From Pseudomonadota bacterium (GTDB taxonomy: Bacteria > Desulfobacterota > UBA8473): a DNA stretch of 64,000 nucleotides. The stretch's first letter is position 1, and each line of letters opens with the position of its first letter. The notes beneath the pieces were generated by a model. That model did no database searches, was not told the DNA's origin, and worked only from the letters and a program-made list of their open reading frames with translations. The translations under genes were made by a program, and so were the position numbers. This document shows, one piece after another, positions 1-64,000 of this stretch. The stretch lies in NCBI GenBank assembly GCA_043825855.1, contig JBDRRJ010000008.1, positions 1,551 to 65,550 on the forward strand, written 5' to 3'.

Positions 1-1
1 T

Positions 2-244
2 GGTTATAGTCCAACCTTTGCAGATAATGCCCTTTCTATAGAAGTGCATATCCTGGATTTTAATAAAGATATATATGGGGAAGAGGTAAAGATATCTTTT
101 GTGGAAAGGCTGAGAGACGAAAAAACCTTCGATGGTCCTGAAGCACTTGTTGAACAGATAAAGAAGGATGTGGAAATGACAAGAAGGATGTTCGATGAAC
201 TTTATATAAAGAACAGCTTGTCAACTCCTGATCCACTCATGTAG
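2..244 (+). CDS. ribF: Bifunctional riboflavin kinase/FMN adenylyltransferase, C-terminal end (partial, runs off window start)
   Basis: The frame is open to the window edge. The tail ...DIYGEEVKISFVERLRDEKTFDGPEALVEQIKKDVE is the typical riboflavin-kinase domain C-terminus. Confidence 0.75.
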   Translation, partial: GYSPTFADNALSIEVHILDFNKDIYGEEVKISFVERLRDEKTFDGPEALVEQIKKDVEMTRRMFDELYIKNSLSTPDPLM

Positions 245-346
245 TGAATATATCAAAATTCCCTTTTCAAAGAATCAATTAAGTTACTTAAAGTGATCAC
301 TGATAAAAAGAAGAATAAAAACCTCTATATCAATTTTCTCATCTTC

Positions 347-1567
347 CTACCCCCAGATAAGGGCGATTATCAACCCTACAGAAAAAACAGAAATGGCCGG
401 AAGCCATAACAACCTGTATACCCCATTTAGATCAGCCTTAAAATAATCCTTTGTAAGAATCAGACACAGGTGCATGGGAGAAAGTATAACACCACAATAA
501 CCACTGGCGTAAGAGAGCATCATATAAGTGAAAAAATGGCCGTCAGAATGAAAAAAGGGCAAGAGTATCGGAAAGGTAATCCCCACAAAAGCAATGGTAA
601 TACCTGTTAGTATGCCTACAATAAATGGAAGAGAAATTATTATAAGAAGAGTGGGGAACCCAATAGCTGAGAAATTTTCTGATATGGCGGATATTGCTTT
701 TGTAGTCTCGAGCATCTTTTGAAAAAACATTACTCCCAATACCATAAGTGCCATCTCTATTGAGGCGCTTTTTCGGACCACCCTCCCCATGTCTCTTAAG
801 GAAATTCTGTAAAGCACCCATAATACGGCGATAGTAAGGACAAAGGAATAGACCAGATCGACTTTTAAGACAATGACCATAAAGATGGCAAGTAAAAGTG
901 GGAATAATGACTTGAACAACTGATATAAATTTTTTGTCAGGTCCCCTTTTTCACGCAGCTCATCAATAGGTACGTTTCTACGAACATTTTTGTACCCCAA
1001 AATAATACCGCTACAAACAGCTGCCAAAAAAAGTGGAAGGTTGAAAAGACTAATCTCCCTTATGGATACCCCTAAAATTGCAGAAGCAAGGACTAACCCT
1101 GGATAGGTAGGCAACACATATTCCCAGATGTGTCTGAACCAGTAGTTGAGAAATGTCCTCCTCTCTCTGGAGAGGTTTAACTCATCTGACGCTTTTACCA
1201 CCATGGGGGCAGATATTAAAGCACCACCCATAAGAGGCATTAGACCGATAATTGCAGGCAGTATACCAACTACTATCCTGAGATCATGGATGATATTCTT
1301 AAAGTACTCCAGCATCTTTTTTAACTCACCCGTCTCATCCATTAAATTGCTGAAAAGTAGTATAAGAAGTAAAGCACCTATCAATTTCAAAGTTGCGGTA
1401 TCTATACCGGCTAGCAGGAACGTTTCCCATATGGTTGATACAGGTGTTTGAAAAAGTAACCCCAGCAGTACCGATCCAATAATTAGGGTTAGCCATAGGT
1501 TAAGTTTTTTTAAAACAAGTAAGATTATTAAAAAGAAAAGCAGCCCGATCTTTATAAGACCAATCAT
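347..1567 (-). CDS. Polytopic integral membrane protein, DUF401/TIGR00529-like permease fold
   Basis: 406-aa ORF that is hydrophobic throughout, with many predicted helices. The family assignment is from memory of DUF401-type sequences. Confidence 0.6.
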   Translation of the reverse strand: MIGLIKIGLLFFLIILLVLKKLNLWLTLIIGSVLLGLLFQTPVSTIWETFLLAGIDTATLKLIGALLLILLFSNLMDETGELKKMLEYFKNIIHDLRIVVGILPAIIGLMPLMGGALISAPMVVKASDELNLSRERRTFLNYWFRHIWEYVLPTYPGLVLASAILGVSIREISLFNLPLFLAAVCSGIILGYKNVRRNVPIDELREKGDLTKNLYQLFKSLFPLLLAIFMVIVLKVDLVYSFVLTIAVLWVLYRISLRDMGRVVRKSASIEMALMVLGVMFFQKMLETTKAISAISENFSAIGFPTLLIIISLPFIVGILTGITIAFVGITFPILLPFFHSDGHFFTYMMLSYASGYCGVILSPMHLCLILTKDYFKADLNGVYRLLWLPAISVFSVGLIIALIWG

Positions 1568-1628
1568 AGTTAATTTACCTGTAAAAAAGTTATATGTTGT
1601 TGTTAAAAACAGTCGCTGTTTCTACCTC

Positions 1629-2102
1629 TTATTTGATAAACAGCCGCATGGTCTCTGGCGACGTCACAAAACCCATTTTTTCGTAAATTGGTCTCCCTGC
1701 ATCACTGGCATTTAGAATAACTCGACTAATTCCGTTCAGTTGGCAATACTTAATTGCTCTGTCCACTATTTTCTGAGCGTACTTTTTGTTACGATGAGCT
1801 TTTTCAGTGTACATACTATGTAAGTAGGCTACCTTATGATTAAAATCAGATGGAACAGGAACAAGGCTTACGATTGTAATGGCTCCACTCGCTACAGTTT
1901 TGATTTTATCTTTAACAACCCAGGCAAAGCAAATCCCTTCAGGTATTTGCTTTGTAATTTTTTCTCTGTATGCAGCTTCAAGCTCCCTGGCTCTGGATTC
2001 CTTCATGCTAAGGTTTTTACCCTCCCAAATTTCTTCAAACATTTTTCTGTGGTGGGTAGCCAGAATTTCTATATCGTTAATAGTAGCTTCTTGAATATTC
2101 AT
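1629..2102 (-). CDS. GNAT family N-acetyltransferase
   Basis: 157 aa. The acetyl-CoA binding region HRNKKYAQKIVDRAIKYCQLNGISRVILNASDAGRPIYEKMGF is typical of GNAT proteins. Confidence 0.8.
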   Translation of the reverse strand: MNIQEATINDIEILATHHRKMFEEIWEGKNLSMKESRARELEAAYREKITKQIPEGICFAWVVKDKIKTVASGAITIVSLVPVPSDFNHKVAYLHSMYTEKAHRNKKYAQKIVDRAIKYCQLNGISRVILNASDAGRPIYEKMGFVTSPETMRLFIK

Positions 2103-2322
2103 TTATTAGCTTTCTGATTTGTAATCGTTTTATCGGATTTTTACTTAACGGTGAGCTAATTTCGACGCGAACGCTGCAGTTGAGACTAGGGTAAAAAATG
2201 CATAAGCGCTTTCGGTTTGATTTTTCAGAGATTTGATATGCCCTTTGCGTTTTTAATTATACAGCCAACCGTAGTTCCTACTCGTTTAAAAAGGCTTTGG
2301 TTATCTCCTTTATACTGCCTTT

Positions 2323-2763
2323 TTATATTCTGTCTCCCATTGAATTGCTCGACTTAATTGTGCTGCGGGTAAAAACACCACTGCCTCTGCCTACCTCATT
2401 GCCGTTTGAATCGTACAATATAGCTTCTGCAATACATTGTGACTTGCTTTTATTGACGACTTTACCTATCGATTTTAACTTTCCTGAAGAAACTGGGCGT
2501 ATAATATACGTAGTAAAAGTTGTAGTTAAGTAATATGCATCTTGTTTATAAGAATGAATGGCGAAAAAAGCTGCGTCATCCAGCATCTTGAAATATACAG
2601 AACCGTGTACTGCGCCGGCAGCATGAAATAACTTATCTGTAACATCTATCTCTATCTCAGATCTCCCCTCACTGACACACATTACTGGTTTATAAAATTC
2701 GTTAATAGGGGCGGCAGCATAGTTATTTTCTAATTTCCTATAATATTCTTCATTACTCATCAT
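2323..2763 (-). CDS. PaaI-type hotdog-fold thioesterase
   Basis: 146 aa. The motif HAAGAVHGSVYFKMLDDAAFFA is characteristic of PaaI/4HBT thioesterases. Confidence 0.7.
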   Translation of the reverse strand: MMSNEEYYRKLENNYAAAPINEFYKPVMCVSEGRSEIEIDVTDKLFHAAGAVHGSVYFKMLDDAAFFAIHSYKQDAYYLTTTFTTYIIRPVSSGKLKSIGKVVNKSKSQCIAEAILYDSNGNEVGRGSGVFTRSTIKSSNSMGDRI

Positions 2764-3000
2764 TAAATCTCCTGTTACTATATAAGACCTCTCTTCAACG
2801 GGTACTGTTCTTAGTTAATTTGAATGTCTGCAGGTAATTTATTAACTTGACGTTTAATACTTGACTTAAGGAGGCCCAGAGGCGAAAAACATTAAAAGTT
2901 GGGCCCAAATTCCTAAGCAAAATTGTAGCAAATAACTTGAGGCAAAGCCAGCTATATTTAATACACAAAGTTGAAACGGCTGGTATTACTTCTTGGCTTT

Positions 3001-3396
3001 TCATTTGTAGTTGTATGATTTTATAATGAGTTCAATAATACCAATTGAAATGACAATAATTGCTATTGACCAGAGTATTATATGTCCCCTGATAGGGATT
3101 TCGAATGGTTTTAAGAATAACCAAATAAGTAAAACTCCTGCTCCGCACAGATTTATTGCTATGGCTCCACCAAGTCCAAGGCCACGAATTCCTTTCGTTG
3201 CACCGAATACCTCAATAAATAAGGCTATCCCAATACCGAGAATAACAGCACCAAGGATACTGGGATAAAAGCTGATATTTGATTCCGGAACACCTAATAT
3301 TTTTGCCATTCCTAGAGGAAATAAAAGTAACAATAAGCCTAATACCAGGTTAATTATTCCATCAATTAATAAAAGTATTTTGTGTTTTGTTTCCAT
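3001..3396 (-). CDS. Small 4-TM membrane protein, unknown function
   Basis: 131-aa ORF with four hydrophobic segments. No recognisable family. Confidence 0.5.
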   Translation of the reverse strand: METKHKILLLIDGIINLVLGLLLLLFPLGMAKILGVPESNISFYPSILGAVILGIGIALFIEVFGATKGIRGLGLGGAIAINLCGAGVLLIWLFLKPFEIPIRGHIILWSIAIIVISIGIIELIIKSYNYK

Positions 3397-3447
3397 AATT
3401 TTATATCAATGACACTGGTCAGTTTAGGATTATAGATCGTTAATCTT

Positions 3448-3753
3448 CTATTCACCCGCATCTATGTATATGAAAACATAGGCCTCGTCATTAATATCGA
3501 TGGTAATGTGTCCTCCACGGGTCTCTGCATATACGATCCAACCTGGTTTTTCTTCGCTGCAGCACTCTACATTTGGAGAAAACCGGCCGCTCTTTTTTTC
3601 ATACCATCCGAGCAGCATGGGCTGAGATGCAAGTTCGTCTGCCTTTTGATCTGCTATCTTTTTGGCATTGTTGAAGTTAAGGTCACTGTTATCCACATGT
3701 ATGATTATTGGATCTGTCAATACATCTTTAGTCACTAGCTTGCACGTTACCAT
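3448..3753 (-). CDS. Small hypothetical cytoplasmic protein (possibly AF1514-like family)
   Basis: ORF 3448..3786. The start is more likely the internal Met (MVTCKLV...). The family recollection is weak. Confidence 0.4.
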   Translation of the reverse strand: MVTCKLVTKDVLTDPIIIHVDNSDLNFNNAKKIADQKADELASQPMLLGWYEKKSGRFSPNVECCSEEKPGWIVYAETRGGHITIDINDEAYVFIYIDAGE

Positions 3754-3918
3754 GCAATTCCCCCTGTATAGTATGAGGAATCTCAATAACAGAAAAAGAG
3801 AGTTGTTTGGTTAAGACAATTTCCCCCTTTGGATATAAGCTTAACTCGTTCTATCGCTTAACAAACAGCTAGTTGCTGAAAATAGGTAGAACTGCACATG
3901 TTTATTGGTTTCTTCTTT

Positions 3919-4443
3919 TTAAGTTAAGTTGTATCTAATTTTGAATTTATCCTTTTCGTCCTCTTTAGTATCAATAATGCGCCAGGATTGGTTTTTATAT
4001 GTATTTTCCAGCACTTTGCAGGAGACACTACCAGGCACAGACCGTTTGGTCATAATTTTAACAGCAATCGACTTTGAATAGCGTTCCACATCTGCCATCT
4101 TATCCCACTCATAAACACCCTGGCACATACCAGTCTCTTCGTTAACACACCAGTACTTAGAACGAAAGCCTTTAAATCCCATGAAAACCAGTAACATGAT
4201 CCTTGATAGTCTGATATTTTTTTTGATGTCCATCTTTGGTGTAAAACGGACAATAAATAAACCCTCCGGTTTTTGATCCTTCCTGATTAAGCGCTTAATT
4301 ATGACTCTTCTGAATATTACAAAATCCTTTCCGTCGTTCATCAGCATCATTGAGCCGATTTCATGTTTACTGAAATGAACTCTACCCATGAGAAACAAAA
4401 ATAATGTTATTATGAAGCCATATAATGGATTTGTATAAATCAT
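3919..4443 (-). CDS. Hypothetical protein with N-terminal TM helix
   Basis: 174-aa ORF. I could not assign a confident family. Confidence 0.4.
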   Translation of the reverse strand: MIYTNPLYGFIITLFLFLMGRVHFSKHEIGSMMLMNDGKDFVIFRRVIIKRLIRKDQKPEGLFIVRFTPKMDIKKNIRLSRIMLLVFMGFKGFRSKYWCVNEETGMCQGVYEWDKMADVERYSKSIAVKIMTKRSVPGSVSCKVLENTYKNQSWRIIDTKEDEKDKFKIRYNLT

Positions 4444-4723
4444 AAACTTTAACCTTGTTTTATAATGGTGCTTTTCGACCTCCTGATATTATTCGACATT
4501 CTGTTTCTGTAGCACTCAACACCTAAAGAATAATAATTAAACTTTAGTTCATATCTTACAGGGATTCTAAGCATATAAATTTATTTTGTCAACCAGAACA
4601 AAAATAGGGATATAATATCAGGACTGATTGAAGGACTGTCAGGACACAAATAAGTAAATACAACTATGATTTATATACAAAAAGTACTCTTCTTTATATC
4701 TGTAAGCGCAAGTTAAAAAACCC

Positions 4724-4752
4724 TTGACACCTGTATTTCTCAGTGGTAGGTT
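4724..4752 (+). promoter_or_regulatory. Candidate sigma70-type promoter (TTGACA-17-TAGGTT)
   Basis: TTGACA at 4724-4729, a 17-nt spacer and TAGGTT at 4747-4752, about 65 nt upstream of the 4817 ORF. Confidence 0.3.
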
Positions 4753-4816
4753 ATTTTGGAAATTACTGTCTTTTCTAAACAAAAGAACAAAGAAGCAATA
4801 TAAATAAGAGGGTATA

Positions 4817-5428
4817 ATGGGAAGTACCGAGGAAAATGAAGAGATTGTCGAATTAGTGGATGTAATAGAGGAAGGTCCGGACCTGGCTCGATTTTATAAA
4901 AAGTCTCTCAAAGAACCTGAGGGATCCCGTAAAGAAGCTGACCTCTTTAATGAATCTGGAAGTCAGAAAGAATTAAGCCTTAATAGACAAGAAAAAGAGC
5001 CCTCCAAAGAAAAGTTTAGCATTGAGGAAGCAGGTTTTGCTGCAGAACACGGGCTCCAGGATGAATGGGAAATCGAGTGGACTTCCAGTGAAGATTCTAT
5101 ATCCTATAAGGGCCATGTAAAAGAAGTTCCCCCCCCAGAACTTCCAAACAGAGAAGCCCAACCCTTGGAAATCCCAGAAGAAAGTCTAGACAATCAAGAG
5201 GTAAAAAGTATTGGGGTGTTAGACGATAAAACTGTTGAAGTGATTATCAGGGAAGTTGTTAGTGAGGTGATAGAAAGTATTGCAACGAAGCTTACTCCTG
5301 ATATTACAGAGGCTACTATTAGAGCTATGAATGAGAAAATAAACAAGATAGCTGTGGAGCTTTTCCCCCCAATAGCAGAGAAAATTATAAAAGAAGAAAT
5401 AGAGAAACTCAAACAAGGAGGAGATTAA
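4817..5428 (+). CDS. Acidic hypothetical protein (E/D/S-rich N-terminal part, helical C-terminal ~70 aa)
   Basis: 203-aa ORF with GAGGG upstream of the ATG. It is low-complexity and acidic, with no family recognised. Confidence 0.5.
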   Translation: MGSTEENEEIVELVDVIEEGPDLARFYKKSLKEPEGSRKEADLFNESGSQKELSLNRQEKEPSKEKFSIEEAGFAAEHGLQDEWEIEWTSSEDSISYKGHVKEVPPPELPNREAQPLEIPEESLDNQEVKSIGVLDDKTVEVIIREVVSEVIESIATKLTPDITEATIRAMNEKINKIAVELFPPIAEKIIKEEIEKLKQGGD

Positions 5429-5500
5429 TAGCCTTTATGGGCACTACTGTTTGATATCATATCATGTTATGTGAATTGTTAAAGTTAATGTTGACGTATT

Positions 5501-5527
5501 GAGGGGGTTATGCTAATCCCCTTTTTC
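5501..5527 (+). terminator. Weak candidate intrinsic terminator
   Basis: AGGGG..11-nt loop..CCCCT followed by TTTTT, downstream of the 4817..5428 ORF. Confidence 0.3.
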
Positions 5528-5550
5528 ACTTTTGGGTACAACTAGTTCGT

Positions 5551-5737
5551 CCTGAAAAATTTCCTTTTCCGTTCTCTGGCGCAATATTTTTGACCCATCT
5601 AAGACTTGCTTCAGGCATTTTCAGGAACTCGCCCTTCGGGCTCAAACACCTGAAAATGCATATCTTTCACTTTATCAAGATGGGTACTCTAAAAATCCTG
5701 CTTATGTTTTCTACAAAGGAAATATTTCATTTTTCAG
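5551..5737. repeat. Family-B long-hairpin (MITE/REP-like) element, full copy
   Basis: Nested inverted repeats: CTGAAAAATTTCC/GGAAATATTTCATTTTTCAG, GACCCATCT/AGATGGGT and AGGCATTTTCAGG/CCTGAAAATGCAT around a GCCC-TTCG-GGC tip. The left arm is about 80 percent identical to 53310-53392. Confidence 0.6.
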
Positions 5738-5764
5738 TGTGAACTAATTGACGAGGAGATATTA

Positions 5765-8431
5765 ATGGCTGTTAAAGTCCTGGAAAAAGGCTATGACCCC
5801 GCTGAAGTTGAGGATAAATGGTCTAGCTATTGGATTAATAATGGTAGCTTCAAGGCTGATGTAAACTCTACAAGTGAGACTTACTCCATTGTTATTCCTC
5901 CGCCAAATGTTACTGGTTCTCTCCATATGGGTCATGCCCTGAATAACACCTTACAGGACATCCTGGTCCGATATAAAAGGATGGATGGGTTTAATGTACT
6001 GTGGATGCCGGGGACAGACCATGCAGGAATTGCTACTCAGAATGTTGTTGAGAGGGATCTTGCTCAAAAAGGGATAAATCGTCATTCTTTAGGGAGAGAA
6101 AAGTTTATTGAACAAGTATGGAAGTGGCGTGAAGAGTTTGGCGGAATAATAATAAATCAACTTAAAAAACTGGGAGCTTCATGTGATTGGAGCAGGGAAC
6201 GATTTACTATGGATGAAGGACTATCAAAAGCTGTTAGAGAGGTTTTTGTAGAACTTTATCATGAAGGACTAGTATATCGCGGAGATTATATAATCAACTG
6301 GTGCCCAAGATGTCAGACTGCCCTGTCAGATTTAGAAGTCGAACACGAAGAGACGGAAGGGTATCTTTATTATTTCAAATATCCACTTTATAATAGCAAG
6401 AAATTCGTTGTAGTTGCAACAACCCGTCCAGAGACTATGTTGGGTGATACTGCGGTAGCAGTAAACCCAGACGATAACCGATACAAAAAACTGATTGGAA
6501 AGAAGGTTATTTTGCCGGTAATGGGGAGAGAGATTCCAATAATAGCAGATGAATATGTTAGTAAAGAGTTTGGAACAGGGGCAGTTAAGGTTACCCCTGC
6601 CCATGATATAAATGATTTTGAGATGGGGTTAAGGCATAACCTAGAAGTGATTAAGGTTATGGATGTGGATGGCAGGATGAATGAAAATGCCGGTCCTTAC
6701 AAAGGTCTTGATAGATTTAAGTGCAGGAAGGATATAATAGAAGAGTTTCAAAAAAATAGTACTTTGACAAAAAGAGAAAAGTATTCCTATAATATAGGAC
6801 ACTGTTATAGGTGTAAGATAATAATTGAGCCAGTTTTATCTAAACAGTGGTTTGTGAAAATAAAACCTCTTGCAGAGCCGGCCATTGAAACTGTTAAAAA
6901 TGGTAGTGTAAGGATTATACCTGCATCTTGGGAAAAAACCTACTTTGAATGGATGAACAATATCAAAGACTGGTGTATTTCTCGCCAGATATGGTGGGGA
7001 CACAGAATACCGGCTTGGTACTGCAACGACTGTGGAGAGGTCATTGTATCGAAAGAAACTCCCTCTCAGTGCTTTAAATGTAAGAGTTCTAATATCAGAC
7101 AGGAAACCGATGTTCTGGACACCTGGTTCAGTTCAGCTCTATGGCCTTTTTCTACCATGGGCTGGCCCGAAAATACAAAGGAGCTCGAACTTTTTTACCC
7201 AACATCTGTTCTGGTGACAGGTTTTGATATTCTGTTCTTTTGGGTTGCCAGAATGATAATGATGGGATTGAAATTTATGGGTGAAGTTCCCTTTAATGAT
7301 GTATACATCCATGCCTTGGTTCGAGACATCGAGGGCAAGAAGATGAGTAAGTCAAAAGGAAACGTTATCGACCCGTTGGTAATTATAGAAAAATATGGAG
7401 CAGATGCTTTCCGGTTCACTCTGGCAGCATTTGCCGCCCAGGGAAGGGATGTTAAGCTTTCAGAAGAAAGGATAAGTGGTTATCGAAACTTTGCAAATAA
7501 GATTTGGAATGCCTCAAGGTTCTCCCTGATGAATATGGAAGATTACGACGAATGCCTTATAGATAAAAATAAGATTGAGTATACCCTGATTGACAGATGG
7601 ATATTGTCACGGTTGAACAGGACTATTGAACAGGTTAGAGACGCTTTAGAAAACTATAAGTTTAATGAGGGTGCCCATTTCTTATACCAATTTGTATGGC
7701 ATGAATTCTGTGATTGGTATATTGAAATCATAAAACAATACCTGTACCATAAGGATGATACGAAGCTTAAACTAAATACCCAACATGTTTTATTAACGGT
7801 ACTCAAAAAAGTGCTGTGTCTGCTCCATCCTTTTATGCCTTTTATAACAGAAGAGATCTGGAGTAAATTGCCGAATAGAGAAGGGAGCATTACTTTACAC
7901 CAATATCCAAGATCAGATTCTAACCTTATAGATGATAAGGCAGAAGCTGAGATGGATCTTATTATAGGCGTTATTGGGAATATCAGGAACATCAGAGGAG
8001 AGATGAATATACCGCCTGTCACACAGGTGGAAACTTTTCTTTGTACGGAAGATCAGGAAACATACGAAAAACTTGAAAGAAATAAAGACCATATTATAAA
8101 TCTGGCAAGGATAAAAACACTTTCTATTTCCTCTGATAAAAAAGAGTATAAATCTTCCGCTACAGCTGTAGTAGATAAAGTGGAGATATTTCTGCCCCTT
8201 AAGGGTATAATTGACTTTTATGAAGAGGAAAAAAGGTTAAATAAAGAGAGTGATAAAATTGAGAAGAAACTCATACTCTTGAATAAAAAACTGTCTAATG
8301 AGGATTTCCTTAGCAAGGCACCCAGTCATGTAATAGAGAATGAACGGAATGAACATACGGAATTAATCGAAAAGAAGAAAAAGTTTGAGGAAGGTATAAA
8401 GAGGATGCAAGAATTGAAACAGGAGGGATGA
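5765..8431 (+). CDS. valS: Valine--tRNA ligase
   Basis: 888 aa with the class I HIGH motif (SLHMGHALN) and KMSKS (KMSKSKGN), plus a C-terminal coiled coil. GAGGAG RBS. Confidence 0.97.
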   Translation: MAVKVLEKGYDPAEVEDKWSSYWINNGSFKADVNSTSETYSIVIPPPNVTGSLHMGHALNNTLQDILVRYKRMDGFNVLWMPGTDHAGIATQNVVERDLAQKGINRHSLGREKFIEQVWKWREEFGGIIINQLKKLGASCDWSRERFTMDEGLSKAVREVFVELYHEGLVYRGDYIINWCPRCQTALSDLEVEHEETEGYLYYFKYPLYNSKKFVVVATTRPETMLGDTAVAVNPDDNRYKKLIGKKVILPVMGREIPIIADEYVSKEFGTGAVKVTPAHDINDFEMGLRHNLEVIKVMDVDGRMNENAGPYKGLDRFKCRKDIIEEFQKNSTLTKREKYSYNIGHCYRCKIIIEPVLSKQWFVKIKPLAEPAIETVKNGSVRIIPASWEKTYFEWMNNIKDWCISRQIWWGHRIPAWYCNDCGEVIVSKETPSQCFKCKSSNIRQETDVLDTWFSSALWPFSTMGWPENTKELELFYPTSVLVTGFDILFFWVARMIMMGLKFMGEVPFNDVYIHALVRDIEGKKMSKSKGNVIDPLVIIEKYGADAFRFTLAAFAAQGRDVKLSEERISGYRNFANKIWNASRFSLMNMEDYDECLIDKNKIEYTLIDRWILSRLNRTIEQVRDALENYKFNEGAHFLYQFVWHEFCDWYIEIIKQYLYHKDDTKLKLNTQHVLLTVLKKVLCLLHPFMPFITEEIWSKLPNREGSITLHQYPRSDSNLIDDKAEAEMDLIIGVIGNIRNIRGEMNIPPVTQVETFLCTEDQETYEKLERNKDHIINLARIKTLSISSDKKEYKSSATAVVDKVEIFLPLKGIIDFYEEEKRLNKESDKIEKKLILLNKKLSNEDFLSKAPSHVIENERNEHTELIEKKKKFEEGIKRMQELKQEG

Positions 8432-8472
8432 TTTCTTAATTATATAACGATTTAAAAATTAAAGAGAATACC

Positions 8473-9303
8473 ATGTTTGAAATTGACAGGTTAATAAAAT
8501 TAGCCCTTGAAGAAGATATTGGGATTGGAGACATTACGACCTCTTCAGTAATTGATCCTGGTATAAAGGGGAATGCCCAAATAATTGCAAAAGAAGATTT
8601 AATTCTGGCCGGTATAGAGATTTTCTGCAGGGTTTTTACACTCCTGAATTCTGAGGTGAAAATTATAAAGTTCTTTAAGGACGGAGATTTCGTAGAGAAC
8701 AACAGCGTTATTGCTGAAATTTCATGTGATGTAGTTGACCTTCTTCGCGGGGAAAGGGTTGCCTTAAATTTCCTGCAGCATTTATCAGGGATTGCCTCTT
8801 TAACCCGTAGATATGTAAATAAGGTTAAAGGCTACAATGTTAAGATTTTGGATACGCGAAAAACTACCCCTGGCTTGAGGGCTCTTGAAAAATATGCCGT
8901 GAAAGTAGGTGGGGGGGCTAATCACCGTAATGGGCTGTTTGGCGGGATTTTAATAAAGGACAATCATATAAAGGCCTGTGGCGGAATCCGCCAGGCAGTC
9001 GAGAAAGCAAGGGCTAATATTCCCCATACTTTTAAAATTGAAATAGAGGTCAAAGATATTAATGAAGTGAAAGAAGCGCTTGAATCTGGTGCTGAAATCA
9101 TAATGCTGGACAATATGAATACCAGGGATATAGAAAAGGCAGTTAAACTCATTAATGAGAAAGCTGTGGTGGAAGCATCGGGCGGAATAAATCTAGATAA
9201 TATATTGGATGTCGCAAAAACAGGGGTCGATTTAATATCAGTTGGGGCTCTCACCCACTCAGCAAGGGCTTTCGATATCAGCATGAATATTTTAGAGGCA
9301 TAG
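8473..9303 (+). CDS. nadC: Nicotinate-nucleotide diphosphorylase (carboxylating)
   Basis: 276 aa. LALEEDIGIGDITT at the N-terminus and the ...ILDTRKTTPGLR...HR..L motifs are typical of NadC. Confidence 0.93.
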   Translation: MFEIDRLIKLALEEDIGIGDITTSSVIDPGIKGNAQIIAKEDLILAGIEIFCRVFTLLNSEVKIIKFFKDGDFVENNSVIAEISCDVVDLLRGERVALNFLQHLSGIASLTRRYVNKVKGYNVKILDTRKTTPGLRALEKYAVKVGGGANHRNGLFGGILIKDNHIKACGGIRQAVEKARANIPHTFKIEIEVKDINEVKEALESGAEIIMLDNMNTRDIEKAVKLINEKAVVEASGGINLDNILDVAKTGVDLISVGALTHSARAFDISMNILEA

Positions 9304-9316
9304 TTTTTCAAACCTT

Positions 9317-9471
9317 TGATGGACTTGTAAAAAGTCAAATTTGGGATGGCAAAGTAAAAAGCTTCAGATGCAAGGCGCGCAAAACACGAGGAGTGAAGCG
9401 TAGTTATAGTTACGCTATAACGACGAGGGATGAAGAGCAACACCGCAGATAGACTTTTTAAGAAGCCGTCA
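9317..9471. repeat. Family-A hairpin (MITE/REP-like) element, full copy
   Basis: The terminal inverted repeats TGATGGACTTGTAAAAAGTC and GACTTTTTAAGAAGCCGTCA match 15/20 when reverse-complemented. There is an internal AGCGTA..TACGCT hairpin. Related copies lie at 61226-61285 and, inverted, at 63879-63997. Confidence 0.6.
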
Positions 9472-9485
9472 GGAGATAATAAGAT

Positions 9486-10250
9486 ATGTTACTGGTCATT
9501 GATATCGGCAATACACACACTGTTATGGGTATTTTTGATGGAAACAAACTTGTTCAGGACTGGAGAATCAGGACAAAAGAAGACCATACTGTAGACGAGT
9601 ATGGGATTCTGATTACAAACCTCTATTTTTCCAGCAAAATAGCCTCAAGGGACATTAAGAATATAGTTATCTCATGTGTTGTTCCTCCACTTCTTGTTAC
9701 CATGGAAGAGCTATGTAAGAAGTACTTCAATATTACCCCTTTGATTGTAGAACCGGGAATTAAAACAGGTATGCCTATATATTATGACAATCCCAAAGAG
9801 GTTGGAGCTGACAGGATAGTCAATGCAGTGGCTGCCTATGAAAAATATAAGCAGAGCCTGATTGTTGTTGATTTTGGAACTGCTACTACTTTCGATTATA
9901 TATCTGAAAAAGGTGAATACCATGGGGGAGTGATTGCACCAGGGGTTATTATTTCAAGTGAGGCTTTGTTTGAAAAGGCTTCTAAACTGCCACATGTAGA
10001 ATTGATCAAGCCCAAGTCTGTTATTGGTAAAGACACTATAAGCAGTATGCAGGCAGGTATTATTTTAGGCTATGCCAGTTTAGTAGATGGGATAGTAAAA
10101 AGGATAAGGAAAGAAGTTAAGTCAAAACCCAAAGTGATTGCAACAGGAGGGTTGGCACATCTAATTGCATCGGCATCAGAAACTATAAGTGAAATTGATG
10201 AATATCTTACATTGGAAGGATTGAGAATACTTCACGAAAGGAATAAATAG
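9486..10250 (+). CDS. coaX: Type III pantothenate kinase
   Basis: 254 aa. [12 protein letters not shown]...GADR...DFGTATTFD are the classic CoaX motifs. AGGAG RBS. Confidence 0.92.
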
Positions 10251-10319
10251 AATATACTTATTTTGGAAAGGTATATTTGAGAGCTAGAAGGGATTTTTTT
10301 GAAGCTCTCGAAGAGCGAT

Positions 10320-10604
10320 ATGTTCTATATTAATGAGACTGACAAGGGAACAGTCTTTAAAATTTGGGTGCAGCCTAAATCAGCCAGGAATGAGATTAAA
10401 AACCTGAAAGGAGATGCCTTAAGGGTAAAGGTAACTGCAGTTCCGGTTGAAGGCAAAGCTAATGATGCCTGCATAAATTTTCTGGCTAAGAAATTGGGTG
10501 TTAGCAAGACACAGGTTGAGATTATCGGAGGCCATAAATCGCGAACAAAGTTGATAAGGGTAACAGGTATTTCCAAAGATGAGATAGAAAGAATTCTGAC
10601 TTAA
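10320..10604 (+). CDS. DUF167 (YggU-like) protein
   Basis: FKIWVQPKSARNEI...VKVTAVPVEGKANDACINFLAKKLGVSK is the DUF167 signature. I prefer the ATG at 10320 to the TTG at 10299. Confidence 0.8.
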   Translation: MFYINETDKGTVFKIWVQPKSARNEIKNLKGDALRVKVTAVPVEGKANDACINFLAKKLGVSKTQVEIIGGHKSRTKLIRVTGISKDEIERILT

Positions 10605-10639
10605 AGAAACATAAATATGCTTGGCATGATGATTCATTT
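10596..10639 (+). repeat. Left copy of a 44-nt imperfect direct repeat (partner at 14240-14283)
   Basis: Hand alignment gives 36/44 identical positions. The copy covers the last codons and stop of the DUF167 gene and ends where the manC' homology ends. Confidence 0.55.
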
Positions 10640-10806
10640 ACTATTGCATAGATATTCTCTTTAGGGATTATATAGGTCAACTTTTCAATGTTCTTATTAA
10701 TCATAGTCTCTTTTCCGATAATATCCAGAAACTGTTTGGGTTTTGGCTTTCTACTTTTAGGCCAGAACCTGGTTCCTTGCCCCCCTGCCATTATTAAAGC
10801 AAACAC
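10633..10806 (-). pseudogene. manC: Mannose-1-phosphate guanylyltransferase, N-terminal ~58 codons only (3'-truncated)
   Basis: MFALIMAGGQGTRFWPKSRKPKPKQFLDIIGKETM...ENIYAIVNE is a nucleotidyltransferase N-terminus of the ManC/CpsB type. Homology stops after about 58 aa, whereas full-length proteins are about 350-480 aa. Confidence 0.7.
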
Positions 10807-10856
10807 TAAATTGACTCCTGCAAAAAATGATAGTTTAAAAAATACTCCTTTTCACT

Positions 10857-11741
10857 TCAACATTCATTCTCAAAATATTCTGCTAGAGCATATTCCCATG
10901 GTCTCAAAGTAAACCCAGTCTCTTTTTCGAATTTAGAACAGTTTAGTACAGAATAGGCAGGTCTCTTGGCAGGACTATTGTAAATCTCCGAACTAACAGG
11001 CGTTACTTTTATGCTTTCTATATGAGCTAATTCCAGTATCTTAAGGGCAAACTGATACCATGAGCAGGTTCCCCTGTTTGTTATATTATAAACCCCCTTA
11101 AGATTAAGTTCCAGCATTACACCAATGGCATATGCCAGGTCTTTAGTATAGGTAGGGGATCCAATCTGATCATCTACAACCTTCAACTCCTTTTCGACTA
11201 ATGTTAACTTCAGGATTATATTCACGAAGTTATTGCCCTTTTTTCCGTATAACCACTCTGTTCGGACAATAAGAAGATCCTCTGTTATCTCTTTAACGTA
11301 TTCTTCGCCTTTGAGTTTAGATTTACCATAGATGTTTAATGGGTTTGGAGTATCATCCTCCATGTAAGGTTCTCCCCTCTTACCGTCAAAGACATAATCG
11401 GTGCTGATATGAATCAGCTTAATATTACCCTCCTCACATGCTAGGGCCACATTTTTTGCACCTTCGGCATTGACCATAAAGGCATTCTCGACCTCTGTCT
11501 CACACCCATCCACATTGGTAAATCCCGCCAAGTTAACAACGATTTGGGGATTTATATCCAGTATCTTTTCTCTTGTTATCTCCTTGTTGGTAATATCAAA
11601 ATCTTTGTAATCTTTCCCTATAACCTCGTGTTTTATCCGCAGTATCTTAATCAGATCATTGCCCAGCAGCCCGCTGGCGCCGAGAATCAGTATCTTAAAT
11701 CGTGAATCGACTTCCGACTTACGACTCACAATTTTCCCCAT
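10857..11741 (-). CDS. rfbD: dTDP-4-dehydrorhamnose reductase
   Basis: KILILGASGLLGNDL Rossmann start and an RmlD-like body. The ORF extends upstream to 11867, but the Met at 11741 fits the family length. Confidence 0.88.
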   Translation of the reverse strand: MGKIVSRKSEVDSRFKILILGASGLLGNDLIKILRIKHEVIGKDYKDFDITNKEITREKILDINPQIVVNLAGFTNVDGCETEVENAFMVNAEGAKNVALACEEGNIKLIHISTDYVFDGKRGEPYMEDDTPNPLNIYGKSKLKGEEYVKEITEDLLIVRTEWLYGKKGNNFVNIILKLTLVEKELKVVDDQIGSPTYTKDLAYAIGVMLELNLKGVYNITNRGTCSWYQFALKILELAHIESIKVTPVSSEIYNSPAKRPAYSVLNCSKFEKETGFTLRPWEYALAEYFENEC

Positions 11742-12735
11742 ACATCTTATTATAGTATTTCTGGTACTCTCCGCTTTTGATCTTTTTCCACCAGAACTTA
11801 TTCTTAATATACCACTCTGTGGTTTTCTTAATTCCTTCTTCGAACGTGTATACGGGTGACCACCCAAGCTCCCTATGAATCTTGGTAGAGTCTATGGCGT
11901 ACCGTCTGTCATGACCAAGACGGTCTCTTACGTGTTTTATAAGCCCTTCAGGTTTCCCCAATATCTGGAGAATTATTTCAGTTATCTCCAGATTTGTTTT
12001 TTCACAGTTTCCACCAATATTATAAACTTCCCCATTTTCCCCTTTTTCAATAACAAGATCGATTGCACGGCAATGATCCTCCACGTATAACCAGTCTCTA
12101 ATATTTAATCCATCGCCATATAGGGGGAGAGGTATATCTGTTAAGGCATTGGTAATGAACAGAGGGATAACCTTCTCAGGAAATTGGTAAGGGCCATAAT
12201 TGTTGGATGATCTGGTGATGATCACTGGCAGATTATAGGTTTGGTGAAATGCCCTAACTAGGAGATCTGCGCTGGCTTTACTTGCAGAATAAGGACTGTT
12301 AGGCGCAAGGGGGGTGTTTTCTGTAAAGTATCCATCAGTGCCCATAGATCCGTATACCTCATCAGTGGATATCTGAATGAACTTTTTAACAAAGTGTTTT
12401 TTTGCGGCTTCTAATAGAACATTGGTGCCCAAAACGTTTGTATTAATAAATACACTGGCATCCATGATACTTCTGTCTACGTGAGACTCTGCAGCAAAAT
12501 TAACTATGACGTCAACCCCGTTTTTTACCACCCCATCAACTAATTTGGCGTCGCATATGCTCCCATTTATGAATTTATAACCGGAAATGGAGGATATGTC
12601 TCTCAGATTTTCTAGATTGCCAGAATATGTTAATTTATCCAGGTTAATGATCTTATAATGGGGATGCTTGGCAAAAATATACCTGATAAAGTTTGATCCA
12701 ATAAATCCGGCACCCCCTGTCACAAGGATCTTCAT
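11719..12735 (-). CDS. rfbB: dTDP-glucose 4,6-dehydratase
   Basis: MKILVTGGAGFIGSNF...YSASKASADLLVRAF (YxxxK) is the RmlB signature. Confidence 0.95.
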   Translation of the reverse strand: MKILVTGGAGFIGSNFIRYIFAKHPHYKIINLDKLTYSGNLENLRDISSISGYKFINGSICDAKLVDGVVKNGVDVIVNFAAESHVDRSIMDASVFINTNVLGTNVLLEAAKKHFVKKFIQISTDEVYGSMGTDGYFTENTPLAPNSPYSASKASADLLVRAFHQTYNLPVIITRSSNNYGPYQFPEKVIPLFITNALTDIPLPLYGDGLNIRDWLYVEDHCRAIDLVIEKGENGEVYNIGGNCEKTNLEITEIILQILGKPEGLIKHVRDRLGHDRRYAIDSTKIHRELGWSPVYTFEEGIKKTTEWYIKNKFWWKKIKSGEYQKYYNKMYGENCES

Positions 12736-12745
12736 GGGTTTATCC

Positions 12746-13201
12746 TTATTTATTCTTTCTTCCCCAATCATATGGGATATCATTTTTATGGGGATCTACC
12801 CTGAACTCGTCGGGTTTATCATAATTGTAGACTTCAGTGGGGCAGTTTATAACTATCGATTCCTCTTCACTGATACATTTAAAACCATGGTAGACAAATG
12901 GAGGTATCTGTACCAAGATGGGATTATGCTCCCCCATAAAGAACTCATTCACCTCACCGTACGACTTTGAATCGTTTCGGCTATCATAAAGAACAACCTT
13001 CATCATACCCTTTATAACCGCCATATTATCTACCTGTTTCTTATGATAATGCCAGCCCTTGACCACGCCTGAATATGCTGTTGTCATATAAACCTGGCCG
13101 AATTTGACAAACAGATCGTCATCTGCCCGCAGCATTTCCATCAGCCTGCCTCTTTCATCAGGGATGACCTTGAGTTTTTTAATCCTTACGCCTTCAATCA
13201 T
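12746..13201 (-). CDS. rfbC: dTDP-4-dehydrorhamnose 3,5-epimerase family protein (short cupin form)
   Basis: 151 aa. DERGRLMEM...VKGWHYHKKQVDNMAVIKG...IPPFVYHGF is an RmlC-like cupin. A 3,4-ketoisomerase activity cannot be excluded. Confidence 0.7.
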   Translation of the reverse strand: MIEGVRIKKLKVIPDERGRLMEMLRADDDLFVKFGQVYMTTAYSGVVKGWHYHKKQVDNMAVIKGMMKVVLYDSRNDSKSYGEVNEFFMGEHNPILVQIPPFVYHGFKCISEEESIVINCPTEVYNYDKPDEFRVDPHKNDIPYDWGRKNK

Positions 13202-13244
13202 TGTTTACTCCTGCTACCATGGGTGATTCATCAACGAGCAAATA

Positions 13245-13976
13245 TCAACCGATTTTATTTGCCCCGGTCTTAGCCACTAATTTGCTGGCATTGAGAAGGG
13301 ATTCAAATGTCCCCGCGTCTGTCCACCAACCATCCAGTATTTCATGGGTCATCTTATCCCTTTCGACATAGGTATTGTTCACATCAGTGATTTCTAGTTC
13401 CCCTCTATCTGAGGGTTTAAGTGTCTTTATAATGTCGAAGACAGTCCTGTCATACATATAGATACCTGTAACAGCATATTTGGACTTGGGCTTCTTGGAT
13501 TTTTCTTCTATTCCTATGATCTTATCATTATAAATCTCTGGAACGCCAAAACGCTCTGGATCCGGAACCTCCTTTATTAGAATCTTTGCCCCATCTTTCT
13601 GTTTTTTGAATGTTTTAACGGCATTGATAATATTTTTTTCAATTATATTATCTCCAAGAATTACACAGATATTATCATCATCCGCAAAGAATTCTGCAAG
13701 GATTAAAGCCGCGGCTATTCCTCCTTCTCCTTCCTGATAAGTATAATTTATATGTCTTAGCCCAAACTCTTTTCCATTTCCCAAAAGTTTCAGGAAATCA
13801 CCAGCATTATTGCCCCCGGTAACTACCAGAATGTTGTCTATCCCTGCATTGACGAGGGTCTGAATGGGGTAGTATATCATAGGCTTATTATAAACTGGTA
13901 ATAGATGTTTATTTGTAACCTTTGTTAGTGGATATAATCGGGTTCCCAGCCCTCCGGCTAATACTATACCTTTCAT
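13245..13976 (-). CDS. rfbA: Glucose-1-phosphate thymidylyltransferase-like sugar nucleotidyltransferase (short form)
   Basis: MKGIVLAGGLGTRLYPLTKVTNKHLLPVYNKPMIYYPI is the RmlA-type N-terminus. Confidence 0.85.
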   Translation of the reverse strand: MKGIVLAGGLGTRLYPLTKVTNKHLLPVYNKPMIYYPIQTLVNAGIDNILVVTGGNNAGDFLKLLGNGKEFGLRHINYTYQEGEGGIAAALILAEFFADDDNICVILGDNIIEKNIINAVKTFKKQKDGAKILIKEVPDPERFGVPEIYNDKIIGIEEKSKKPKSKYAVTGIYMYDRTVFDIIKTLKPSDRGELEITDVNNTYVERDKMTHEILDGWWTDAGTFESLLNASKLVAKTGANKIG

Positions 13977-14239
13977 ATCTCTTCACCTCCCTGTTCCTTC
14001 AACTCCTTTATATTTGCCAAGTGTTCCAGAAAGAATACGAGAATTATACCTGTAAATAAGGATTCTGCCCCTGTGATAAGAGCTTTGAAAAGGTACCCCT
14101 TTTCGCCTCAGTATACTTTTTTTGACTCAAATAAGTTCGCCCCATTGAAAATTCACAAACTTACTCTTGGAGTTTAAAAAACTGAAAATCATGAATCAAA
14201 AGTGGGAAGTAGTAAATAGTTTGAACCTTTGGGTTAACG

Positions 14240-14283
14240 CTGACTTAAAGAGGAATAAGCATGTTTGGCATGATAAATCATTT
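14240..14283 (+). repeat. Right copy of the 44-nt imperfect direct repeat (partner at 10596-10639)
   Basis: CTGACTTAAAGAGGAATAAGCATGTTTGGCATGATAAATCATTT versus CTGACTTAAAGAAACATAAATATGCTTGGCATGATGATTCATTT. Confidence 0.55.
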
Positions 14284-14340
14284 TTATTTAGTGTTGAACC
14301 CCTTCTGATTTCACCTTTTTAAAGAGTGTCGGAAAAATTA

Positions 14341-14560
14341 TCTTTCAAAAATAAATAACCTGTTTTTCAAATAATACTCATCGTATCCAACTTTTATCGG
14401 AATTGGTGAATCATATCTGCCATTTACAAAAATCGCTGGCAGATTGAGCTATTTTTCAAGGAGTTGAAACATTACTTGAACATCAAAACCTTCGTATGAA
14501 CAACCTCCAATACTACTATCCTCAAGATCCAAATTTGGGTAGCACTAATATTAAATAGGG
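14341..14560 (+). mobile_element. IS4-family DDE transposase relic (C-terminal fragment with in-frame stops)
   Basis: The + frame reads ...SAIYKNRWQIELFFKELKHYLNIKTFV*TTSNTTILKIQIWVALIL. It contains the Y(2)R(3)E(6)K signature of IS4-family transposases. There is an internal TGA and no N-terminal body. Confidence 0.7.
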
Positions 14561-14629
14561 AAAAGAAGAGAAACTTTTTCCCGGCGGTAGGGTATAGAGC
14601 TTTTTTCAAAATGTTGATAATTGAGTACT

Positions 14630-15793
14630 TCATTTGGCGTGCAGACTTTCCAGCCTTCTGCATGCCTCATCCAGAACATCACCATCCTTGGCAAAACAGA
14701 AACGGGCCAGTTCCTCACCGCTATCATCATGGTAGAAGGCCTCACCGGGTACGCAGGCAATACCCGTCTTTCGAAGCAGGTATACAGCCCGCTCTTTGCT
14801 GTTTTCCCCTGGAAGTAAGCTGATATCCGCTAGGACATAATATGCCCCATCCGGGATATTCGGTCGAAGACCAGCCTTGGACAGAGCGTTGCAGATTTTG
14901 TCCCGCTTTTCCATATATATTCGTGAAAGTCCAATGTAATAATCTGGATCCAACTCCTTAAGCCCTTTCGCTACACCTGATTGCAGCGGTGCCGGCGCAC
15001 ACACGTAAACCAGATCGCTGAAAAACCCGATCGCTGTGGACCACTGGGCATCACAGATACAATAACCGATGCGCCACCCCGTTATGCTAAATGTTTTGGA
15101 AAGCCCTGATATGGTGATGGTTCTTTTTTTCATGCCCGGAAGTGTCGCGGGGGGAATATGCCGGCAATCTCCGTAAAGAAAGTGTTCGTAAATTTCATCG
15201 GTAAACACGAAGAGATCATATTTCTTCGCAAATTCGGCAAGCAATTCAAGCTCTACTTGCGAAAATACTTTTCCGGAAGGGTTAGCTGGTGTATTAATCA
15301 TGATACCCCGTGTCCGCGAGGTAACAACCCTCTCAAGGTCTTCAATGGAGAAACTCCATTCAGGCGGTGTCATGCGAATGTAAACGGGTACAGCCTGTGT
15401 TGTCACCAGCGTTTGGACATGATAACCGTAATATGGCTCGAACAAAACGACCTCGTCACCCGGATTGAGCAGCGCAAGACAGGCGCAATAAAGAGCACCA
15501 GTGGCTCCTCCACTAACGATGATCTCGTTTTCCGGATCAACCTTCATACCGTAAAATTGCTTCTGCTTTTCTGCGATTGCCTCGCGCAGTTCAGTCAACC
15601 CGGCGTAGTGGGTGTAGGTATTAATTCCAGCGTCCATGGCTTGCCGCGCCCCGTCCCTGATAAGAAGCGGTACCTCCGTATCGCACACGCCTTGTGAAAG
15701 ATTAATTCCACCCACCCGATCGCACTCGATAGACATGTTGCGAATCTCGGACTGCATAACCCATTCATGGCGATCGCTTAAATATAAACCCAT
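14630..15793 (-). CDS. Class I/II (aspartate/aromatic-type) PLP aminotransferase
   Basis: Fold-type I aminotransferase motifs: INLSQGVCD, the SGGATGALY region and the SGLSKTFSITGWRIGY lysine motif. GAGGA RBS before the Met at 15793. Confidence 0.85.
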   Translation of the reverse strand: MGLYLSDRHEWVMQSEIRNMSIECDRVGGINLSQGVCDTEVPLLIRDGARQAMDAGINTYTHYAGLTELREAIAEKQKQFYGMKVDPENEIIVSGGATGALYCACLALLNPGDEVVLFEPYYGYHVQTLVTTQAVPVYIRMTPPEWSFSIEDLERVVTSRTRGIMINTPANPSGKVFSQVELELLAEFAKKYDLFVFTDEIYEHFLYGDCRHIPPATLPGMKKRTITISGLSKTFSITGWRIGYCICDAQWSTAIGFFSDLVYVCAPAPLQSGVAKGLKELDPDYYIGLSRIYMEKRDKICNALSKAGLRPNIPDGAYYVLADISLLPGENSKERAVYLLRKTGIACVPGEAFYHDDSGEELARFCFAKDGDVLDEACRRLESLHAK

Positions 15794-15850
15794 ATAATTC
15801 CTCACATAAAATAGCCATTGTGAGGCGCTTTCGCGCCGTGGCAATTTTTT

Positions 15851-16972
15851 TTATTTTCCGTAAAACTTCCTTACTATCTCAATTACGTAATCCAACTCAC
15901 TGTCTTCGGTCTCTATGTTCATTGGCAGCGAACAAACTTCCCTGCTCAGAGCCTCCGTTTCCGGAAACCCCCGGTCTTCCAATTTCAGAGCCTCATGACG
16001 ATAATAGGGTTTGCGAAACTGAGTGAGAACCTCCACCCCATTGGCCTTCAGAAACTCGGAGAAATTATTTCCCTGCTTGGCACGGATGGTGTAATTCTGG
16101 TAAACATGATCCCTGCGGGGGTCATCGTAGTGGGGCAACAAGAGATCCGGCAGATCGGAAAGAGAAGCCCTGTATTTCTCCGCTATGTCCTTGCGCCGTG
16201 CAATCCACTGCGGCAGATAGCGAAGTTTCACATCCAAAAACGCAGCCTGCATGTTATCCAGTAAACAGGTGAAGCCATGACCGTGATATTCCCCTGTATC
16301 CCGATCTTCGCCGTTGTATCGCATCCGTGTTGCAAATAGTGCAACATCAGGATCATTCGTCGTAATAGCCCCACCATCGCCATAGCCGCCCAGGATCTTG
16401 AAAGGATAGAAACTCCAGCAGCCAGTCAACCCGCAAGACCCCGCCATTTTTTTCTCGCCTGTCCTACCCGTCATGCTTGCCCCAAGGCTTTGACAGGCAT
16501 CTTCCACAACGACCAGCTTATACTTTTCAGAGATTTCAATAACCCGGACCATATCCGCCATATAGCCGCTCAAATGAACCGGAATAATCCCTTTGGTTCT
16601 GGATGTAATGACCTCCTCGATCTTATCGCAATCGATATTGAAGTCCTTTCCGACATCCACCAGCACAGGTGTTGCTCCCACGTTCACCACCGCCGAACAT
16701 GTAGCTACAAAGGTGTGTGCCGGTACAATGACTTCGTCACCGGGGCCGATGCCTGCCGCCCGCAGAGAAATATGAAGGGCGTCATAGCCGCTGTTCAGCC
16801 CCACTGCATACTTCGTCCCAACAAATTTTGCCAGATTTTTTTCGAAACTTTGCAATTGACCCCGATCGATCAGATCTCCTTTACTCATAACCTCGAAGTA
16901 GGCTGTATCCAACTCATCCTTAATCATCCGATAAACCTTATCCGGTTCAACGAATTTCACTTTCATATCCAT
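15851..16972 (-). CDS. DegT/DnrJ/EryC1/StrS-family sugar aminotransferase
   Basis: 373 aa. GDEVIVPAHTFVAT...EDACQSLGA...SFYPFKILG (active-site Lys context) are typical of the family. Confidence 0.9.
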   Translation of the reverse strand: MDMKVKFVEPDKVYRMIKDELDTAYFEVMSKGDLIDRGQLQSFEKNLAKFVGTKYAVGLNSGYDALHISLRAAGIGPGDEVIVPAHTFVATCSAVVNVGATPVLVDVGKDFNIDCDKIEEVITSRTKGIIPVHLSGYMADMVRVIEISEKYKLVVVEDACQSLGASMTGRTGEKKMAGSCGLTGCWSFYPFKILGGYGDGGAITTNDPDVALFATRMRYNGEDRDTGEYHGHGFTCLLDNMQAAFLDVKLRYLPQWIARRKDIAEKYRASLSDLPDLLLPHYDDPRRDHVYQNYTIRAKQGNNFSEFLKANGVEVLTQFRKPYYRHEALKLEDRGFPETEALSREVCSLPMNIETEDSELDYVIEIVRKFYGK

Positions 16973-16988
16973 AATGCCATATGTCTCC

Positions 16989-17972
16989 CTATCTTGTTAT
17001 TTTTAGAATCACCTGAATTATGTCCTCCGAAGTCTGGTAATAGGCCTCTTCCAGAATTCTACTGGCCGGTGCCGGGCAATCAGGCAGAGCTACCCGAAGA
17101 ACCGGCGCTTTCAAAACATCAAAGGCATTTTCCATCACCAACGCGATGATCTCTGATGAGATACCAAAGGATTTCCATCCGACGTCAGCAACGATGGCCC
17201 TTCCGGTTTTTCGAACAGAATTCAAAATGATTTCTCGATCCAGGGGCTTGACTGTCCTCAAATCGATGACTTCTACATCCACATCTTTGGAGACAAGGGC
17301 TTCAGCCGCTTTCATAGCCTCGTGAACCATTAGGGAAACCGCCACAATCGTCACATCTTTTCCCTCTCTGCGTATACAACCTTTCCCGATTTCCACGTTA
17401 TATATATCTTCCGGTACTGGCTCTTCCAGGCTATAAAGCAAACGGTCATCTACAAAGACCACAGGATTTGGATCTCGAATAGATGCAATCATGAGCCCCT
17501 TGGCATCATATGGTGTTGCTGGCATCACAACCTTCAAACCTGGTACATGAGCAAATATAGAATGCAAGGCCTGAGAATGCTGGGCAGCCTGCTCGCCACC
17601 CCGATTGATGATCCCCCAAATAACTATCGGAACGGACAGTTTTCCACCATTCATGTAATACCAATTGGCAGCCTCATTGATTATGGGGTCAAAGGCGTAT
17701 AACATAAAATCCATTCGGGTATGAACCACGACCGGTTTCATGCCGGCGATCGCTGCACCAACAGCGGTGCCTGTTACGCCATTTTCGGATATGGGTGTAT
17801 CGATGACCCGCGCCTCCCCAAACTGATTTAAAAGATTCTGTGCTGTATTCCCTACATACCAGGGACTTTTGACACCTTGTCCGATAAGAAAAACGGAAGC
17901 ATCCTCTTCCATCATCTGGTGCAGAGCCTCGTTGATTGCAAGGCTGTATTGCAGTTTTCTATGCAAAGACAT
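16989..17972 (-). CDS. ThDP-dependent 2-oxoacid dehydrogenase E1 component, beta subunit-like
   Basis: 327 aa. ...VFLIGQGV...RVIDTPISENGVTGTAVGAAIAGMKPVV... is the transketolase Pyr/C-terminal domain pattern of PdhB/AcoB. Confidence 0.88.
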   Translation of the reverse strand: MSLHRKLQYSLAINEALHQMMEEDASVFLIGQGVKSPWYVGNTAQNLLNQFGEARVIDTPISENGVTGTAVGAAIAGMKPVVVHTRMDFMLYAFDPIINEAANWYYMNGGKLSVPIVIWGIINRGGEQAAQHSQALHSIFAHVPGLKVVMPATPYDAKGLMIASIRDPNPVVFVDDRLLYSLEEPVPEDIYNVEIGKGCIRREGKDVTIVAVSLMVHEAMKAAEALVSKDVDVEVIDLRTVKPLDREIILNSVRKTGRAIVADVGWKSFGISSEIIALVMENAFDVLKAPVLRVALPDCPAPASRILEEAYYQTSEDIIQVILKITR

Positions 17973-18936
17973 ATTTAGTCAGCTCTTTCCTTTCAGGACT
18001 TGGACTGTTTTTAGCGAAAGCCTCTGCCTCAATGACCTCCGCCGTCACTTCATGCCTGATATCCTGCAACTGATCCCTGTTTATCAGTTGATTTTCTGTC
18101 AAATATTGTTCAAACATTTTGATCGGATCCTTATCAATCCACATGGCGATTTCTTCTTTGGGTCTGATATCCGTGTGATACCCCTGGATATTGTCATCTG
18201 CTCCTACGTGCCCCCTGAACCGATAGGTCATAAACTCCATAAATATAGGACCGTTTCCATGCTTACAGGCATCAACAGCCTTTTTGCTTGTTTCGAAGAC
18301 TTGAAGTACATCATTGCCATCCACGGTATAAGTATCGATGTCGAAAGGTTCCGCAATTCTGCTGATCGGCAGGTTAACCCGGCACTCCCGTACAGGCATG
18401 TGTGTCGCATAAAGGTTGTTTTCACAGGCGAATATTATGGGAAGCTTCCTTAAAGCAGCAAAGTTCAGGGATTCGTAAAGAACACCTTCACCGGTAGCAC
18501 CATCACCGAAAAAACTCACTGCTACTCGACTATCTTTGCGAATGGAAGCAGCGAGAGCCGCCCCAACGGCCAGCGAAATCGTCCCAGCGACAATCGGGGC
18601 CGAGCCCATCATACCAACAACCGGGTCTATTAGGTGCATTGAGCCGCCCCGCCCCCTGGAACATCCCTCTTCCCGGCAGTAGATCTCCGCCACCATCGCC
18701 TTCATAGAGCCGCCCTTAGCCAGGAAATGGCCATGAGAGCGATGGTTGCCAAAGATGTAATCATCCTTGGAAAGTGCTGAACATAGACCGACGGCAACAG
18801 CTTCCTCACCAGTATATAGATGACAGGGTGCATATACCTCTCCGCTCAGGATTGGTTCTACAAAGCTTTCCTCGCAAAGGCGGATTCGAAGCATCATACG
18901 AAATAAGTGTTTCAATAATTCAATATCATAACCCAT
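17959..18936 (-). CDS. ThDP-dependent 2-oxoacid dehydrogenase E1 component, alpha subunit-like
   Basis: 325 aa. ...HRSHGHFLAKG...GSMH...FFGDGATGEGVLYESLNFAALRKLPIIFACENNLYA is the ThDP-binding motif of PdhA/AcoA. Confidence 0.88.
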   Translation of the reverse strand: MGYDIELLKHLFRMMLRIRLCEESFVEPILSGEVYAPCHLYTGEEAVAVGLCSALSKDDYIFGNHRSHGHFLAKGGSMKAMVAEIYCREEGCSRGRGGSMHLIDPVVGMMGSAPIVAGTISLAVGAALAASIRKDSRVAVSFFGDGATGEGVLYESLNFAALRKLPIIFACENNLYATHMPVRECRVNLPISRIAEPFDIDTYTVDGNDVLQVFETSKKAVDACKHGNGPIFMEFMTYRFRGHVGADDNIQGYHTDIRPKEEIAMWIDKDPIKMFEQYLTENQLINRDQLQDIRHEVTAEVIEAEAFAKNSPSPERKELTKYVFA

Positions 18937-18973
18937 CCGTTTCCTCCTGGGGTTATTGTTCTTCAGCTTTGGT

Positions 18974-19564
18974 TTATTTGATCAAAATTGTCTTTAAAGT
19001 TAAAAAAATGATCTTGACGTCCGTCCAGAAGGATCGCTCTTGCACATACTTCAACTGCAGTCGAATCTTTTCTGGACGGATCTTCTCGAGATAATTTTTA
19101 TCCGGGTCAAGACTGCCCTTCAGCAGTGCCCCTTCATCCGAGTTCCAAAGAGAAGCCCAATCAGTAATTCCCGGTCGTACAGTTAAAATTACCTTCTCTT
19201 CCTCCGTGAACAAGTCTGTAAACTTTTTTACTTCTGGACGTGGACCTACAAGACTCATGTCGCCTACCAGCACATTGATCAACTGCGGCAGTTCATCCAG
19301 TTTATATTTCCGCAGAAACTTACCAATACCAGTTATCCGCGCATCATCATCCGAGGTAGATGAAGCTCCCATATTCTCTGCATTTATAACCATTGTCCGG
19401 AACTTGAATATTCTGAAGGTTTTTCCAGCAAGGCCGACTCTTTCTCCCCGATAGAAAATTGTCCCACCATCTTTGTGTTTTATGAACAAAGCTATGAAAA
19501 CGAGAAGTGGACTTAAGAAAAGAATTCCTATCAATGCTGCTAAAAAATCGAACGTCCGCTTCAA
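18974..19564 (-). CDS. Small monotopic phosphoglycosyl transferase (undecaprenyl-phosphate sugar-phosphate transferase, PglC/WbaP C-domain type)
   Basis: 196 aa. MKRTFDFLAALIGILFLSP...KFRTM...DELPQLINVLVGDMSLVGPRPE is the bacterial sugar transferase signature. Confidence 0.9.
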   Translation of the reverse strand: MKRTFDFLAALIGILFLSPLLVFIALFIKHKDGGTIFYRGERVGLAGKTFRIFKFRTMVINAENMGASSTSDDDARITGIGKFLRKYKLDELPQLINVLVGDMSLVGPRPEVKKFTDLFTEEEKVILTVRPGITDWASLWNSDEGALLKGSLDPDKNYLEKIRPEKIRLQLKYVQERSFWTDVKIIFLTLKTILIK

Positions 19565-19573
19565 TCAATCCTC

Positions 19574-20359
19574 TCAATTTTTTACCGCAACGGCATAAAT
19601 TATCTTATAATTAATATTTAGCTTATCAATAAGAATTGGAAGCGGCTTTTCATAGGGTGCCATCCCGTCACTAATCCTTTTGGGCAAAGGTTGCAAGCGT
19701 CCCATAAAAATTCTTTTAAGATAAGCTCTGGCGGCAAGACTTTCCGGAATGAGATGAAACTTAACGGCGGCTTTTTTAATCAGGGAAACAATTTTCTCCA
19801 ATATTCCGCTAGTATGTGTTGAAAAAGCACCATAACATTGAACTTCAAGAAACGAAGATTTTAAAAGTTTCGCTAATTGAGGCACGGAAAAATATTGATG
19901 GGTATAGGGCGAGGGATGAAAATATTCCCAATCTTTATTGACTGTACAAATGATCAATATACCCTGCTTGCGCAATATTCGATAAGCCTCTTTTACAAAC
20001 ACTTCGGGATACTCTAAATAATAAATCGCTTCGAAAAGCAACACCACATCAAAACTATTTTCATCGAAGGGAAGAGAATGGGCATCCATCTCCTTTATCT
20101 TTATACTATCCTGCTGATAAAGAGAAGTTGCAATGGCAACATTTTTTTTATCAATATCACCCCCCACAATCTGCTTGGCACGAGTAGCCAGGAATCCTAA
20201 ACCAATACCGCTCCCGCAAGCAACTTCCAAAACATCTTTGGAATCAGTATAATCCAACGCAAAACGATAACGGTTATATAAGCGAGCAATTTGCTCTTGG
20301 CTGGCTTTCAGGCCAGGGGTTTCTGTAATAGAATTATAATCTGGAGGTTTTTTCTTCAT
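19574..20359 (-). CDS. Class I SAM-dependent methyltransferase
   Basis: VLEVACGSGIGLGFLA motif I, followed by acidic post-I residues. Confidence 0.8.
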   Translation of the reverse strand: MKKKPPDYNSITETPGLKASQEQIARLYNRYRFALDYTDSKDVLEVACGSGIGLGFLATRAKQIVGGDIDKKNVAIATSLYQQDSIKIKEMDAHSLPFDENSFDVVLLFEAIYYLEYPEVFVKEAYRILRKQGILIICTVNKDWEYFHPSPYTHQYFSVPQLAKLLKSSFLEVQCYGAFSTHTSGILEKIVSLIKKAAVKFHLIPESLAARAYLKRIFMGRLQPLPKRISDGMAPYEKPLPILIDKLNINYKIIYAVAVKN

Positions 20360-20413
20360 GATATTTGTTAATCTTTATAACTAGTTTAATTGCAAATCTT
20401 TTCTAACAAATTT

Positions 20414-21190
20414 TTAAATATTGCCCAATAATTTTTCTTTTAATAAAGCAATGCTTTCCCTTATTAATGAATCGCTTTTAACTAAACCATCCGTACAGGG
20501 AATCAACAAAAACAAACGATTTTCCCCATATCTTTTCACAAGATAATCTGTTGAGACAGGAAGGGGATTCATGCCCATTTTTTGAAACAACGCCATCGAC
20601 CTGACCATATGATTTGCTGAAGTCACCATTATAAATCTTTCATTCTGCAAAACTGATTTCAATAAACGGGCCTCGTCATAAGTGTTCAGTGATGAGGATT
20701 CGAGTATTATATCCTGTTTCGCAACACCTAAATCAATTGCTAATTTTGCCATTAATTCCGAATCCGGTATCGGATCTATGCCTTTGCCTCCGGATAATAT
20801 TAATTTTGTTCCAGGTATTTTCTTGTATAGCCTGATCCCTTCGATCAGGCGGGAAAGACCGGGGGAAGAAAATTGACTTATTAGTGTAATATCCGGGTCC
20901 AACACGTGTCCACCCGCAAGTACAACTATATAGCAAACATCCTTTATTTTTTCGTTACCATTATCAATTTTCAGAGAAGGATATTTACGTTCAATACGTT
21001 CCAGAAAATACTCAGGGAAAAACGGGATGCTAAATAGTGTCAGCAACAATAAACCTGAAGTTACAATAATAATCCCTATCCTCTTCTTTCTAAAAAACCA
21101 CAAAAAAAGAGCACCAATCAGCATTATAAAAAGACATAAGTGCAGAGGCATTAAATAATTTAAAAATAATGATTTTAAAAAGAGATACAT
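20414..21190 (-). CDS. DUF218 (YdcF/ElyC/SanA-type) membrane-anchored protein
   Basis: N-terminal TM helices followed by a ...YIVVLAGGHV...LILSGGKG... DUF218-like core. Confidence 0.65.
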   Translation of the reverse strand: MYLFLKSLFLNYLMPLHLCLFIMLIGALFLWFFRKKRIGIIIVTSGLLLLTLFSIPFFPEYFLERIERKYPSLKIDNGNEKIKDVCYIVVLAGGHVLDPDITLISQFSSPGLSRLIEGIRLYKKIPGTKLILSGGKGIDPIPDSELMAKLAIDLGVAKQDIILESSSLNTYDEARLLKSVLQNERFIMVTSANHMVRSMALFQKMGMNPLPVSTDYLVKRYGENRLFLLIPCTDGLVKSDSLIRESIALLKEKLLGNI

Positions 21191-21195
21191 ATAAT

Positions 21196-22008
21196 TTACG
21201 GTTTTTTAGGTTCCGAAAGAACAAATACAACCTGCCATGCTTGCCATTTCAACAGAGGCAGTTTTAATAAGACTGAATCTATCGTCTCTAAAGCAGATAA
21301 TATCATATTGAAACCGGCCGAATTGCGCAGCGGAACAGCCGCCAAAGCGAATAAATGGAAAAAACCTAAAATTTCAACTTTGTTAAAATATTTCTCTGCC
21401 ATATAAATATCCTTCTTCTTAAGGATATGTTCAACCTCCCATGGGGTTCTTAAATTGGGCGTCCGTTTTCTGTAATAGTTAATAATAGGATTATGTCCCA
21501 GTGTTTCCGTGCATATAAATTCCCCTTTTTTCTTCAGGACACGGGCAATCTCAGCATAAGCCTTTTCAAGATTCAGATGATGGAGGGCGCCATATTCATT
21601 AACAATGTCGAATGTTCCTTCCTTGAACTCAAGAGATTCTGCATCCATTACCTGAAACGACATTTTCCCTTCAAGCCCTTCCTGGAGCGTTCTTTTTTTA
21701 CAATTCTCAATTGATACTTCCGATAAGTCTATCCCTATTATTTCACTGGCACCATCTCCAGCGATAATGAAGCTATCATCGCCATTGCCGCAGCAATAAT
21801 CCAGGACCTTCTTGCCTTTACAGTTGTTGGTAAACCAATCGAACACTGTCTTACGGCTTTTTCGCTCTACTGAATAGTATTTCATATTATCCCATAAAGG
21901 GTTTTCCTGAATAAGCTTTTCTAACTCAGGCGACCAGCGCTGCCCGAATGCACCATCTCTTAAATTGTCGTGGAAGTTCCTTTCTTCTTCTTTTCTATTA
22001 TCCATCAA
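21196..22008 (-). CDS. Class I SAM-dependent methyltransferase
   Basis: KVLDYCCGNGDDSF motif I and ...FDIVNEYGALHHL. Confidence 0.8.
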   Translation of the reverse strand: MMDNRKEEERNFHDNLRDGAFGQRWSPELEKLIQENPLWDNMKYYSVERKSRKTVFDWFTNNCKGKKVLDYCCGNGDDSFIIAGDGASEIIGIDLSEVSIENCKKRTLQEGLEGKMSFQVMDAESLEFKEGTFDIVNEYGALHHLNLEKAYAEIARVLKKKGEFICTETLGHNPIINYYRKRTPNLRTPWEVEHILKKKDIYMAEKYFNKVEILGFFHLFALAAVPLRNSAGFNMILSALETIDSVLLKLPLLKWQAWQVVFVLSEPKKP

Positions 22009-22022
22009 TGCTATGTCCTAAA

Positions 22023-23198
22023 TTATTTTTCCCAAAACGTTTCTATTACTTGCCGTACAATTACCTTTTCATCATATTCAGTTTCTGCTTTTATCCTGGA
22101 ATACCGACCAAATTCTTCACGCTTTTTCTCATCAGTCATCAGAGTTTCTATTGCTTCAGCGAGGGCTTTTGAATCTTTAATGGGAACAAGATATCCATTG
22201 CGTCCATTCTCTACCGGTGCCCGGCAATCAATACTGTCTGCTGCAATCACCGGCTTACCCATAGCCATCGGTTCTGTTAATGCTCTCGGATAGCCACCCT
22301 CCCTATAATAAGAGGGCAAAACAGCCACATCCGATAATGCATAGAGGTCTTTCACATCGTTTCTAAATCCAATCCAAATAAAATTTGCTTCTTTTTCAGT
22401 GTCTTTTAAATACATTTCAGGAACTGCATCCGGGCTAGTTGTTTCTTTGGAACCCACAAGTATAAACTTAACAAAAGGCAATCTGTCTTTTAAAATTTTA
22501 GCTGCTTCTGCAAACTCGCCTACTCCTTTGGCCCAAATCATTCGGGCAACCATAATAACAACCTTATCGTTATCGCCCAGCTTAAATTCACTTTTATAAT
22601 TTAATAATTTTTCATTTGATAATGAATAGGGCAAATAGTCATCGGTGCTGACATAATTTTTTGATAATATTGTTTTATTTTTAGGAACAATATTATTGGA
22701 AACGAAATAATTATAATCATTCGTATTTGTAAACCATACCTTGCTACTCAATCGGAATGCAATGAAATAGAGGATTAGCAATAGATATTTGAGCAGGCTT
22801 ATCTTCAAACCTGCGTTATCTGCAAAGGTAGTACCTCTTCCCCACACAGAGCACAATATCTTTTTTGCTTTGGCACACCTGGCAGCAATTGTCCCATATA
22901 TATTGGGTTTAGTCGAGATGTTTATTACAATATCTATCTTGTTATTGCGGAATATTTTATAGAGTGAATAAGAGTATTTCAAATCTTCAAAAAGACTAAT
23001 ATGCCTGTTCATTTTTAGAGGAACAGGCATAACTCCCCAAGACTTAATAACCTCGGTGTATTGACCATTTGTTCCCTCACCGTAAACATCGCAGACAACA
23101 AATACTTCAGAATTATCATAAGTACGAACTGTATCTATGATACCTTTGCAAAAAAGTACAATTGATAAATCATCCGGGCATACTACGGCAATTTTCAT
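22023..23198 (-). CDS. GT4-family (GT-B) glycosyltransferase
   Basis: C-terminal ...LPSYYREGGYPRALTEPMAMGKPVIAAD...NGYLV is EX7E-like. Confidence 0.85.
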   Translation of the reverse strand: MKIAVVCPDDLSIVLFCKGIIDTVRTYDNSEVFVVCDVYGEGTNGQYTEVIKSWGVMPVPLKMNRHISLFEDLKYSYSLYKIFRNNKIDIVINISTKPNIYGTIAARCAKAKKILCSVWGRGTTFADNAGLKISLLKYLLLILYFIAFRLSSKVWFTNTNDYNYFVSNNIVPKNKTILSKNYVSTDDYLPYSLSNEKLLNYKSEFKLGDNDKVVIMVARMIWAKGVGEFAEAAKILKDRLPFVKFILVGSKETTSPDAVPEMYLKDTEKEANFIWIGFRNDVKDLYALSDVAVLPSYYREGGYPRALTEPMAMGKPVIAADSIDCRAPVENGRNGYLVPIKDSKALAEAIETLMTDEKKREEFGRYSRIKAETEYDEKVIVRQVIETFWEK

Positions 23199-23241
23199 AT
23201 TTTCTATCTCATACTTGTCCCTTATACATCTTAATATTCGA

Positions 23242-24045
23242 TTAAAGCGGTGACTTTGTTAACAATAAGTAGCCGCATTCTTCACCTTCATCCACAAATT
23301 GACGGCAATTGAAACCAAGTTTATCAAAGCGGGCAATAAGCTGTTGAGAAGGCCCCCTATGATATTCAAGCCTAATCTCGTCTATGCTTTCAAATACGGA
23401 TTTTTCTGAATTTAGAATAATATCGTACTCCCCTCCTTCGCAATCTAATTTAAACATATTGGATGATGGTAACATATTATTCACTATCTCAGTAAGTGTA
23501 ATTGTGGAAACCAGTTCATAATCGGAATTGTTTTCAGCTCTTTCAACGATGGCGTTAAAAACGTTTGACTTACGCGGAAACCAGACAGGAGAAGATGGTT
23601 TGCCGACAACCGCGGCTCTGTAAGGATAAACAATCTTTTCCAAACTATTGTTCTCAATATTTCTTTGGAGCAAGTTAAATGATTCTTCTGCCGGTTCATA
23701 CGCCTGCACAATTTTAGCTCCTGACTGTGCCGCATAGAGCGCAAACACTCCAATATTAGCGCCAATATCTACCACAGCGCTACCGGGAGTAATTTCGCCA
23801 TAGTCATGGCGACAAAAAACCAAAAACACAGTAACAATATCCGAATTGTCCTTTGAAAGCTGAATCACAAGCCCATCCCGCAACGCCACCCGGCCACTCT
23901 TTGGATTTTGTCGTCTAAGATAACACCATAATACCTCAACTGGCCTACAAAACAACATAAAGCATCTTAGTGATGCTATGATGTGTTTGGGCAGCTGCCA
24001 AACTATGGCGGCGACGTGTCTTGGAGATCTGCCAAGTATTTTCAT
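23242..24045 (-). CDS. FkbM-family methyltransferase
   Basis: VVDIGANIGVFALYAA ... FKLDCEGGEYDIL is the FkbM pattern. Confidence 0.75.
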   Translation of the reverse strand: MKILGRSPRHVAAIVWQLPKHIIASLRCFMLFCRPVEVLWCYLRRQNPKSGRVALRDGLVIQLSKDNSDIVTVFLVFCRHDYGEITPGSAVVDIGANIGVFALYAAQSGAKIVQAYEPAEESFNLLQRNIENNSLEKIVYPYRAAVVGKPSSPVWFPRKSNVFNAIVERAENNSDYELVSTITLTEIVNNMLPSSNMFKLDCEGGEYDIILNSEKSVFESIDEIRLEYHRGPSQQLIARFDKLGFNCRQFVDEGEECGYLLLTKSPL

Positions 24046-24066
24046 AATTTAACAAGTAAGTTATTT

Positions 24067-24780
24067 TTAGAGCACAAAGTTACCTGTTGATAAACAATTA
24101 GTGTCGGTTACTTTCTTCTCCAGTACCAGAATGGTTTCAGCAGACAGCAACGGGACCACCATAAATGACCGTACAACCTTTAATCCAGCCGCTTCACATT
24201 CAGCAACAATATCCCTAAGCGGTATTGGACAGGGTGCAGAGCAACTTTTTCTTCGGATAATTGCAAGAATTTTCTTTTTTATCCTTTGCAATGGACTATC
24301 AACACTGCAGGTAATGATCACAACACGGTCGGACAGAGCGGATATTTCACAAAGGGCTGCCCGTTTGATATTCAGAGGAACTCGATGCAGAAAGCCAATG
24401 ACCAAAATGCAGGCAAATGATTTGCGTGGAAATCCAGTTTTTGTGATATCGGCCTGCACACAGCCTATCAGGCGATCTGTGGGATATTCTTCCCTTGCCA
24501 GCTCCATCATCTCCGGTGAAATATCACTGGCAACAATTTGAAAGGGGAAAAAGTGTAATAACTTACCCAAAATACCTGTACCGCAGGGAATGTCGAGTAG
24601 TAGGTCACCAGCCGACCACGAATATCGCGAAAGTTCGCGAGCAAGAAGATGTTGTTCACGCCAAGTGCAAAACCTTGCCCAACTCCAGTCTTTTGTGTGA
24701 TAGCGCTTGTATTCAGCTGCCCGTTGCTTAGAACGGTATGCATTGAGCGTATCAGTTTCGTAGTTTGTAGATTGCCGCAT
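24067..24780 (-). CDS. Class I SAM-dependent methyltransferase
   Basis: LLLDIPCGTGILGKLL motif I. The gene abuts the upstream gene with no gap. Confidence 0.75.
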   Translation of the reverse strand: MRQSTNYETDTLNAYRSKQRAAEYKRYHTKDWSWARFCTWREQHLLARELSRYSWSAGDLLLDIPCGTGILGKLLHFFPFQIVASDISPEMMELAREEYPTDRLIGCVQADITKTGFPRKSFACILVIGFLHRVPLNIKRAALCEISALSDRVVIITCSVDSPLQRIKKKILAIIRRKSCSAPCPIPLRDIVAECEAAGLKVVRSFMVVPLLSAETILVLEKKVTDTNCLSTGNFVL

Positions 24781-25860
24781 TCAAAACACCTTTTTTAGTT
24801 CTATTTCTATTTGACGTTTGTAAAATGGATTAACGTAAGTTGCTTCAACTAACCGTTTTATAGGTATGGGCCAGGAAAGACGCCAAAGCGAATCTATCGC
24901 CGTATGCCAATGCTTGAGCTGTTCTTTAACCAGATAAATACTGAGCAACTTTGGAGATGGCGGATCACTATTTAAATAGTAAGCTTTTAAGAAAGCCGCT
25001 TCTGCTTGTAAATCCGGCATCAACCGCAAAAAAAACAATCCACTCCCCCAATAGAGAATCCGATAGGTCATGATGAATCTGGCCAAATCCGCTTCCCGAC
25101 AAGTTCGCTTCATTCGCCCCGGATCGAGCAGAAACAGTTTGTTCTGTTTATCAATCTGAATATTGCGGATATCTATTCCCTTCAGTGTTGTTACTTCGAG
25201 GGTCTCAATCTCAGTATCTGAAAAGGGATCTAATACCTGAATAACATTTTTTGTCCACGGGCTTCTAATACTTGACTCAATCTTATGACAATATTCCTCT
25301 AACTTGAGCATTGTTTCATTCAGCCGGAAAACAATGTTTTGAGCGTTTCTTTGATGAAATCTTCCAAGGGCTGTACCCAGTCTGGCCATCGCTTCACGTA
25401 ATCTTATGCAATCCTTGTTCAAACCAAAACGACGGTTCATATCCAGTCGTCGAAATACAGCAAGAGCATCATCTCCCTGAGTCGCGTCGGTGACAACGGC
25501 ATTGTATTGTGGAAAAACTCCGCGCAAGCGAATCCAGAAAACATCCAGATCATCGGATTGCCAATGTTCTCCTAGCATACGCAGGCTCAACTCCTCATCC
25601 CAGGCCATTCTGCGATCGGTAGTTGTTATCGGCAGAATCGATTTCGATCTTTGCCGGAGATCCTCTTTGGGAATTTTCACAAATACTCTTTGTTTATTTC
25701 TCCCCGTATATGTTTCGATGAAAAAAACAAATGAAAAATAGTTAGTCACAAGTGGTCCAACTGTAACTTTTACTTCATTGAAAGGCTGACCGGTTATTTC
25801 TTCAACAATAAGGCGGGTTAAGCTTTGCTGGACAGTTTCGTTGTCCTTCTTTTCCATCAT
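24781..25860 (-). CDS. Hypothetical protein, possibly a divergent kinase-like (APH/LPS-kinase) fold
   Basis: The ORF sits in the operon, and an ATGA overlap with the asnB-like stop supports the start at 25860. Only a loose resemblance supports the fold (..LFLLDPGRM..EADLARF..), and the catalytic loop is not canonical. Confidence 0.45.
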   Translation of the reverse strand: MMEKKDNETVQQSLTRLIVEEITGQPFNEVKVTVGPLVTNYFSFVFFIETYTGRNKQRVFVKIPKEDLRQRSKSILPITTTDRRMAWDEELSLRMLGEHWQSDDLDVFWIRLRGVFPQYNAVVTDATQGDDALAVFRRLDMNRRFGLNKDCIRLREAMARLGTALGRFHQRNAQNIVFRLNETMLKLEEYCHKIESSIRSPWTKNVIQVLDPFSDTEIETLEVTTLKGIDIRNIQIDKQNKLFLLDPGRMKRTCREADLARFIMTYRILYWGSGLFFLRLMPDLQAEAAFLKAYYLNSDPPSPKLLSIYLVKEQLKHWHTAIDSLWRLSWPIPIKRLVEATYVNPFYKRQIEIELKKVF

Positions 25861-27797
25861 GAGCAATACCAACGTTCCGCCCACATCTGAAAATTGAGGA
25901 GTAAAAATAATTTCTCAGCGCCGATTCCCTGATAACGATAAAATCTGTCAACTTCTGAGGCAACTATTGCATCATCCATCACACCGACTGAACGAATACG
26001 TTCTTTGGACAAATATTCCTGAACGAGAAATTTCCACGGGCCATGCATCCATTCATATAACGGCACTACAAACCCCCTTTTAGGAGCGTTTATAATCTTA
26101 TCACTAATCCAACGCCTCAATATATGTTTAATAATATGTTTGTGCTCGCCATCAGAATAGACAAAATTCATTGGCAGACTGTATGCAAACTCTGCCAGAC
26201 GATGATCGAGAAACGGATCACGGCATTCCAGTGAAACTGCCATCGAGGCACGATCTACCTTGGTCAAAATATCATCCCTCAGAAAGCTCTGATAATCGGT
26301 CCGCATCATACCATCTATTATCTGCATACAATTGGCATCAGCATTACCCAGCAGACGGGATGTAAGAACCGTATCGGCAAATAATCCAGACAGATTTGCC
26401 CCTATAAGCGCACCAACGTTTTGTTCGGTCCATCCCTTTTCATTCATAATACGTAAAATATCCACCGGAAGAACGGCACGCATAATGCTTATTGCTTTCT
26501 CAAAAGTTGAAATTAGGCGAGGATTACTCCTTATATTGCTCTGTCGTTTCAAAGAAAGAGAAAGAATGTTTTTATATGGTAATGTAGTCATTATTTTTGC
26601 TGCAACTAAACGTAGAGGCAAAGGCAATTGCGTTGCTTGACTATAACGCTTGGCATATGCAGGATAACTTTCATACCCACAGAATTGTTCATCCCCGCCG
26701 TCTGCGGAAAGCGCTACTTTTACATACTCGCGAGCAACGGCGGAAAGCAATGCCGTCGGCATGCCCGATGAATCGCCAAATGGTTCATCATAAATATCTG
26801 TAAATCTCCGCAGAGCATTAACCGCATCCGGCGCATCGAGATAGCGGACTTCATGACGCAATCCTAATTCAGTGGCAATCTGTGTGGCCATCGGCACTTC
26901 ATTGTAGCGTTTATCCCGAAACCCGATAGTTATATGCAAAAGATCGGCGCCAATTTTCTTTTTCAAAATGGCGGAAAGAAAAGTAGAATCTATTCCACCC
27001 GACAAGAAAACCGCCACAGGAACATCGGAGATCAGCCTATAGGCAAAAGCACTTTCAGACAGCCGTTCCATTTCTTTAGCAGCATCATCAAAACTGCCGT
27101 TAAAAGTCTCCCGTTTAATGCAGTCAATGCTCCAATAACATCTTTTTTTCAATGAACCGTCAAAGCCGAAAGATAGAAAATGACCTGCTGGAACACGAAA
27201 AGTATCATTAAGGACAGTGGTGTCGCCAAGGGTATAACCCAAGACAAAAAACTGACCAAGACCCTGAAGGTTTAGGCGTTTCTGATAGGTGGGGTGGGCA
27301 TAGAGAGCCTTGAGTTCCGAACCGAAAATTATAGAATTTTTATTTATGGAATAAAAAAGTGGCTTGATGCCAGCCCTATCCCGGGCTAGTATAAGACAAC
27401 ACTCACGGGTATTCCAAACAGCAAAGGCAAACATGCCGATAAATTGCCGCAAGGCATTTTCTATACCCCAACAGTGCACTGCATTTAAAACAACTTCCGT
27501 ATCCGAATGGCTTGTGAATCGATAGCCAGTATCTTCTAGAAGTAGTCGGATTTCCTTATAGTTGTATATCTCACCGTTAAAAACAATGCATAGTGACTTA
27601 TCCGATGTCCACATTGGCTGATGACCGGCAGTTGAAAGATCAATAATAGATAGACGACGATGGCCAAGCCCGATCTTTTCCTTACAGAAAAGACCTTCAT
27701 CATCGGGACCACGGTGGGCTATAGCATCGATCATAAGTTTAATGTCTCTAATTTCAACCGGTCTGGTAAAACTGAATTCCCCGGCAATACCACACAT
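25857..27797 (-). CDS. Asparagine synthase (glutamine-hydrolysing) family amidotransferase (WbpS/AsnB-like)
   Basis: MCGIAG Ntn-amidotransferase start and the SGGIDS PP-loop. Confidence 0.92.
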   Translation of the reverse strand: MCGIAGEFSFTRPVEIRDIKLMIDAIAHRGPDDEGLFCKEKIGLGHRRLSIIDLSTAGHQPMWTSDKSLCIVFNGEIYNYKEIRLLLEDTGYRFTSHSDTEVVLNAVHCWGIENALRQFIGMFAFAVWNTRECCLILARDRAGIKPLFYSINKNSIIFGSELKALYAHPTYQKRLNLQGLGQFFVLGYTLGDTTVLNDTFRVPAGHFLSFGFDGSLKKRCYWSIDCIKRETFNGSFDDAAKEMERLSESAFAYRLISDVPVAVFLSGGIDSTFLSAILKKKIGADLLHITIGFRDKRYNEVPMATQIATELGLRHEVRYLDAPDAVNALRRFTDIYDEPFGDSSGMPTALLSAVAREYVKVALSADGGDEQFCGYESYPAYAKRYSQATQLPLPLRLVAAKIMTTLPYKNILSLSLKRQSNIRSNPRLISTFEKAISIMRAVLPVDILRIMNEKGWTEQNVGALIGANLSGLFADTVLTSRLLGNADANCMQIIDGMMRTDYQSFLRDDILTKVDRASMAVSLECRDPFLDHRLAEFAYSLPMNFVYSDGEHKHIIKHILRRWISDKIINAPKRGFVVPLYEWMHGPWKFLVQEYLSKERIRSVGVMDDAIVASEVDRFYRYQGIGAEKLFLLLNFQMWAERWYCS

Positions 27798-27799
27798 AA

Positions 27800-29920
27800 T
27801 CAATAACTACCTTTTGCCAGTTCGGCACAAATATTAGCAAAGCGGTGCACTTTGTCATCAATCAAATATTCGGCAAAAACAGTTTTCTTTGCCTCTTTTC
27901 CCAGTCGCCGACGCAATTCCCCATCTAAAATCAATTCCCTCCATCGCTTGACGATGGCCTCCACATCCCCCGGTTCCACAAGAAATCCATTATAGCCATC
28001 TTTTATGATTTCCCGAAGCCCACCTACCTTGGAAGCTATCACTGGTTTGCCAAGTGCCATTGACTCCAACACTGCCCGTCCGAATCCCTCTGCCAGAGAT
28101 GGATGTATGATAATATCCATTTCTTTGGCAATTCTTAATCCATCCTTGCGCCAACCTGTAAAAAACACATTGTTCTTCAATCCATATCTTATGATCAATA
28201 ATTCCAGTTCGTTTTTATAGGGGCGATAATCTTCAATTACATGATCGCCCAAAAGATATAGGCGTAACTGCTGGAATTCTTTAACCAGGAGTGCTAACGC
28301 CTCAACAACAAAATGCTGACCTTTTTGGCGATACAATTGCGCGATGATTGCTGTATTTATATATTTGGGATTAATGCAAAGCTCACTTTTAATATCTTCA
28401 TTATCAGTGTTTTCAATATCAGTAATAATGTTAGGGGCTAATCCTATTTTGAGAATTTCAACTTTCTTTTTTATTAATCTTATAAAATGTTTGTATTTAT
28501 CGTCACGATTCTGAACACAGAAAAATAATATCTTTTTAGCCAATAAAAAACAAATGTGGTCAATTATTGGATTTGCTAGTTCCCCTTTAACGTAGAGCAC
28601 CGATGGGGTTTTTGTCAGCCGCGCCGCAAGTCCTATACACATCTCGGCACGTACGCAATTAGCATAGACGACATTTATTTTTCTATCGCGTAAAAACCGG
28701 GTTAATTGCAGATTATAACGCACCAGATTATAAACGGTCTTGAGTTTGCCCAGCATGCCGTCACGAAGTACCGCTCCTCCATAACTATCAAGGTTACTGG
28801 GCGGAGGCATAACCACACATTCCACACCCATCTTGCGAAACTCCTCAAGCGCCACCCCATCCATCGGCGCAACCACAAGAGGAGTAAACTTTCCGCGATC
28901 CAATCGCTCAAGAATTAGCCTTTGCGTAAAGAAATTACCGCCTAAACCCATCGGGTAGGGTTCATAAATAAGTACCTGAATAGGAGTATCTTGTTGGCTT
29001 TGTATTACTCCTCTCCTCCTGTTGAGTATTTGGCTGGCAAGAGGTTCAGGGAAGTAAGAAATAATATAAAGACCCAATATCTTTTTATTTTTAATAAAAT
29101 ACGGAGATAAGCATTTCCTGGCGGCTTTACCGTTTCCTTGTTTCCAGAGATTTTTAGCCCGTGAGATTGAAATCTGGCTCTTCAGGATTTCGACTTCGCG
29201 CCCATATCTTTTGATAAAATCAGGAATCATTTTCTGGAACTTAATAAGCATGTCATCGGTTTCTCCGGCAACGAGATGTCCCTTTGTTTGTGTCAAGCTA
29301 TTTGAGTGAATTCGCCATCTTGCAAGAGACTCATCCACTATGGCAAGCTTCCAATCATAGGCAATGCGGAGAAACAAGTCCGTATCTTCTATTATATTGA
29401 ATCGCTGATCGAACCACTCTATGCTCTTAATAACCGACCGTCGGATAATAACTGTTTGGATATTTAGGGTATAATTCTTCAGTAGTTCCCGGAAACAATA
29501 TCCCGTATAATAATTCTGACCGCCGTAGAACCTTTTTTCACTACCAGCATTGTTAAAAACTATAGAATCGGAGAACACAAGCCCTATCTCTGGGTCATCG
29601 AAGAGGGGCATCTGCTTTTCCAACTTTTCAGGCATCCATAGATCATCATGATCAATAAAGGCAATGAATTTACCTCGGGAACGCTTCAATGCTTCATTAC
29701 GGGAATATCCCAGCCCCTTGTTTTCCTGATAATGATAAATAATCGGGAATCCCTTATCCATATATTCTTTGATGATCGATTCCGTCGAGTCTGATGAACC
29801 GTCGTTGATTACAATAAGTTCCCAATCTTTATACGTTTGATTGACAATGCTATCAAGTGTTTCACGCAGATATCTTTCTGAATTATAGCAACAAAGGTTT
29901 ATACTGACGGTAGGCATCAT
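27800..29920 (-). CDS. Two-domain glycosyltransferase: N-terminal GT2 fused to C-terminal GT4
   Basis: N-terminus: VSINLCCYNSERYLRETLDSIVNQTYKDWELIVINDGSSD...DHDD. C-terminus: ...HPSLAEGFGRAVLESMALGKPVIASKVGGLREIIKDGYNGFLV. Confidence 0.85.
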   Translation of the reverse strand: MMPTVSINLCCYNSERYLRETLDSIVNQTYKDWELIVINDGSSDSTESIIKEYMDKGFPIIYHYQENKGLGYSRNEALKRSRGKFIAFIDHDDLWMPEKLEKQMPLFDDPEIGLVFSDSIVFNNAGSEKRFYGGQNYYTGYCFRELLKNYTLNIQTVIIRRSVIKSIEWFDQRFNIIEDTDLFLRIAYDWKLAIVDESLARWRIHSNSLTQTKGHLVAGETDDMLIKFQKMIPDFIKRYGREVEILKSQISISRAKNLWKQGNGKAARKCLSPYFIKNKKILGLYIISYFPEPLASQILNRRRGVIQSQQDTPIQVLIYEPYPMGLGGNFFTQRLILERLDRGKFTPLVVAPMDGVALEEFRKMGVECVVMPPPSNLDSYGGAVLRDGMLGKLKTVYNLVRYNLQLTRFLRDRKINVVYANCVRAEMCIGLAARLTKTPSVLYVKGELANPIIDHICFLLAKKILFFCVQNRDDKYKHFIRLIKKKVEILKIGLAPNIITDIENTDNEDIKSELCINPKYINTAIIAQLYRQKGQHFVVEALALLVKEFQQLRLYLLGDHVIEDYRPYKNELELLIIRYGLKNNVFFTGWRKDGLRIAKEMDIIIHPSLAEGFGRAVLESMALGKPVIASKVGGLREIIKDGYNGFLVEPGDVEAIVKRWRELILDGELRRRLGKEAKKTVFAEYLIDDKVHRFANICAELAKGSY

Positions 29921-31032
29921 AGCTTATTGAAAAAATCCCTCACAGCTTTAATTACAATAGACACCTGTCCGTCTGTCATATCGCAATATAGAGGCAGTGT
30001 CAGTATCTCTTCGCCAATTTGTTCAGTTACTGGCAATGATGTTGCAAAAGGCTTGAAGAATGGTTGCAGATGGTTGGGAATGTAATGAATACCTGTCCCA
30101 ATACCTTTTTCTTTCAAAAATTTAATCATGTCTTCTCTTGCGCCATTTAAGATCCTGATAATATAAGTGAACGGCGCTGTTTCTTTGAGATTCCATGTGA
30201 GAATTTTCAAGCCATCAATATCCATAAAGGCATCATTATATTTTTGCACAATATCTTTCTTTCTCTTAATAAATGCCCCAACTTTTTTAAATTGCGCCAT
30301 GCCGATTGCGGCATTGATATTGCTCATGTGGTAACGATAACCCTGCATCTTTACTTCGTAAAACCAGGTGCGTTCATTGTGGTAGCGATGCCAGGTATCT
30401 TTATCGATACCCAATATCCTTTTGGTTCGGATTAATTCTGCAATTTTATCATCGTAAACAGTAACCGCACCTCCTTCACCACAAGTAAGATTTTTAATGG
30501 GATCGAAACTGAAGCATGCAGCGTCTCCAAAACTGCCGATTTTCCTTCCTTTATAGGATGACCCAAATGCATGCGCGGCATCTTCAATGACAGCAATATT
30601 GTTTGTTTTTCCGATTTCCATCAGCGCGTCCATATCGCATGCTTGACCGCAATAATGGACCGGCATTATTACCTTGGTCTTTTTGGTAATCTTTTTCCTG
30701 ACATCAAAGACATCCATATTAAGATTGTCAGGATTGATTTCACAGAATACAGGAACTGCCCTCAATGCAGTAATGACTTGAATACTGGCACAGAAAGTTA
30801 AAGAGGGAACTATAACTTCATCCCCTTCTTTTACACCGAAAGCATCCAAGGCAATATGCAGAGCAGTCGTTCCAGTATTGACAGCAAGAGCATGCTTTGC
30901 TCCTAAATATTCTTTAAGTTTGTTTTCAAACTCAAAAACAGTCGACCCCAAGCCAAGCCAACCTGTATCAAACACCTTTTTTATTTCTTCAAGTTCCTCA
31001 TTACCTATGGATGGTCTGGATACTGGTAACAA
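29917..31032 (-). CDS. DegT/DnrJ/EryC1/StrS-family sugar aminotransferase
   Basis: 371 aa. GDEVIVPSLTFCAS...EDAAHAFGS...SFDPIKNLT. Confidence 0.9.
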   Translation of the reverse strand: MLPVSRPSIGNEELEEIKKVFDTGWLGLGSTVFEFENKLKEYLGAKHALAVNTGTTALHIALDAFGVKEGDEVIVPSLTFCASIQVITALRAVPVFCEINPDNLNMDVFDVRKKITKKTKVIMPVHYCGQACDMDALMEIGKTNNIAVIEDAAHAFGSSYKGRKIGSFGDAACFSFDPIKNLTCGEGGAVTVYDDKIAELIRTKRILGIDKDTWHRYHNERTWFYEVKMQGYRYHMSNINAAIGMAQFKKVGAFIKRKKDIVQKYNDAFMDIDGLKILTWNLKETAPFTYIIRILNGAREDMIKFLKEKGIGTGIHYIPNHLQPFFKPFATSLPVTEQIGEEILTLPLYCDMTDGQVSIVIKAVRDFFNKL

Positions 31033-31057
31033 AGTTAACCTCCCTCATGATCCTATT

Positions 31058-31804
31058 TTATTTCAAACCTTTTATTCCAAAAAAGTTGCCTGCATTAATG
31101 CTTGCGCCGTGATATATTGGATAGGAAAGATTTTGATAGTAATAGATGAATCCTGCTTTTTGTAAGGCTTTTTTATATTCATTATCAGTATAATGATAGT
31201 TCCCAGAATCATCTGCTCTACCAAATAATATTGTTCGTATTTTCTTCTTCCAGTAATTCAAAGAAGTTTGTGAGAAGATGGGGGTGATCCTTTCGCATGT
31301 GATTAGGACCATCCCCTCTTGACGAAGCAGTGAATGTGTTTTGCTTAAAACATCTTGAATATTTTGAAACATATAAAGTGCCTGGCAAAAAATGACCGCA
31401 TCAAATTTATCGCATCCATCAAAATCTATATTTAAAAAATCACCAACAATAGGATTAAATTTTGACGCATTTCCTTTGAATTGCGTAAACACCAATGGAG
31501 CGATTTTCAATAATCGGTGTTCAGAAAAGTCTATTGCATTGACCTCAATTACTTCAGGAATTTTCGACAAAAGCGCTGACGTCCATGCAACGCCGGCACC
31601 TATCTCCAAAATGCGGCCACGAATGTAACCAAAAGCGGTAGCAAATTGCAGAGCATCTTCAAAACACTTTTGAAGGTTAGATTCATTTTGAAGAAAATTC
31701 ATCAACTTTGGATCTTCCGTATTTTCAATAAAGAATGGTTTTTTCTTTTCTTTTTCTATGTCGTTCCAGTAGCTTTTATTCACTTCACCCTTCGACTCTT
31801 TCAT
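31058..31804 (-). CDS. Class I SAM-dependent methyltransferase
   Basis: ILEIGAGVAWTSALLS motif I. Confidence 0.75.
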   Translation of the reverse strand: MKESKGEVNKSYWNDIEKEKKKPFFIENTEDPKLMNFLQNESNLQKCFEDALQFATAFGYIRGRILEIGAGVAWTSALLSKIPEVIEVNAIDFSEHRLLKIAPLVFTQFKGNASKFNPIVGDFLNIDFDGCDKFDAVIFCQALYMFQNIQDVLSKTHSLLRQEGMVLITCERITPIFSQTSLNYWKKKIRTILFGRADDSGNYHYTDNEYKKALQKAGFIYYYQNLSYPIYHGASINAGNFFGIKGLK

Positions 31805-33165
31805 TATTCAGAAACAACTGACTGAAAAAATTGGAGAAGTTTATCTTCCCACTGCTCATCAATGTTACATGGCCAATTAACGATGTTGTGGCCCACATGT
31901 TCAGATATTTTGCAATCGCCTGAGGTATAACCAATATCTTGTAAGCCATTTGCACAACATATCACTGGCGTTTTAAACCATGTCCCATCTGTTTCTATAT
32001 ATCGAAACATTTTTTTTAGATGATTAGAAGCATGAGGATGACAATAGGCAAAACGAAGAGGACAAATATCAACAGAAGAATCAAAGTAAATTTTAGGTAT
32101 ATAATTTTTTATTGATGAATTCTGAGCGATTTCAAGGTAGCGCCTCAAAATGTTTTTCCTACTTTTCTTGATATCTTCCCATCTTTCGATTTCCATTAAA
32201 CCTAATTGCGCTAAAAAAGCTGGCATCTTCGAAGGATATGGATAAACTGAAGAATAAATATTATCTGTCGGCCGAATATAATCCTCTTCTAAAAAAGTTA
32301 TTTTCTTTTCAGTCCACAATCTCTTAGCCAGTGTGCGCCAAACATTAAAAAAAACCAAGCGTGGATAGTTTTCAGGTGTATAATATTTTTCTTCAAATAA
32401 TAATTGATCGAAAAGTCTTTGCTGGTGTTCTCTTTTGAGCTGAGGCGAAGACTTTGAAAAACTTATAACTTTTTTGTAAAGCTTTTCATCGTTCGTATAT
32501 AGGAAACCACCTATTAAAGTATTCAAAGGTTTACTATGGTCTGTTGAAAATATTGCTGCATCACCAAAGTTACCAACCTTTGTACCATCTATTGAAGAAT
32601 CGAAGGTAATTGCACAATCCTCTATAACAAAGATCCCTTTTCTTCTTCCCAATTCAACTATTTCCTTGATCTTGCAGGGGATTCCAAAAGAATGCTGCGC
32701 AACAATTACCTTTGTGTGTGGTGTTATTTTCTTTTCGATTGATTCTGCTATTGATCCAAAGGTTACCTCATCAACATCTGCAAAAACAGGAGTCGCACCA
32801 ATGCGCCAGACAGCATTAGCCATTACCGAGCACGTAAAACCAAGTAAAATAACTTCATCGCCTAGTCCTATATTTAGCGACCGGAGGATTGAATAAAATG
32901 CCATTCTTCCAGCAGCATAGCTAATTCCTAAGCCAGGCCCAATTATTGATGCAATTTTTTTTTCATAAGCAAAGGTAATTTCTTGTTGAAAAGCAATATC
33001 AGAAAATAACGTTTTTTTAATTTGCCTAAGATGCTCATCTTTAAGATAAGGGTGTCCTTGAACAAACCCAAATCTATACGGCGACATGGAAGTTCTAATC
33101 ATGTTACCAATTTTAAAGACAAGACGTAAATTTGGGTTTAATTCAATCATCTTTAGTAGCGTCAA
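31804..33165 (-). CDS. DegT-like PLP-dependent sugar aminotransferase/dehydratase with N-terminal extension
   Basis: GDEVILLGFTCSVMANAV...IEDCAITFDS...STDHSKPLNT is a DegT-type layout. Confidence 0.7.
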   Translation of the reverse strand: MTLLKMIELNPNLRLVFKIGNMIRTSMSPYRFGFVQGHPYLKDEHLRQIKKTLFSDIAFQQEITFAYEKKIASIIGPGLGISYAAGRMAFYSILRSLNIGLGDEVILLGFTCSVMANAVWRIGATPVFADVDEVTFGSIAESIEKKITPHTKVIVAQHSFGIPCKIKEIVELGRRKGIFVIEDCAITFDSSIDGTKVGNFGDAAIFSTDHSKPLNTLIGGFLYTNDEKLYKKVISFSKSSPQLKREHQQRLFDQLLFEEKYYTPENYPRLVFFNVWRTLAKRLWTEKKITFLEEDYIRPTDNIYSSVYPYPSKMPAFLAQLGLMEIERWEDIKKSRKNILRRYLEIAQNSSIKNYIPKIYFDSSVDICPLRFAYCHPHASNHLKKMFRYIETDGTWFKTPVICCANGLQDIGYTSGDCKISEHVGHNIVNWPCNIDEQWEDKLLQFFQSVVSE

Positions 33166-33254
33166 GAAAAAGAAACATGGTGAAATATATTATGCTGCTT
33201 ACTTAACTGGCAGTTAATGCTAATTATATCGTGGTTCAAATCTCTTATATATTT

Positions 33255-33479
33255 TTGAATATCCCTATCTGGCATGCCGACTCTTATGACATCGGCACTA
33301 ACTTATTTCTCAATCTCCCAACCGCCAATAAGGCAGTCCAAGATCCTGACTTCAATCCCCATGTTCTCTATTACTGACGCTATGTAACCCAATCCTATAG
33401 GAGGCATAGTGTTTTTAGCCAGCGGATGAGGTGTAGAAAAACACGTGGGAACCATCAGTAAAACTTTTCTTATCTTCAC
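33255..33479 (-). pseudogene. B12-binding radical SAM gene relic (N-terminal 58 codons joined to a few C-terminal codons)
   Basis: The minus-strand GTG ORF 33303-33479 encodes VKIRKVLLMVPTCFSTPHPLAKNTMPPIGLGYIASVIENMGIEVRILDCL..., a B12-binding domain start. Downstream, ..SACQIG.. shares the 14-mer TATCTGGCATGCCG with the relic at 37881-37894. Confidence 0.5.
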
Positions 33480-33585
33480 TAACCAATCTCCATATTGTTG
33501 CTAATGACCATTACCTGATTATGCATACACTTTTGCCGTTTACATCGCTAAACAAATACACGACGGTCAACTCCGTCATATACTC

Positions 33586-35373
33586 TCATTGCACAACCTG
33601 ATTCCATACAGCTTCATGAAACTCCTCATCGATTATATCTGGATCTGGTCTGATAACGCTTTTACTATGCTCAAATGTCAACGAATCACTTTCAGTAACT
33701 ATTCGTTGAGGGAGATTCATACCAAAAAACGGATCGACATCGATTCTTTCAGGGATATATTTATATACCGTAATACCATTCATCAGGCATTCAATCGCCG
33801 CCGTTGTCCCCACATGAATCGCCCATCCTACCTTATCAAACCATTCATCAAGGGGACCTTTGATAAAAATAAAATTATCTGGCAGAGTTCCTGCATATTT
33901 CCTGACAATTTTTTCCGGCATATCAGGATGGGGCTTTAACAAGAACTTTTTGTCCCCCCAAGGCCTCCTCTTCAGATAAAATATCAAGTCTAAAGTATAT
34001 GACAGGACAGGAGAGAATAAAACCAATATGCTTTGTTCCTTTTTATCATTTCTTACATCTCCTTCTTTTTTTTCGCTTTTACTATATCGGAGAGACCCAC
34101 CATTATAAATCGGGCAGGTAAAGCCGCTTTTTTTTAATACTCTAGCCCAGGTATCGCCATTTGCAACAATAATATCAGGCTCCGGGTGGATGCCTTTCTC
34201 ATTTTCTCCCAAAAAATAATTTAAAAGAAAACAGGGAACTACAGTATGTTGATAGGCTATCATTTTACTACTTGATTCTGCCTTTTGCATACCCATTATG
34301 GCCATTTTATCCCATGGCTGGTTTTCGAATGGATAGATTATTGCCTTACAATTAATATCTGTTTCTTTGAAAAAATTATAAAATCCATAGTATAAGGCTA
34401 TATAATAGCATAATTTGCCTTTTTCCTTTATCTTTTCATTTTCAAAAACAGGATGTAAATCAAATCCACAAAAGTCAGGAAGTGCTTTTGCCCATTTAAA
34501 CGACACTGAGTGAAAGAACGAGCTTATAATGTCCGCTAAACTGATAAATAACAGAGTAGGAATAATCTCGCCGCTACGGTAAATTTTGTCCATAAACCGA
34601 GGCGGTATTTCCGGTGAAATCACAAAAACTGTTCGTAGGCCTTTTGTTTCATAAAATGTCTTCAGTTTTCCAAGATATATATCGGTGAAGTGGCCATCAG
34701 CAAAAGAGCGATCCTCAACCCACGTATACATTAATATGCTGGGACTGCTCTTAAAAAGATCTCGTAGTTTTTTTTTGTAATTCACGCCGAACCATTTGTT
34801 CAGTAGCCACATATTTAGATATCTGATGAGAAAAAGGAGCATCCTTGTCCAGGAAAAAAATACTGTTTTTAGCGTATAGCCTATACAGTTTGCCACACTC
34901 TTCTCGATGAGTATAGCAGGAGAATCCAGATTATTGGCACACGCCTTGAGAAGAGGCGGGTGTTCGACTATAACTAATCGTTTCTTTACACCTTTATCTA
35001 TCCATTCCTTTAAAAGAGTCAGAAGGCAGATATTTAAAAAAAGATCTGTGGAAAGTGGATTTTTATAAGCAATGTTAGTCCCCCACCAGAAAGGCTGTTC
35101 CTGCTTCTTTCCAATTTCAGCGATCCAGTCTAAGAAGGGCTTTTTATTTTTTATAGTGATATCTGAGAGTTCTTCGGCGTAATAATACCTATTCCCCTCT
35201 CCCAACTTTTTTATTACATTCTCACGAAGACAGGCATCTGTACCAAAGAAGGTCCATTCCCATTCGTGGTTAACGACGAATTGTTTGTATTTGTTAAGCC
35301 GAGTTAGCGGTATTATGATGATGTCAAGATCTTGAGTCATCTTGCTTATCGGAAAGGGGAAATTACCATACAT
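33586..35373 (-). CDS. Large orphan surface-carbohydrate biosynthesis protein, GT-B/TagF-like or ulosonic-acid-transferase-like (HP motif)
   Basis: 595 aa. C-terminal ...KKFLLKPHPDMP...WAIHVGTTAAIECLMNGITVYKY. It has the same architecture as 42979..44840 and 46358..48271. Confidence 0.55.
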   Translation of the reverse strand: MYGNFPFPISKMTQDLDIIIIPLTRLNKYKQFVVNHEWEWTFFGTDACLRENVIKKLGEGNRYYYAEELSDITIKNKKPFLDWIAEIGKKQEQPFWWGTNIAYKNPLSTDLFLNICLLTLLKEWIDKGVKKRLVIVEHPPLLKACANNLDSPAILIEKSVANCIGYTLKTVFFSWTRMLLFLIRYLNMWLLNKWFGVNYKKKLRDLFKSSPSILMYTWVEDRSFADGHFTDIYLGKLKTFYETKGLRTVFVISPEIPPRFMDKIYRSGEIIPTLLFISLADIISSFFHSVSFKWAKALPDFCGFDLHPVFENEKIKEKGKLCYYIALYYGFYNFFKETDINCKAIIYPFENQPWDKMAIMGMQKAESSSKMIAYQHTVVPCFLLNYFLGENEKGIHPEPDIIVANGDTWARVLKKSGFTCPIYNGGSLRYSKSEKKEGDVRNDKKEQSILVLFSPVLSYTLDLIFYLKRRPWGDKKFLLKPHPDMPEKIVRKYAGTLPDNFIFIKGPLDEWFDKVGWAIHVGTTAAIECLMNGITVYKYIPERIDVDPFFGMNLPQRIVTESDSLTFEHSKSVIRPDPDIIDEEFHEAVWNQVVQ

Positions 35374-35396
35374 TTTTTCTACAGATACCTCCTAGA

Positions 35397-36053
35397 CTAC
35401 ATTCTGGTATCGTCTTCTATTTTCCCGATTTGTTCTTCCAGTTGCGTTAAATTTTCCATCATGTATTTGCTTAATGCCATCAAATGGAAATTCTCTGGTG
35501 TTATTCTTAATACGAAAGGAATCCCTGAATCCCTTGCCGCTTTCTTATCAGATTCCGCATCTCCAACAAAAACTGTTTCTGTTTTCTGTAAACCGTATTT
35601 CTCCATAATATTAGTAACGATCTCCGTTTTTGTTGAAGGAGTCCCGAATATTTCTTTAAAATACTTTTTAATGCCTCTATGGGTCATTATTTCATCCAAC
35701 TCATCACCAGGGGTTCCTGACGCTATAAAAAGCATATATTCCCGGTATTTTTTTTCTAAAAAATCTAATGCACCATCCACAAAAGGCGCTTCCTTGACCC
35801 CACTTAGCACGATTTTGGAAAACTGTCGGCCCAATTCAGCTTCAATCTCTTCGTTATAGGGCTTTTGTAAGATGTTCTCAAAATAATAGCGGAATTTTAC
35901 ATACCTTGATATACCCATGTTCTTAAGATGATACAATACTATCTCTTCGACCTTGTCTGGCCATCGGGAAAAGAGGTTTTTGAAGGCCTCGGTTTTTAAC
36001 TGCGCTGATTCGATAATCACCCCATCAAAATCAAAGATGACAGCCTTAATCAA
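35397..36053 (-). CDS. HAD-superfamily hydrolase, subfamily IA (phosphatase/beta-PGM-like)
   Basis: MIKAVIFDFDGVIIES (DxDG motif I) ...VFVGDAESD (motif IV). Confidence 0.85.
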   Translation of the reverse strand: MIKAVIFDFDGVIIESAQLKTEAFKNLFSRWPDKVEEIVLYHLKNMGISRYVKFRYYFENILQKPYNEEIEAELGRQFSKIVLSGVKEAPFVDGALDFLEKKYREYMLFIASGTPGDELDEIMTHRGIKKYFKEIFGTPSTKTEIVTNIMEKYGLQKTETVFVGDAESDKKAARDSGIPFVLRITPENFHLMALSKYMMENLTQLEEQIGKIEDDTRM

Positions 36054-36720
36054 CTAGCACTCCTATAACGGTACAGGGAGCACCATCAGCGTCGCGGATG
36101 AAAAGAGGTAAGACTATCACCTCCTGAAGACTGGCTGTTTCCGCCGGCACAAAGAGATCTTCGATGATGAGAAGCGACTTACCGCTGTCCTCACCAAGCA
36201 ATATACGATGCGTTTCTCTCCCCATATCCCGTCTTGCGGGAGAGGCTATCGAAATGCAATCGACGCCTATTGCCCGTAAGGCTGGCATATTGTTTTTCAT
36301 CCATCGTGCGGCATCAGGAGCAAGACAGGGATTTTTGTGGCAGTAGGTATCAGTATCATTTCCCCTGAAGCGGCTGAAACCGGTCCGTATGATGACCAGA
36401 TCCGCATTGCACTTATCGGATAATCTTTGCACGTCCTCGATACCTATGACCTCTTCCATGCCTTTCGGGCAATCGAAGATCAAGGGTTTTCTAAATATCA
36501 GTTCATCAACAGTATACCCGTCAATGCTCTTACCCAAATCCCAGAAATGCCTCGGCGCATCAACATGAGTGCCCGCATGGTTCGAAAGTGAGATAAAGAG
36601 GGTATTGCAAGAATCCCCTTTTTTAATCGTCTTGACCTTTTCGATGACTACGGGTTTCGTCCCCGGATAAAGGGGCATCCCTTCAGTGATAGTATATGAA
36701 AGCCTTATGTATCGTCTCAT
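36046..36720 (-). CDS. Cyclase-family (kynurenine-formamidase-like) metal hydrolase
   Basis: ...NHAGTHVDAPRHF... motif. The Met at 36720 avoids overlap with the upstream gene. Confidence 0.75.
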   Translation of the reverse strand: MRRYIRLSYTITEGMPLYPGTKPVVIEKVKTIKKGDSCNTLFISLSNHAGTHVDAPRHFWDLGKSIDGYTVDELIFRKPLIFDCPKGMEEVIGIEDVQRLSDKCNADLVIIRTGFSRFRGNDTDTYCHKNPCLAPDAARWMKNNMPALRAIGVDCISIASPARRDMGRETHRILLGEDSGKSLLIIEDLFVPAETASLQEVIVLPLFIRDADGAPCTVIGVLVD

Positions 36721-36724
36721 GCGC

Positions 36725-37657
36725 CTATTTGTCTTGGTATCCGTGATCGTCACCATCATCCACGATTAGCCCGTCGTATGTAGGCAGCGTGTTAATCTCC
36801 TTGTAAATGTTCTGAATACATTTAAGGATGCCCTGTCCAATGTCTAAATATGTTTTGCTGACAATCCTCTTCGCCAATTTGGGGGCAAACGTATAGGGGG
36901 TTATTTCATAGTGATATTTATTATCTATAGGCAAATATTGTATTTCCACTTTATCATCAAGCATTTCTTTGAGCATCATAAGCAGATCCTTGACCTTCAT
37001 TTGCTGGTACCCGGTGATGATTACATGCTGATTGATAAATTCGTCGTGAAGTATCTCGACGCTGTTCTTTGCGGCATCGAAGACGTGAATGTATTCGCGT
37101 ATCTCCTCACCGTCCCCTTCCCGGATGATCCTACCTGAAGTAATCGCTTCCTTGATCGTCCTGTAAATGAAGTTTCTCTGGTCAGCCCGCGGGCCATACA
37201 AAGAACCAAACCGTAAAATAGTATAAGGCAGGCCGTATACTTCGTAATAGTTTTCTATGATAAGCTCGCAGGCCTGCTTCGTGCTTCGGTAAAAAGAACC
37301 TGACTTGCTGTACACATACAGGGTACTGGCATACACGAACCGCTTAATCTTTGCCTTCCGACAAGCCTCCAGGAGCACCGTATTTCCAAGAACATTGATC
37401 CGGATGCTTTCCATAGGCTTCTGGCTAGCTTCATCAATATCGGCTATACCCGCGAAGTTATAGACGATGTCACAGTCTCTAACGGCCTTTCCCACCGCTT
37501 CCTGATCTAATATGTCCAGTACAACCATTTTCTGGCCATTGCGGAGGCAGGAGGACTTTTTGATATCACAGACCACAACGTCGTGTCCTGCATCTGTCAG
37601 TGCATCAGCCACATGACTGCCCAGAAATCCGGCTCCTCCAAAAACAGCGACTTTCAT
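36725..37657 (-). CDS. NAD-dependent epimerase/dehydratase (extended SDR)
   Basis: MKVAVFGGAGFLGSHVADAL ... YRSTKQACE (YxxxK). Confidence 0.88.
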   Translation of the reverse strand: MKVAVFGGAGFLGSHVADALTDAGHDVVVCDIKKSSCLRNGQKMVVLDILDQEAVGKAVRDCDIVYNFAGIADIDEASQKPMESIRINVLGNTVLLEACRKAKIKRFVYASTLYVYSKSGSFYRSTKQACELIIENYYEVYGLPYTILRFGSLYGPRADQRNFIYRTIKEAITSGRIIREGDGEEIREYIHVFDAAKNSVEILHDEFINQHVIITGYQQMKVKDLLMMLKEMLDDKVEIQYLPIDNKYHYEITPYTFAPKLAKRIVSKTYLDIGQGILKCIQNIYKEINTLPTYDGLIVDDGDDHGYQDK

Positions 37658-37718
37658 AGTTTTGCCCTTCCCAATATAGAATTTAAAAACAGTTCTATCA
37701 AATAATTATTACCCTTGC

Positions 37719-38469
37719 CTATTCAGGATTTTCCTCTCCCCATCGCTGTTCCCTGTAAATTTTAGCATATCTGTATAATATTTCATCTCCCTCTGGAGTG
37801 GAAAATTCCGCTTTCTCGATCATAGGCCATTCTGACTCATCAAACTCCACGTATAAGGGGAACGTCCTCATCATTCCATCTATCTGGCATGCCGTAAAAT
37901 GAGGCATACCTAGCATTGATTTGGAAGTAGTATGCACCGTAAGAGCCTGCGAATCAAGCCATCCTTCCCGTATCGCTTCGTCCCTCAGCGTCGTTCCTCG
38001 ATAAGGGGTAAAGATGCTCACGGTAATTGCATCATATCCTTTTATCTGTTTCACTAAGCGTATCGTATCGAAGACCATCTCCCTTGTTTCATAGGGAAAA
38101 CCAATAATGCAGTTTATGCTGTAACTAATTCCACTTTTATCGATGGTTTCGAAACACCTAATAATATTTCCATTAGATATTTTCCGGCCAAGTTTATTTG
38201 TGCGAAATTTTTCGTTACCCGATTCAATACCGAAAAAAGCGCGAAAAAGCCCCACATCTTTCAGCTTTTCAAGGACATCTGCCGTACAATGCTCTGGTCT
38301 GGTATTGAACCAGAAAGGTATCGATCTCTTTCTGCGGACGGGCAAAAAAATCGACCTCGTAGCCATCTTTCCGAAGTACCCAGGCAAAGATCGCAATAGA
38401 AAGAGGAGTTACTAACATCATGGGGATATTTGGATATACAAGCAGAATCCTGAAATCAAATCTCTTCAT
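37719..38469 (-). pseudogene. B12-binding radical SAM gene, internally deleted and frameshifted
   Basis: Frame a carries MKRFDFRILLVYPNIPMMLVTPLSIAIFAWVLRKDGYEVDFF (B12-domain start). Frame b carries ..IPFWFNTRPEHCTADVLEKLKDVGLFRAFFGIESGNEKF... (the post-core rSAM region). The CxxxCxxC core is missing, and the junction lies near a T7/A7 run at 38354-38360. Confidence 0.7.
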
Positions 38470-38495
38470 TTCTCGTTTCTCAGAGAGCGTATTTG

Positions 38496-39413
38496 TTATT
38501 CAAGCCCTTTCAGCAAATTCATAACCGACTGCCGTTCCATCTCAATCCTTGATTCTTTTGCGTATGAGCCAATGTGCGCTGTCAAGAGCACATTTTTCAG
38601 TTCCGTGAACGGCCCCTTGTAGGGCTCTTCCATAAAAACATCCAATGCTGCACCCGAAAGATGATCGTTTTTCAAAGCTTCGTAGAGAGCCTCTTCATCA
38701 ACAACCCCACCTCTCGATACATTCACCAACCAAGCCCCCCTTTTTATTTTACCAATTTCATTCCTGCCCAGCACTTGCTCCTGCGAGGAAACATGGATAG
38801 TCACAATATCGCTTATTCTCAGAAGAGAATCCATTTCAAGCCTGTCTATATGGGCACCGATTATTTCCGTTTCCGATGTTCCGGCAATTATATCGTAATA
38901 GCGTATAGCACATCCGAAAGGAATCAACAATTCGGCGACCTTTCTACCAATACGCCCAAATCCAACAATGCCGACGCTTTTACCATTTATGAGGTTGCCC
39001 ATGTGCTTGTGCCAAACCCCACTGCGTATTTCTCTGTCGGTCATTGTGATTCTCCGCAGCATGTCGAGCATCAGCCCTATAGTAAGTTCGGCGACCGCGA
39101 GAGTCGGAGCGTCTGGTGTATTAAAAACCTTTATTCCTTTCCGTTTGGCCGCTTCTAGATCAACATTATCCATCCCCGTACCGCAACGCGATATCACTCT
39201 CAATCTGGGAAGCCTACCCATCACCTCATCGTCAATCGTTTCCGTCCCTGCGATAATGCCAATTACATCGCAGTAAAGATCAGATATCTCCTCCTTTTTC
39301 AATTTGCGCCCATAAGGATTGAAGACCACTTCACAGCCTCTTTCAGCCAGTGGCTCAAGCACTGTTTTGTCATACTCACCAAAAGAGGTTGTTGTTATGG
39401 CTATTTTTTTCAT
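38496..39413 (-). CDS. D-isomer-specific 2-hydroxyacid dehydrogenase (SerA/GyaR-like)
   Basis: ...GIVGFGRIGRKVAE... NAD motif, and ...NVSRGGVVDEEAL...LDVF..EP. Confidence 0.9.
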   Translation of the reverse strand: MKKIAITTTSFGEYDKTVLEPLAERGCEVVFNPYGRKLKKEEISDLYCDVIGIIAGTETIDDEVMGRLPRLRVISRCGTGMDNVDLEAAKRKGIKVFNTPDAPTLAVAELTIGLMLDMLRRITMTDREIRSGVWHKHMGNLINGKSVGIVGFGRIGRKVAELLIPFGCAIRYYDIIAGTSETEIIGAHIDRLEMDSLLRISDIVTIHVSSQEQVLGRNEIGKIKRGAWLVNVSRGGVVDEEALYEALKNDHLSGAALDVFMEEPYKGPFTELKNVLLTAHIGSYAKESRIEMERQSVMNLLKGLE

Positions 39414-39423
39414 ATCTACCGCC

Positions 39424-40398
39424 TCATTTTTTCGAGCAGACTACCATCATATGCGAACTCAGGAGATTTTGTGCCACAAAGGCCTGCATATTTTCCTTAT
39501 CCTGCTCCGATGCGATCTGCAGGTAATTTCTCCAGAATCTGTCATGGATGAGATCAGAGTTGTTTTCCATGATACTAATGTCCAGTTTCCCAGGAGTGGT
39601 GATCTCGATGACCTTAAAGTCCAGACGTTTCAGCAATATCTGCACAGACTTTGGATTGAAGAAATTTAGATGGTGAGGAGGCGAGATGGATTTTGAGTTT
39701 TCCCACAATACTTGTATATCTATACCCATACCGCTTAAGGTGGTAAATATAAACAGGTCATTCTTCTGCATCAAGCCGTTAAGAGTGCCAAGAAAATCCG
39801 TGGGATCATGCAAATGTTCGAACAACTCGAAACTGACAAAAGCTTTAGTTTCTTTCGGGATAAGATCCGGTGATATATCTTCCAGAAACTGTTCCATGAC
39901 AGACAGTCCTTTATCCCTGCACACCTTCGCCAGATGCACAGATGGCTCAATGACAACAATATCAAGGTCCATAATCTTCTGTATTTCTTCTGCAAAAGTT
40001 CCGTATCCCCCGCCGATATCGAGTATCGTTTTCGCCTGTGAAAATCTTTCTACCTTTTCCTTAATCAGGCGGGCCTTTGGTTTCCAGAGCTTTTCCCGCC
40101 GCGCTGATTCTGTCTCCTTGTAAAAAGTGGTTGCCCAGTATCTCGTCGACGGCGAATCGGTATAATAATGGTCAAACGCTTCCTTTGCAGGTCTCGGACT
40201 GACAAACAGCGTCAGGCATTCGGAGCATTCTTCATAACTGAATCCCTTTTTATTGAACGCATAAACTCCCTTTGCCCCACAAGCGGGGCAGGATATATGT
40301 ATGCGAGGTGCATTCTCGAAATAAGTTGTAACATCCTGCTCAGCAAGTTTAAGATACTCGTTAAAAATGTTCTGTGGTCGTATTTCATTTTCTTTCAT
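39424..40398 (-). CDS. Class I SAM methyltransferase with N-terminal Cys4 zinc-ribbon
   Basis: CPACG...CSEC followed by ILDIGGGYGTFAEE motif I. This resembles the layout of sugar C-/O-methyltransferases. Confidence 0.75.
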   Translation of the reverse strand: MKENEIRPQNIFNEYLKLAEQDVTTYFENAPRIHISCPACGAKGVYAFNKKGFSYEECSECLTLFVSPRPAKEAFDHYYTDSPSTRYWATTFYKETESARREKLWKPKARLIKEKVERFSQAKTILDIGGGYGTFAEEIQKIMDLDIVVIEPSVHLAKVCRDKGLSVMEQFLEDISPDLIPKETKAFVSFELFEHLHDPTDFLGTLNGLMQKNDLFIFTTLSGMGIDIQVLWENSKSISPPHHLNFFNPKSVQILLKRLDFKVIEITTPGKLDISIMENNSDLIHDRFWRNYLQIASEQDKENMQAFVAQNLLSSHMMVVCSKK

Positions 40399-40410
40399 AT
40401 CAACGCAATC

Positions 40411-41232
40411 TTATCTTCTCCGTCCCCAGTCTTTATATAATTTGCTATAAGTGTTGTAAAGCGTGTCATTATTCATAATTTTTTCCACAACATAAAGATC
40501 ATCAAGTGTGTCAACCGATTTGGAATCAAATCTGGTTGGTATCATTTTTACCTTGAGACCGTTCTCCAGGATTCTCATCATATCAACGGATTCAATAATC
40601 TCGAGAGGCGTTTGAGGGGTCTCGTTGTATTCGAGCAGAAAGTCCCTTCTGAAAGGGATGATACAGACCTGTTTGTACATAGATACATCCTTTACACCTT
40701 TTTTCCTTGAAGGAATTGGTTCCCTTGAAAAATAAAGGGCATTGTTGAATTTATCGACAACCACTTTTACCTCGTTCGGGTCTTCGAACTCTTCAATGGT
40801 CGTTATTTTCCCAAGCAGGTTTGTTATCAGAATATTTGTATCGTCAATCATTGGCTGTACCGCTTCATCGATCATCTCGGGGAGGACCAGCGGCTCATCA
40901 CCCTGGATCATTACCATCAGATCTATTTTTTCACCTGTCTCCGCCTCTATTTTCAGCATGGCTTCGGCACACCGGTCACTCGCCCGTTCATGGGTATCCT
41001 TCGTCATGACTGCCTTGCCCCCGATAGAGTTAACATACTCGACAACTTCCTGGTCACATGTGGCTACATACACTGCCGATAATGATTTACTCATTACGCT
41101 CCGGTGATAAACATGCCCGATCATGGGCATCCCACAGATCTTCGCAAGAGGTTTCCCGGGAAACCGTGATGAAGCCATCCGAGCAGGAATAATACCTATA
41201 ATGTTTATCCCCTTATCCTTTGATTTATTCAT
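40411..41232 (-). CDS. KdsB-like cytidylyltransferase (CMP-ulosonic acid synthetase family, CTP_transf_3)
   Basis: IIGIIPARMASSRFPGKPLAKICGMPMIGHVYHRS ... QGDEPL ... SVDTLDDL is the KdsB-type pattern. Confidence 0.8.
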   Translation of the reverse strand: MNKSKDKGINIIGIIPARMASSRFPGKPLAKICGMPMIGHVYHRSVMSKSLSAVYVATCDQEVVEYVNSIGGKAVMTKDTHERASDRCAEAMLKIEAETGEKIDLMVMIQGDEPLVLPEMIDEAVQPMIDDTNILITNLLGKITTIEEFEDPNEVKVVVDKFNNALYFSREPIPSRKKGVKDVSMYKQVCIIPFRRDFLLEYNETPQTPLEIIESVDMMRILENGLKVKMIPTRFDSKSVDTLDDLYVVEKIMNNDTLYNTYSKLYKDWGRRR

Positions 41233-42205
41233 TTCCAAGCTCCACATCTGTAAAGTAATATTTCGTTGAGTTCAAATATTTAAACGGTCTATATAATAGC
41301 TTAGCCAAACGGCCTTTTCCTTTAAAGCTCATGACAAAACCTTTTTTATATATAGCTTTATATAAAAGCATACTTTCAGATAATTTAAACAATTTATCAT
41401 CCGTGGCTTTTTCGCATAAATAAAGGGCATAATCTGAGATTCCATAAATTTGACATAAGGAAATCGCCTTCATTATTTTAGCTTTTTTGTAATCATTTTT
41501 TTGATTCATCATTACATCCATAAGAGCTTCATATGTTTTAAAATACAAAGCATCTGCAAAAATCAACTGCCCTTTATCTATTCCGCTATTAATGCCCGCT
41601 TTTCTTTTAAAATAATATTTTTTTAAATCAAACAAAGAAAAACCTTTTTTTCTCAAAAAAATATCAACATCTGAAAACAACGGTTGATTATTATAGAGTT
41701 GAGCAAATTCCACCTCTACTTCTATTCCGAATATAAGGTTATCTATAATTGCTGATGCACCCCTTAAAATGTCCAGTTCAAATCCCTGCGCATCGAGTTT
41801 TATGAAATCTGGGTCTTCAACACCATGACGGGTTAGGAGTTCCATAGTTAATTGTTTAGCATGGAATGATATTTCCCCCACGACATCCAGTCTTTGAGCA
41901 TCCGGGAATTGCTTCAAAAAGTCATGATTGGGCTGGTAAAAGGAAGAACACTCTTGTTTTCTTGTTAAAAAGAATTTTATATCTCGGTCGGAGTCGGCCA
42001 GAGCCTCGTTTATATATACAATGGATTCTGTGGATTGCAGTTTTCTGAAAGCACGTACATCCGGCTCAAACCCCAACACTTTTAACAATCCTTTTGCCTT
42101 TTTAAATCTTTCTGGGAAATCGCCACTTGCCCCTATATCGATCATAGTAATGGGATTTTTTTCAAGTATACTCCTTAAAAGGGGATGATTAAAAATATCG
42201 GCCAT
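41225..42205 (-). CDS. FkbM-family methyltransferase
   Basis: MIDIGASGDFPERF ... FIKLDAQGFELDILRGA. Confidence 0.7.
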   Translation of the reverse strand: MADIFNHPLLRSILEKNPITMIDIGASGDFPERFKKAKGLLKVLGFEPDVRAFRKLQSTESIVYINEALADSDRDIKFFLTRKQECSSFYQPNHDFLKQFPDAQRLDVVGEISFHAKQLTMELLTRHGVEDPDFIKLDAQGFELDILRGASAIIDNLIFGIEVEVEFAQLYNNQPLFSDVDIFLRKKGFSLFDLKKYYFKRKAGINSGIDKGQLIFADALYFKTYEALMDVMMNQKNDYKKAKIMKAISLCQIYGISDYALYLCEKATDDKLFKLSESMLLYKAIYKKGFVMSFKGKGRLAKLLYRPFKYLNSTKYYFTDVELGNE

Positions 42206-42208
42206 TTC

Positions 42209-42982
42209 TCACCTCAAATTATGTCCATTTTTTATACTGTCTAAAGTTTCTCTACATTTACAGCCAAGATAAAGCGTGTCAAGACCAACAGCAAGAAAAG
42301 AATACCCCTTGCCGATATAAACCTTCGTCTTTTCCGGATCCGGCTGAACGATGTGAAATCCCTTGGGTTTCTTTAATGCGTCACATATCGTTTCGTATCT
42401 TTTCAGGGCCTCCTTTACTTCTGGCCTTTCAAATTCACCGGGCCACCCGAGAGAACCGGATAAGTCATATGGCCCGATAATGGAACCATCTACGCCGGGC
42501 GTGCTCAATATTGCTTCCAGATTTTCTATGGCGCTAATATGTTCAATCTGCACAATGACGATGCTATTTTCAGCAACCCATTTCTTGTATTCTTCGAATC
42601 CAAACCCGTATTTTTGCGCACGTGCCAGACCAACGCCCCGTTTACCCACGGGCGGGTACTTGACTGCGGCAACAGCCGCTTCGGCATCAGCTTTCGTATT
42701 GACCATGGGAACGATGACACCATGAGCACCGGCATCCATAACACGTTTTATGAGATTAGCGTTATTTTCGCCCACTCTGACAAAGGGAGAAACGCCACTT
42801 AATTCTATAGCACGTATCATTTCCTGTGCCTGACTGATCGTTGTGGCACTGTGCTCCATATCCACAGTCAGCCAATCGAATCCAGCTTGTACCATAATCT
42901 CGGCAATAGCAGGATGGGCAAGTGTAATCCATGAACCAACGGTCAGTTCCCTGTTCATTATTTTCTTATTCAAGCCATTCAT
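42209..42982 (-). CDS. HpcH/HpaI-family class II (metal-dependent) pyruvate aldolase
   Basis: GSWITLAHPAIAEIMVQAGFDWLTVDMEHS...VRV...MDAGAHGVIVPMVNT...YPPVGKRG...VQIEH is the HpaI/YfaU/GarL signature. Confidence 0.85.
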   Translation of the reverse strand: MNGLNKKIMNRELTVGSWITLAHPAIAEIMVQAGFDWLTVDMEHSATTISQAQEMIRAIELSGVSPFVRVGENNANLIKRVMDAGAHGVIVPMVNTKADAEAAVAAVKYPPVGKRGVGLARAQKYGFGFEEYKKWVAENSIVIVQIEHISAIENLEAILSTPGVDGSIIGPYDLSGSLGWPGEFERPEVKEALKRYETICDALKKPKGFHIVQPDPEKTKVYIGKGYSFLAVGLDTLYLGCKCRETLDSIKNGHNLR

Positions 42983-43578
42983 CGCCTTCCCCCTTGCAAA
43001 GTTCTTTTTAGTACAGCTAATGCCCTTTGACTGCTCTTGCCGTCATCGATATGCGTACCGTACAATTTTATATACTCCCTGTTATCACAGTCGGCAGGAT
43101 ACTCTCCCGTTTGCAGATATACTTCCAGTCTATTCATCAAAGCTTCAGCATGGTCCGCACATACAGCCCTTTTCATAAGAAGGTGCAGATGTACCCTCGG
43201 TGGTGATATAACAGAGGTCAATACAAAAACCGGGAGCCGCGTTGCTATCGCCTGCAGCAATGTCGTTGTCGGTGAATCTATCAAAACGACGTCATGGCTG
43301 TGCAAGAGTTGGGTAAAAATTGGGTTTCGTATAATATTGATGCGTTCAATGCCTTTGAGGGATGCAACCCATGGCGGGTCTTCATCAAGCACATCTGCAC
43401 CAGGATGGAGTTTTAATGTCAACGATATTTTTTTATTCTCTCTGCTTATTTTCTTCATCCTCTCGACAATAATCATCTGTTCTTTGTAATATATTCGATC
43501 GCTGAAGGGCGGATTAAAGCCGCAATACCAGCCGTTGCGATAATAATTTGTAATAACGTATAAAATGCGTATCGTCAT
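42979..43578 (-). CDS. Orphan protein equivalent to the C-terminal half of the large GT-B-like orphans (HP motif)
   Basis: ...ISLTLKLHPGAD...HDVVLIDSPTTTLLQAIATRLPVFVL. An ATGA overlap joins it to the upstream ORF. Confidence 0.55.
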   Translation of the reverse strand: MTIRILYVITNYYRNGWYCGFNPPFSDRIYYKEQMIIVERMKKISRENKKISLTLKLHPGADVLDEDPPWVASLKGIERINIIRNPIFTQLLHSHDVVLIDSPTTTLLQAIATRLPVFVLTSVISPPRVHLHLLMKRAVCADHAEALMNRLEVYLQTGEYPADCDNREYIKLYGTHIDDGKSSQRALAVLKRTLQGGRR

Positions 43579-44840
43579 CCCCTCGTCTCCATGCTAAGAT
43601 TGTCAAGAATTGCACTGCCTATTGATTCTATGACAATATTCTCAGGCATACCAGAGAGCTTGTACGCATTTTTCACGCCATTGCCAAAGGTGAGCAATAT
43701 GTTAGTTCCGGTTTTATCAAAAAGATCATGCCGCTGTGTTATATCCTTTTCATACCATACCGCACCATACTGCCATGATAAAACAGGAATGGATTTTGCG
43801 ACAAAAAACTGTTTTATAATATAGTTTAAGTAGTCCGGTGTTGACATACTCAGTACTGCAATCGGCATTTTATTGAAACAGATTTTTTCCATCTTTTCTA
43901 TTATTGCCCGTGCCACAGAAGGCCCCTTTTCTATTATCCATCGTATTCTGTCTCCAAGTATATCAAAAAAATCAATACCTTCATGAACCATATTGGCAAA
44001 GAAATATAGGCATAGTTCATTGCCATCTATTTCTGACACGTTATCCTCTGTATATATGTTGCCAAGGATAGATTCGTTCAAAAAAAGAATCGATATATTA
44101 GAGCTGATGAGAATTCGTAAAATATCCGGCCATTCATAGGGATTATTCATCACCATAATATGTTGCTTTTTATTTGTCCCGATGAGATTGAGTATGTTCT
44201 GCAGCATTTTTTGTTGATAACTTATCACCACACTTCTTAGCAAGATATTGGAGTTCACGACTTTTCTCAATACGTTCTTGATGCTATCAACTTTTTTATG
44301 GCGTGTTTCAGTATGTAAATTCTTATTCGGGTCCAACACAGGAATCACACTGTCAGCCCATTCAGACAATAACAGCAATCTGCCCCACAACGTTTCATGC
44401 TTGCCAAAGCCAAGGCCGAATAACGTCCACGGCTGAAGTGGCGTCATATGGGTATAAATTTTATCTTTACATACGTCAAATTTAGTTAAAATCTTTCTTA
44501 TCCACAACGCACGGCTGAGAACGGCATCGAAAACCATGCCGAGCTGCCAGAGGTGGAAAAGAAAAGGTCGGATATTCCACTTTTTCAGAAAAGGATCTAT
44601 TTCTTGCAATCTATCATCTATCTTTCCACATACATTATGCAACTGTTCAAACTGCACCTTGCATGCGCCCTCTATTTCATTCAAACCTACATAGTCTTCC
44701 GGAATGGTATATGGAAGGTTCTTTCCAGCAAGATAATGCATTGCTGATGGGCCAAGCGCCAACCAGTCAGCATCAGCACAGTCGGTGTTTTTAAGAAAAT
44801 GCTCGACCTGGTATGCATGTTCCACAAAAAAAGTATTCAT
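43575..44840 (-). CDS. Orphan protein equivalent to the N-terminal two-thirds of the large GT-B-like orphans
   Basis: 421 aa. ..VLSWQYGAVW... lies at the position matching AYQHTVV in 33586..35373. Confidence 0.5.
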   Translation of the reverse strand: MNTFFVEHAYQVEHFLKNTDCADADWLALGPSAMHYLAGKNLPYTIPEDYVGLNEIEGACKVQFEQLHNVCGKIDDRLQEIDPFLKKWNIRPFLFHLWQLGMVFDAVLSRALWIRKILTKFDVCKDKIYTHMTPLQPWTLFGLGFGKHETLWGRLLLLSEWADSVIPVLDPNKNLHTETRHKKVDSIKNVLRKVVNSNILLRSVVISYQQKMLQNILNLIGTNKKQHIMVMNNPYEWPDILRILISSNISILFLNESILGNIYTEDNVSEIDGNELCLYFFANMVHEGIDFFDILGDRIRWIIEKGPSVARAIIEKMEKICFNKMPIAVLSMSTPDYLNYIIKQFFVAKSIPVLSWQYGAVWYEKDITQRHDLFDKTGTNILLTFGNGVKNAYKLSGMPENIVIESIGSAILDNLSMETRG

Positions 44841-46357
44841 GACGTACGGCCAACTCTTACCTTGGCAGGACTTAATTCCTTAGCATAATCATCAGGTACA
44901 AAAAACAGTAAAAACAGCAGGAAAAACATCAACCAGTAAAATGTATAATGATAGAATAGAAACCAAAATCCTATTGCTATCAATATAGAGTAAGCGGATG
45001 TTTTAATCAGGAACAGTTTCGGGTGTACTGCTGCTATTTTCTCCCCGGTCTTACCTGTCAGCTTAAAACTTACAAAACACAGGTAAACAAAGTATCCAAT
45101 AAGTATGACTCCCCAAATGCTGTATTCACAGATAAAGTTGACATAAAAATTATGTGGGCCCGTGACTTGGCCGTAGGATACTATCTCATGATACCAAGAG
45201 CTCATATCGCCCGCTTGTACATAATCGATAAAATATTTTGGGATAGAAGAAGATGCCATCGTTGGATCTACCCGTCCTGGTCCTACTCCAACGGGGAAAG
45301 ATGCAATGAACACCTCTAATCCTCTGAGGTATGATCCTAAACGTTCAACCCAACTACTCGTAAAGGTTTGAAAGTAATCGGGACGCACAAACATAAAAAA
45401 CGCCAAACTTTCTAAATAGTCATCCAACATTTTGAAAACCAAAGTCACTCCCCAGACAAAAAGACCCATCAATAGTATGCCGAATTTGAGTCGCACTCTT
45501 TTTCGTAACATTGAAAATATTCCGATCACTATAAAGGTTGACACTATAGGCGTTCTCTGGAATGTTGCAAGCGTTGGTAGAAAAAAGAGTGGGATAAGAA
45601 ACAAATAAATAATGGTTTTACGACTACTTACAAAATATAGTATGAATCCTGTGGCGCCAAAACAAACTAATGCAAGAGTCACAAAATCAAAGAAAAAGAT
45701 GCTGTGATATCTTCCCGATTCATGAAACACGTAATTAGTTAAGGGTAAAGGAAGTTTCAAATAAAAATATAAAAGTGATTCTACAGCAAGTGCCGTCGCT
45801 GATGCAATAATGATTAGAAAGATTTTTTCTGCTTCTTCAATTCGTCTGACAAACGTTGCACACCCATATAAAAAAATGAGACCAAATACCATCGGTGCAT
45901 TCCAAACAAGCTCTTCGGGAACAATTTCTATATTAGTCAGATAATCCCCGCCAAACGCCCTGATCAATTCCAAAAGAAACGACAGAATAATAACGAAAAA
46001 CACAAGATAGCAGAAATAGTTCAATTTGCGGTGTATCGGCGGGAATCTTTTTTTAAAGCGTAGAATATTCAGACATATGGTCAACGCAGCCACAGTCTGC
46101 AAGATTGTGCACAAGGAAATCCCGCGCAACTCCTCAATCGAAAATAATACAAAGTTATTGCCACCTTTTGGGAAAAAAAGAGTTATAAAAAGAAACCCAT
46201 ATAAAGAATATAGTGGCTTTTTAAGGACTAATCCGAATAAGATAGCATACAGGACTGTAAAGAAAATTATAAATATCAAACCATTTCGGTCTTGTACCAC
46301 CAGCGAGATCATATAAAATAAGTAAAATTGTAGTAATGCGACAAGACCGATAATCAT
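44837..46357 (-). CDS. wzy: O-antigen polymerase/ligase-family membrane protein (Wzy_C-type)
   Basis: 506 aa with at least 10 TM segments and a large loop, ending in ...GPHNFYVNFICEYSIWGVILIG, which matches the Wzy_C HN.y...E.G motif. Confidence 0.7.
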   Translation of the reverse strand: MIIGLVALLQFYLFYMISLVVQDRNGLIFIIFFTVLYAILFGLVLKKPLYSLYGFLFITLFFPKGGNNFVLFSIEELRGISLCTILQTVAALTICLNILRFKKRFPPIHRKLNYFCYLVFFVIILSFLLELIRAFGGDYLTNIEIVPEELVWNAPMVFGLIFLYGCATFVRRIEEAEKIFLIIIASATALAVESLLYFYLKLPLPLTNYVFHESGRYHSIFFFDFVTLALVCFGATGFILYFVSSRKTIIYLFLIPLFFLPTLATFQRTPIVSTFIVIGIFSMLRKRVRLKFGILLMGLFVWGVTLVFKMLDDYLESLAFFMFVRPDYFQTFTSSWVERLGSYLRGLEVFIASFPVGVGPGRVDPTMASSSIPKYFIDYVQAGDMSSWYHEIVSYGQVTGPHNFYVNFICEYSIWGVILIGYFVYLCFVSFKLTGKTGEKIAAVHPKLFLIKTSAYSILIAIGFWFLFYHYTFYWLMFFLLFLLFFVPDDYAKELSPAKVRVGRTS

Positions 46358-48271
46358 TTATACATTCCCTGTCAAGATGCAATTTATACGTTCGAGCGCT
46401 CTGCCATCCCTGAAGGGATCGAGGCCTTTCAATACGCCCGCGATATTTTCAGCGTATATTTCGTAATCATTGACTGCATTTTTGAAAAGGACCGCAAGTT
46501 CATCATAATTTCCCGCTATCAAATCAGGGATTTCGCTATATGCTTGTCCACCGTATTTCAGCTCATTATAATAAATTACCCGCTTCTTAAACATCAACGC
46601 CTCGAAGCCCGGGGTTGTGAATCCAATGGCTATGATAATATCCGATGTGCAAAGAAGATCTATGTATTCGTGACGCAACCTATCTTCGAACCTGAGGTTG
46701 CCCTTTGTTTGCCGGTATATTTCCATGAAAGCTTCGCTGGCAAGCATAATATCCGTATATTCAGGTTCCTTATTTTTTATCACAAAGTCTATATCTGGGT
46801 TATCTACCGCAAGTCTGGCACAGTTAATTATAAAGGAAAGCGCATAGCCCAGGGAATAATGATGCCGGGGGCTGATATCTCCCGGGAAGATGCAGACTTG
46901 AATCCTGTCCGATCCTGACGCATTTTGCATTTTTCGATCTTCCTGCATCAGATAGTCCAGGTATATGCATCCTGTTATTGTGCATTGACGGATAAATCTT
47001 GTTGTAGTTCCCATCATCCCATACCAAACCCGGCCCCAGGCAAAATGCAAATCAAAACTGTCAAAAACGTATTCATAGTTTTTCGAGTGAACCGCCCGTG
47101 TCTGACAACCAACGCTCCTGATGCCGTTCTTTCTACACAACCCGGTAATAATGCCGCTGTTATGCCGAAGACTGCTGTGACCGTTTGGGAAAGTCAAATA
47201 TATAAAATTGTCAGCACTATAGCGATAAAAAAGAGGATAAAAGTTCAAGTACTCTTTTAAAGCCTTTATCATAACATCAGCAACAACTGTGTTATTGGTT
47301 GTAAAAGCTTTTCCCATGATTTTAAATGCGTGGAGAATGTACTCTTGTAAAATTACCGGAGGATAGGAAAGTGTGTCGAGCAATTGTATCTCATATCCTT
47401 TGTGTCGAACGTCTGAAAGTGTTTTTGTAATTTTGTATCCAATACCTTCCAGTATCCTTTTTTGTTCATTCGTTATGAAAAAGAAAATGTCTTCTTTGTG
47501 TATGCTTTTCCCGTCAACCCAGCAATCAGGATCATAACAGGTATTATTGAGTCTTCTCGGATCTATAAACTCTGTAATTATTTTATAATGTTTCTTGTCA
47601 TTTATTTTCCAGCTTATACCTCTTTTAAATATCCCCAATCCAACACGTATTATTTTAGGAATGAGTGAAAGCACAAAAAAAACATTCCTGGCTGTTCTGC
47701 ACCAGTTGGGCCATTTAAAAAAGTCAAATCTTGCATGCAGAGCATTTCGCTTAATAACATCGAGCCACTCTTCAGGCCAGCGGCAATCCCAGACCGCAAC
47801 ACATCTTGCACTGTAACCAATACTCGCACAGCAGGAGATGCTGGCAACCAACTGTTTGAATATTTTGCAATCCGCGATCTGTTTTACCGCATAAGACAAA
47901 GCCGGTTCTTTGCCAAGCAGTTTTTCCAGAATAGAAAACCAATGGTCATTTTCAATGAGGGGAATAAGTTCCTCCGATATGACAGATACCCATTCCTGTG
48001 CGCCTATATGAAAATCACTATAGCCTGCGACATCATCGCCTTGTTTTACCTGAATTAGCGTAATACCGGCAAACCACGAGAGAACCGCCTCTATCGATTT
48101 CGGAGATATTCCGAATATTTTTACGATCCCCCTCAGGTAACGGGGGAAGATGTCGTAGTAAAAAAAAGTGTTGCTGTTTTTAAAAGACCATGAAACGATT
48201 AGCAGACCGACAACAGACAGCTCTGGCATGCAGATATGTGTTAGAGTTTTTAAATCATTGTCGTTTTTCAT
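46358..48271 (-). CDS. Large orphan surface-carbohydrate biosynthesis protein (third member, HP motif degenerate)
   Basis: 637 aa. C-terminal ...DFVIKNKEPEY...SDIIIAIGFTTPGFEALMFKKRVIYY parallels the other two orphans. Confidence 0.5.
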   Translation of the reverse strand: MKNDNDLKTLTHICMPELSVVGLLIVSWSFKNSNTFFYYDIFPRYLRGIVKIFGISPKSIEAVLSWFAGITLIQVKQGDDVAGYSDFHIGAQEWVSVISEELIPLIENDHWFSILEKLLGKEPALSYAVKQIADCKIFKQLVASISCCASIGYSARCVAVWDCRWPEEWLDVIKRNALHARFDFFKWPNWCRTARNVFFVLSLIPKIIRVGLGIFKRGISWKINDKKHYKIITEFIDPRRLNNTCYDPDCWVDGKSIHKEDIFFFITNEQKRILEGIGYKITKTLSDVRHKGYEIQLLDTLSYPPVILQEYILHAFKIMGKAFTTNNTVVADVMIKALKEYLNFYPLFYRYSADNFIYLTFPNGHSSLRHNSGIITGLCRKNGIRSVGCQTRAVHSKNYEYVFDSFDLHFAWGRVWYGMMGTTTRFIRQCTITGCIYLDYLMQEDRKMQNASGSDRIQVCIFPGDISPRHHYSLGYALSFIINCARLAVDNPDIDFVIKNKEPEYTDIMLASEAFMEIYRQTKGNLRFEDRLRHEYIDLLCTSDIIIAIGFTTPGFEALMFKKRVIYYNELKYGGQAYSEIPDLIAGNYDELAVLFKNAVNDYEIYAENIAGVLKGLDPFRDGRALERINCILTGNV

Positions 48272-48293
48272 CGTTTCTCTATCTGCATATCAT

Positions 48294-49856
48294 TTACTTG
48301 AGCCACCCTCCCATTATCCGGGACTTTTTAACGCCATACAATACAAGAAGGAACATAGCAATAAGCGACAAAAATGCCGTCGGAAACATCGCTTCAAAAT
48401 TGGCTATAAACCCCTGAGCATCTTTATCCATGAAAATGAATCCAGCATAGAGTACACCAAATGTCCACAAGGCCGCAGCGGTGACTGAAAAGACAACCCC
48501 GATGCGTTCCTTCATGCTCCAGTAACTTTTCCCCACAGCAATTACCATATAGACGAAATAGAGGTAGCTTCCTGCAACTGATGCATAGGCAACATCTCGA
48601 ATGGTTGTTCCTTTAAATATAAACCATGTAACAGCTATTGCACCGACCATAGCTAATAGTCCAAAAACATTGGCCATACCCCTGTTCAACAGTTTTTTTT
48701 CTGCCATCCAGGGATTGGTAAGGCCGCTATTTAGAACATAAAAAAAACTTGAAATTATTAGAATAAGAAAGCTCTCATTGGCCCCGGCATATTTTGGTAT
48801 AAAACTATTAACAATGAATGTGAGGCCTATGAAAGCCACCCAGCAAAGGGCAGGGATAATGACCATAAGCTGAAACAGAAGATATTGTTTCATTTGCCGT
48901 CCTATCACTTCCCGGGAAATTCCACTGCCCACCTGTTCAAGAAAACGCATCGTGTAAACCGACCCCACTCGTGTACTAATATCGTTAACCTGCATTGAAA
49001 ACCCCCGTGCCAACGAAAACAGTGCCAGTGCTTCCACATTCGTGAACTTCGTTACCCAGAGAATACTTACCATATTGAACAAAGCGTTGGGATAATCCAC
49101 GATCCGCAAAAAAAAACCAAAAGAAAGAAGCCTTTTCAGAGATCTCAGCGAGATTTTCACTTTTGTCTGAAGGTTGATAAGCCTCCCTAAAAATATAAAA
49201 ACTGCTCCTCGTAGTATTACACTTACGATCGAGATGATTATCAGTCCGGGTAGACTCCAGAACCAGGCAAAAACTACAAAACCAATGCAGTCAATGACAG
49301 CAAAGGCAATCAAAATCCTGCTTAAAAGAACAAAGGCTTGGGATGTGATGAAAAAAGTGCTGTAGACAGTGTAGAAGGAGGATATTAGAAAAACGGCTAT
49401 GCCAGCAAAAGCCACCGTGATCTCGGTTGTTGAATACTGGCTGTGGTGCCAGCGAACATACCACACCGCGAATAGCGCTACTATACAGTTCTGGATTACC
49501 GTAAACCAAAGGGTTGTAGAATAGATACGTTTTTTTTCAGTATTATCTCCCCTGGCTCCAATTAAAGGGAGCTCCCGTGTTGCCCCTGCAATGACACCGA
49601 GGTCGAATGTGCCAAGAAACCCCTGCACCACGGTCATGAAATTCCAGAATCCCATGATTTCCGGAGGTAATATGCGTCTGACAGCAAAACTTCTGATCAC
49701 TGTCAACAGTTGTGCAATTACATTTGTCCCGCTGTATGCAAGTGAATCTTTAAAAAAAACAGATTTTCTTATTTTGTCTAAGAAAGTCTTTTTGATTACC
49801 AAACAGACCTTTCGCCGCCCTTCATTGCAACCCTGTTGGTACTCCCCAATAATCAC
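48294..49856 (-). CDS. wzx: Wzx-type oligosaccharide flippase (MOP superfamily)
   Basis: 520 aa with about 12-14 TM segments and a polysaccharide-biosynthesis-protein N-terminus, ...SGTNVIAQLLTVIRSFAVRRILPPEIMGFW. The true start is uncertain; the ORF overlaps the upstream gene by 35 nt. Confidence 0.8.
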   Translation of the reverse strand: MIIGEYQQGCNEGRRKVCLVIKKTFLDKIRKSVFFKDSLAYSGTNVIAQLLTVIRSFAVRRILPPEIMGFWNFMTVVQGFLGTFDLGVIAGATRELPLIGARGDNTEKKRIYSTTLWFTVIQNCIVALFAVWYVRWHHSQYSTTEITVAFAGIAVFLISSFYTVYSTFFITSQAFVLLSRILIAFAVIDCIGFVVFAWFWSLPGLIIISIVSVILRGAVFIFLGRLINLQTKVKISLRSLKRLLSFGFFLRIVDYPNALFNMVSILWVTKFTNVEALALFSLARGFSMQVNDISTRVGSVYTMRFLEQVGSGISREVIGRQMKQYLLFQLMVIIPALCWVAFIGLTFIVNSFIPKYAGANESFLILIISSFFYVLNSGLTNPWMAEKKLLNRGMANVFGLLAMVGAIAVTWFIFKGTTIRDVAYASVAGSYLYFVYMVIAVGKSYWSMKERIGVVFSVTAAALWTFGVLYAGFIFMDKDAQGFIANFEAMFPTAFLSLIAMFLLVLYGVKKSRIMGGWLK

Positions 49857-50625
49857 AATAGCTGCACAAAGGAATTTTATCCCTATTACCCTCTACATGG
49901 TGTTTAATCCATTCTTTTCTTTTTGAGCCATTCCATATGTTTATTAAAGAAGTTGTGTTTGCATCTCCGATAACCCCCAATCTTTTAGGATCAAATCTCA
50001 CGCAAATAGAGACTTCTCCAAGCCTGTTAATTGCCATATGATTCAATATCTCCAAGCATATTCCTATCTCTGGTACAGTTGGTTTCTTCTGATATTTGAA
50101 GCTTCCGAGGGGGTTATGTAAAATTCTTGTGGCGATAATTCCATCTAATTTATGCCACCTTTCAGTATTAACTTTCCCCAAACATCTATATATTATGTTT
50201 GGTTTTCTATTTCCTTTAATCTCAATGAACCGCTTGACAATTTCATACTGCTCATCGCTGTCGGGATCTTTTTCTATAACAGATATGGTTATTGTATCCA
50301 GATTATCTATGACCTCATCGGCTTTCTCCACTAACAATTTGGCATTAGTATCCACGCATTTTATCTGATTTTTAAATAATCCCACTGCTTCTCCGAATCT
50401 GGGATAAAGTAAAGGTTCTCCATTATTATGAAATTGAACTACTATTCCTTCAGGTAGCTGTTCGGCTATTTTTTTAACCAGTTCATAATCCATATCGCCA
50501 TAATTCATGGCTATTTCCGGATATTCTCTGTCTATCTTTCTTCTGCCGCACATCCAGCAGTTCTTATTGCATCTGCTGGTCAATTCCAGATGGATACAAT
50601 ATAATCCATTAAAGTTTGAACTCAT
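49822..50625 (-). CDS. Small radical SAM enzyme (CxxxCxxC) with C-terminal Cys pair
   Basis: HLELTSRCNKNCWMCG cluster motif, and C-terminal ..IPLCSYCDYWG. Confidence 0.85.
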   Translation of the reverse strand: MSSNFNGLYCIHLELTSRCNKNCWMCGRRKIDREYPEIAMNYGDMDYELVKKIAEQLPEGIVVQFHNNGEPLLYPRFGEAVGLFKNQIKCVDTNAKLLVEKADEVIDNLDTITISVIEKDPDSDEQYEIVKRFIEIKGNRKPNIIYRCLGKVNTERWHKLDGIIATRILHNPLGSFKYQKKPTVPEIGICLEILNHMAINRLGEVSICVRFDPKRLGVIGDANTTSLINIWNGSKRKEWIKHHVEGNRDKIPLCSYCDYWGVPTGLQ

Positions 50626-50669
50626 TTTTCTCTTGCTCTAATTGTGTAGAAATATTCTGCTATATATCT

Positions 50670-51659
50670 TTATTCTTGTCCTTTGAAAAAATATGGCGAC
50701 GGTCCAGACCCTGTTTGTTCCCCTCGTTCAGAATCCCATTTCTTGATTTGACCTACTATATCTACCTTAACCTCGCTACTCCAAGCATCAAGTAAAAGAC
50801 GTGTAATTATCCCCATTGGCTCACTTCCAATTTGAATATTGTTTAGAGATGATACCGGCAATATACAAAAAGGAGTACCTGTCATAAATGCCTCGTTCGC
50901 AGTTATTACATCATACGGTTCAATATTCCTTTCAATGCAAGGTAAATCCAACTTTTTTGCCAGCTCAAAAATATATGCGCGGCTAATTCCCCTGAGTATA
51001 TTTCGTGGTTCCGGTGTAATAATCGTATTATCTTTAACAATAAAAAAATTGTCACCGGTACCCTCAGCAATAAATCCATCCGGATCCAAAAGGAGAGCCC
51101 AGTTATTCTCCCCTTCGTACTGGGAAGCCTCAATGTTCGCCATAAGATAGTGCATTCGGCTTCTGTTTTTTACCTTGGGTTCAAGTAGTTGAGCAGGAAT
51201 AGCTCGTTGCGAAGTGATGACTGCATTGATACCTGTATCAAACAATTTACCCATTCCAGCTACAGTCCAACGTAACGGGAAATCTGCGATAATCACATTC
51301 GTTCCCTTATGTGCCCCCACTGTCCCCTGATAAATGGATAAAATACCTCTGGAAATGTCAATCATCAGCCTGTGTTCGTCATCCATGCTAAATAATGGAT
51401 CATTGGCATCTATCGTTTCATAGATATGCTTTTCCATTTCGTTTATGCCCATCTCAAGGGGAATGCGCACATATTTGGCGGACGCATAAAGACGTTCCAA
51501 GTGTTCTCTAAGTTGAAACTGAATTTTATTAAATGACCTTGTCATCTCAAAGACCATATCTCCAAACATTAGGGCTGAATCATAGATTGATATTCTTGCT
51601 TCTGATTCTGGTATTAATTCTCCGTTAAACCAGACCACTCGGCCTTTTTCTGTATTCAT
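50670..51659 (-). CDS. Class IV (fold-type IV) aminotransferase, BCAT/D-amino-acid aminotransferase-like
   Basis: 329 aa. ...YDSALMFGDMVFEMTRSF..., ...EGTGDNFFIV... and ...GISR... are typical of class IV. Confidence 0.85.
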   Translation of the reverse strand: MNTEKGRVVWFNGELIPESEARISIYDSALMFGDMVFEMTRSFNKIQFQLREHLERLYASAKYVRIPLEMGINEMEKHIYETIDANDPLFSMDDEHRLMIDISRGILSIYQGTVGAHKGTNVIIADFPLRWTVAGMGKLFDTGINAVITSQRAIPAQLLEPKVKNRSRMHYLMANIEASQYEGENNWALLLDPDGFIAEGTGDNFFIVKDNTIITPEPRNILRGISRAYIFELAKKLDLPCIERNIEPYDVITANEAFMTGTPFCILPVSSLNNIQIGSEPMGIITRLLLDAWSSEVKVDIVGQIKKWDSERGEQTGSGPSPYFFKGQE

Positions 51660-51697
51660 ATCATTACAGCCTTTCCGTTATTGTAATTAAGTAATTA

Positions 51698-52390
51698 TTA
51701 ATCATTCAACAAAAAGGCTCTCATCAAGACCTCACACATCTTAAGGTCTTCCATGGAGTCAACTTCAAACATTTTCCAGAGCTCCATTTCTGTCATTCCA
51801 ATCTTACCCCCAAGCCTATTGTTGTATTGCTTCAATATCAACGGTTTAAAAAGATAAAAAGACCCATTTTCTATATATTGTTTAGGTCTTTCCTGACGAT
51901 GGCCCCGGTTCCTGTAATCATAGTTCATACTTCTCAACATCCCGTCCGACATTTTTTCCCAGAAGAACAAGTCTTCCACCACGCTACAGGAGAACATTGA
52001 ATCATACTTCTGTTCCTGAAAGTTACGTAGGCCTTGCTCTATATCCTGCGATTTCCTCAATGGCGAAGTCACTTGAGGGGCGATAACAATGTCAACGTTT
52101 CCTGTTTTATTTTCTATGATTTCAAGGGCGTGAAGCCAGCCAGATTCGGATGTTGCAAAATCCCCCGAAAGATCGACCGGCCTCTGTATAATCTCTGTGC
52201 CGCAAGCTTCACTTATAGACAGGATTTCTTTGCTATCCGAACTCACCCATATAGAATTAATTCCCTTTATTTGTTGTAGCTGTTCAATTGTCCAGACAAT
52301 TAATGGCTTTCCACAAAAATTAATGATGTTTTTCTCTGGGATCCCTTTGGAGCCTCCTCTTGCTAGAATGATTGCAACAATATTTGTCAT
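51698..52390 (-). CDS. neuA: Acylneuraminate (nonulosonate) cytidylyltransferase
   Basis: VAIILARGGSKGIPEKNIINFCGKPLIVWTIEQ is the NeuA/CTP_transf_3 N-terminus. Confidence 0.88.
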   Translation of the reverse strand: MTNIVAIILARGGSKGIPEKNIINFCGKPLIVWTIEQLQQIKGINSIWVSSDSKEILSISEACGTEIIQRPVDLSGDFATSESGWLHALEIIENKTGNVDIVIAPQVTSPLRKSQDIEQGLRNFQEQKYDSMFSCSVVEDLFFWEKMSDGMLRSMNYDYRNRGHRQERPKQYIENGSFYLFKPLILKQYNNRLGGKIGMTEMELWKMFEVDSMEDLKMCEVLMRAFLLND

Positions 52391-52402
52391 ATTAAACTCT
52401 CT

Positions 52403-53251
52403 TTAGCGATGAGATTCAAAGGGGATATGCGCCCTCAATTTTTTTGCAATCGAAATTTCTTTATGATTCACCGTCATATCGCCAGTCCCCATTGCCTTCT
52501 CAATCTTTCGCACAGCGCCAACAAGTTGACGAAATCCCGCTGGTTCAACAGATGCAGCCTGATCGGAACCATACATGGCACGATCAAGGGTTATGTGTCT
52601 TTCCAGTGATGTAATGCCAAGGGCTGCTGCTGCGTATGAAACTGCCAGGCCAACTTCGTGGCCGCTGTATCCCACATTACATTTATAACGATCACGGAGC
52701 GTTTTGATGCGGTTCAGGTTAGCTTCTTCATCGTCCATTGGGTAAGTCGAAATGCAATGCATCAGTTCAAAAGGACATTTTGCTTGCCTGAATATCTCGA
52801 CAGCACGGTCAATTTGTTCAAGTTTTGTCATACCTGTAGAGATAAATGTATGCTTTTTTTCTGAAGCTACCTCTTTGAGCAAGTCCTCATAAACGGCCAT
52901 TGCAGAGGCTATTTTATTATATTTAAGATTGAATTGTCGCAGAAATTTTTGGCTTTCAATATCCCATGCAGAGGCAAACCACTGAATCCCCTTTTGGTTG
53001 CAGTACACATCGATTTCTTGATATTCTTTCAGTCCGAACTCAAGCCCCTCCTTCTGTGCTCGTTGAGTTATACCCCAGGGACTTTCTCTCGGTGAATCAA
53101 GTAATTCTTTGGGATATACCAAATGAATGGTTCGTTTCTGGAATTTGACCGCATCAGCACCTGCATCCTTGGCAATATCAATCAGCTGTTTTGCAATATT
53201 AACGTCTCCGTTGTGATTGATACCGATTTCCGCGATGATAAAAATAGACAT
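52403..53251 (-). CDS. neuB: NeuB-family nonulosonate synthase, TIM-barrel only (no C-terminal SAF domain)
   Basis: MSIFIIAEIGINHNGDVNIAKQLIDIAKDAGADAVKFQKR. The protein is 282 aa and ends just after the ..IEKAMGTG.. region, where the SAF domain normally follows. Confidence 0.88.
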   Translation of the reverse strand: MSIFIIAEIGINHNGDVNIAKQLIDIAKDAGADAVKFQKRTIHLVYPKELLDSPRESPWGITQRAQKEGLEFGLKEYQEIDVYCNQKGIQWFASAWDIESQKFLRQFNLKYNKIASAMAVYEDLLKEVASEKKHTFISTGMTKLEQIDRAVEIFRQAKCPFELMHCISTYPMDDEEANLNRIKTLRDRYKCNVGYSGHEVGLAVSYAAAALGITSLERHITLDRAMYGSDQAASVEPAGFRQLVGAVRKIEKAMGTGDMTVNHKEISIAKKLRAHIPFESHR

Positions 53252-53309
53252 CTTTATTTCTCCTCGTTTTTCTGCTAAATCTAATATAATAACCTACTTG
53301 TGTAATCAT

Positions 53310-53425
53310 AAAAAATTCCCTTTTCCGCTCTCTGGGGCAGTTTTTTTGACCCATCTGGGGGACTTGCTCCAGGCATTTTCGGAAACTCCCGAATCTAAGC
53401 ACTTTATAAGTGCAATGATATTTTT
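53310..53425. repeat. Family-B element, degenerate/partial copy
   Basis: 53310-53392 aligns with 5555-5634 (AAAAATTCCCTTTTCCGCTCTCTGG..TTTTTGACCCATCT..GACTTGCTCCAGGCATTTTC). The inner hairpin is deleted. Confidence 0.5.
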
Positions 53426-53604
53426 TGGCAGGTTATGCCAAGGTTTCGATCCCTATCCTACTTAATTGATAATGTGGGATGTTGCAACTATTCCAACTTT
53501 TTGGGCATTAGGGAACGTTGATAGTTTTGTTGGTTTATTCCCATTGCTTTTCAGATTGATACAGCTCCGCCCCTTGGATTACATAACAGTAAATGCAAAT
53601 ACAA

Positions 53605-53616
53605 CTGTAATTACAG
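53605..53616. promoter_or_regulatory. Perfect 12-bp palindrome CTGTAATTACAG (candidate operator)
   Basis: Conserved (11/12) in the right duplicate at 55832-55843 and flanked by ACATAAC/GTTATGT inverted repeats in both copies. Confidence 0.25.
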
Positions 53617-53637
53617 CTAGTTATGTTTGGTTATGGA

Positions 53638-53895
53638 TTAAATAATGCCTTTTACGGTAACACTCAGTTCACTGTCCGGATTATCAAGTCCGCCTTCTTC
53701 AACCTCGCAGTGGAGCTCCTTTATCTGCTTCTTTATCTCTTCGTATTCCAATAGCTTCCTCTTTAAAAAATATGAGAGTTATTTTCCCCTTTTCTTCCAG
53801 GCCCTTCGTGGTAAGTATATATGTGTAAGAAATTTTGTCCTTGGCATTCTTAAAACGGTTAATCTTTATCCATCCTTTAGATGCAAGGTTAGAAA
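53638..53895 (-). pseudogene. Truncated, frameshifted copy of the EPS-type MarR regulator (C-terminal ~85 codons)
   Basis: The minus strand reads SNLASKGWIKINRFKNAKDKISYTYILTTKGLEEKGKITL, then shifts frame to ..LEYEEIKKQIKELHCEVEEGGLDNPDSELSVTVKGII*. The wHTH N-terminal half is absent. Confidence 0.7.
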
Positions 53896-54062
53896 ACTAA
53901 ACATGGGGGATATCCTTCTCTATTCAATGTATTGCCTCCTTTGATGAACTGCTCTCAACAACCGGTCGGTTTATCAAAATTGTTCTATACAAATAATTAA
54001 CTCAGTAAGCTGTCGGTAAACTTGGTCCAAAGAGATTAAATGGTTATAGATACAAAATACTA

Positions 54063-55655
54063 CTAGATATTTAAGCCTTCGTCTTTTTTTGTATATTTTT
54101 TTTTACAAATTGGACATTGTAACTTGTTTGACAATCTCTCCCCACACTCACACATCCAACCTATCTGTTTGGCAGGGTTGCCAGTCACCAGGGCGTAATC
54201 AGGCACGTCTTTTGTCACAACAGCCCCGGCGCCAATGAAGGCGTGAGAACCAATTGTGTTGCCGCAGATTATAGTGCAGTTGGCTCCCAGGGTGGCACCT
54301 TTCTTCACGAGGGTAGGTCGCACTTGATCCATTTTGGAAATCTCAGCCCTAGGATTGTTGATATTGGTGAATACCATGGATGGCCCACAGAAAACACCGT
54401 CCTCCAGGGTAACTCCTTTGTATACGCTTACGTTGTTTTGTATCTTGCATTTATTGCCAATGGTAACATCAGGACCAATGACACAGTTCTGTCCTATATT
54501 GCAGTTTTCTCCGATTTTCGATCCGGAAAGAATGTGGGAGAAGTGCCAAATTTTTGTACCTTTGCCGATAACGACATTATAATCTACTATAGCAGTTTCA
54601 TGTATATAAACGTCTTCCTGTTTATAGAGAGTTTTTTCCGTTTTGGGCTGTAATTTACTCCGATCAACTTGAAGATTGCCTTCTGCCTTTTCGAGGATTC
54701 TAAGTACTCTCAAACCTTCATAACCATCGGTTAATGGTTTTTTTCTTTCTGTAACGCAGGCAATAAAATGTTCCAATTCCCTTTTTAAGGGTTCTCCTGT
54801 CTCTACAGGAATTATTTCGTAATCAGCTTTATGTGCAACGGGAATCTTGCCGTTTTTCCATTCAATTTTATGAGGATAAAGAAAAAGTTTTTCATTCGTG
54901 GTATCATCAAAGACAGCCATAGCCACTGAACCAACAACTATCAATTTCTGCTCTTTGAAAGGATGAATCCAACTTACAAAAATATGCCCCTTAATATCAT
55001 TGCTAAAGTCAAGTGTAGTAAGTGTAGTGTCATAGATGTCTTTGTTCAGGTAAGCATTGCCAAACGCAGAAACTTTTACTGGTTCTTCTCCAATCAGGCT
55101 CAAGATAACAGAGATATCATGAGGAGCAAAGCTCCAGAGGATATTTTCCTCCGTTCTTAGTTTTCCAATATTGAGTCTGTTGGAATAGATATAGCGAATC
55201 TTTCCCAGGGAGCCATCGGAAATCAACGATTTTAACTTGATTATAGCTGGGTGAAATTGCAGGATATGCCCAACCATTAATAGCTTTTTTTCTCGATCTG
55301 CGAGAGAAACAAGCCTCTCTCCATCCTGGACCGTAAAGGAAAGAGGTTTTTCCACAAAGACGTCTTTCCCTGCCAAGATTGCTTGTTTGGCAAACTCATA
55401 GTGTGTAGCTGCCGGTGATGCTATGGCGACAGCTTTAATATCTGGATTTTGAAGTATATCTTCATATTTATTTGTATAATCAATGTCCGGAAATTTGCTT
55501 TTGTGCTGTTTAACAATATCTTCATCACTGTCGCATGCCGTATGAAGTACTCCAAGCTCATAAAGATTACGGAGAATATTCTTCCCCCAGTATCCCAAGC
55601 CAACCATTCCGATTACTTTTTTGTTGTCTTTTCCTGCGGCTTTTTGCTCAGTCAA
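54063..55655 (-). CDS. Fusion protein: Gfo/Idh/MocA oxidoreductase (WbpB-like) + left-handed beta-helix N-acetyltransferase (WbpD/PglD-like) + C-terminal zinc ribbon
   Basis: N-terminus: [13 protein letters not shown] Rossmann fold. Residues about 340-500 carry hexapeptide repeats ([31 protein letters not shown]...). The tail is CECG..CPIC. TTG start with a GGAGG RBS. Confidence 0.85.
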
Positions 55656-55772
55656 TTTTTATACACCTCCAAAAGTGTATTTATAATTCATATTTATTAA
55701 AAGTAAGGTTTTGACGAGCTGTTGCACAAAAAGAATTTATCGGTCTTTAACTTTCTTTTTGGAAAAGTTCAA

Positions 55773-56121
55773 GCTTTTCTATTAGATACAGCTCCGCCCC
55801 TTGGATTACATAACGATAAATATAAATAAAACTGTAATTACAATAAGTTATGTATGATTAAGGGTCAAATAATACTTTTTACAGTAACACTAAGTTCACT
55901 GTCTGGACTATCAAGACCGTCTTCTTCCACCTCGCAGTGTAGCTCCCTTATCTGTTTCTTTATCTCTTCGTACTCCAAAAGCTTACTTTTTAAAAATCTG
56001 AGTGTTATTTTCCCCTTTTCTTCCAGACCCTTCGGAGTAAGAATGTATGTGTAAGAGATTTTGTCCTTTGCGCTCTTAAAACGGTTAATCTTTATCCATC
56101 CTTTAGATGCAAGGTTAGAAA
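55773..56121. repeat. Right copy of ~350-bp segmental duplication (partner 53546-53895)
   Basis: Covers the 3' half of the intact regulator gene plus about 90 bp downstream of it. Confidence 0.75.
55832..55843. promoter_or_regulatory. Near-palindrome CTGTAATTACAA (candidate operator, copy 2)
   Basis: Sits at the same relative position as 53605-53616 within the duplicated segment. Confidence 0.2.
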
Positions 56122-56248
56122 CACAGTAGTTTACTTTGCCGAGACTGATCCCCATTCTTTTCGCCATTTCCCTTTGACTAATCTGGGGGTCCTGGCTCAA
56201 GACCTTTAGCAGGCGATAACGGATTTCTTGTTCATAGTTATGGTTCAT
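55865..56248 (-). CDS. MarR/winged-helix EPS-associated transcriptional regulator
   Basis: ...YRLLKVLSQDPQISQREMAKRMGISLGKVNYCVSNLASKGWIKINRF...YTYILTPKGLEEK... matches the EPS-locus MarR family pattern. I prefer the ATG at 56248 to the TTG at 56287. Confidence 0.8.
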   Translation of the reverse strand: MNHNYEQEIRYRLLKVLSQDPQISQREMAKRMGISLGKVNYCVSNLASKGWIKINRFKSAKDKISYTYILTPKGLEEKGKITLRFLKSKLLEYEEIKKQIRELHCEVEEDGLDSPDSELSVTVKSII

Positions 56249-56482
56249 AGCGTGAACTTTATACAACGAAATGATGTATTCTGTCAAGTGAATATTCGTG
56301 TTTCAAAATGCCGTTAGATGGGGATTTGTCAATACTGTCGGCATGATTATTTTGTTCAGGAAAGAAGAGGCCGGTTGTGATTACTATATGTCTTAATAGG
56401 ATAGTTAGCCTCTTTTATTATCAATTCTGGGAAATTATCGTTTGTATATTGGCAACAGGCTACTAATACTGTTAAAAAAGTG

Positions 56483-56510
56483 TTGACAAATTCCAAATAT
56501 TCAATAGAAT
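56483..56510 (+). promoter_or_regulatory. Candidate sigma70 promoter TTGACA-16-TAGAAT upstream of tRNA-Gly
   Basis: TTGACA at 56483-56488 and TAGAAT at 56505-56510. The tRNA starts 39 nt downstream. Confidence 0.45.
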
Positions 56511-56548
56511 TACGTTATATTTAAGTAATTAAAATGTTCATATAATTA

Positions 56549-56624
56549 GCGGGCATAGCTCAGTCGGTAGAGTACAAGCTTCCCAAGCTTGGTGTCGCGG
56601 GTTCGAACCCCGTTGCCCGCTCCA
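56549..56624 (+). tRNA. tRNA-Gly (anticodon CCC), CCA encoded
   Basis: Manual cloverleaf: acceptor GCGGGCA/TGCCCGC, D arm GCTC..GAGT, anticodon stem CAAGC/GCTTG with loop TTCCCAA, T arm GCGGG-TTCGAAC-CCCGT. The identity elements G1-C72, C2-G71, G3-C70 and U73 fit Gly. Confidence 0.93.
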
Positions 56625-56748
56625 TTTTAATCAAAAGGAAGTCGAACAGTCTAGGCTATGGTTTCATTTCTCAACCTCAATATTTTTTTCTTGCAAACTG
56701 TAGAATTTCGTGTTACCTTTTGAATGCCATTTAATCGAAGTTCACTGG

Positions 56749-56774
56749 AAGTGGGCTTAAAGCCCACTTTTTTA
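56749..56774 (+). terminator. Intrinsic terminator/attenuator between tRNA-Gly and rimP
   Basis: AAGTGGGCT-TAA-AGCCCACTT stem followed by a T6 run. Confidence 0.6.
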
Positions 56775-56812
56775 TTTATATGGGGTTTTACATAGCCCCC
56801 CATGAGCTGATA

Positions 56813-57271
56813 ATGTCTGCCGATATTCTGGAATCTGTAAAAGAGATAATTGAGCCGATTATTATAGCTGAGAGAATGGAGCTTGTGCACTTAGAGTACA
56901 GGAGAGAAAGAAAGGGATGGGTCTTAAGGCTTTATATCGATAAAGATGAGGGAGTGACGATAGACGACTGTTCTAACATTAGTGGGCAGGTTAGTCAACT
57001 AATGGACATAGACGAGCTTATCCCAAATCCCTATGTGTTGGAGGTTTCTTCACCCGGACTCGGCAGTCCATTGAAAAAAGAAGAGGATTTTATAAGACAT
57101 AAAGACAGGATAGTCAGGTTTAAAGTAGATGTCCCGACATGTAAATTGAAGAATTTTAAAGGCAGACTTTTGGAATATGAAGCTGGGGTAGTAAAAGTCA
57201 ATGTTAAAAATAAGATTATAAACTTGCCTTTAAATAGGATATTGGAAGCCAATTTAGTATACAAGTTCTGA
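56813..57271 (+). CDS. rimP: Ribosome maturation factor RimP
   Basis: MSADILESVKEIIEPIIIAERMELVHLEY... and ...LEVSSPGL are the RimP pattern. I prefer the ATG at 56813 to the one at 56780. Confidence 0.88.
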   Translation: MSADILESVKEIIEPIIIAERMELVHLEYRRERKGWVLRLYIDKDEGVTIDDCSNISGQVSQLMDIDELIPNPYVLEVSSPGLGSPLKKEEDFIRHKDRIVRFKVDVPTCKLKNFKGRLLEYEAGVVKVNVKNKIINLPLNRILEANLVYKF

Positions 57272-57311
57272 ACTGTATGTAATTTACCCAAAATAAAGGG
57301 AGACCAAGAAA

Positions 57312-58625
57312 GTGATTTCGGAACTGACTCGTTTGATTGACGAAGTTGGAAAAAACAAGGGGATCAACAGGGAAATACTCATAGAAGCCTTGGAATCTGC
57401 TATGTTGACAGCAGCCAAAAAGAAATTTGGTCCTTATCAAGACATTGAAGCCAGTTTTAATGAAGAACTGGGAGAAGTTGAACTATTTGAATTTAAAACA
57501 GTAGTTAATAAGGTTAAGGACCCCCGCGTAGAAATATCTTTTGAAGAAGCTGTGGAAATGGACCCTGGAGTTGAGCTTGGTGATAGTCTTGGTGCAAAAA
57601 TGGATGTAGGAACATTCGGCAGGATATCAGCCCAGACCGCCAAGCAGGTTATAATACAAAAAGTAAGGGATGCCGAGAGAGAGAATGTTTATAACGACTA
57701 TAAAGACCGTAAAGGAGAACTGGTCAATGGTATTATCCATCGTATCGACAGAAACAACATAATTGTCAATTTAGGAAGGGCAGAAGCTATTCTTCCACCC
57801 CATGAACAGGTTCCGAAAGAGATGTATAATCAAGGGGACCGAATTAAAGCTTATATACTGGATATTCTCAAGTCTTCCAAAGGGACACAGATTATTCTTT
57901 CGAGAACACACCCAGGGTTGCTCATAAGACTATTTGAAGTTGAAGTTCCAGAAATTTCTGAGGAGATTGTGAAGATTAAAGGTGCTGTAAGAGAACCTGG
58001 CAGCAGAGCTAAAATAGCAGTCTATTCTGAGGATTTGGACGTTGATCCAGTCGGTGCCAGTGTAGGTATGAAGGGTTCTCGAGTTAGGAGTGTTGTTCAA
58101 GAGCTGCATGGTGAGAAGATAGATATAGTACCATGGAGTGATGATCCAGCTAAATTTGTATGCAACGCCTTGTCCCCTGCAGAGATTTCAGAAGTGATAA
58201 TAGACGATTTAGGAAAGACAATAGAAGTTATTGTTGCTGATGACCAGCTATCTTTAGCTATCGGGAAGAAAGGACAAAATGTACGTTTAGCTGCCAGACT
58301 TACAGGTTGGAAGATAGACATCAAGAGTGAATCAAAAGTCGCTGGAATTGCAGAAGATGCACATAAGTCACTTGTTGACATTCCTGGAATAGGCGATTCT
58401 ACAGCAGTTGCCTTATTTAAGGAGGGGTTTTTTTCTGCATTTGATATTTCCAGTGCAACTATTGGAGAACTTACCAAAATAGAGGGTATTGGAGACAAAA
58501 AAGCTGAAAGGCTTAAAAAAGCTGCTGAAGAGTACTTGAAACAAAAAGACCTGGAAAAAAGCAAAGAGAACTCAAAAAAAGATATATCGTTGGCAAACGG
58601 AGATAAAGTCGAAGCCAATAGTTAA
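57312..58625 (+). CDS. nusA: Transcription termination/antitermination factor NusA
   Basis: 437 aa with S1, KH1 and KH2 domains and a C-terminal HhH region. GTG start with an AGGGAG RBS. Confidence 0.96.
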   Translation: MISELTRLIDEVGKNKGINREILIEALESAMLTAAKKKFGPYQDIEASFNEELGEVELFEFKTVVNKVKDPRVEISFEEAVEMDPGVELGDSLGAKMDVGTFGRISAQTAKQVIIQKVRDAERENVYNDYKDRKGELVNGIIHRIDRNNIIVNLGRAEAILPPHEQVPKEMYNQGDRIKAYILDILKSSKGTQIILSRTHPGLLIRLFEVEVPEISEEIVKIKGAVREPGSRAKIAVYSEDLDVDPVGASVGMKGSRVRSVVQELHGEKIDIVPWSDDPAKFVCNALSPAEISEVIIDDLGKTIEVIVADDQLSLAIGKKGQNVRLAARLTGWKIDIKSESKVAGIAEDAHKSLVDIPGIGDSTAVALFKEGFFSAFDISSATIGELTKIEGIGDKKAERLKKAAEEYLKQKDLEKSKENSKKDISLANGDKVEANS

Positions 58626-58745
58626 ACAGGCAGTGTAACCGTTTCGTAATTCACACAACTTTTTTGTGAAGTTAAGGGAGTTGAGGAGTTACTCAAATAT
58701 TAATTGTGAGGCGAAATAGAACTATATTCCTTTTGGGGGGATTGA

Positions 58746-61211
58746 ATGGTTAGAGTGTATGAGTTGGCTCAAGAATTAGGTATGACTAACAATGAATTTA
58801 TTGATGAACTTGAGAAGCTAGGCATAGAGGTAAAGAGCCACATGAGTTCTATTGAGGAAGAAAAAGTTGAGGTGATTAAAAGACGTCTCACTGGAGTTAA
58901 AGCTCAGGAACTTATTGAGAAGAGGGTAAAACCTACGGTTATTCGGAGAAGGATCAAGAAGATAGAACCGGAAGTTGAAACGGTGGAAGCTGAAGCTGTA
59001 AAAGCCGAATTACCAGAGGTTGAAAAACCTGTAATAGATATGCAGGAAGAGCAGGAAGAAGCGTCAGCACCTACCCAGGCTGCATCCGAAGAGGTTGTTG
59101 AAAAAATTGAAGAACCTGTTCAAACAGAGGAGATTAAAGAAGAAGAGGTGGTACCTGAACCTGTTAGTGTTGTAACAGAGAGACCCGAGGAAAAGAAGCA
59201 GATAAAAAGAGTTGCTGAAATAGTAAAAGACGAAGATCAGGTGAAGGTTAAACCTGTTAAAAAAGGTATAAAGAGAGAACCTGAAGACATAATAAAGCCA
59301 AAGCCCTTTAAAAGAAAGGTAATCTATAAGAAGAAAGACGACTTTTCACCGAAGGAATTATTTGAAAAGGAAGATACCTTTGAACCTACTATGGGTACAG
59401 GGGTAAAAAGAGGTCAACCCAAGCGGATAAAGAAAAAAACAGAGATTACTATTCCAAAGGCAATTAAGAGGAAGATAAGGATATTAGAGACTATTACGGT
59501 TAACGAACTTGCTAAGAAGATTGGAATTAAGGCAAGTAATATTATAAAGAAGTTGATGGACCTGGGAGTTATTGCAACGATTAATCAACCTTTGGATATT
59601 GATACTGCTTCCTTAATTGCAAGTGAGTTTTCTTACGCTGTTGAAAGGATACCAATAGAGGAAGACATATTTGAAAGAGAGGAAGATGCACCTGAGGAAT
59701 TAGTACATAGACCACCTGTAGTTACTGTAATGGGTCATGTAGACCATGGAAAAACCTCTCTTCTGGATGCTATACGCGAGACTAATGTCATAGGGAAAGA
59801 AGCAGGTGGCATTACACAGCATATAGGAGCCTATCAAGTAAGTCTCCCAAAAGGTGACATAGTATTTTTAGATACTCCAGGCCATGAAGCTTTTACGGCG
59901 ATGAGGGCAAGGGGAGCCCAGGTTACCGATATTGTAATTCTGGTAGTGGCGGCTGATGATGGTGTGATGTCTCAGACAATAGAAGCTATAAACCATGCAA
60001 AGGCTGCTGGCGTGACATTGATGGTTGCGATTAATAAAATTGATAAAACCAATGCAGACGTTGATAGAGTAAAACGAAACCTCATAGAACATGGACTTGT
60101 CCCGGAAGAATTGGGTGGAGAGACTGTCTTTGTGGAGGTTTCTGCCAAAAAGAAGCAGGGCATAAATGACATCCTGGAACTTATCCTGCTGCAGGCTGAA
60201 ATGTTAGAGCTGAAGGCTAATCCTAACAAGGCAGCCAACGGAGTTGTTATTGAGGCGAAACTGGATAAAGGCAGGGGGGCGGTAGCTACTGTGCTTATTA
60301 AGGAAGGCACCTTAAAGGTTGGCGATCCTTTTGTAGTTGGAACAAAATTTGGGAAGATAAGAGCGCTGGTTAATGAAAATGGAGAGAAGGTAACAGAAGC
60401 AGGCCCGGCTATGCCTATAGAAATTATCGGACTTTCTGGAGTGCCAGAGGCAGGGGACAGCTTTGTTGTGGTTGATGACGAGAAGAAAATAAGACAAATT
60501 GCATTGTTAAGACAGCAAAAGAAAAGGGAATCTGAGCTTGTTAAGACGAGAAAAATTGCATTGGAAAACCTTTATGATAGAATTCAAGAAGGTAATGTAA
60601 AAGAACTGAATATAATTCTTAAGGCAGATGTACAGGGGTCAATTGAAGCTCTTTTAAAGGCGTTAAATGAGCTGAGTACAGATGCAATAAAATTACATGC
60701 TATCCATGCCTCCGTTGGCGGTATAGTAGAGTCCGATGTAATGTTAGCCTCTGCCTCAAATGCAATAATAATTGGTTTTAACGTTAAATCAGATACAAAG
60801 GTTCAGCAGATTGCCGAACAGGAAAAAGTGAGTATCAGGTTTTATAGTATTATATATGATGTAGTATCCGACATGAAGAAAGCCATGGAAGGCTTGTTGG
60901 AACCGACACTGGAAGAGAGGACATTGGGAAGAGCAGAGGTAAGAAGCACATTTCATATATCAAAAACGGGTACTATAGCGGGTAGTTTTGTTCTGAACGG
61001 AAAGATTGTAAAAGGGGAATATGTTCGTTTGTTAAGGGATAATGTAGTGATTCACGAAGGAAAGATATACTCATTAAAGAGATTCAAGGACGATGTGAAA
61101 GAAGTCGAATCCGGCTATGAATGCGGGATAGGGATAGAAAACTTTAATGATTTAAAAGTAGATGATATTATTGAATCTTATACTTTTGATAAAGTTTTGG
61201 CAACTCTGTAA
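58746..61211 (+). CDS. infB: Translation initiation factor IF-2
   Basis: 821 aa. G domain motifs [21 protein letters not shown] and NKID. Confidence 0.97.
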
Positions 61212-61225
61212 TTTTAACTTTTAGA

Positions 61226-61285
61226 TTGCTTTGTAATTTGGTTTTGCTACGCAACGCCGCAGATGGATTTTTTACGAAGCCATCA
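61226..61285. repeat. Family-A element, short copy
   Basis: GCTACGCAACGCCGCAGATGGATTTTTTACGAAGCCATCA matches the right end of 9317-9471, and GCTTTGTAA upstream resembles the left TIR. Confidence 0.4.
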
Positions 61286-61317
61286 ACTTAAAACTGTAAT
61301 TTTCCAAATAAAACAAG

Positions 61318-61605
61318 ATGGTTATAGGTATTTGCCACTTGGATATTATTATAGAAGGTAACTCCTCCTTAAAAGGGAAGCGTCAGGTTTTAAGAAAGAT
61401 TATTGATAGGGTTAGACAAAAATTCAATGTATCTATAGCAGAAGTGGGAGAGAACGATAAGTGGCAGAGAGCGCAATTGGGTTTTTGTGTGGTAGGTAAT
61501 GATAAAAAATATGTCAATTCTTCTCTGGATAAGATAACTAACTTTATCGATAACCTTAGGGTAGCGGATATACTTAACTCAGAGATAGATATACTTGACT
61601 ATTAA
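61318..61605 (+). CDS. DUF503 (YlxP-like) protein
   Basis: 95 aa, in the usual position between infB and rbfA. ...SLKGKRQVLRKIIDRVRQKFNVSIAEVGENDKWQRA is the DUF503 pattern. Confidence 0.8.
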   Translation: MVIGICHLDIIIEGNSSLKGKRQVLRKIIDRVRQKFNVSIAEVGENDKWQRAQLGFCVVGNDKKYVNSSLDKITNFIDNLRVADILNSEIDILDY

Positions 61606-61631
61606 TATAACCCTGGCACTGGAGACTTGAG

Positions 61632-61985
61632 ATGGACTACAAAAGAGCTGATAGGGTTTCTGATCTCCTTAAAGAAGAGATCGCTCAAATGTTATTAAGA
61701 GATATTAAAGACCCCAGAATTGGTTTTGTGACAATCACTGACGTTGAAGTAACTGATGACCTTCGTCAAGCAAGGGTATTTTTCAGTATGATTGAGAGCA
61801 ATGGAGAGATAGAAAGGACCACAAAGGGGTTAAATAGCGCATCCACATATATTAAAAAGCAGTTGGGAAAGAAGTTGAGAATGCGTTATATCCCGGATAT
61901 TGTCTTTAAATTTGACAGTTCGTTAAAATACGGAAGCCATATCGATAGTATCCTTGAAGGTTTAAAAAGGACAGCCTCTGACTGA
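61632..61985 (+). CDS. rbfA: Ribosome-binding factor A
   Basis: RADRVSDLLKEEIAQML...DPRIGFVTITDVEVTDDLRQARVF. Confidence 0.92.
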   Translation: MDYKRADRVSDLLKEEIAQMLLRDIKDPRIGFVTITDVEVTDDLRQARVFFSMIESNGEIERTTKGLNSASTYIKKQLGKKLRMRYIPDIVFKFDSSLKYGSHIDSILEGLKRTASD

Positions 61986-61989
61986 TGAA

Positions 61990-62949
61990 ATGGAAGCAAA
62001 AATAGTCGAAGAAATAAAGAGAAACAAATCATTCCTGATTGCCTCCCATATTAATCCAGAAGGCGATGCCATAGGTTCAGCCCTCGCCCTGGCAATTTCC
62101 TTAAAGAATATTGGTAAAAGTGTAACGGTTTTTAATCAAGACCCCATTCCTTGGAATCTGCAATTTCTACCTATGAGTAATGAGATTATTCATAAGATAG
62201 ATGAGTCTCATGATTTTGATGTTGCCTTTGTTTTAGACTGTGGAGATCTTGAAAGAGTAGGGGATGGGATTGAGGTTATAAAAAAAGTAAAGAAGGTAAT
62301 AAATATAGATCACCATATGACTAATACTAATTTTGGTGATTTAATATTGGTGGATCCAAAATCAAGTTCTACTGCAGAAATTATATATGCAGTTATAAAG
62401 GGGATTCCCGCTGAAATTACATACGATATCGCTCTTAACATCTATACTGGGATATTAACTGATACCGGTGCTTTTCGCAATTCAAACACAAATGAGTATT
62501 CTTTTCATGTTGCAACTGAGATGGTCAGGGTTGGGGTCGATCCACATAGCGTGTCTGAGAAGGTTTATCAGGAAATGCCTGTTGCCAGGCTTAAATTGCT
62601 TGGGCTGGTATTAAATACATTAGAGGTTTTAGACAGTGGGAGAGTAGCCTCCGTAGAGGTAACTCTTTCGATGTTGGAAAGTTCAGGCGCTAATCCGGGG
62701 CTCACTGAGGATATGGTAAGTTACCCAAGGTCTATTGTGGGGGTAAAAGTGGCAGTCTTGTTCCGGGAGATGTCAGAGAATTATTATAAGGTTAGTTTCC
62801 GATCTGACAAAGATGTTGATGTAGCTGATATTGCCAGAGAATTCAATGGAGGAGGACACCCAAGTGCTTCGGGTGGGAGTGTTGCAGGCAGCCTGTCAGA
62901 AGTAAAGAGAAAGGTCTTTGAAGCTATTGGTAAAAGGTTGGGTCAATGA
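61990..62949 (+). CDS. nrnA: DHH/DHHA1 phosphoesterase (NrnA-like oligoribonuclease/pAp phosphatase)
   Basis: ...HINPEGDAIGS..., ...DHH... and ...GGGHPSASG are the motifs. Confidence 0.85.
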   Translation: MEAKIVEEIKRNKSFLIASHINPEGDAIGSALALAISLKNIGKSVTVFNQDPIPWNLQFLPMSNEIIHKIDESHDFDVAFVLDCGDLERVGDGIEVIKKVKKVINIDHHMTNTNFGDLILVDPKSSSTAEIIYAVIKGIPAEITYDIALNIYTGILTDTGAFRNSNTNEYSFHVATEMVRVGVDPHSVSEKVYQEMPVARLKLLGLVLNTLEVLDSGRVASVEVTLSMLESSGANPGLTEDMVSYPRSIVGVKVAVLFREMSENYYKVSFRSDKDVDVADIAREFNGGGHPSASGGSVAGSLSEVKRKVFEAIGKRLGQ

Positions 62950-63881
62950 ATGGTATATTGATTATTGATAAACCACCTGGGATCACTTCTCATGATGTTG
63001 TGAAGAGAGTAAAGAGGATGCTTAAGGTTCGCAAAGCAGGGCATACAGGTACTTTAGACCCTCTGGCCACCGGAGTTCTTCCTGTTTGTATAAATGAAGC
63101 GACCAAGATAGTTCAATTTCTGATAAACGATGATAAGGAATATGAAGCAGAGTTAAGGCTGGGTATAGAAACAGATACTCAGGATAATTCAGGTAGAGTA
63201 ATTAAAGAGTCTTGCCAGATTCCAGAGGATCATAATAAGATAATTGACACCATTATGAGCTTCGAGGGTAATATTAAGCAAAAGCCACCAGTTTTTTCAG
63301 CCTTGAAGCATCATGGCACCCCTCTTTACAAGCTGGCAAGAAAAGGTGTATGCGTTGATACCGAAGAGAGGGAAGTACAGATATTCAAAATTAATATTAC
63401 CAGGATTGACCTTCCCTATATTTCTTTTTTGGTGTCCTGTTCTAAAGGAACCTATATTAGAACATTATGCGCTGACATTGGTAAGAGGTTGGGTTGTGGT
63501 GCCCACCTGGTCAGGCTAAAAAGGATAAGAAGTGGCAGCTTTGACATAAAAGATTCTCATTCTTTAGATGAGATAGAAACCCTGGCCAAAAATGGGACGA
63601 TAAAAGAGAAAGTAGTCCCATTAGATAAGGCTTTAAATAACTTACCTCAGATAAAGATAAGTGACGATCTGGCAGAAAGGGTTAGGCATGGCAAACAGAT
63701 TATTGTTGACGATCTTAGAGACATCTGTCTATCCCATATTAAAAGAGGAGAAAGTCTAAGGATTACTTCTTCAAAGAATGATCTAATTGCTGTAGGTGAA
63801 TCTTTGATAAATTCTCCATTAACCGAAAAGGAAGAAGGACGTAAACTTATTTGTAGATTAGTTCGAGTTTTTAACACTTGA
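62946..63881 (+). CDS. truB: tRNA pseudouridine(55) synthase
   Basis: GILIIDKPPGITSHDVV...GHTGTLDPLATGVL. An ATGA overlap joins it to nrnA. Confidence 0.95.
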   Translation: MNGILIIDKPPGITSHDVVKRVKRMLKVRKAGHTGTLDPLATGVLPVCINEATKIVQFLINDDKEYEAELRLGIETDTQDNSGRVIKESCQIPEDHNKIIDTIMSFEGNIKQKPPVFSALKHHGTPLYKLARKGVCVDTEEREVQIFKINITRIDLPYISFLVSCSKGTYIRTLCADIGKRLGCGAHLVRLKRIRSGSFDIKDSHSLDEIETLAKNGTIKEKVVPLDKALNNLPQIKISDDLAERVRHGKQIIVDDLRDICLSHIKRGESLRITSSKNDLIAVGESLINSPLTEKEEGRKLICRLVRVFNT

Positions 63882-63997
63882 AGGCTTTGTAAAAAGTCCA
63901 TCTAAAGCGTTTCGCTGCATCCCTCGTCGTTGCAGCTTAATTATAAGTATGCTGTCGCTGTACTCCTTGTGATTTTTGACTTTTTGCGAGTCCAACA
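63879..63997. repeat. Family-A element, inverted and internally shortened copy
   Basis: TGAAGGCTTTGTAAAAAGTC...CATCCCTCGTCGTT...GACTTTTTGCGAGTCCAACA aligns with the reverse complement of 9317-9471. The left TIR overlaps the truB stop codon. Confidence 0.55.
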
Positions 63998-64000
63998 AAC

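Follow-up and report, generated by a model that had tools for sequence, protein, structure and literature searches.

Which proteins transfer the CMP-activated ulosonic acids of this polysaccharide locus? The window (the whole 64,000-nucleotide stretch analyzed) contains two CTP_transf_3 genes (51698..52390 and 40411..41247) and three conventional GT domains (GT2 and GT4 in 27800..29920, and GT4 in 22023..23198), as counted in an earlier note on this DNA, besides one initiating Bac_transf. The note pointed to four further ORFs, described as three large orphan proteins of one architecture, as candidate transferases of the acidic sugars.

Organization of the locus

The four ORFs all exist on the minus strand at the coordinates given for them: P0001 (33586..35373, 595 aa), P0002 (43575..44840, 421 aa), P0003 (42979..43578, 199 aa), and P0004 (46358..48271, 637 aa). 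P0002 and P0003 are the putative N-terminal (acceptor-side) and C-terminal (nucleotide-sugar-binding) subunits of a split GT-B enzyme. Their junction, GGATGACG, is an ATGA stop/start overlap (43575..43578, minus strand), in which the frame of the C-terminal half is –1 relative to that of the N-terminal half. ATGA overlaps are also found at the Wzy/P0002 and P0003/aldolase junctions, and the junction of the P0004 (PFTS) gene with Wzy is TAAATG. The gene of the Wzy-type polymerase (44837..46357, minus strand, 506 aa; Wzy_C match, 1e-9) has the PFTS gene on one side and the split gene on the other, with coupling to each. A Wzx-type flippase gene (48294..49856, minus strand; Polysacc_synt match) lies directly upstream of the PFTS gene.

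The first CMP-nonulosonate-type module (51698..53251, minus strand) consists of a NeuB-like synthase and a PseF-like cytidylyltransferase, both scoring below the equivalog cut-offs. The second ulosonate module opens with an HpcH/HpaI class II pyruvate aldolase (42209..42982, minus strand) and includes a KdsB-type CMP-3-deoxy-ulosonate synthetase (40411..41247, minus strand; NF009905, 312.8 bits, cut-off 255). Three candidate proteins stand beside two CMP-sugar modules, a mismatch in number.

With A1 denoting the split family (P0002+P0003), A2 that of P0001, and A3 the PFTS family (P0004), the trio is syntenic across phyla, near Wzx/Wzy, a NeuB-type module, and the aldolase and KdsB-type CMP-ulosonate module. 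The PFTS gene is upstream of the A1 gene in eight loci (L001, L002, L004, L006, L007, L008, L012, and L053), an A2 gene occurs no more than 10 kb away in L001, L003, L004, and L010, and A1 has a CTP_transf_3 gene next to it or close by in L001, L003, L004, L005, and L012. The order PFTS–Wzy–A1 recurs in L001, L004, and L053, and Wzx directly upstream of PFTS in L001, L002, L004, and L012. The 2.4-Mb genome has one copy of each family.

Relatedness of the three families

BLASTP found no similarity among the three proteins. Comparison of the family alignments using hhalign gave collinear matches of 211 to 271 columns, with the same three motif pairs in the shared columns, for A2–A3 (E 3.9e-5, probability 70%), A1–A3 (E 7.5e-4), and A1–A2 (E 1e-3). 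These mutual profile similarities are weak (probabilities 21–70%) and mutually consistent, and they bear out the common architecture that had been recognized by eye on the same motif pairs. P0001, P0002+P0003, and P0004 represent three separate, very old families that are very distantly related.

The four proteins gave no match to any Pfam GT family, as the earlier note had judged, but they are not orphans. P0004 carries PF27878 (PFTS_polysacc), P0001 belongs to a sister of the TIGR04326 family, and P0002+P0003 belong to an uncatalogued family of ~630 aa distantly related to LIC12162/TIGR04331; all three are catalogued or near-catalogued. Among family members, TIGR04331 is matched by 16 of 28 in A1 (NF046086 by 6, TIGR04396 by 2), TIGR04326 by 34 of 34 in A2 (TIGR04396 by 19, NF046086 by 1), and TIGR04417 by 26 of 28 in A3 (TIGR04396 by 11, NF046086 by 4), with NCBIfam scores far below the curated cut-offs (e.g., 30.8 versus 200 bits for NF046086; for the window proteins, 56.6 versus 250, 36.2 versus 100, and at most about 25 versus 225). 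In Pfam, Glyphos_transf is matched by three A3 members and DUF6716 (putative GT) by 18 A2 members. The hhalign probability of A2 is 93.6% with TIGR04396 and 78% with Glyphos_transf. TIGR04326 (LIC13510), TIGR04331/PF27859 (LIC12162), TIGR04417/PF27878 (PFTS_polysacc), and TIGR04396 belong to the same superfamily, with ~520 to 600 aa and the same type of locus. We found no assayed member of these four families in the literature, where they are scarcely mentioned.

Proposed function

Here, we propose that the trio are cytoplasmic, membrane-proximal TagF-like GT-B transferases, probably for the CMP-activated ulosonic acids of the locus. We infer this transfer, on good grounds, from synteny and remote homology. 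Together with the conventional GT2/GT4 enzymes, the three proteins would assemble a repeat unit on undecaprenyl-PP, to be flipped by Wzx and polymerized by Wzy. They would transfer two noncanonical CMP-ulosonic acids, the NeuB/PseF-type product and the aldolase/KdsB-type 3-deoxy-ulosonate, or alternatively may glycosylate those ulosonic acid residues. The identity of the donors, the assignment of sugars to individual proteins, the formation of a heterodimer, and the catalytic roles are likewise what we infer.

The TagF/TarL/Cps3D-type CDP-alditol phosphotransferases (Glyphos_transf, PF04464; PDB ID: 3L7I) have the GT-B fold in common with these proteins, and CMP is the leaving group in TagF chemistry and CMP-sugar transfer alike. 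The motif order is also shared: W-H-G (H444) in the N domain, [RK]-x-H (H584) in the C domain, and D-x-S-S followed by a helix. H444 (WHG) and H584 (R-M-H) were identified from PDB mutant sequences, and, as judged from the alignments, the N-domain [WY]-Q-H and C-domain K-x-H-P are their counterparts. The TagF link suggested in the earlier note thus holds at the residue level. In contrast to TagF, the window proteins all fall below the Pfam threshold, carry a helical and Rossmann N-terminal extension of ~230 to 330 aa, have P-T-T-T, T-T-A-A, or T-T-P-G as the [ST][ST] loop, and are encoded in a Wzx/Wzy heteropolysaccharide locus, not one for teichoic acid synthesis.

The resemblance can also be read as pointing to TagF-like GT-B transferases with other donors (CDP-glycerol/CDP-ribitol-type phosphotransfer or UDP/GDP-sugars), the CMP-ulosonates being moved by something else or by just one member of the trio. 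TagF, to which the catalytic motif pair belongs, is a CDP-glycerol phosphotransferase, and the Glyphos_transf matches in A3, the excess of three proteins over two CMP-sugar modules, and the many genes of the locus that encode aminotransferases and methyltransferases for other sugars agree with this reading. We consider it unlikely: CDP-alditol synthesis genes (IspD/TarI/TagD type) are absent among the locus proteins scanned, the A1 gene adjoins a CTP_transf_3 gene across phyla, and there is a link to the NulO transferases of NF046086. P0003 matches NF046086 (BFO_1060) with an E value of 1.6e-7 at profile positions 203 to 364 of 365, and with members of all three families matching, the C-terminal CMP-binding half appears homologous. 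The Tannerella forsythia Pse/Leg-derivative transferases of this family (Tanf_01245/TFUB4_00887), whose activity was proven by knockout and mass spectrometry, combine an HP motif with a TagB-type domain, and their genes lie in nonulosonate loci (PMC5420450). Unlike the window proteins, they are single chains of about 365 to 445 aa that function in protein O-glycosylation, and the N-terminal halves are unrelated in sequence; the scores fall far below the family cut-off.

Conserved motifs and candidate catalytic residues

Returning to the proposed CMP-ulosonic acid transferases, the C domain would bind the CMP moiety, whose phosphate would be contacted by the K-x-H-P histidine (=TagF H584) together with the [DG]-x-[PT]-T-T loop, which sits at the N terminus of a helix. 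The N domain would bind the acceptor, and the [WY]-Q-H histidine (=TagF H444) may be the general base. Every motif quoted in the earlier note was found in its place. P0001 has AYQHTVV (373–379), LLKPHPDMP (478–486), and VGTTAAIEC... (521–537), and its motifs are YPFENQPW.K (347–356), Y-Q-H (374–376), K-P-H-P-D (480–484), and GTTAA.E (522–528). P0002 has SWQYGAV (355–361), where the Tyr of W-Q-Y-G (356–359) replaces the His found in 132 of 138 relatives, and P0003 has TLKLHPGAD (54–62; K-L-H-P, 56–59) and DSPTTTLLQ... (101–120; D-S-P-T-T-T, 101–106). P0004 has CQTRAVH (389–395; CQTR, 389–392), VIKNKEPEY (497–505; K-N-K-E-P, 499–503), and GFTTPGFEAL... (550–568; GFTTPG.E, 550–557).

Conservation of the HP histidine differs among the families. 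It is invariant in that of P0001 (H482), is present in 62% of the 138 members of the split family (Tyr in the closest split relatives of the window protein), and was not lost in P0004, as had been supposed, since the whole PFTS family reads K-x-K-E-P there. P0001 has both motif histidines, the split enzyme has Tyr and then His, and P0004 has neither. With Tyr at the putative base of P0002 and both histidines missing from P0004, two members of the trio cannot use TagF-type chemistry without modification.

The family-wide replacement of the H444 and H584 equivalents by Thr and Lys may mean that P0004 is a noncatalytic or differently catalytic partner, such as a subunit that presents the acceptor to Wzy or the A1 enzyme or serves them as a scaffold; its gene nearly always immediately precedes that of Wzy and/or A1, and hydropathy indicates a hydrophobic helix at 197 to 215. 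However, the other motifs at cleft positions are invariant (Q390, T391, R392, K499, K501, T552, P554, and E557), which argues for a conserved active site, and in inverting sialyltransferases the base is Asp or another group. Such a role is thus rather improbable.

Overall structure and structural neighbors

Structural models cover two of the families, A3 (P0004) and A1 (P0008, a fused homolog), and both adopt the GT-B fold that had been anticipated. The AF2 model of P0004 (pLDDT 89.8, pTM 0.90) gave 78 Foldseek matches in the PDB at E ≤ 1e-3, of which the 50 listed are all GT-B-type, and matched TagF (3l7k) at 7.7e-7. The AlphaFold model of P0008 (pLDDT 85.6) gave 148 matches at E ≤ 1e-3.

In structure, the split family comes closest to UDP-GlcNAc 2-epimerases (WecB/MnaA/NeuC; Epimerase_2), not to transferases: the epimerases account for the best 44 matches of P0008 (E down to 1.8e-10; TM about 0.6 on target) and also rank high for P0004. 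They share the motif register P-x-H-P and D-S-G-G..E, and the HP motif (PvHPr in these enzymes) is therefore not the diagnostic hallmark it had been taken for. At least one of the trio could accordingly be a GT-B-fold 2-epimerase/hydrolase (NeuC/PseG-like) supplying the missing early ulosonate steps, as the NeuB module contains neither NeuC nor PseG, and A3 is about equally close to Epimerase_2 (24.5%) and Glyphos_transf (30%) in hhalign. We regard this as very unlikely. The Epimerase_2 profile is itself 96% related to that of Glyphos_transf, so the structural matches do not discriminate. Pfam Epimerase_2 is matched by no member of the three families, the A2–Epimerase_2 probability is 0.2%, and in the weak A1–Epimerase_2 alignment, the catalytic carboxylates are not retained (the HVEAG glutamate is opposite Gln and PEE opposite I-T-Q). 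The genome has a bona fide Epimerase_2 gene elsewhere (C30:22669-23709), and the size of ~600 aa, twice that of the epimerases, and the position beside Wzx/Wzy fit transferases.

The sialyltransferases (GT52, GT80, GT42, and GT38), GT99 WbbB, GT107 KpsC/KpsS, GT118 KpsS1, and GT140 KrkA presumably share the donor class, CMP-ulosonic acids, with the trio that we propose to be transferases. In several bacterial sialyltransferases and retaining β-Kdo/Pse transferases, a GT-B-like C domain carries an HP motif (PMC12887879). The suggested kinship with sialyltransferases and KpsC/KpsS was not supported: the window families have no sequence match to their Pfam or NCBIfam models, and the sialyltransferases and GT99, GT107, GT118, and GT140 are absent from the best 50 Foldseek matches of P0004 and P0008. 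The N domain is reduced in GT99 and GT107, whereas it is enlarged in the window proteins.

Fission of the A1 gene

P0002 and P0003 are collinear with their homologs of ~630 aa, and P0003 shares 61% identity with the C-terminal region of P0008. P0002 comprises the helical extension and the N Rossmann domain, and P0003 begins at the first strand (RILYVI) of the C Rossmann domain. In the P0008 model, the N domain ends at E410–413 and H417–420, and the cut site is in the loop 421 to 433, just before strand E434–439. The question whether the pair is fused elsewhere has a clear answer: there are 137 fused counterparts, among which the four split forms branch as a single clade (support 1.0). The split goes back to one derived fission event, located in the interdomain linker, and both halves are under purifying selection. 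A decaying pseudogene (a frameshifted transferase) is highly improbable. In its favor, the two frames are one base apart, W-Q-H-G is without its nearly invariant His in P0002, relatives with 70% identity have CTG instead of ATG at the start of the C-terminal half, and in the L053 relative this gene is disrupted by an ordinary frameshift. Against it, the cut site is identical in four independent assemblies across 49 to 70% identity, lies exactly in the linker with its own start codon, and defines one clade, and both halves are intact with dN/dS of 0.16 to 0.24.

The split enzyme would be a two-subunit version, with P0002 as the acceptor domain and P0003 as the donor domain, parted by a single ancestral event. 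Alg13/Alg14 is a eukaryotic split MurG-like UDP-GlcNAc transferase, and Cps14F/Cps14G is a bacterial two-gene GT-B enzyme; both are likewise divided at the interdomain boundary into acceptor/membrane-side and nucleotide-sugar-binding subunits. ATGA termination–reinitiation coupling may keep the supply of P0002 and P0003 at 1:1, as with Alg14/Alg13. Alg13/Alg14 belongs to an unrelated GT family (GT1/GT28 clan) with UDP-sugar donors, whereas the fission in the window is recent and confined to one small clade, and its halves are still translationally coupled. The fission is a tidy finding rather than a revolutionary one.

Gene content of the locus

The window holds a long one-strand (minus) surface-polysaccharide locus, and the source assembly comprises 2.4 Mb in 36 contigs with a GC content of ~40%. 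Four ORFs on this strand had been singled out in the earlier note: P0001 (33586..35373, 595 aa), P0002 (43575..44840, 421 aa), P0003 (42979..43578, 199 aa), and the PFTS protein P0004 (46358..48271, 637 aa). All four are real, and every motif quoted for them was found at the residues assigned to it. P0002 and P0003 are the N- and C-terminal halves of one split enzyme. The families of P0001, P0002 + P0003, and P0004 have one copy each in the window's genome, and no paralogues were found elsewhere in it. The PFTS–Wzy–P0002–P0003–aldolase chain is tightly coupled, with the junctions TAAATG, ATGA, ATGA, and ATGA in this order.

The neighboring genes were identified using Pfam and NCBIfam. They encode a NeuB-like synthase, a PseF-like cytidylyltransferase, a class IV aminotransferase, and a small radical SAM/SPASM protein, and Wzx, Wzy, and an HpcH/HpaI-type aldolase are also present. 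A KdsB-type cytidylyltransferase scored 312.8 bits, above the NCBIfam cut-off of 255 bits. The remaining genes encode methyltransferases, a 2-hydroxyacid dehydrogenase, an epimerase, a cyclase, a HAD phosphatase, and DegT aminotransferases. The conventional transferases are a GT2–GT4 fusion, one further GT4, and a Bac_transf initiating transferase. Pfam and NCBIfam naming confirms the previous tally, with two CMP-sugar synthetases and three conventional GT domains.

Relationship among the three families

Pairwise BLASTP among the three proteins gave nothing significant, and a Pfam scan of P0001–P0004 gave no GT family match. Homologues were drawn from a 5.8-billion-protein collection, with a separate family per protein, yielding the alignments A1 (the split enzyme and its fused counterparts), A2 (P0001), and A3 (P0004). 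Nearly all members are annotated as hypothetical. An exhaustive A1 profile search retrieved 1446 representatives at 50% identity (E ≤ 1e-3), 346 of them at E ≤ 1e-30, so this family is not tiny. Profile–profile comparison with hhalign related A2 to A3 (E 3.9e-5, probability 70%, 211 columns), A1 to A3 (E 7.5e-4, 25%, 247 columns), and A1 to A2 (E 1e-3, 21%, 271 columns). The mutual similarity proposed in the earlier note is thus present; the matches are weak but collinear, and all pairs place its three motif pairs in the same columns.

All members of the alignments were scanned against NCBIfam. In A1 (n = 28), TIGR04331 matched 16 members, TIGR04396 two, and NF046086 six; in A2 (n = 34), the corresponding families were TIGR04326 (34/34), TIGR04396 (19), and NF046086 (1); and in A3 (n = 28), they were TIGR04417 (26/28), TIGR04396 (11), and NF046086 (4). 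All these matches are far under the curated cut-offs, and the window proteins are therefore relatives, not members, of those families. The probable exception is P0004, since PF27878 (PFTS_polysacc), a newer Pfam model, has a precomputed match on this protein and all its homologues; its score against TIGR04417 was 36.2 bits (cut-off, 100 bits), and the PFTS motif after which the model is named was not located. P0001 scored 56.6 bits against TIGR04326 (LIC13510-type; at least 250 bits required) over residues 343–541 only, and the A2 members reached a best E of 4e-26 with this model. For TIGR04331/PF27859 (LIC12162; at least 225 bits or a Pfam match required), P0003 gave an E of 0.23, the A1 members matched weakly (best 5e-7), and PF27859 was faint on two members only. 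Against the BFO_1060 family NF046086, which requires at least 200 bits over the whole protein, P0003 scored 30.8 bits (E 1.6e-7; profile positions 203–364 only) and P0004 14.8 bits. No window protein matched Glyphos_transf (PF04464) at its gathering threshold; 3 of the 28 A3 members matched it weakly (best 9.1e-5). When the 90 family members were scanned with Pfam, the sole outcome was weak votes for DUF6716 and Glyphos_transf, and A1 received none. No credible match emerged when the PDB was searched by sequence and by profile using the three alignments.

Predicted fold and comparison with 2-epimerases

AlphaFold2 models were obtained for P0004 (pLDDT 89.8, pTM 0.90) and for P0008, a fused A1 homologue of P0002 + P0003 (pLDDT 85.6, pTM 0.87). 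Foldseek searches of the PDB with P0004 gave 78 matches at E ≤ 1e-3, the best 50 of which were all of the GT-B type; the matches include SPINDLY, UDP-GlcNAc 2-epimerases, TagF (3l7k, E 7.7e-7), and MurG. P0008 gave 148 hits at E ≤ 1e-3, and the first 44 were UDP-GlcNAc 2-epimerases, with E down to 1.8e-10. In both models, the motifs are situated just after β-strands of the N- or C-terminal Rossmann domain (strands 360–363, 482–487, and 529–532 in P0008; 385–389, 495–499, and 545–549 in P0004), as GT-B active-site residues are. The models thus predict a GT-B fold for two of the three families, A1 and A3. P0001 is linked to the superfamily by profile only, and the GT-B prediction of the earlier note is borne out to this extent. 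Residues 197–215 of P0004 are strongly hydrophobic (Kyte–Doolittle mean 2.04 over 19 residues) and lie within the model helix 189–217; this segment may anchor the protein in the membrane or lie at the membrane interface.

The 2-epimerase hits raise the alternative that the proteins, mostly those of A3 and A1, are epimerases. Comparison sets of true TIGR04396, Epimerase_2, and Glyphos_transf proteins were taken from genomes of the same phylum and compared with the three alignments. The respective hhalign probabilities for TIGR04396, Glyphos_transf, and Epimerase_2 were 93.6, 78, and 0.2% for A2, 10, 17.7, and 4.2% for A1, and 36, 30, and 24.5% for A3. The Epimerase_2 and Glyphos_transf sets, as small alignments from loci L034–L052, are themselves 96% related (E 2.7e-9), and both have the same register of the H-P and D-S-x-x..E motifs. 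Retrieval of 2-epimerases is therefore to be expected of a TagF-like fold, and the Foldseek matches do not discriminate between the two readings. None of the 90 family members matched Pfam Epimerase_2. Of the catalytic Asp/Glu/Glu/His set of UDP-GlcNAc 2-epimerases, the Glu of HVEAG aligns with a Gln in A1, in a weak alignment of low confidence. Moreover, the genome already has an ordinary Epimerase_2 gene: its only strong one (WecB/NeuC-type) is found at 22669–23709 of another contig (C30), away from the locus. We consider an epimerase function quite improbable. As to the kinship with sialyltransferases or β-Kdo transferases suggested previously, it was not recovered, as GT52, GT80, GT99, GT107, and GT118 gave no Pfam or NCBIfam match and were absent from the best 50 Foldseek hits of either model. 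The best-supported reading is that the three proteins are TagF-like GT-B glycosyltransferases of a Wzx/Wzy pathway.

Putative active-site motifs

Real Glyphos_transf proteins carry the motifs QLWHG, KLHP, and DYSS. The PDB sequences of TagF contain IQTWHG and LLRMHY in the wild type, IQTWNG in the H444N mutant, and LLRMAY in entry 3l7m, indicating that the two mutated histidines are the motif histidines H444 and H584. These mutant sequences and the hhalign register were used to map the window proteins. The position of H444 is occupied by His376 in P0001 (Y-Q-H), Tyr358 in P0002 (W-Q-Y-G), and Thr391 in P0004 (C-Q-T-R), and that of H584 by His482 in P0001 (K-P-H-P), His58 in P0003 (K-L-H-P), and Lys501 in P0004 (K-N-K-E-P). 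The D-x-S-S loop corresponds to G-T-T-A-A, D-S-P-T-T-T, and F-T-T-P-G in P0001, P0003, and P0004, respectively.

In A2, His482 is invariant and a histidine is present within the Y-Q-H/C-H-x triplet in 32 of the 34 members. Among 138 diverse A1 members, 132 have His in the W-Q-H-G motif and only 4 share the Tyr of the window. In the K-L-H-P motif, Lys is found in 135 members, and the His position is occupied by His in 85 and by Tyr in 17; the closest split relatives of the window's enzyme have K-L-Y-P. A3 lacks both histidines family-wide, but Gln390, Thr391, Arg392, Lys499, Lys501, Thr552, Pro554, and Glu557 are invariant in it. By these alignments, HP is a hallmark of the whole GT-B branch, 2-epimerases included; it is not strictly required and is not diagnostic of a CMP-sugar donor.

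The split enzyme

P0002 and P0003 align end to end with single-chain homologues of ~630 aa, and P0003 shares 61% identity with the C-terminal part of P0008. The cut site falls in a variable linker (loop 421–433 of P0008) that connects the final N-domain elements to the first C-domain strand. As the cut is in the interdomain linker, P0002 should correspond to the acceptor-side domain with an N-terminal extension and P0003 to the nucleotide-sugar-binding domain. The same cut is found in three other lineages, L012/L013 and L002 (~70% identity) and L001 (49% identity). Fused homologues of the pair, whose existence the earlier note had left to be checked, are abundant: a phylogeny of 141 sequences recovers the split forms as one clade (support 1.0) that is nested within the 137 fused forms, which points to a single derived fission. 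The dN/dS values were 0.162/0.678 and 0.094/0.426 for the N half and 0.097/0.598 and 0.318/1.99 for the C half. The ratio of 0.16–0.24 over both halves indicates purifying selection, and decay is thus unlikely.

With a cut at the domain boundary and conserved, ATGA-coupled halves, P0002 + P0003 have the organization of a split GT-B enzyme like Alg13/Alg14. Alg13/Alg14 is an in-principle analogue of domain-boundary fission, and the window's enzyme is likewise predicted to consist of two subunits. What is new here is the clean, selected domain-boundary fission combined with the loss of the H444-equivalent histidine in the split clade. Overall, the enzyme is probably a split, two-subunit form within a known kind of putative glycosyltransferase.

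The split junction is ATGA in the window and L001, and CTGA in the ~70% relatives. In the latter (L012:5925-5945, L002:9252-9272, and L013), the C-half ORF has CTG at the position of the window's ATG (junction GGGGCTGACA), and no ATG, GTG, or TTG occurs in its frame after the previous stop; gene callers place the start 33 codons later. The skipped first codons show five synonymous versus two nonsynonymous changes against the window. Because they are conserved at the protein level, initiation or reinitiation at a noncanonical codon seems required, and reinitiation at a near-cognate codon is the simplest reading. Programmed −1 frameshifting, by which the split gene would be read as a single protein, was considered and rejected. 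Slippage is conceivable at the window junction (G GGA TGA), whereas the L001 junction (CAA TGA) presents no slippery codon to the P site and includes an ATG of its own, so termination–reinitiation fits all cases.

A second independent fission was suspected near profile position 320–340 from A1 profile matches of ~310 aa, several of which start at position 323–337, and was not borne out in the one case checked (L053), which is an ordinary frameshift in a helix. At L053:5279-7194, an A1 homologue in PFTS–Wzy–A1 order is split into 323 + 293 aa by a frameshift in a long helix, with ~25 residues lost. In contrast to the clean split in the window, this break suggests a pseudogene or an assembly indel.

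Synteny and proposed role

The three families are found together across genomes. In eight related loci (L001, L002, L004, L006, L007, L008 from Solirubrobacterales, L012, and L053), the PFTS gene is located upstream of the A1 gene, and Wzy often separates the two. An A2 gene is within 10 kb in L001, L003, L004, and L010 (Peptococcaceae). The A1 gene is followed by a CTP_transf_3 gene in L001, L004, L005, and L012, and such a gene is a few genes off in L003; an HpcH aldolase gene usually accompanies it. L004 is nearly a gene-for-gene copy of the window's locus, but its A1 gene is fused. KdsB-type and PseF-type cytidylyltransferase genes adjoin the candidates in the window, and a cytidylyltransferase context is also seen in L001, L003, L004, L005, and L012. 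A single-peptide-pattern search of genome contigs gave six loci, a number that is no measure of prevalence. In the window, an HpaI/GarL-type class II pyruvate aldolase gene lies near the cytidylyltransferase gene that passes the KdsB-type cut-off (40411..42982, minus strand). This pair, also kept in L001, L003, L004, and L012, suggests a NeuB/KdsA-independent route to CMP-3-deoxy-2-ulosonic acid.

By gene context, the three enzymes most likely serve the two noncanonical CMP-ulosonates of the locus. The previous assignment as acidic-sugar transferases is thus partly supported, through the TagF-like GT-B reading and the synteny with cytidylyltransferases, but not through HP as a donor marker. 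Purely from adjacency, our guess is that the split enzyme uses the product of the aldolase and the KdsB-type enzyme, and PFTS the NeuB-type product. It is a tentative and rather doubtful proposal that PFTS, the split/fused A1 enzyme, and the TIGR04326-like protein form a conserved cross-phylum three-enzyme module installing two noncanonical CMP-activated ulosonic acids, one NeuB-derived and the other made by a class II pyruvate aldolase and a KdsB-type synthetase. If it is true, these would be long-missing ulosonate transferase families with the rank of new CAZy families, and among TagF-like or CMP-sugar transferases, the window's enzyme would be the first heterodimer. A catalytic mechanism unlike that of TagF would then be implied by its replacement of the catalytic-base His with Tyr and by the lack of both histidines in the PFTS family.

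Few systems have known transferases for nonulosonic and other ulosonic acids of bacteria (Maf, Tannerella NF046086, KpsS1/GT118, and the β-Kdo families). The Tannerella Pse/Leg transferases are the only relatives tested experimentally (PMC5420450), and there is practically no literature about the catalogued families. The locus and its syntenic copies in metagenome-assembled genomes (Desulfobaccales, Solirubrobacterales, Peptococcaceae, and Elusimicrobia) offer three concrete candidate families beside two unusual CMP-sugar pathways. The natural fission allows the donor- and acceptor-binding halves to be handled separately, which would aid donor specificity assignment and domain swaps. Should the prediction prove wrong, for instance because the proteins are epimerases, the reading of several catalogued "surface carbohydrate biosynthesis" families would be corrected too.

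Other features of the locus

No Pfam match at E ≤ 1e-4 was obtained for a 367-aa ORF inside the operon (24781..25884, minus strand). A gap of ~420 bp (33166..33585) that separates P0001 from the DegT gene contains many stops in the frame tried; the operon is otherwise tightly packed. The radical SAM ORF (37719..38396, minus strand) is only 225 aa long, and its Pfam match covers no more than the C-terminal part of the domain. Its syntenic counterpart in L001 is a 503-aa B12-binding radical SAM enzyme, and the copy in the window looks truncated.

Follow-up and report, generated by a model that had tools for sequence, protein, structure and literature searches.

CMP-activated Kdo is supplied by the enzymes KdsD, KdsA, KdsC and KdsB, with KpsF and KpsU in capsule loci, and CMP-activated nonulosonates and Kdn by NeuB, PseI, LegI or a Kdn-9-P synthase with its phosphatase, together with NeuA, PseF or LegF. 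Here we analysed a gene cassette (positions 35397-42982) of a surface-glycan locus in a window of 64,000 nucleotides, the whole stretch of DNA under study, for which a first-pass annotation had proposed a 3-deoxy-2-ulosonic acid pathway built on a class II pyruvate aldolase. With moderate confidence, we favour the reading that the cassette would by itself suffice to make a CMP-activated 2-ulosonic acid, whose skeleton would be built by a class II pyruvate aldolase rather than by a PEP synthase of the KdsA/NeuB type. The product is probably an undescribed acidic sugar, made without recourse to the usual PEP-dependent synthases; literature searches did not find a description of the cassette. We infer all chemical steps and the identity of the sugar from enzyme families, catalytic residues, linkage, replacement of the aldolase and an altered substrate pocket. 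From the original proposal, the enzyme families, the conservation of the cassette, its independence from NeuB and the changed pocket of the KdsB-like enzyme stood up; the NeuB in the window is not clearly canonical.

Gene content of the cassette

All eight open reading frames of the first-pass annotation were recovered at its positions on the minus strand, and an HMM check matched each of them to the expected family, well above the Pfam threshold (Table 1). The genes are co-directional as described and overlap by 3-8 nt or lie no more than 100 nt apart; a ninth reading frame inside the run (37719-38396) had been overlooked. This is what remains of a gene for a B12-binding radical SAM enzyme, of which related cassettes carry intact copies of 464-510 aa. 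Residues 5-68 of the homologue in locus L007 align in frame -2 (38499-38320) and residues 319-510 in frame -3 (38321-37740), the B12 domain and the radical SAM core being deleted. Two genes are tabulated at their longest reading frames: the cyclase-like gene had been given as 36046-36720, and for the KdsB-like gene an independent gene call (L001) agrees with the shorter first-pass version (40411-41232).

Table 1. Features of the cassette and its surroundings in the window.
Feature	Position	Strand	Basis
HpcH/HpaI-family class II (metal-dependent) 2-oxoacid aldolase, 257 aa	42209..42982	-	PF03328 (HpcH_HpaI), 1.9e-38
FkbM-family SAM methyltransferase, 326 aa	41225..42205	-	PF05050 (Methyltransf_21), 5.4e-16
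KdsB/KpsU-like cytidylyltransferase, 273-278 aa	40411..41247	-	PF02348 (CTP_transf_3), 4e-47
Class I SAM methyltransferase, 324 aa	39424..40398	-	PF13489 (Methyltransf_23), 7.8e-16
D-2-hydroxyacid dehydrogenase, phosphoglycerate-dehydrogenase-like, 305 aa	38496..39413	-	PF02826 (2-Hacid_dh_C), 1.2e-48
Pseudogene, B12-binding radical SAM enzyme	37719..38499	-	Profile matches, C-terminal half only
Extended SDR, GalE-like / 4,6-dehydratase-like, 310 aa	36725..37657	-	PF01370 (Epimerase), 1.4e-41
Cyclase-family metal-dependent hydrolase (kynurenine formamidase / isatin hydrolase fold)	36046..36759	-	PF04199, 1.8e-23
HAD-IA phosphatase, 218 aa	35397..36053	-	PF13419 (HAD_2), 1.7e-21
p595, GT-B-fold protein	33586..35373	-	Structure prediction and Foldseek
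Long DegT-family aminotransferase, 453 aa	31804..33165	-	PF01041, N-terminal half only
Class I methyltransferase, 248 aa, in the p595-DegT-methyltransferase block	31058..31804	-	
Wzx-type flippase of the locus	48294..49856	-	Weak PF01943 match

Automatic annotations name the aldolase RhmA or GarL, which would fit a catabolic operon for 2-keto-3-deoxy sugar acids of the YfaU/GarL type that lies in a glycan locus by chance. However, a dehydratase, a transporter and a catabolic regulator are all absent, the cassette is flanked within the window by flippase, polymerase and glycosyltransferase genes, and its linkage to a CMP-transferase is conserved; we attach practically no probability to this reading.

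Recurrence across genomes

Related loci were gathered with aldolase-specific peptide patterns, which gave at least 551 confirmed relatives among the candidates listed, and neighbourhood counts are based on 80 loci, which together span about 20 phyla of bacteria and archaea. As the aldolase served as bait, its constancy among these loci is partly by design. Hundreds of species of bacteria and archaea carry the cassette, with aldolase homologues of 49-88% identity spread over many phyla. Conserved co-occurrence had been chosen beforehand as a test of the proposal and was borne out: 72 of the 80 loci have a co-directional CMP-transferase no more than 5 kb away from the aldolase, as do 51 of the 55 loci whose flanks are complete. 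A 2-hydroxyacid dehydrogenase is found within 8 kb in 62 of the 80, an SDR nearby in 51 and a HAD phosphatase in 41. The cyclase-like gene is an optional member (29/80), the Methyltransf_23 gene (21/80) mostly adjoins the KdsB-like gene, and FkbM homologues adjoin the aldolase in eight loci. Two layouts recur, type A with SDR, cyclase-like hydrolase, dehydrogenase and HAD phosphatase, and type B with GFO, SIS, dehydrogenase and inositol-monophosphatase-family (IMPase) proteins. In 14 related loci the gene directly upstream of the aldolase encodes a flippase, some loci have Maf-like (MptE-like) proteins, and Nitrosospira/Nitrosomonas and a plasmid of Acuticoccus carry minimal five-gene units. 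Archaea, Firmicutes, Dehalococcoidia and Patescibacteria, lineages not known to make LPS, are among the hosts, which argues against a role in LPS-Kdo synthesis.

The window also holds a NeuB/NeuA pair (51698-53251), whose NeuB had been called canonical. With 282 aa it covers positions 1-277 of the 329 in the model, and its score of 245 bits falls short of the cut-off of 400; it is thus a short form without the C-terminal part and not clearly canonical. NeuB occurs within 10 kb in 20 of the 80 loci. As the cassette is mostly found without it, it is not an appendage of a nonulosonate pathway, which agrees with the first-pass view that the module is not simply the nonulosonate pathway of the locus.

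The same evidence bears on the idea that the module has no monosaccharide product of its own, but supplies an acidic non-sugar group, for example of the (di-O-methyl)glycerate, lactate or hydroxyglutarate type, or decorates the NeuB/NeuA nonulosonate. A methylated glycerate would be in keeping with a phosphoglycerate-dehydrogenase-like enzyme, a HAD phosphatase and two methyltransferases, and NeuB/NeuA/aminotransferase genes accompany the cassette in the window and in loci L002, L027 and L043. N-Glyceroyl and di-O-methylglyceroyl nonulosonates exist. The genes for the glyceroyl group of Tannerella are unassigned (PMC5378307). Nevertheless, we consider this idea unlikely: NeuB is absent within 10 kb from 60 of the 80 loci, the aldolase is almost everywhere accompanied by its own CTP_transf_3 enzyme, acyl transfer requires activation of the carboxylate (CoA, AMP or ACP) and not a KdsB-type enzyme, and the five-gene units in Nitrosospira and on the Acuticoccus plasmid stand alone.

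Directly downstream of the cassette lies p595, whose gene the first-pass annotation had overlooked, in the window as well as in L002, L007, L027, L034, L035, L054, L082, L088 and L090-L095. It has no Pfam hit and a weak TIGR04326 match; its AlphaFold2 model (pLDDT 90.5) retrieves GT-B glycosyltransferases and NeuC in Foldseek with E-values down to 3e-9, making it a candidate transferase for the CMP-activated product. Homologues of the DegT aminotransferase (48-53% identical) directly follow p595 in L088-L091, L093 and L094, and homologues of the 248-aa methyltransferase (47-51%) follow the DegT gene in L088, L089, L091 and L093. Loci anchored on p595 carry the HpcH aldolase, an unrelated pyruvate aldolase of the DmpG/BphI type, or a pair of a radical-SAM/SPASM protein and an SDR. 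In L091 and L092, which are without an HpcH aldolase, a DmpG/BphI relative of 577-581 aa occupies the aldolase position, together with a KdsB-like enzyme (NF009905, 262 bits), a HAD phosphatase and p595. Judged by family, this is a KdsA/KdsC/KdsB-like three-step layout, in which a second, unrelated pyruvate aldolase family stands in for the HpcH aldolase. Three further p595-type loci (L088, L093, L095) keep dehydrogenase, SDR, HAD, cyclase-like gene and CMP-transferase and have a radical-SAM/SPASM and adh_short pair instead of any aldolase, so that the aldolase is not the sole entry into this chemistry.

Active sites and possible routes

The aldolase scores 197 bits with the NCBIfam model HpaI, 176 with GarL and 168 with RhmA, each below the equivalog cut-off, and is about 36% identical to YfaU (2vws). 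His44, Arg69, Glu147 and Asp173 align with His49, Arg74, Glu153 and Asp179 of YfaU and are invariant throughout our alignment (A1), as are the clade-specific motifs RGVGLARAQ and GPYDLSGSLG. We propose this protein as the C-C bond-forming enzyme of the cassette.

The cytidylyltransferase is a true KdsB-family member (KdsB subfamily NF009905, 313 bits against a cut-off of 255; TIGR00466 kdsB, 154.0 bits, just below its cut-off of 155.2) in a distinct clade, and its closest PDB match is E. coli KpsU (1gq9). The clade retains the CTP/Mg residues R10, R15, K19, Q98, D100 and D235. The enzyme has C50, R74, K164, Q181, I185, F187, D210 and M211 where canonical enzymes have D, S, R, H, Y, Y, E and Q, and the clade shows H181Q, Y185I, Y187F, E210D, Q211M, S74R and D50C as fixed changes in its sugar-binding domain. 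Because of these systematic changes, ordinary Kdo is an unlikely substrate. Types A and B have the same pocket signature, so that their products are probably similar; in about one locus in four, the KdsB-like enzyme gives way to a NeuA/PseF-like one.

Kdo aldolase activity is known, and ordinary CMP-Kdo could be made by an alternative or salvage pathway combining such an aldolase (pyruvate plus D-arabinose or arabinose 5-phosphate) with a KdsB paralogue in the capsule role of KpsU. In line with this route are the KpsU match, the score above the NF009905 cut-off and a SIS-domain isomerase in some loci. Yet the SIS proteins are GmhA-like (SIS_2, about 200 aa) and not KdsD-like, Kdo synthesis needs no dehydrogenase, SDR or methyltransferases, and Y185, the contact to the Kdo C5-OH (PMC12199768), is lost throughout, along with H181, E210 and Q211. 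We thus regard a Kdo route as very unlikely.

In the aldolase-based pathway that we favour, the HpcH aldolase would form the enolate of pyruvate, or possibly of hydroxypyruvate, and add it to a probably phosphorylated aldehyde, the HAD phosphatase would remove the phosphate, and the KdsB-like enzyme would join CMP to the anomeric C2-OH. Two methyltransferases would O-methylate the sugar, p595 would transfer it to the growing repeat unit, and Wzx and Wzy would flip and polymerise this unit. The HAD phosphatase carries a DxDG motif; some cassettes are without a phosphatase, but as an IMPase-family enzyme takes its place in type B loci, dephosphorylation appears to be an integral step. The FkbM and Methyltransf_23 enzymes, the latter weakly matched by the NanM family of putative sugar O-methyltransferases, are probably accessory tailoring enzymes. 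Dehydrogenase, SDR and cyclase-like hydrolase (PDB matches 8hmo, 4co9 and 5nnb) would serve either to produce the carbonyl partner or to modify the product, and this pathway has no necessary role for the dehydrogenase despite its presence in 62 of the 80 loci.

The dehydrogenase is central to a different idea, in which the constant chemistry comes from dehydrogenases and not from a pyruvate aldol step. In an oxidative version, the SDR (the GFO enzyme in type B) would oxidise C1 of an aldose phosphate, the cyclase-like hydrolase would open the lactone and the phosphoglycerate dehydrogenase (PGDH)-like enzyme would oxidise C2, before dephosphorylation and CMP-activation as a 3-hydroxy 2-ulosonic acid; the aldolase would merely epimerise or remodel. 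In a hydroxypyruvate version, dehydrogenase and phosphatase would convert 3-phosphoglycerate to hydroxypyruvate, the nucleophile of the aldolase. From either, a 3-hydroxy rather than a 3-deoxy ulosonate would be expected. Types A and B each offer exactly one candidate per step, from non-homologous enzymes, next to their common pocket signature. The dehydrogenase is nearest to PGDHs (TIGR01327, 222 bits, below the cut-off; PDB matches 1wwk and human PHGDH), is fused to a CMP-transferase in L095 (CTP_transf_3::2-Hacid_dh) and, with its associated genes, is kept in aldolase-less loci; the cyclase-like gene is optional, as a lactonase would be. Haloferax Azf, an extended SDR acting as sugar-6-phosphate 1-dehydrogenase, sets a precedent, and the cassette SDR, with GxxGxxG and YxxxK motifs, weakly matches the Azf model. 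However, the closest PDB matches of this GalE-like SDR are nucleotide-sugar 4-epimerases, which suggests a nucleotide-sugar substrate, and the PGDH motif VRSATKV is replaced by IAGTETI. Moreover, the pair of aldolase and CMP-transferase is the most constant feature and occurs without the dehydrogenase in L034, L035, L091 and L092, and the oxidative version leaves a highly conserved aldolase without a clear job. Hence, we judge such a route possible but rather doubtful.

Comparison with known systems

With the catabolic class II pyruvate aldolases YfaU (RhmA), GarL and HpaI, the cassette aldolase has the fold and the metal- and pyruvate-binding residues in common; unlike them, it stands in a biosynthetic, glycan-related context, and its likely direction is synthesis. 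The DmpG/BphI 4-hydroxy-2-oxovalerate aldolases and the Bacteroides 'putative aldolase' 3dxi are likewise pyruvate-specific class II enzymes, but belong to another family (HMGL-like TIM barrel) that is absent from the window; the DmpG/BphI type is relevant here solely as evidence of one aldolase family replacing another. The nonulosonate and Kdn pathways resemble the cassette in their glycan loci and CMP-activated product, and in the NeuA/PseF-like enzyme and the Maf-like (MptE-like) or GT-B protein (p595) of some cassette loci. In contrast to them, most cassette loci have no NeuB, and the cassette has no NeuC/PseG/LegG-type hydrolase or PseB/LegB set. In the CMP-Kdo pathway, as presumably in the cassette, an aldehyde is extended by a three-carbon 2-oxoacid unit, and a phosphatase and a KdsB-family enzyme lead to a CMP-ulosonate. 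The cassette differs in being without KdsA or any other PEP-dependent synthase, its putative C-C bond-forming enzyme being an HpcH class II aldolase (DmpG-type in L091 and L092), in a HAD-IA or IMPase-type phosphatase instead of KdsC, in the altered sugar pocket of its KdsB-like enzyme (Y185I and others), and in its occurrence in archaea and monoderm bacteria.

Gene content and setting of the cassette

Between approximately 10.8 and 55.7 kb the window carries a single large surface-glycan locus with all its genes on the minus strand, bordered on both sides by housekeeping genes (see table). The first-pass annotation had proposed a cassette of eight genes within this locus, and all eight open reading frames were found, with the family assignments proving correct throughout upon comparison with Pfam and NCBIfam profiles. 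Locus L001, from a separate assembly (Logan SRR26275510), shows an identical gene order. NusA is 60-65% identical to proteins of Deltaproteobacteria, Desulfobacterales and Thermodesulfobacteriota MAGs, with the nearest named match (79%) in a 'Pseudomonadota bacterium' MAG, which puts the host, an uncultured and probably diderm bacterium, close to Desulfobacterota-type 'Deltaproteobacteria' MAGs. A Bacteroidota origin, which a weak match to BFO_1060 had hinted at, was rejected on the basis of this NusA placement. Absent from that annotation is a pseudogene of a B12-binding radical SAM protein inside the cassette, of which about 64 N-terminal and about 190 C-terminal residues remain in different frames, the B12 domain and the radical SAM core being deleted. 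Intact copies of 464-561 amino acids are present in the related cassettes L007, L025, L034, L036 and L095, a sign that other lineages may C-methylate or deoxygenate the product.

Positions of the features discussed here, in nucleotides of the window
Feature	Position	Strand	Remark
ValS	5765-8431		housekeeping, flanks glycan locus
E1 alpha and beta, pyruvate-dehydrogenase-type thiamine enzyme	14630-18936	-	within glycan locus
p595 block including second DegT	29917-35373	-	
p595	33586-35373	-	directly downstream of cassette
HAD-IA phosphatase	35397-36053	-	
Cyclase-family hydrolase	36046-36759	-	closest: kynurenine formamidase, isatin hydrolase
Extended SDR	36725-37657	-	closest: GalE-type nucleotide-sugar epimerases
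Radical SAM (B12-binding) pseudogene	37719-38499	-	ORF 37719-38396
D-2-hydroxyacid dehydrogenase	38496-39413	-	closest: phosphoglycerate dehydrogenases
Methyltransf_23 methyltransferase	39424-40398	-	
KdsB-like cytidylyltransferase	40411-41247	-	closest: E. coli capsule KpsU
FkbM methyltransferase	41225-42205	-	
HpcH/HpaI aldolase	42209-42982	-	about 36% identity to YfaU
p199	42979-43578	-	
p421	43575-44840	-	
Second CMP-sugar module	49822-53251	-	NeuB-like synthase, PseF-like cytidylyltransferase, class IV aminotransferase, short radical SAM/SPASM protein
NeuB-like gene	52403-53251	-	part of second module
Gap	53252-54062		about 800 bp, no ORF in minus-strand frames
Fused GFO-oxidoreductase/hexapeptide-acetyltransferase gene	54063-55655	-	
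NusA	57312-58625		housekeeping, flanks glycan locus
IF-2	58746-61211		housekeeping, flanks glycan locus

The second CMP-sugar module contains the NeuB/NeuA pair that had been described as canonical. It is not clearly so, as the NeuB-like protein is a short form of 282 amino acids which matches positions 1-277 of the 329-position NeuB model, lacks the C-terminal part and scores under the NeuB cut-off. The class IV aminotransferase encoded beside it is of the branched-chain/D-amino-acid type, and the module as a whole departs from textbook nonulosonate pathways. NeuB, NeuA and aminotransferase genes with 52-72% identity to those of the window lie upstream of the aldolase cassette in locus L002, and two of these three are found in each of L027 and L043. 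The gap separates the NeuB-like gene from the fused GFO-oxidoreductase/hexapeptide-acetyltransferase gene and could hold a promoter or be what is left of a gene.

Elsewhere in the locus, p421 and p199 jointly correspond to a single protein of 629-634 amino acids in L091 and L010; the two halves lie in separate frames with an ATGA overlap, i.e. as a frameshift-split or two-part gene, and the C-terminal part bears a weak likeness to the BFO_1060 glycosyltransferase family of Tannerella. The E1 alpha and beta genes adjoin those of a class I and a PseC-like aminotransferase, and the raised GC content of this region (0.44-0.48 vs. approximately 0.38) suggests a mosaic origin.

Aldolase, dehydrogenase and cytidylyltransferase

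With 132.4 bits against PF03328 (cut-off 25), the aldolase is a member of the HpcH/HpaI class II family. It shares the fold family and the His/Arg/Glu/Asp site with YfaU, whereby His44, Arg69, Glu147 and Asp173, invariant across 20 homologues, align with the metal- and pyruvate-binding residues His49, Arg74, Glu153 and Asp179 of the latter. Homologues are numerous and unusually conserved (64-88% identity among the best 120 matches). The enzyme scores below the NCBIfam equivalog cut-offs for HpaI (197 vs. 369 bits), GarL (176 vs. 407 bits) and RhmA (168 vs. 441 bits). A catabolic function appears extremely improbable, given that the gene is surrounded by glycan-assembly genes and not by the dehydratase and transporter genes of a catabolic operon. 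Similarly, the dehydrogenase reaches only 222 bits against the SerA equivalog (cut-off 454) and carries 'IAGTETI' where SerA has 'VRSATKV', which we take to be the substrate-anion motif of D-3-phosphoglycerate dehydrogenase. The automatic names of these proteins are 'KdsB', 'GarL/RhmA' and 'phosphoglycerate dehydrogenase'.

The cytidylyltransferase domain scores 161 bits against PF02348 and passes the KdsB subfamily model NF009905 (313 bits, cut-off 255), while against the kdsB equivalog TIGR00466 it falls just below the cut-off (154.0 vs. 155.2 bits), a borderline result. We aligned 62 cassette-linked KdsB-like proteins with E. coli KdsB, E. coli KpsU and Coxiella KdsB. The CTP/Mg2+ residues R10, R15, K19, Q98-G-D100-E-P and D235 are kept in all 62 clade members, whereas the sugar domain shows the changes H181Q (100%), Q211M (100%), E210D (98%) and Y185I (89%); D50C, S74R and Y187F are further fixed changes of the clade. 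Positions H181, E210 and Q211 presumably line the Kdo site of KdsB.

In the E. coli enzyme, Q98 and Y185 form hydrogen bonds to the C5-OH of Kdo (PMC12199768). Judged from the sequence, ordinary Kdo is unlikely to be the substrate, because the sugar pocket is changed and because the cassette also occurs in archaea, Firmicutes, Dehalococcoidia and Patescibacteria. A pathway to ordinary CMP-Kdo, with which the KdsB subfamily score would agree, thus appears very improbable. Arg74, gained in this clade, may be a hint that the product sugar carries an extra anionic group.

Conservation and variants of the cassette

Two clade-specific peptides served to query a collection with one genome for each of 185,579 species; with the first 600 candidates examined, at least 551 aldolase relatives were confirmed. 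The best 80 of these relatives, from approximately 20 phyla and including the archaea Methanoperedens, Methanoregula, Thermoplasmatales, Hadarchaeum and Woesearchaeota, were analyzed by tblastn with the window proteins and by clustering of all locus ORFs. A CTP_transf_3 enzyme is encoded on the same strand within 5 kb of the aldolase in 72 of the 80 loci (51/55 when only loci with complete flanks are counted), and specifically the KdsB-like type in 54; where the latter is missing, a NeuA/PseF-like enzyme usually takes its place. Within 8 kb of the aldolase, the 2-hydroxyacid dehydrogenase is found in 62, the SDR in 51 and the HAD in 41 of the 80 loci. Less frequent are the cyclase-like gene (29/80) and the methyltransferases of the Methyltransf_23 (21/80) and FkbM (8/80) families. 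Gene fusions within the cassette were not found among the 80 loci. The expected co-occurrence of the cassette genes is thus borne out.

A KdsA gene is absent from the cassette, and NeuB lies within 10 kb of the aldolase in only 20 of the 80 loci; the cassette is not a mere adjunct to a nonulosonate pathway. Decoration of a NeuB product, which such neighboring genes would allow, or formation of a non-sugar substituent is hence quite improbable.

Cassette carriers comprise nitrifiers, syntrophs, marine Bacteroidota, Campylobacterota, methanogens and many uncultured phyla; among those in culture are Nitrosospira briensis, Syntrophomonas wolfei subsp. methylbutyratica JCM 14075, Draconibacterium mangrovi GM2-18 and Acuticoccus sp. 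I52.16.1. The KdsB-like enzyme, aldolase, dehydrogenase, SDR and HAD form five-gene stand-alone units in Nitrosospira and Nitrosomonas, one of them being locus L057 of Nitrosospira briensis Nsp8. The same five gene kinds are present at 40686-45138 of the Acuticoccus plasmid NZ_CP094833, but with a NeuA-like cytidylyltransferase and an aldolase of only 43% identity; this was the one true relative in a plasmid search, the remaining matches being YfaU.

Two alternative accessory sets accompany the aldolase and the CMP-transferase. That of the window, type A, consists of dehydrogenase, SDR, an optional cyclase-like gene and HAD; type B consists of dehydrogenase, a GFO-family oxidoreductase and a GmhA-like SIS isomerase, supplemented either by an inositol-monophosphatase-family phosphatase or by an adh_short SDR and a DHQ-synthase-like protein. 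The pocket signature of the KdsB-like enzymes is identical between both types, so that their products are probably similar. In L018, L021, L029, L042, L048, L062, L063 and L073, a conserved five-gene set without phosphatase adjoins the aldolase (2-hydroxyacid dehydrogenase, GmhA-like SIS isomerase, adh_short SDR, DHQ-synthase-like protein and GFO oxidoreductase). Here phosphate may be eliminated by the DHQ-synthase-like enzyme, which would yield a deoxy or carbocyclic variant.

The p595 loci and the proposed route

The sequence of p595 has neither a Pfam nor a PDB match. Its AlphaFold2 model (pLDDT 90.5) retrieved many GT-B enzymes with a Foldseek probability of 1.0 and a TM score of approximately 0.45 normalised to the target, as well as NeuC-type proteins, and the predicted structure is a two-Rossmann-domain GT-B fold. 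Owing to its fixed position after the cassette, p595 is a candidate for the transferase of the cassette product. Together with a long DegT aminotransferase and a methyltransferase it forms a conserved block. Ahead of this block there is always a CMP-transferase, a phosphatase and one of three further gene types: the HpcH aldolase (window, L090, L094), an HMGL-like protein of 577-581 amino acids (L091, L092), or a radical-SAM/SPASM protein with an adh_short SDR and without aldolase (L088 from Methanolobus, L093, L095). The best matches of the HMGL-like protein are DmpG/BphI 4-hydroxy-2-oxovalerate aldolases and the Bacteroides 'putative aldolase' 3dxi. In L091 and L092 its sole companions are a HAD and a KdsB-like enzyme (262 bits against NF009905 in L091), which repeats the layout of the KdsA/KdsC/KdsB pathway with an aldolase standing where KdsA would. 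That two unrelated pyruvate aldolase families occupy the same genomic position is, of the computational evidence, what speaks most strongly for an aldolase-made ulosonate.

Including a second DegT, the p595 block extends from bacteria to Methanolobus and a Pacearchaeota MAG (window and L088-L095). The long DegT protein measures 430-453 amino acids, of which the DegT profile matches the N-terminal half only, and the block often adjoins dTDP-sugar genes (RmlA-like, 3,4-ketoisomerase-like). L088, L093 and L095 represent an aldolase-free cassette type with radical SAM/SPASM protein, PseF-like CMP-transferase, adh_short SDR, 2-hydroxyacid dehydrogenase, SDR, methyltransferase, HAD, cyclase-like gene (not in L095) and p595.

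In the proposed route, the aldolase would join pyruvate to an aldehyde, probably a phosphorylated one, the HAD would remove the phosphate from the aldol product, and the KdsB-like enzyme would convert it to the CMP-sugar. The two methyltransferases would tailor the sugar, p595 would transfer it, and Wzx and Wzy would account for export and polymerisation of the repeat unit. We give this scheme as a whole an even chance. The dehydrogenase, SDR and cyclase-like hydrolase have no assured place in it. An alternative placement is offered by an oxidative route, in which a 1-dehydrogenase (SDR or GFO), a lactonase (cyclase-like), a 2-dehydrogenase and a phosphatase lead from an aldose phosphate to a 2-keto-aldonate, or by a route in which the PGDH-like enzyme and the phosphatase supply hydroxypyruvate as aldolase nucleophile. 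Both account for one enzyme per step in type A and type B, for the aldolase-free loci, and for the 588-residue CTP_transf_3::2-Hacid_dh fusion protein of L095, a functional link between the dehydrogenase and CMP activation. They explain less well why the aldolase/CMP-transferase pair is so constant, and taken together we consider these two routes unlikely. Phosphonate-type chemistry (FrbC- or PEP-mutase-like) was rejected, as a PEP mutase is missing and the matches of the HMGL-like proteins are DmpG aldolases and not homocitrate synthases. As products we considered Kdo, KDG, a Dha-like ulosaric acid and 2-keto-aldonates, none of which the sequence confirms.

Full-text searches, mostly of literature outside subscription journals, found no description of this gene combination, though an earlier one may exist; the nonulosonate papers on Tannerella (PMC5378307) and Leptospira (PMC3438082) mention no aldolase. 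Tentatively, and with slightly more doubt than trust, we propose that hundreds of bacterial and archaeal species make an undescribed class of CMP-activated 2-ulosonic acids whose skeleton is built by HpcH- or DmpG-type class II pyruvate aldolases instead of KdsA/NeuB. If true, the automatic protein names would need correcting, new aldolases and CMP-transferases would become available for the chemo-enzymatic synthesis of ulosonic acids, and the five-gene unit from cultured strains makes the proposal directly testable. To our knowledge, the known CMP-activated sugar acids (Kdo, sialic, legionaminic and pseudaminic acids, Kdn) are all formed via PEP-dependent KdsA/NeuB-type synthases, which is why genome surveys for 'sialic-acid-like' sugars use NeuB; such surveys would then have missed a whole group of acidic surface sugars made by a third, independent biosynthetic logic. 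The cassette is widespread, and what would set it apart from known CMP-ulosonate biosynthesis is its different C-C bond-forming enzyme.
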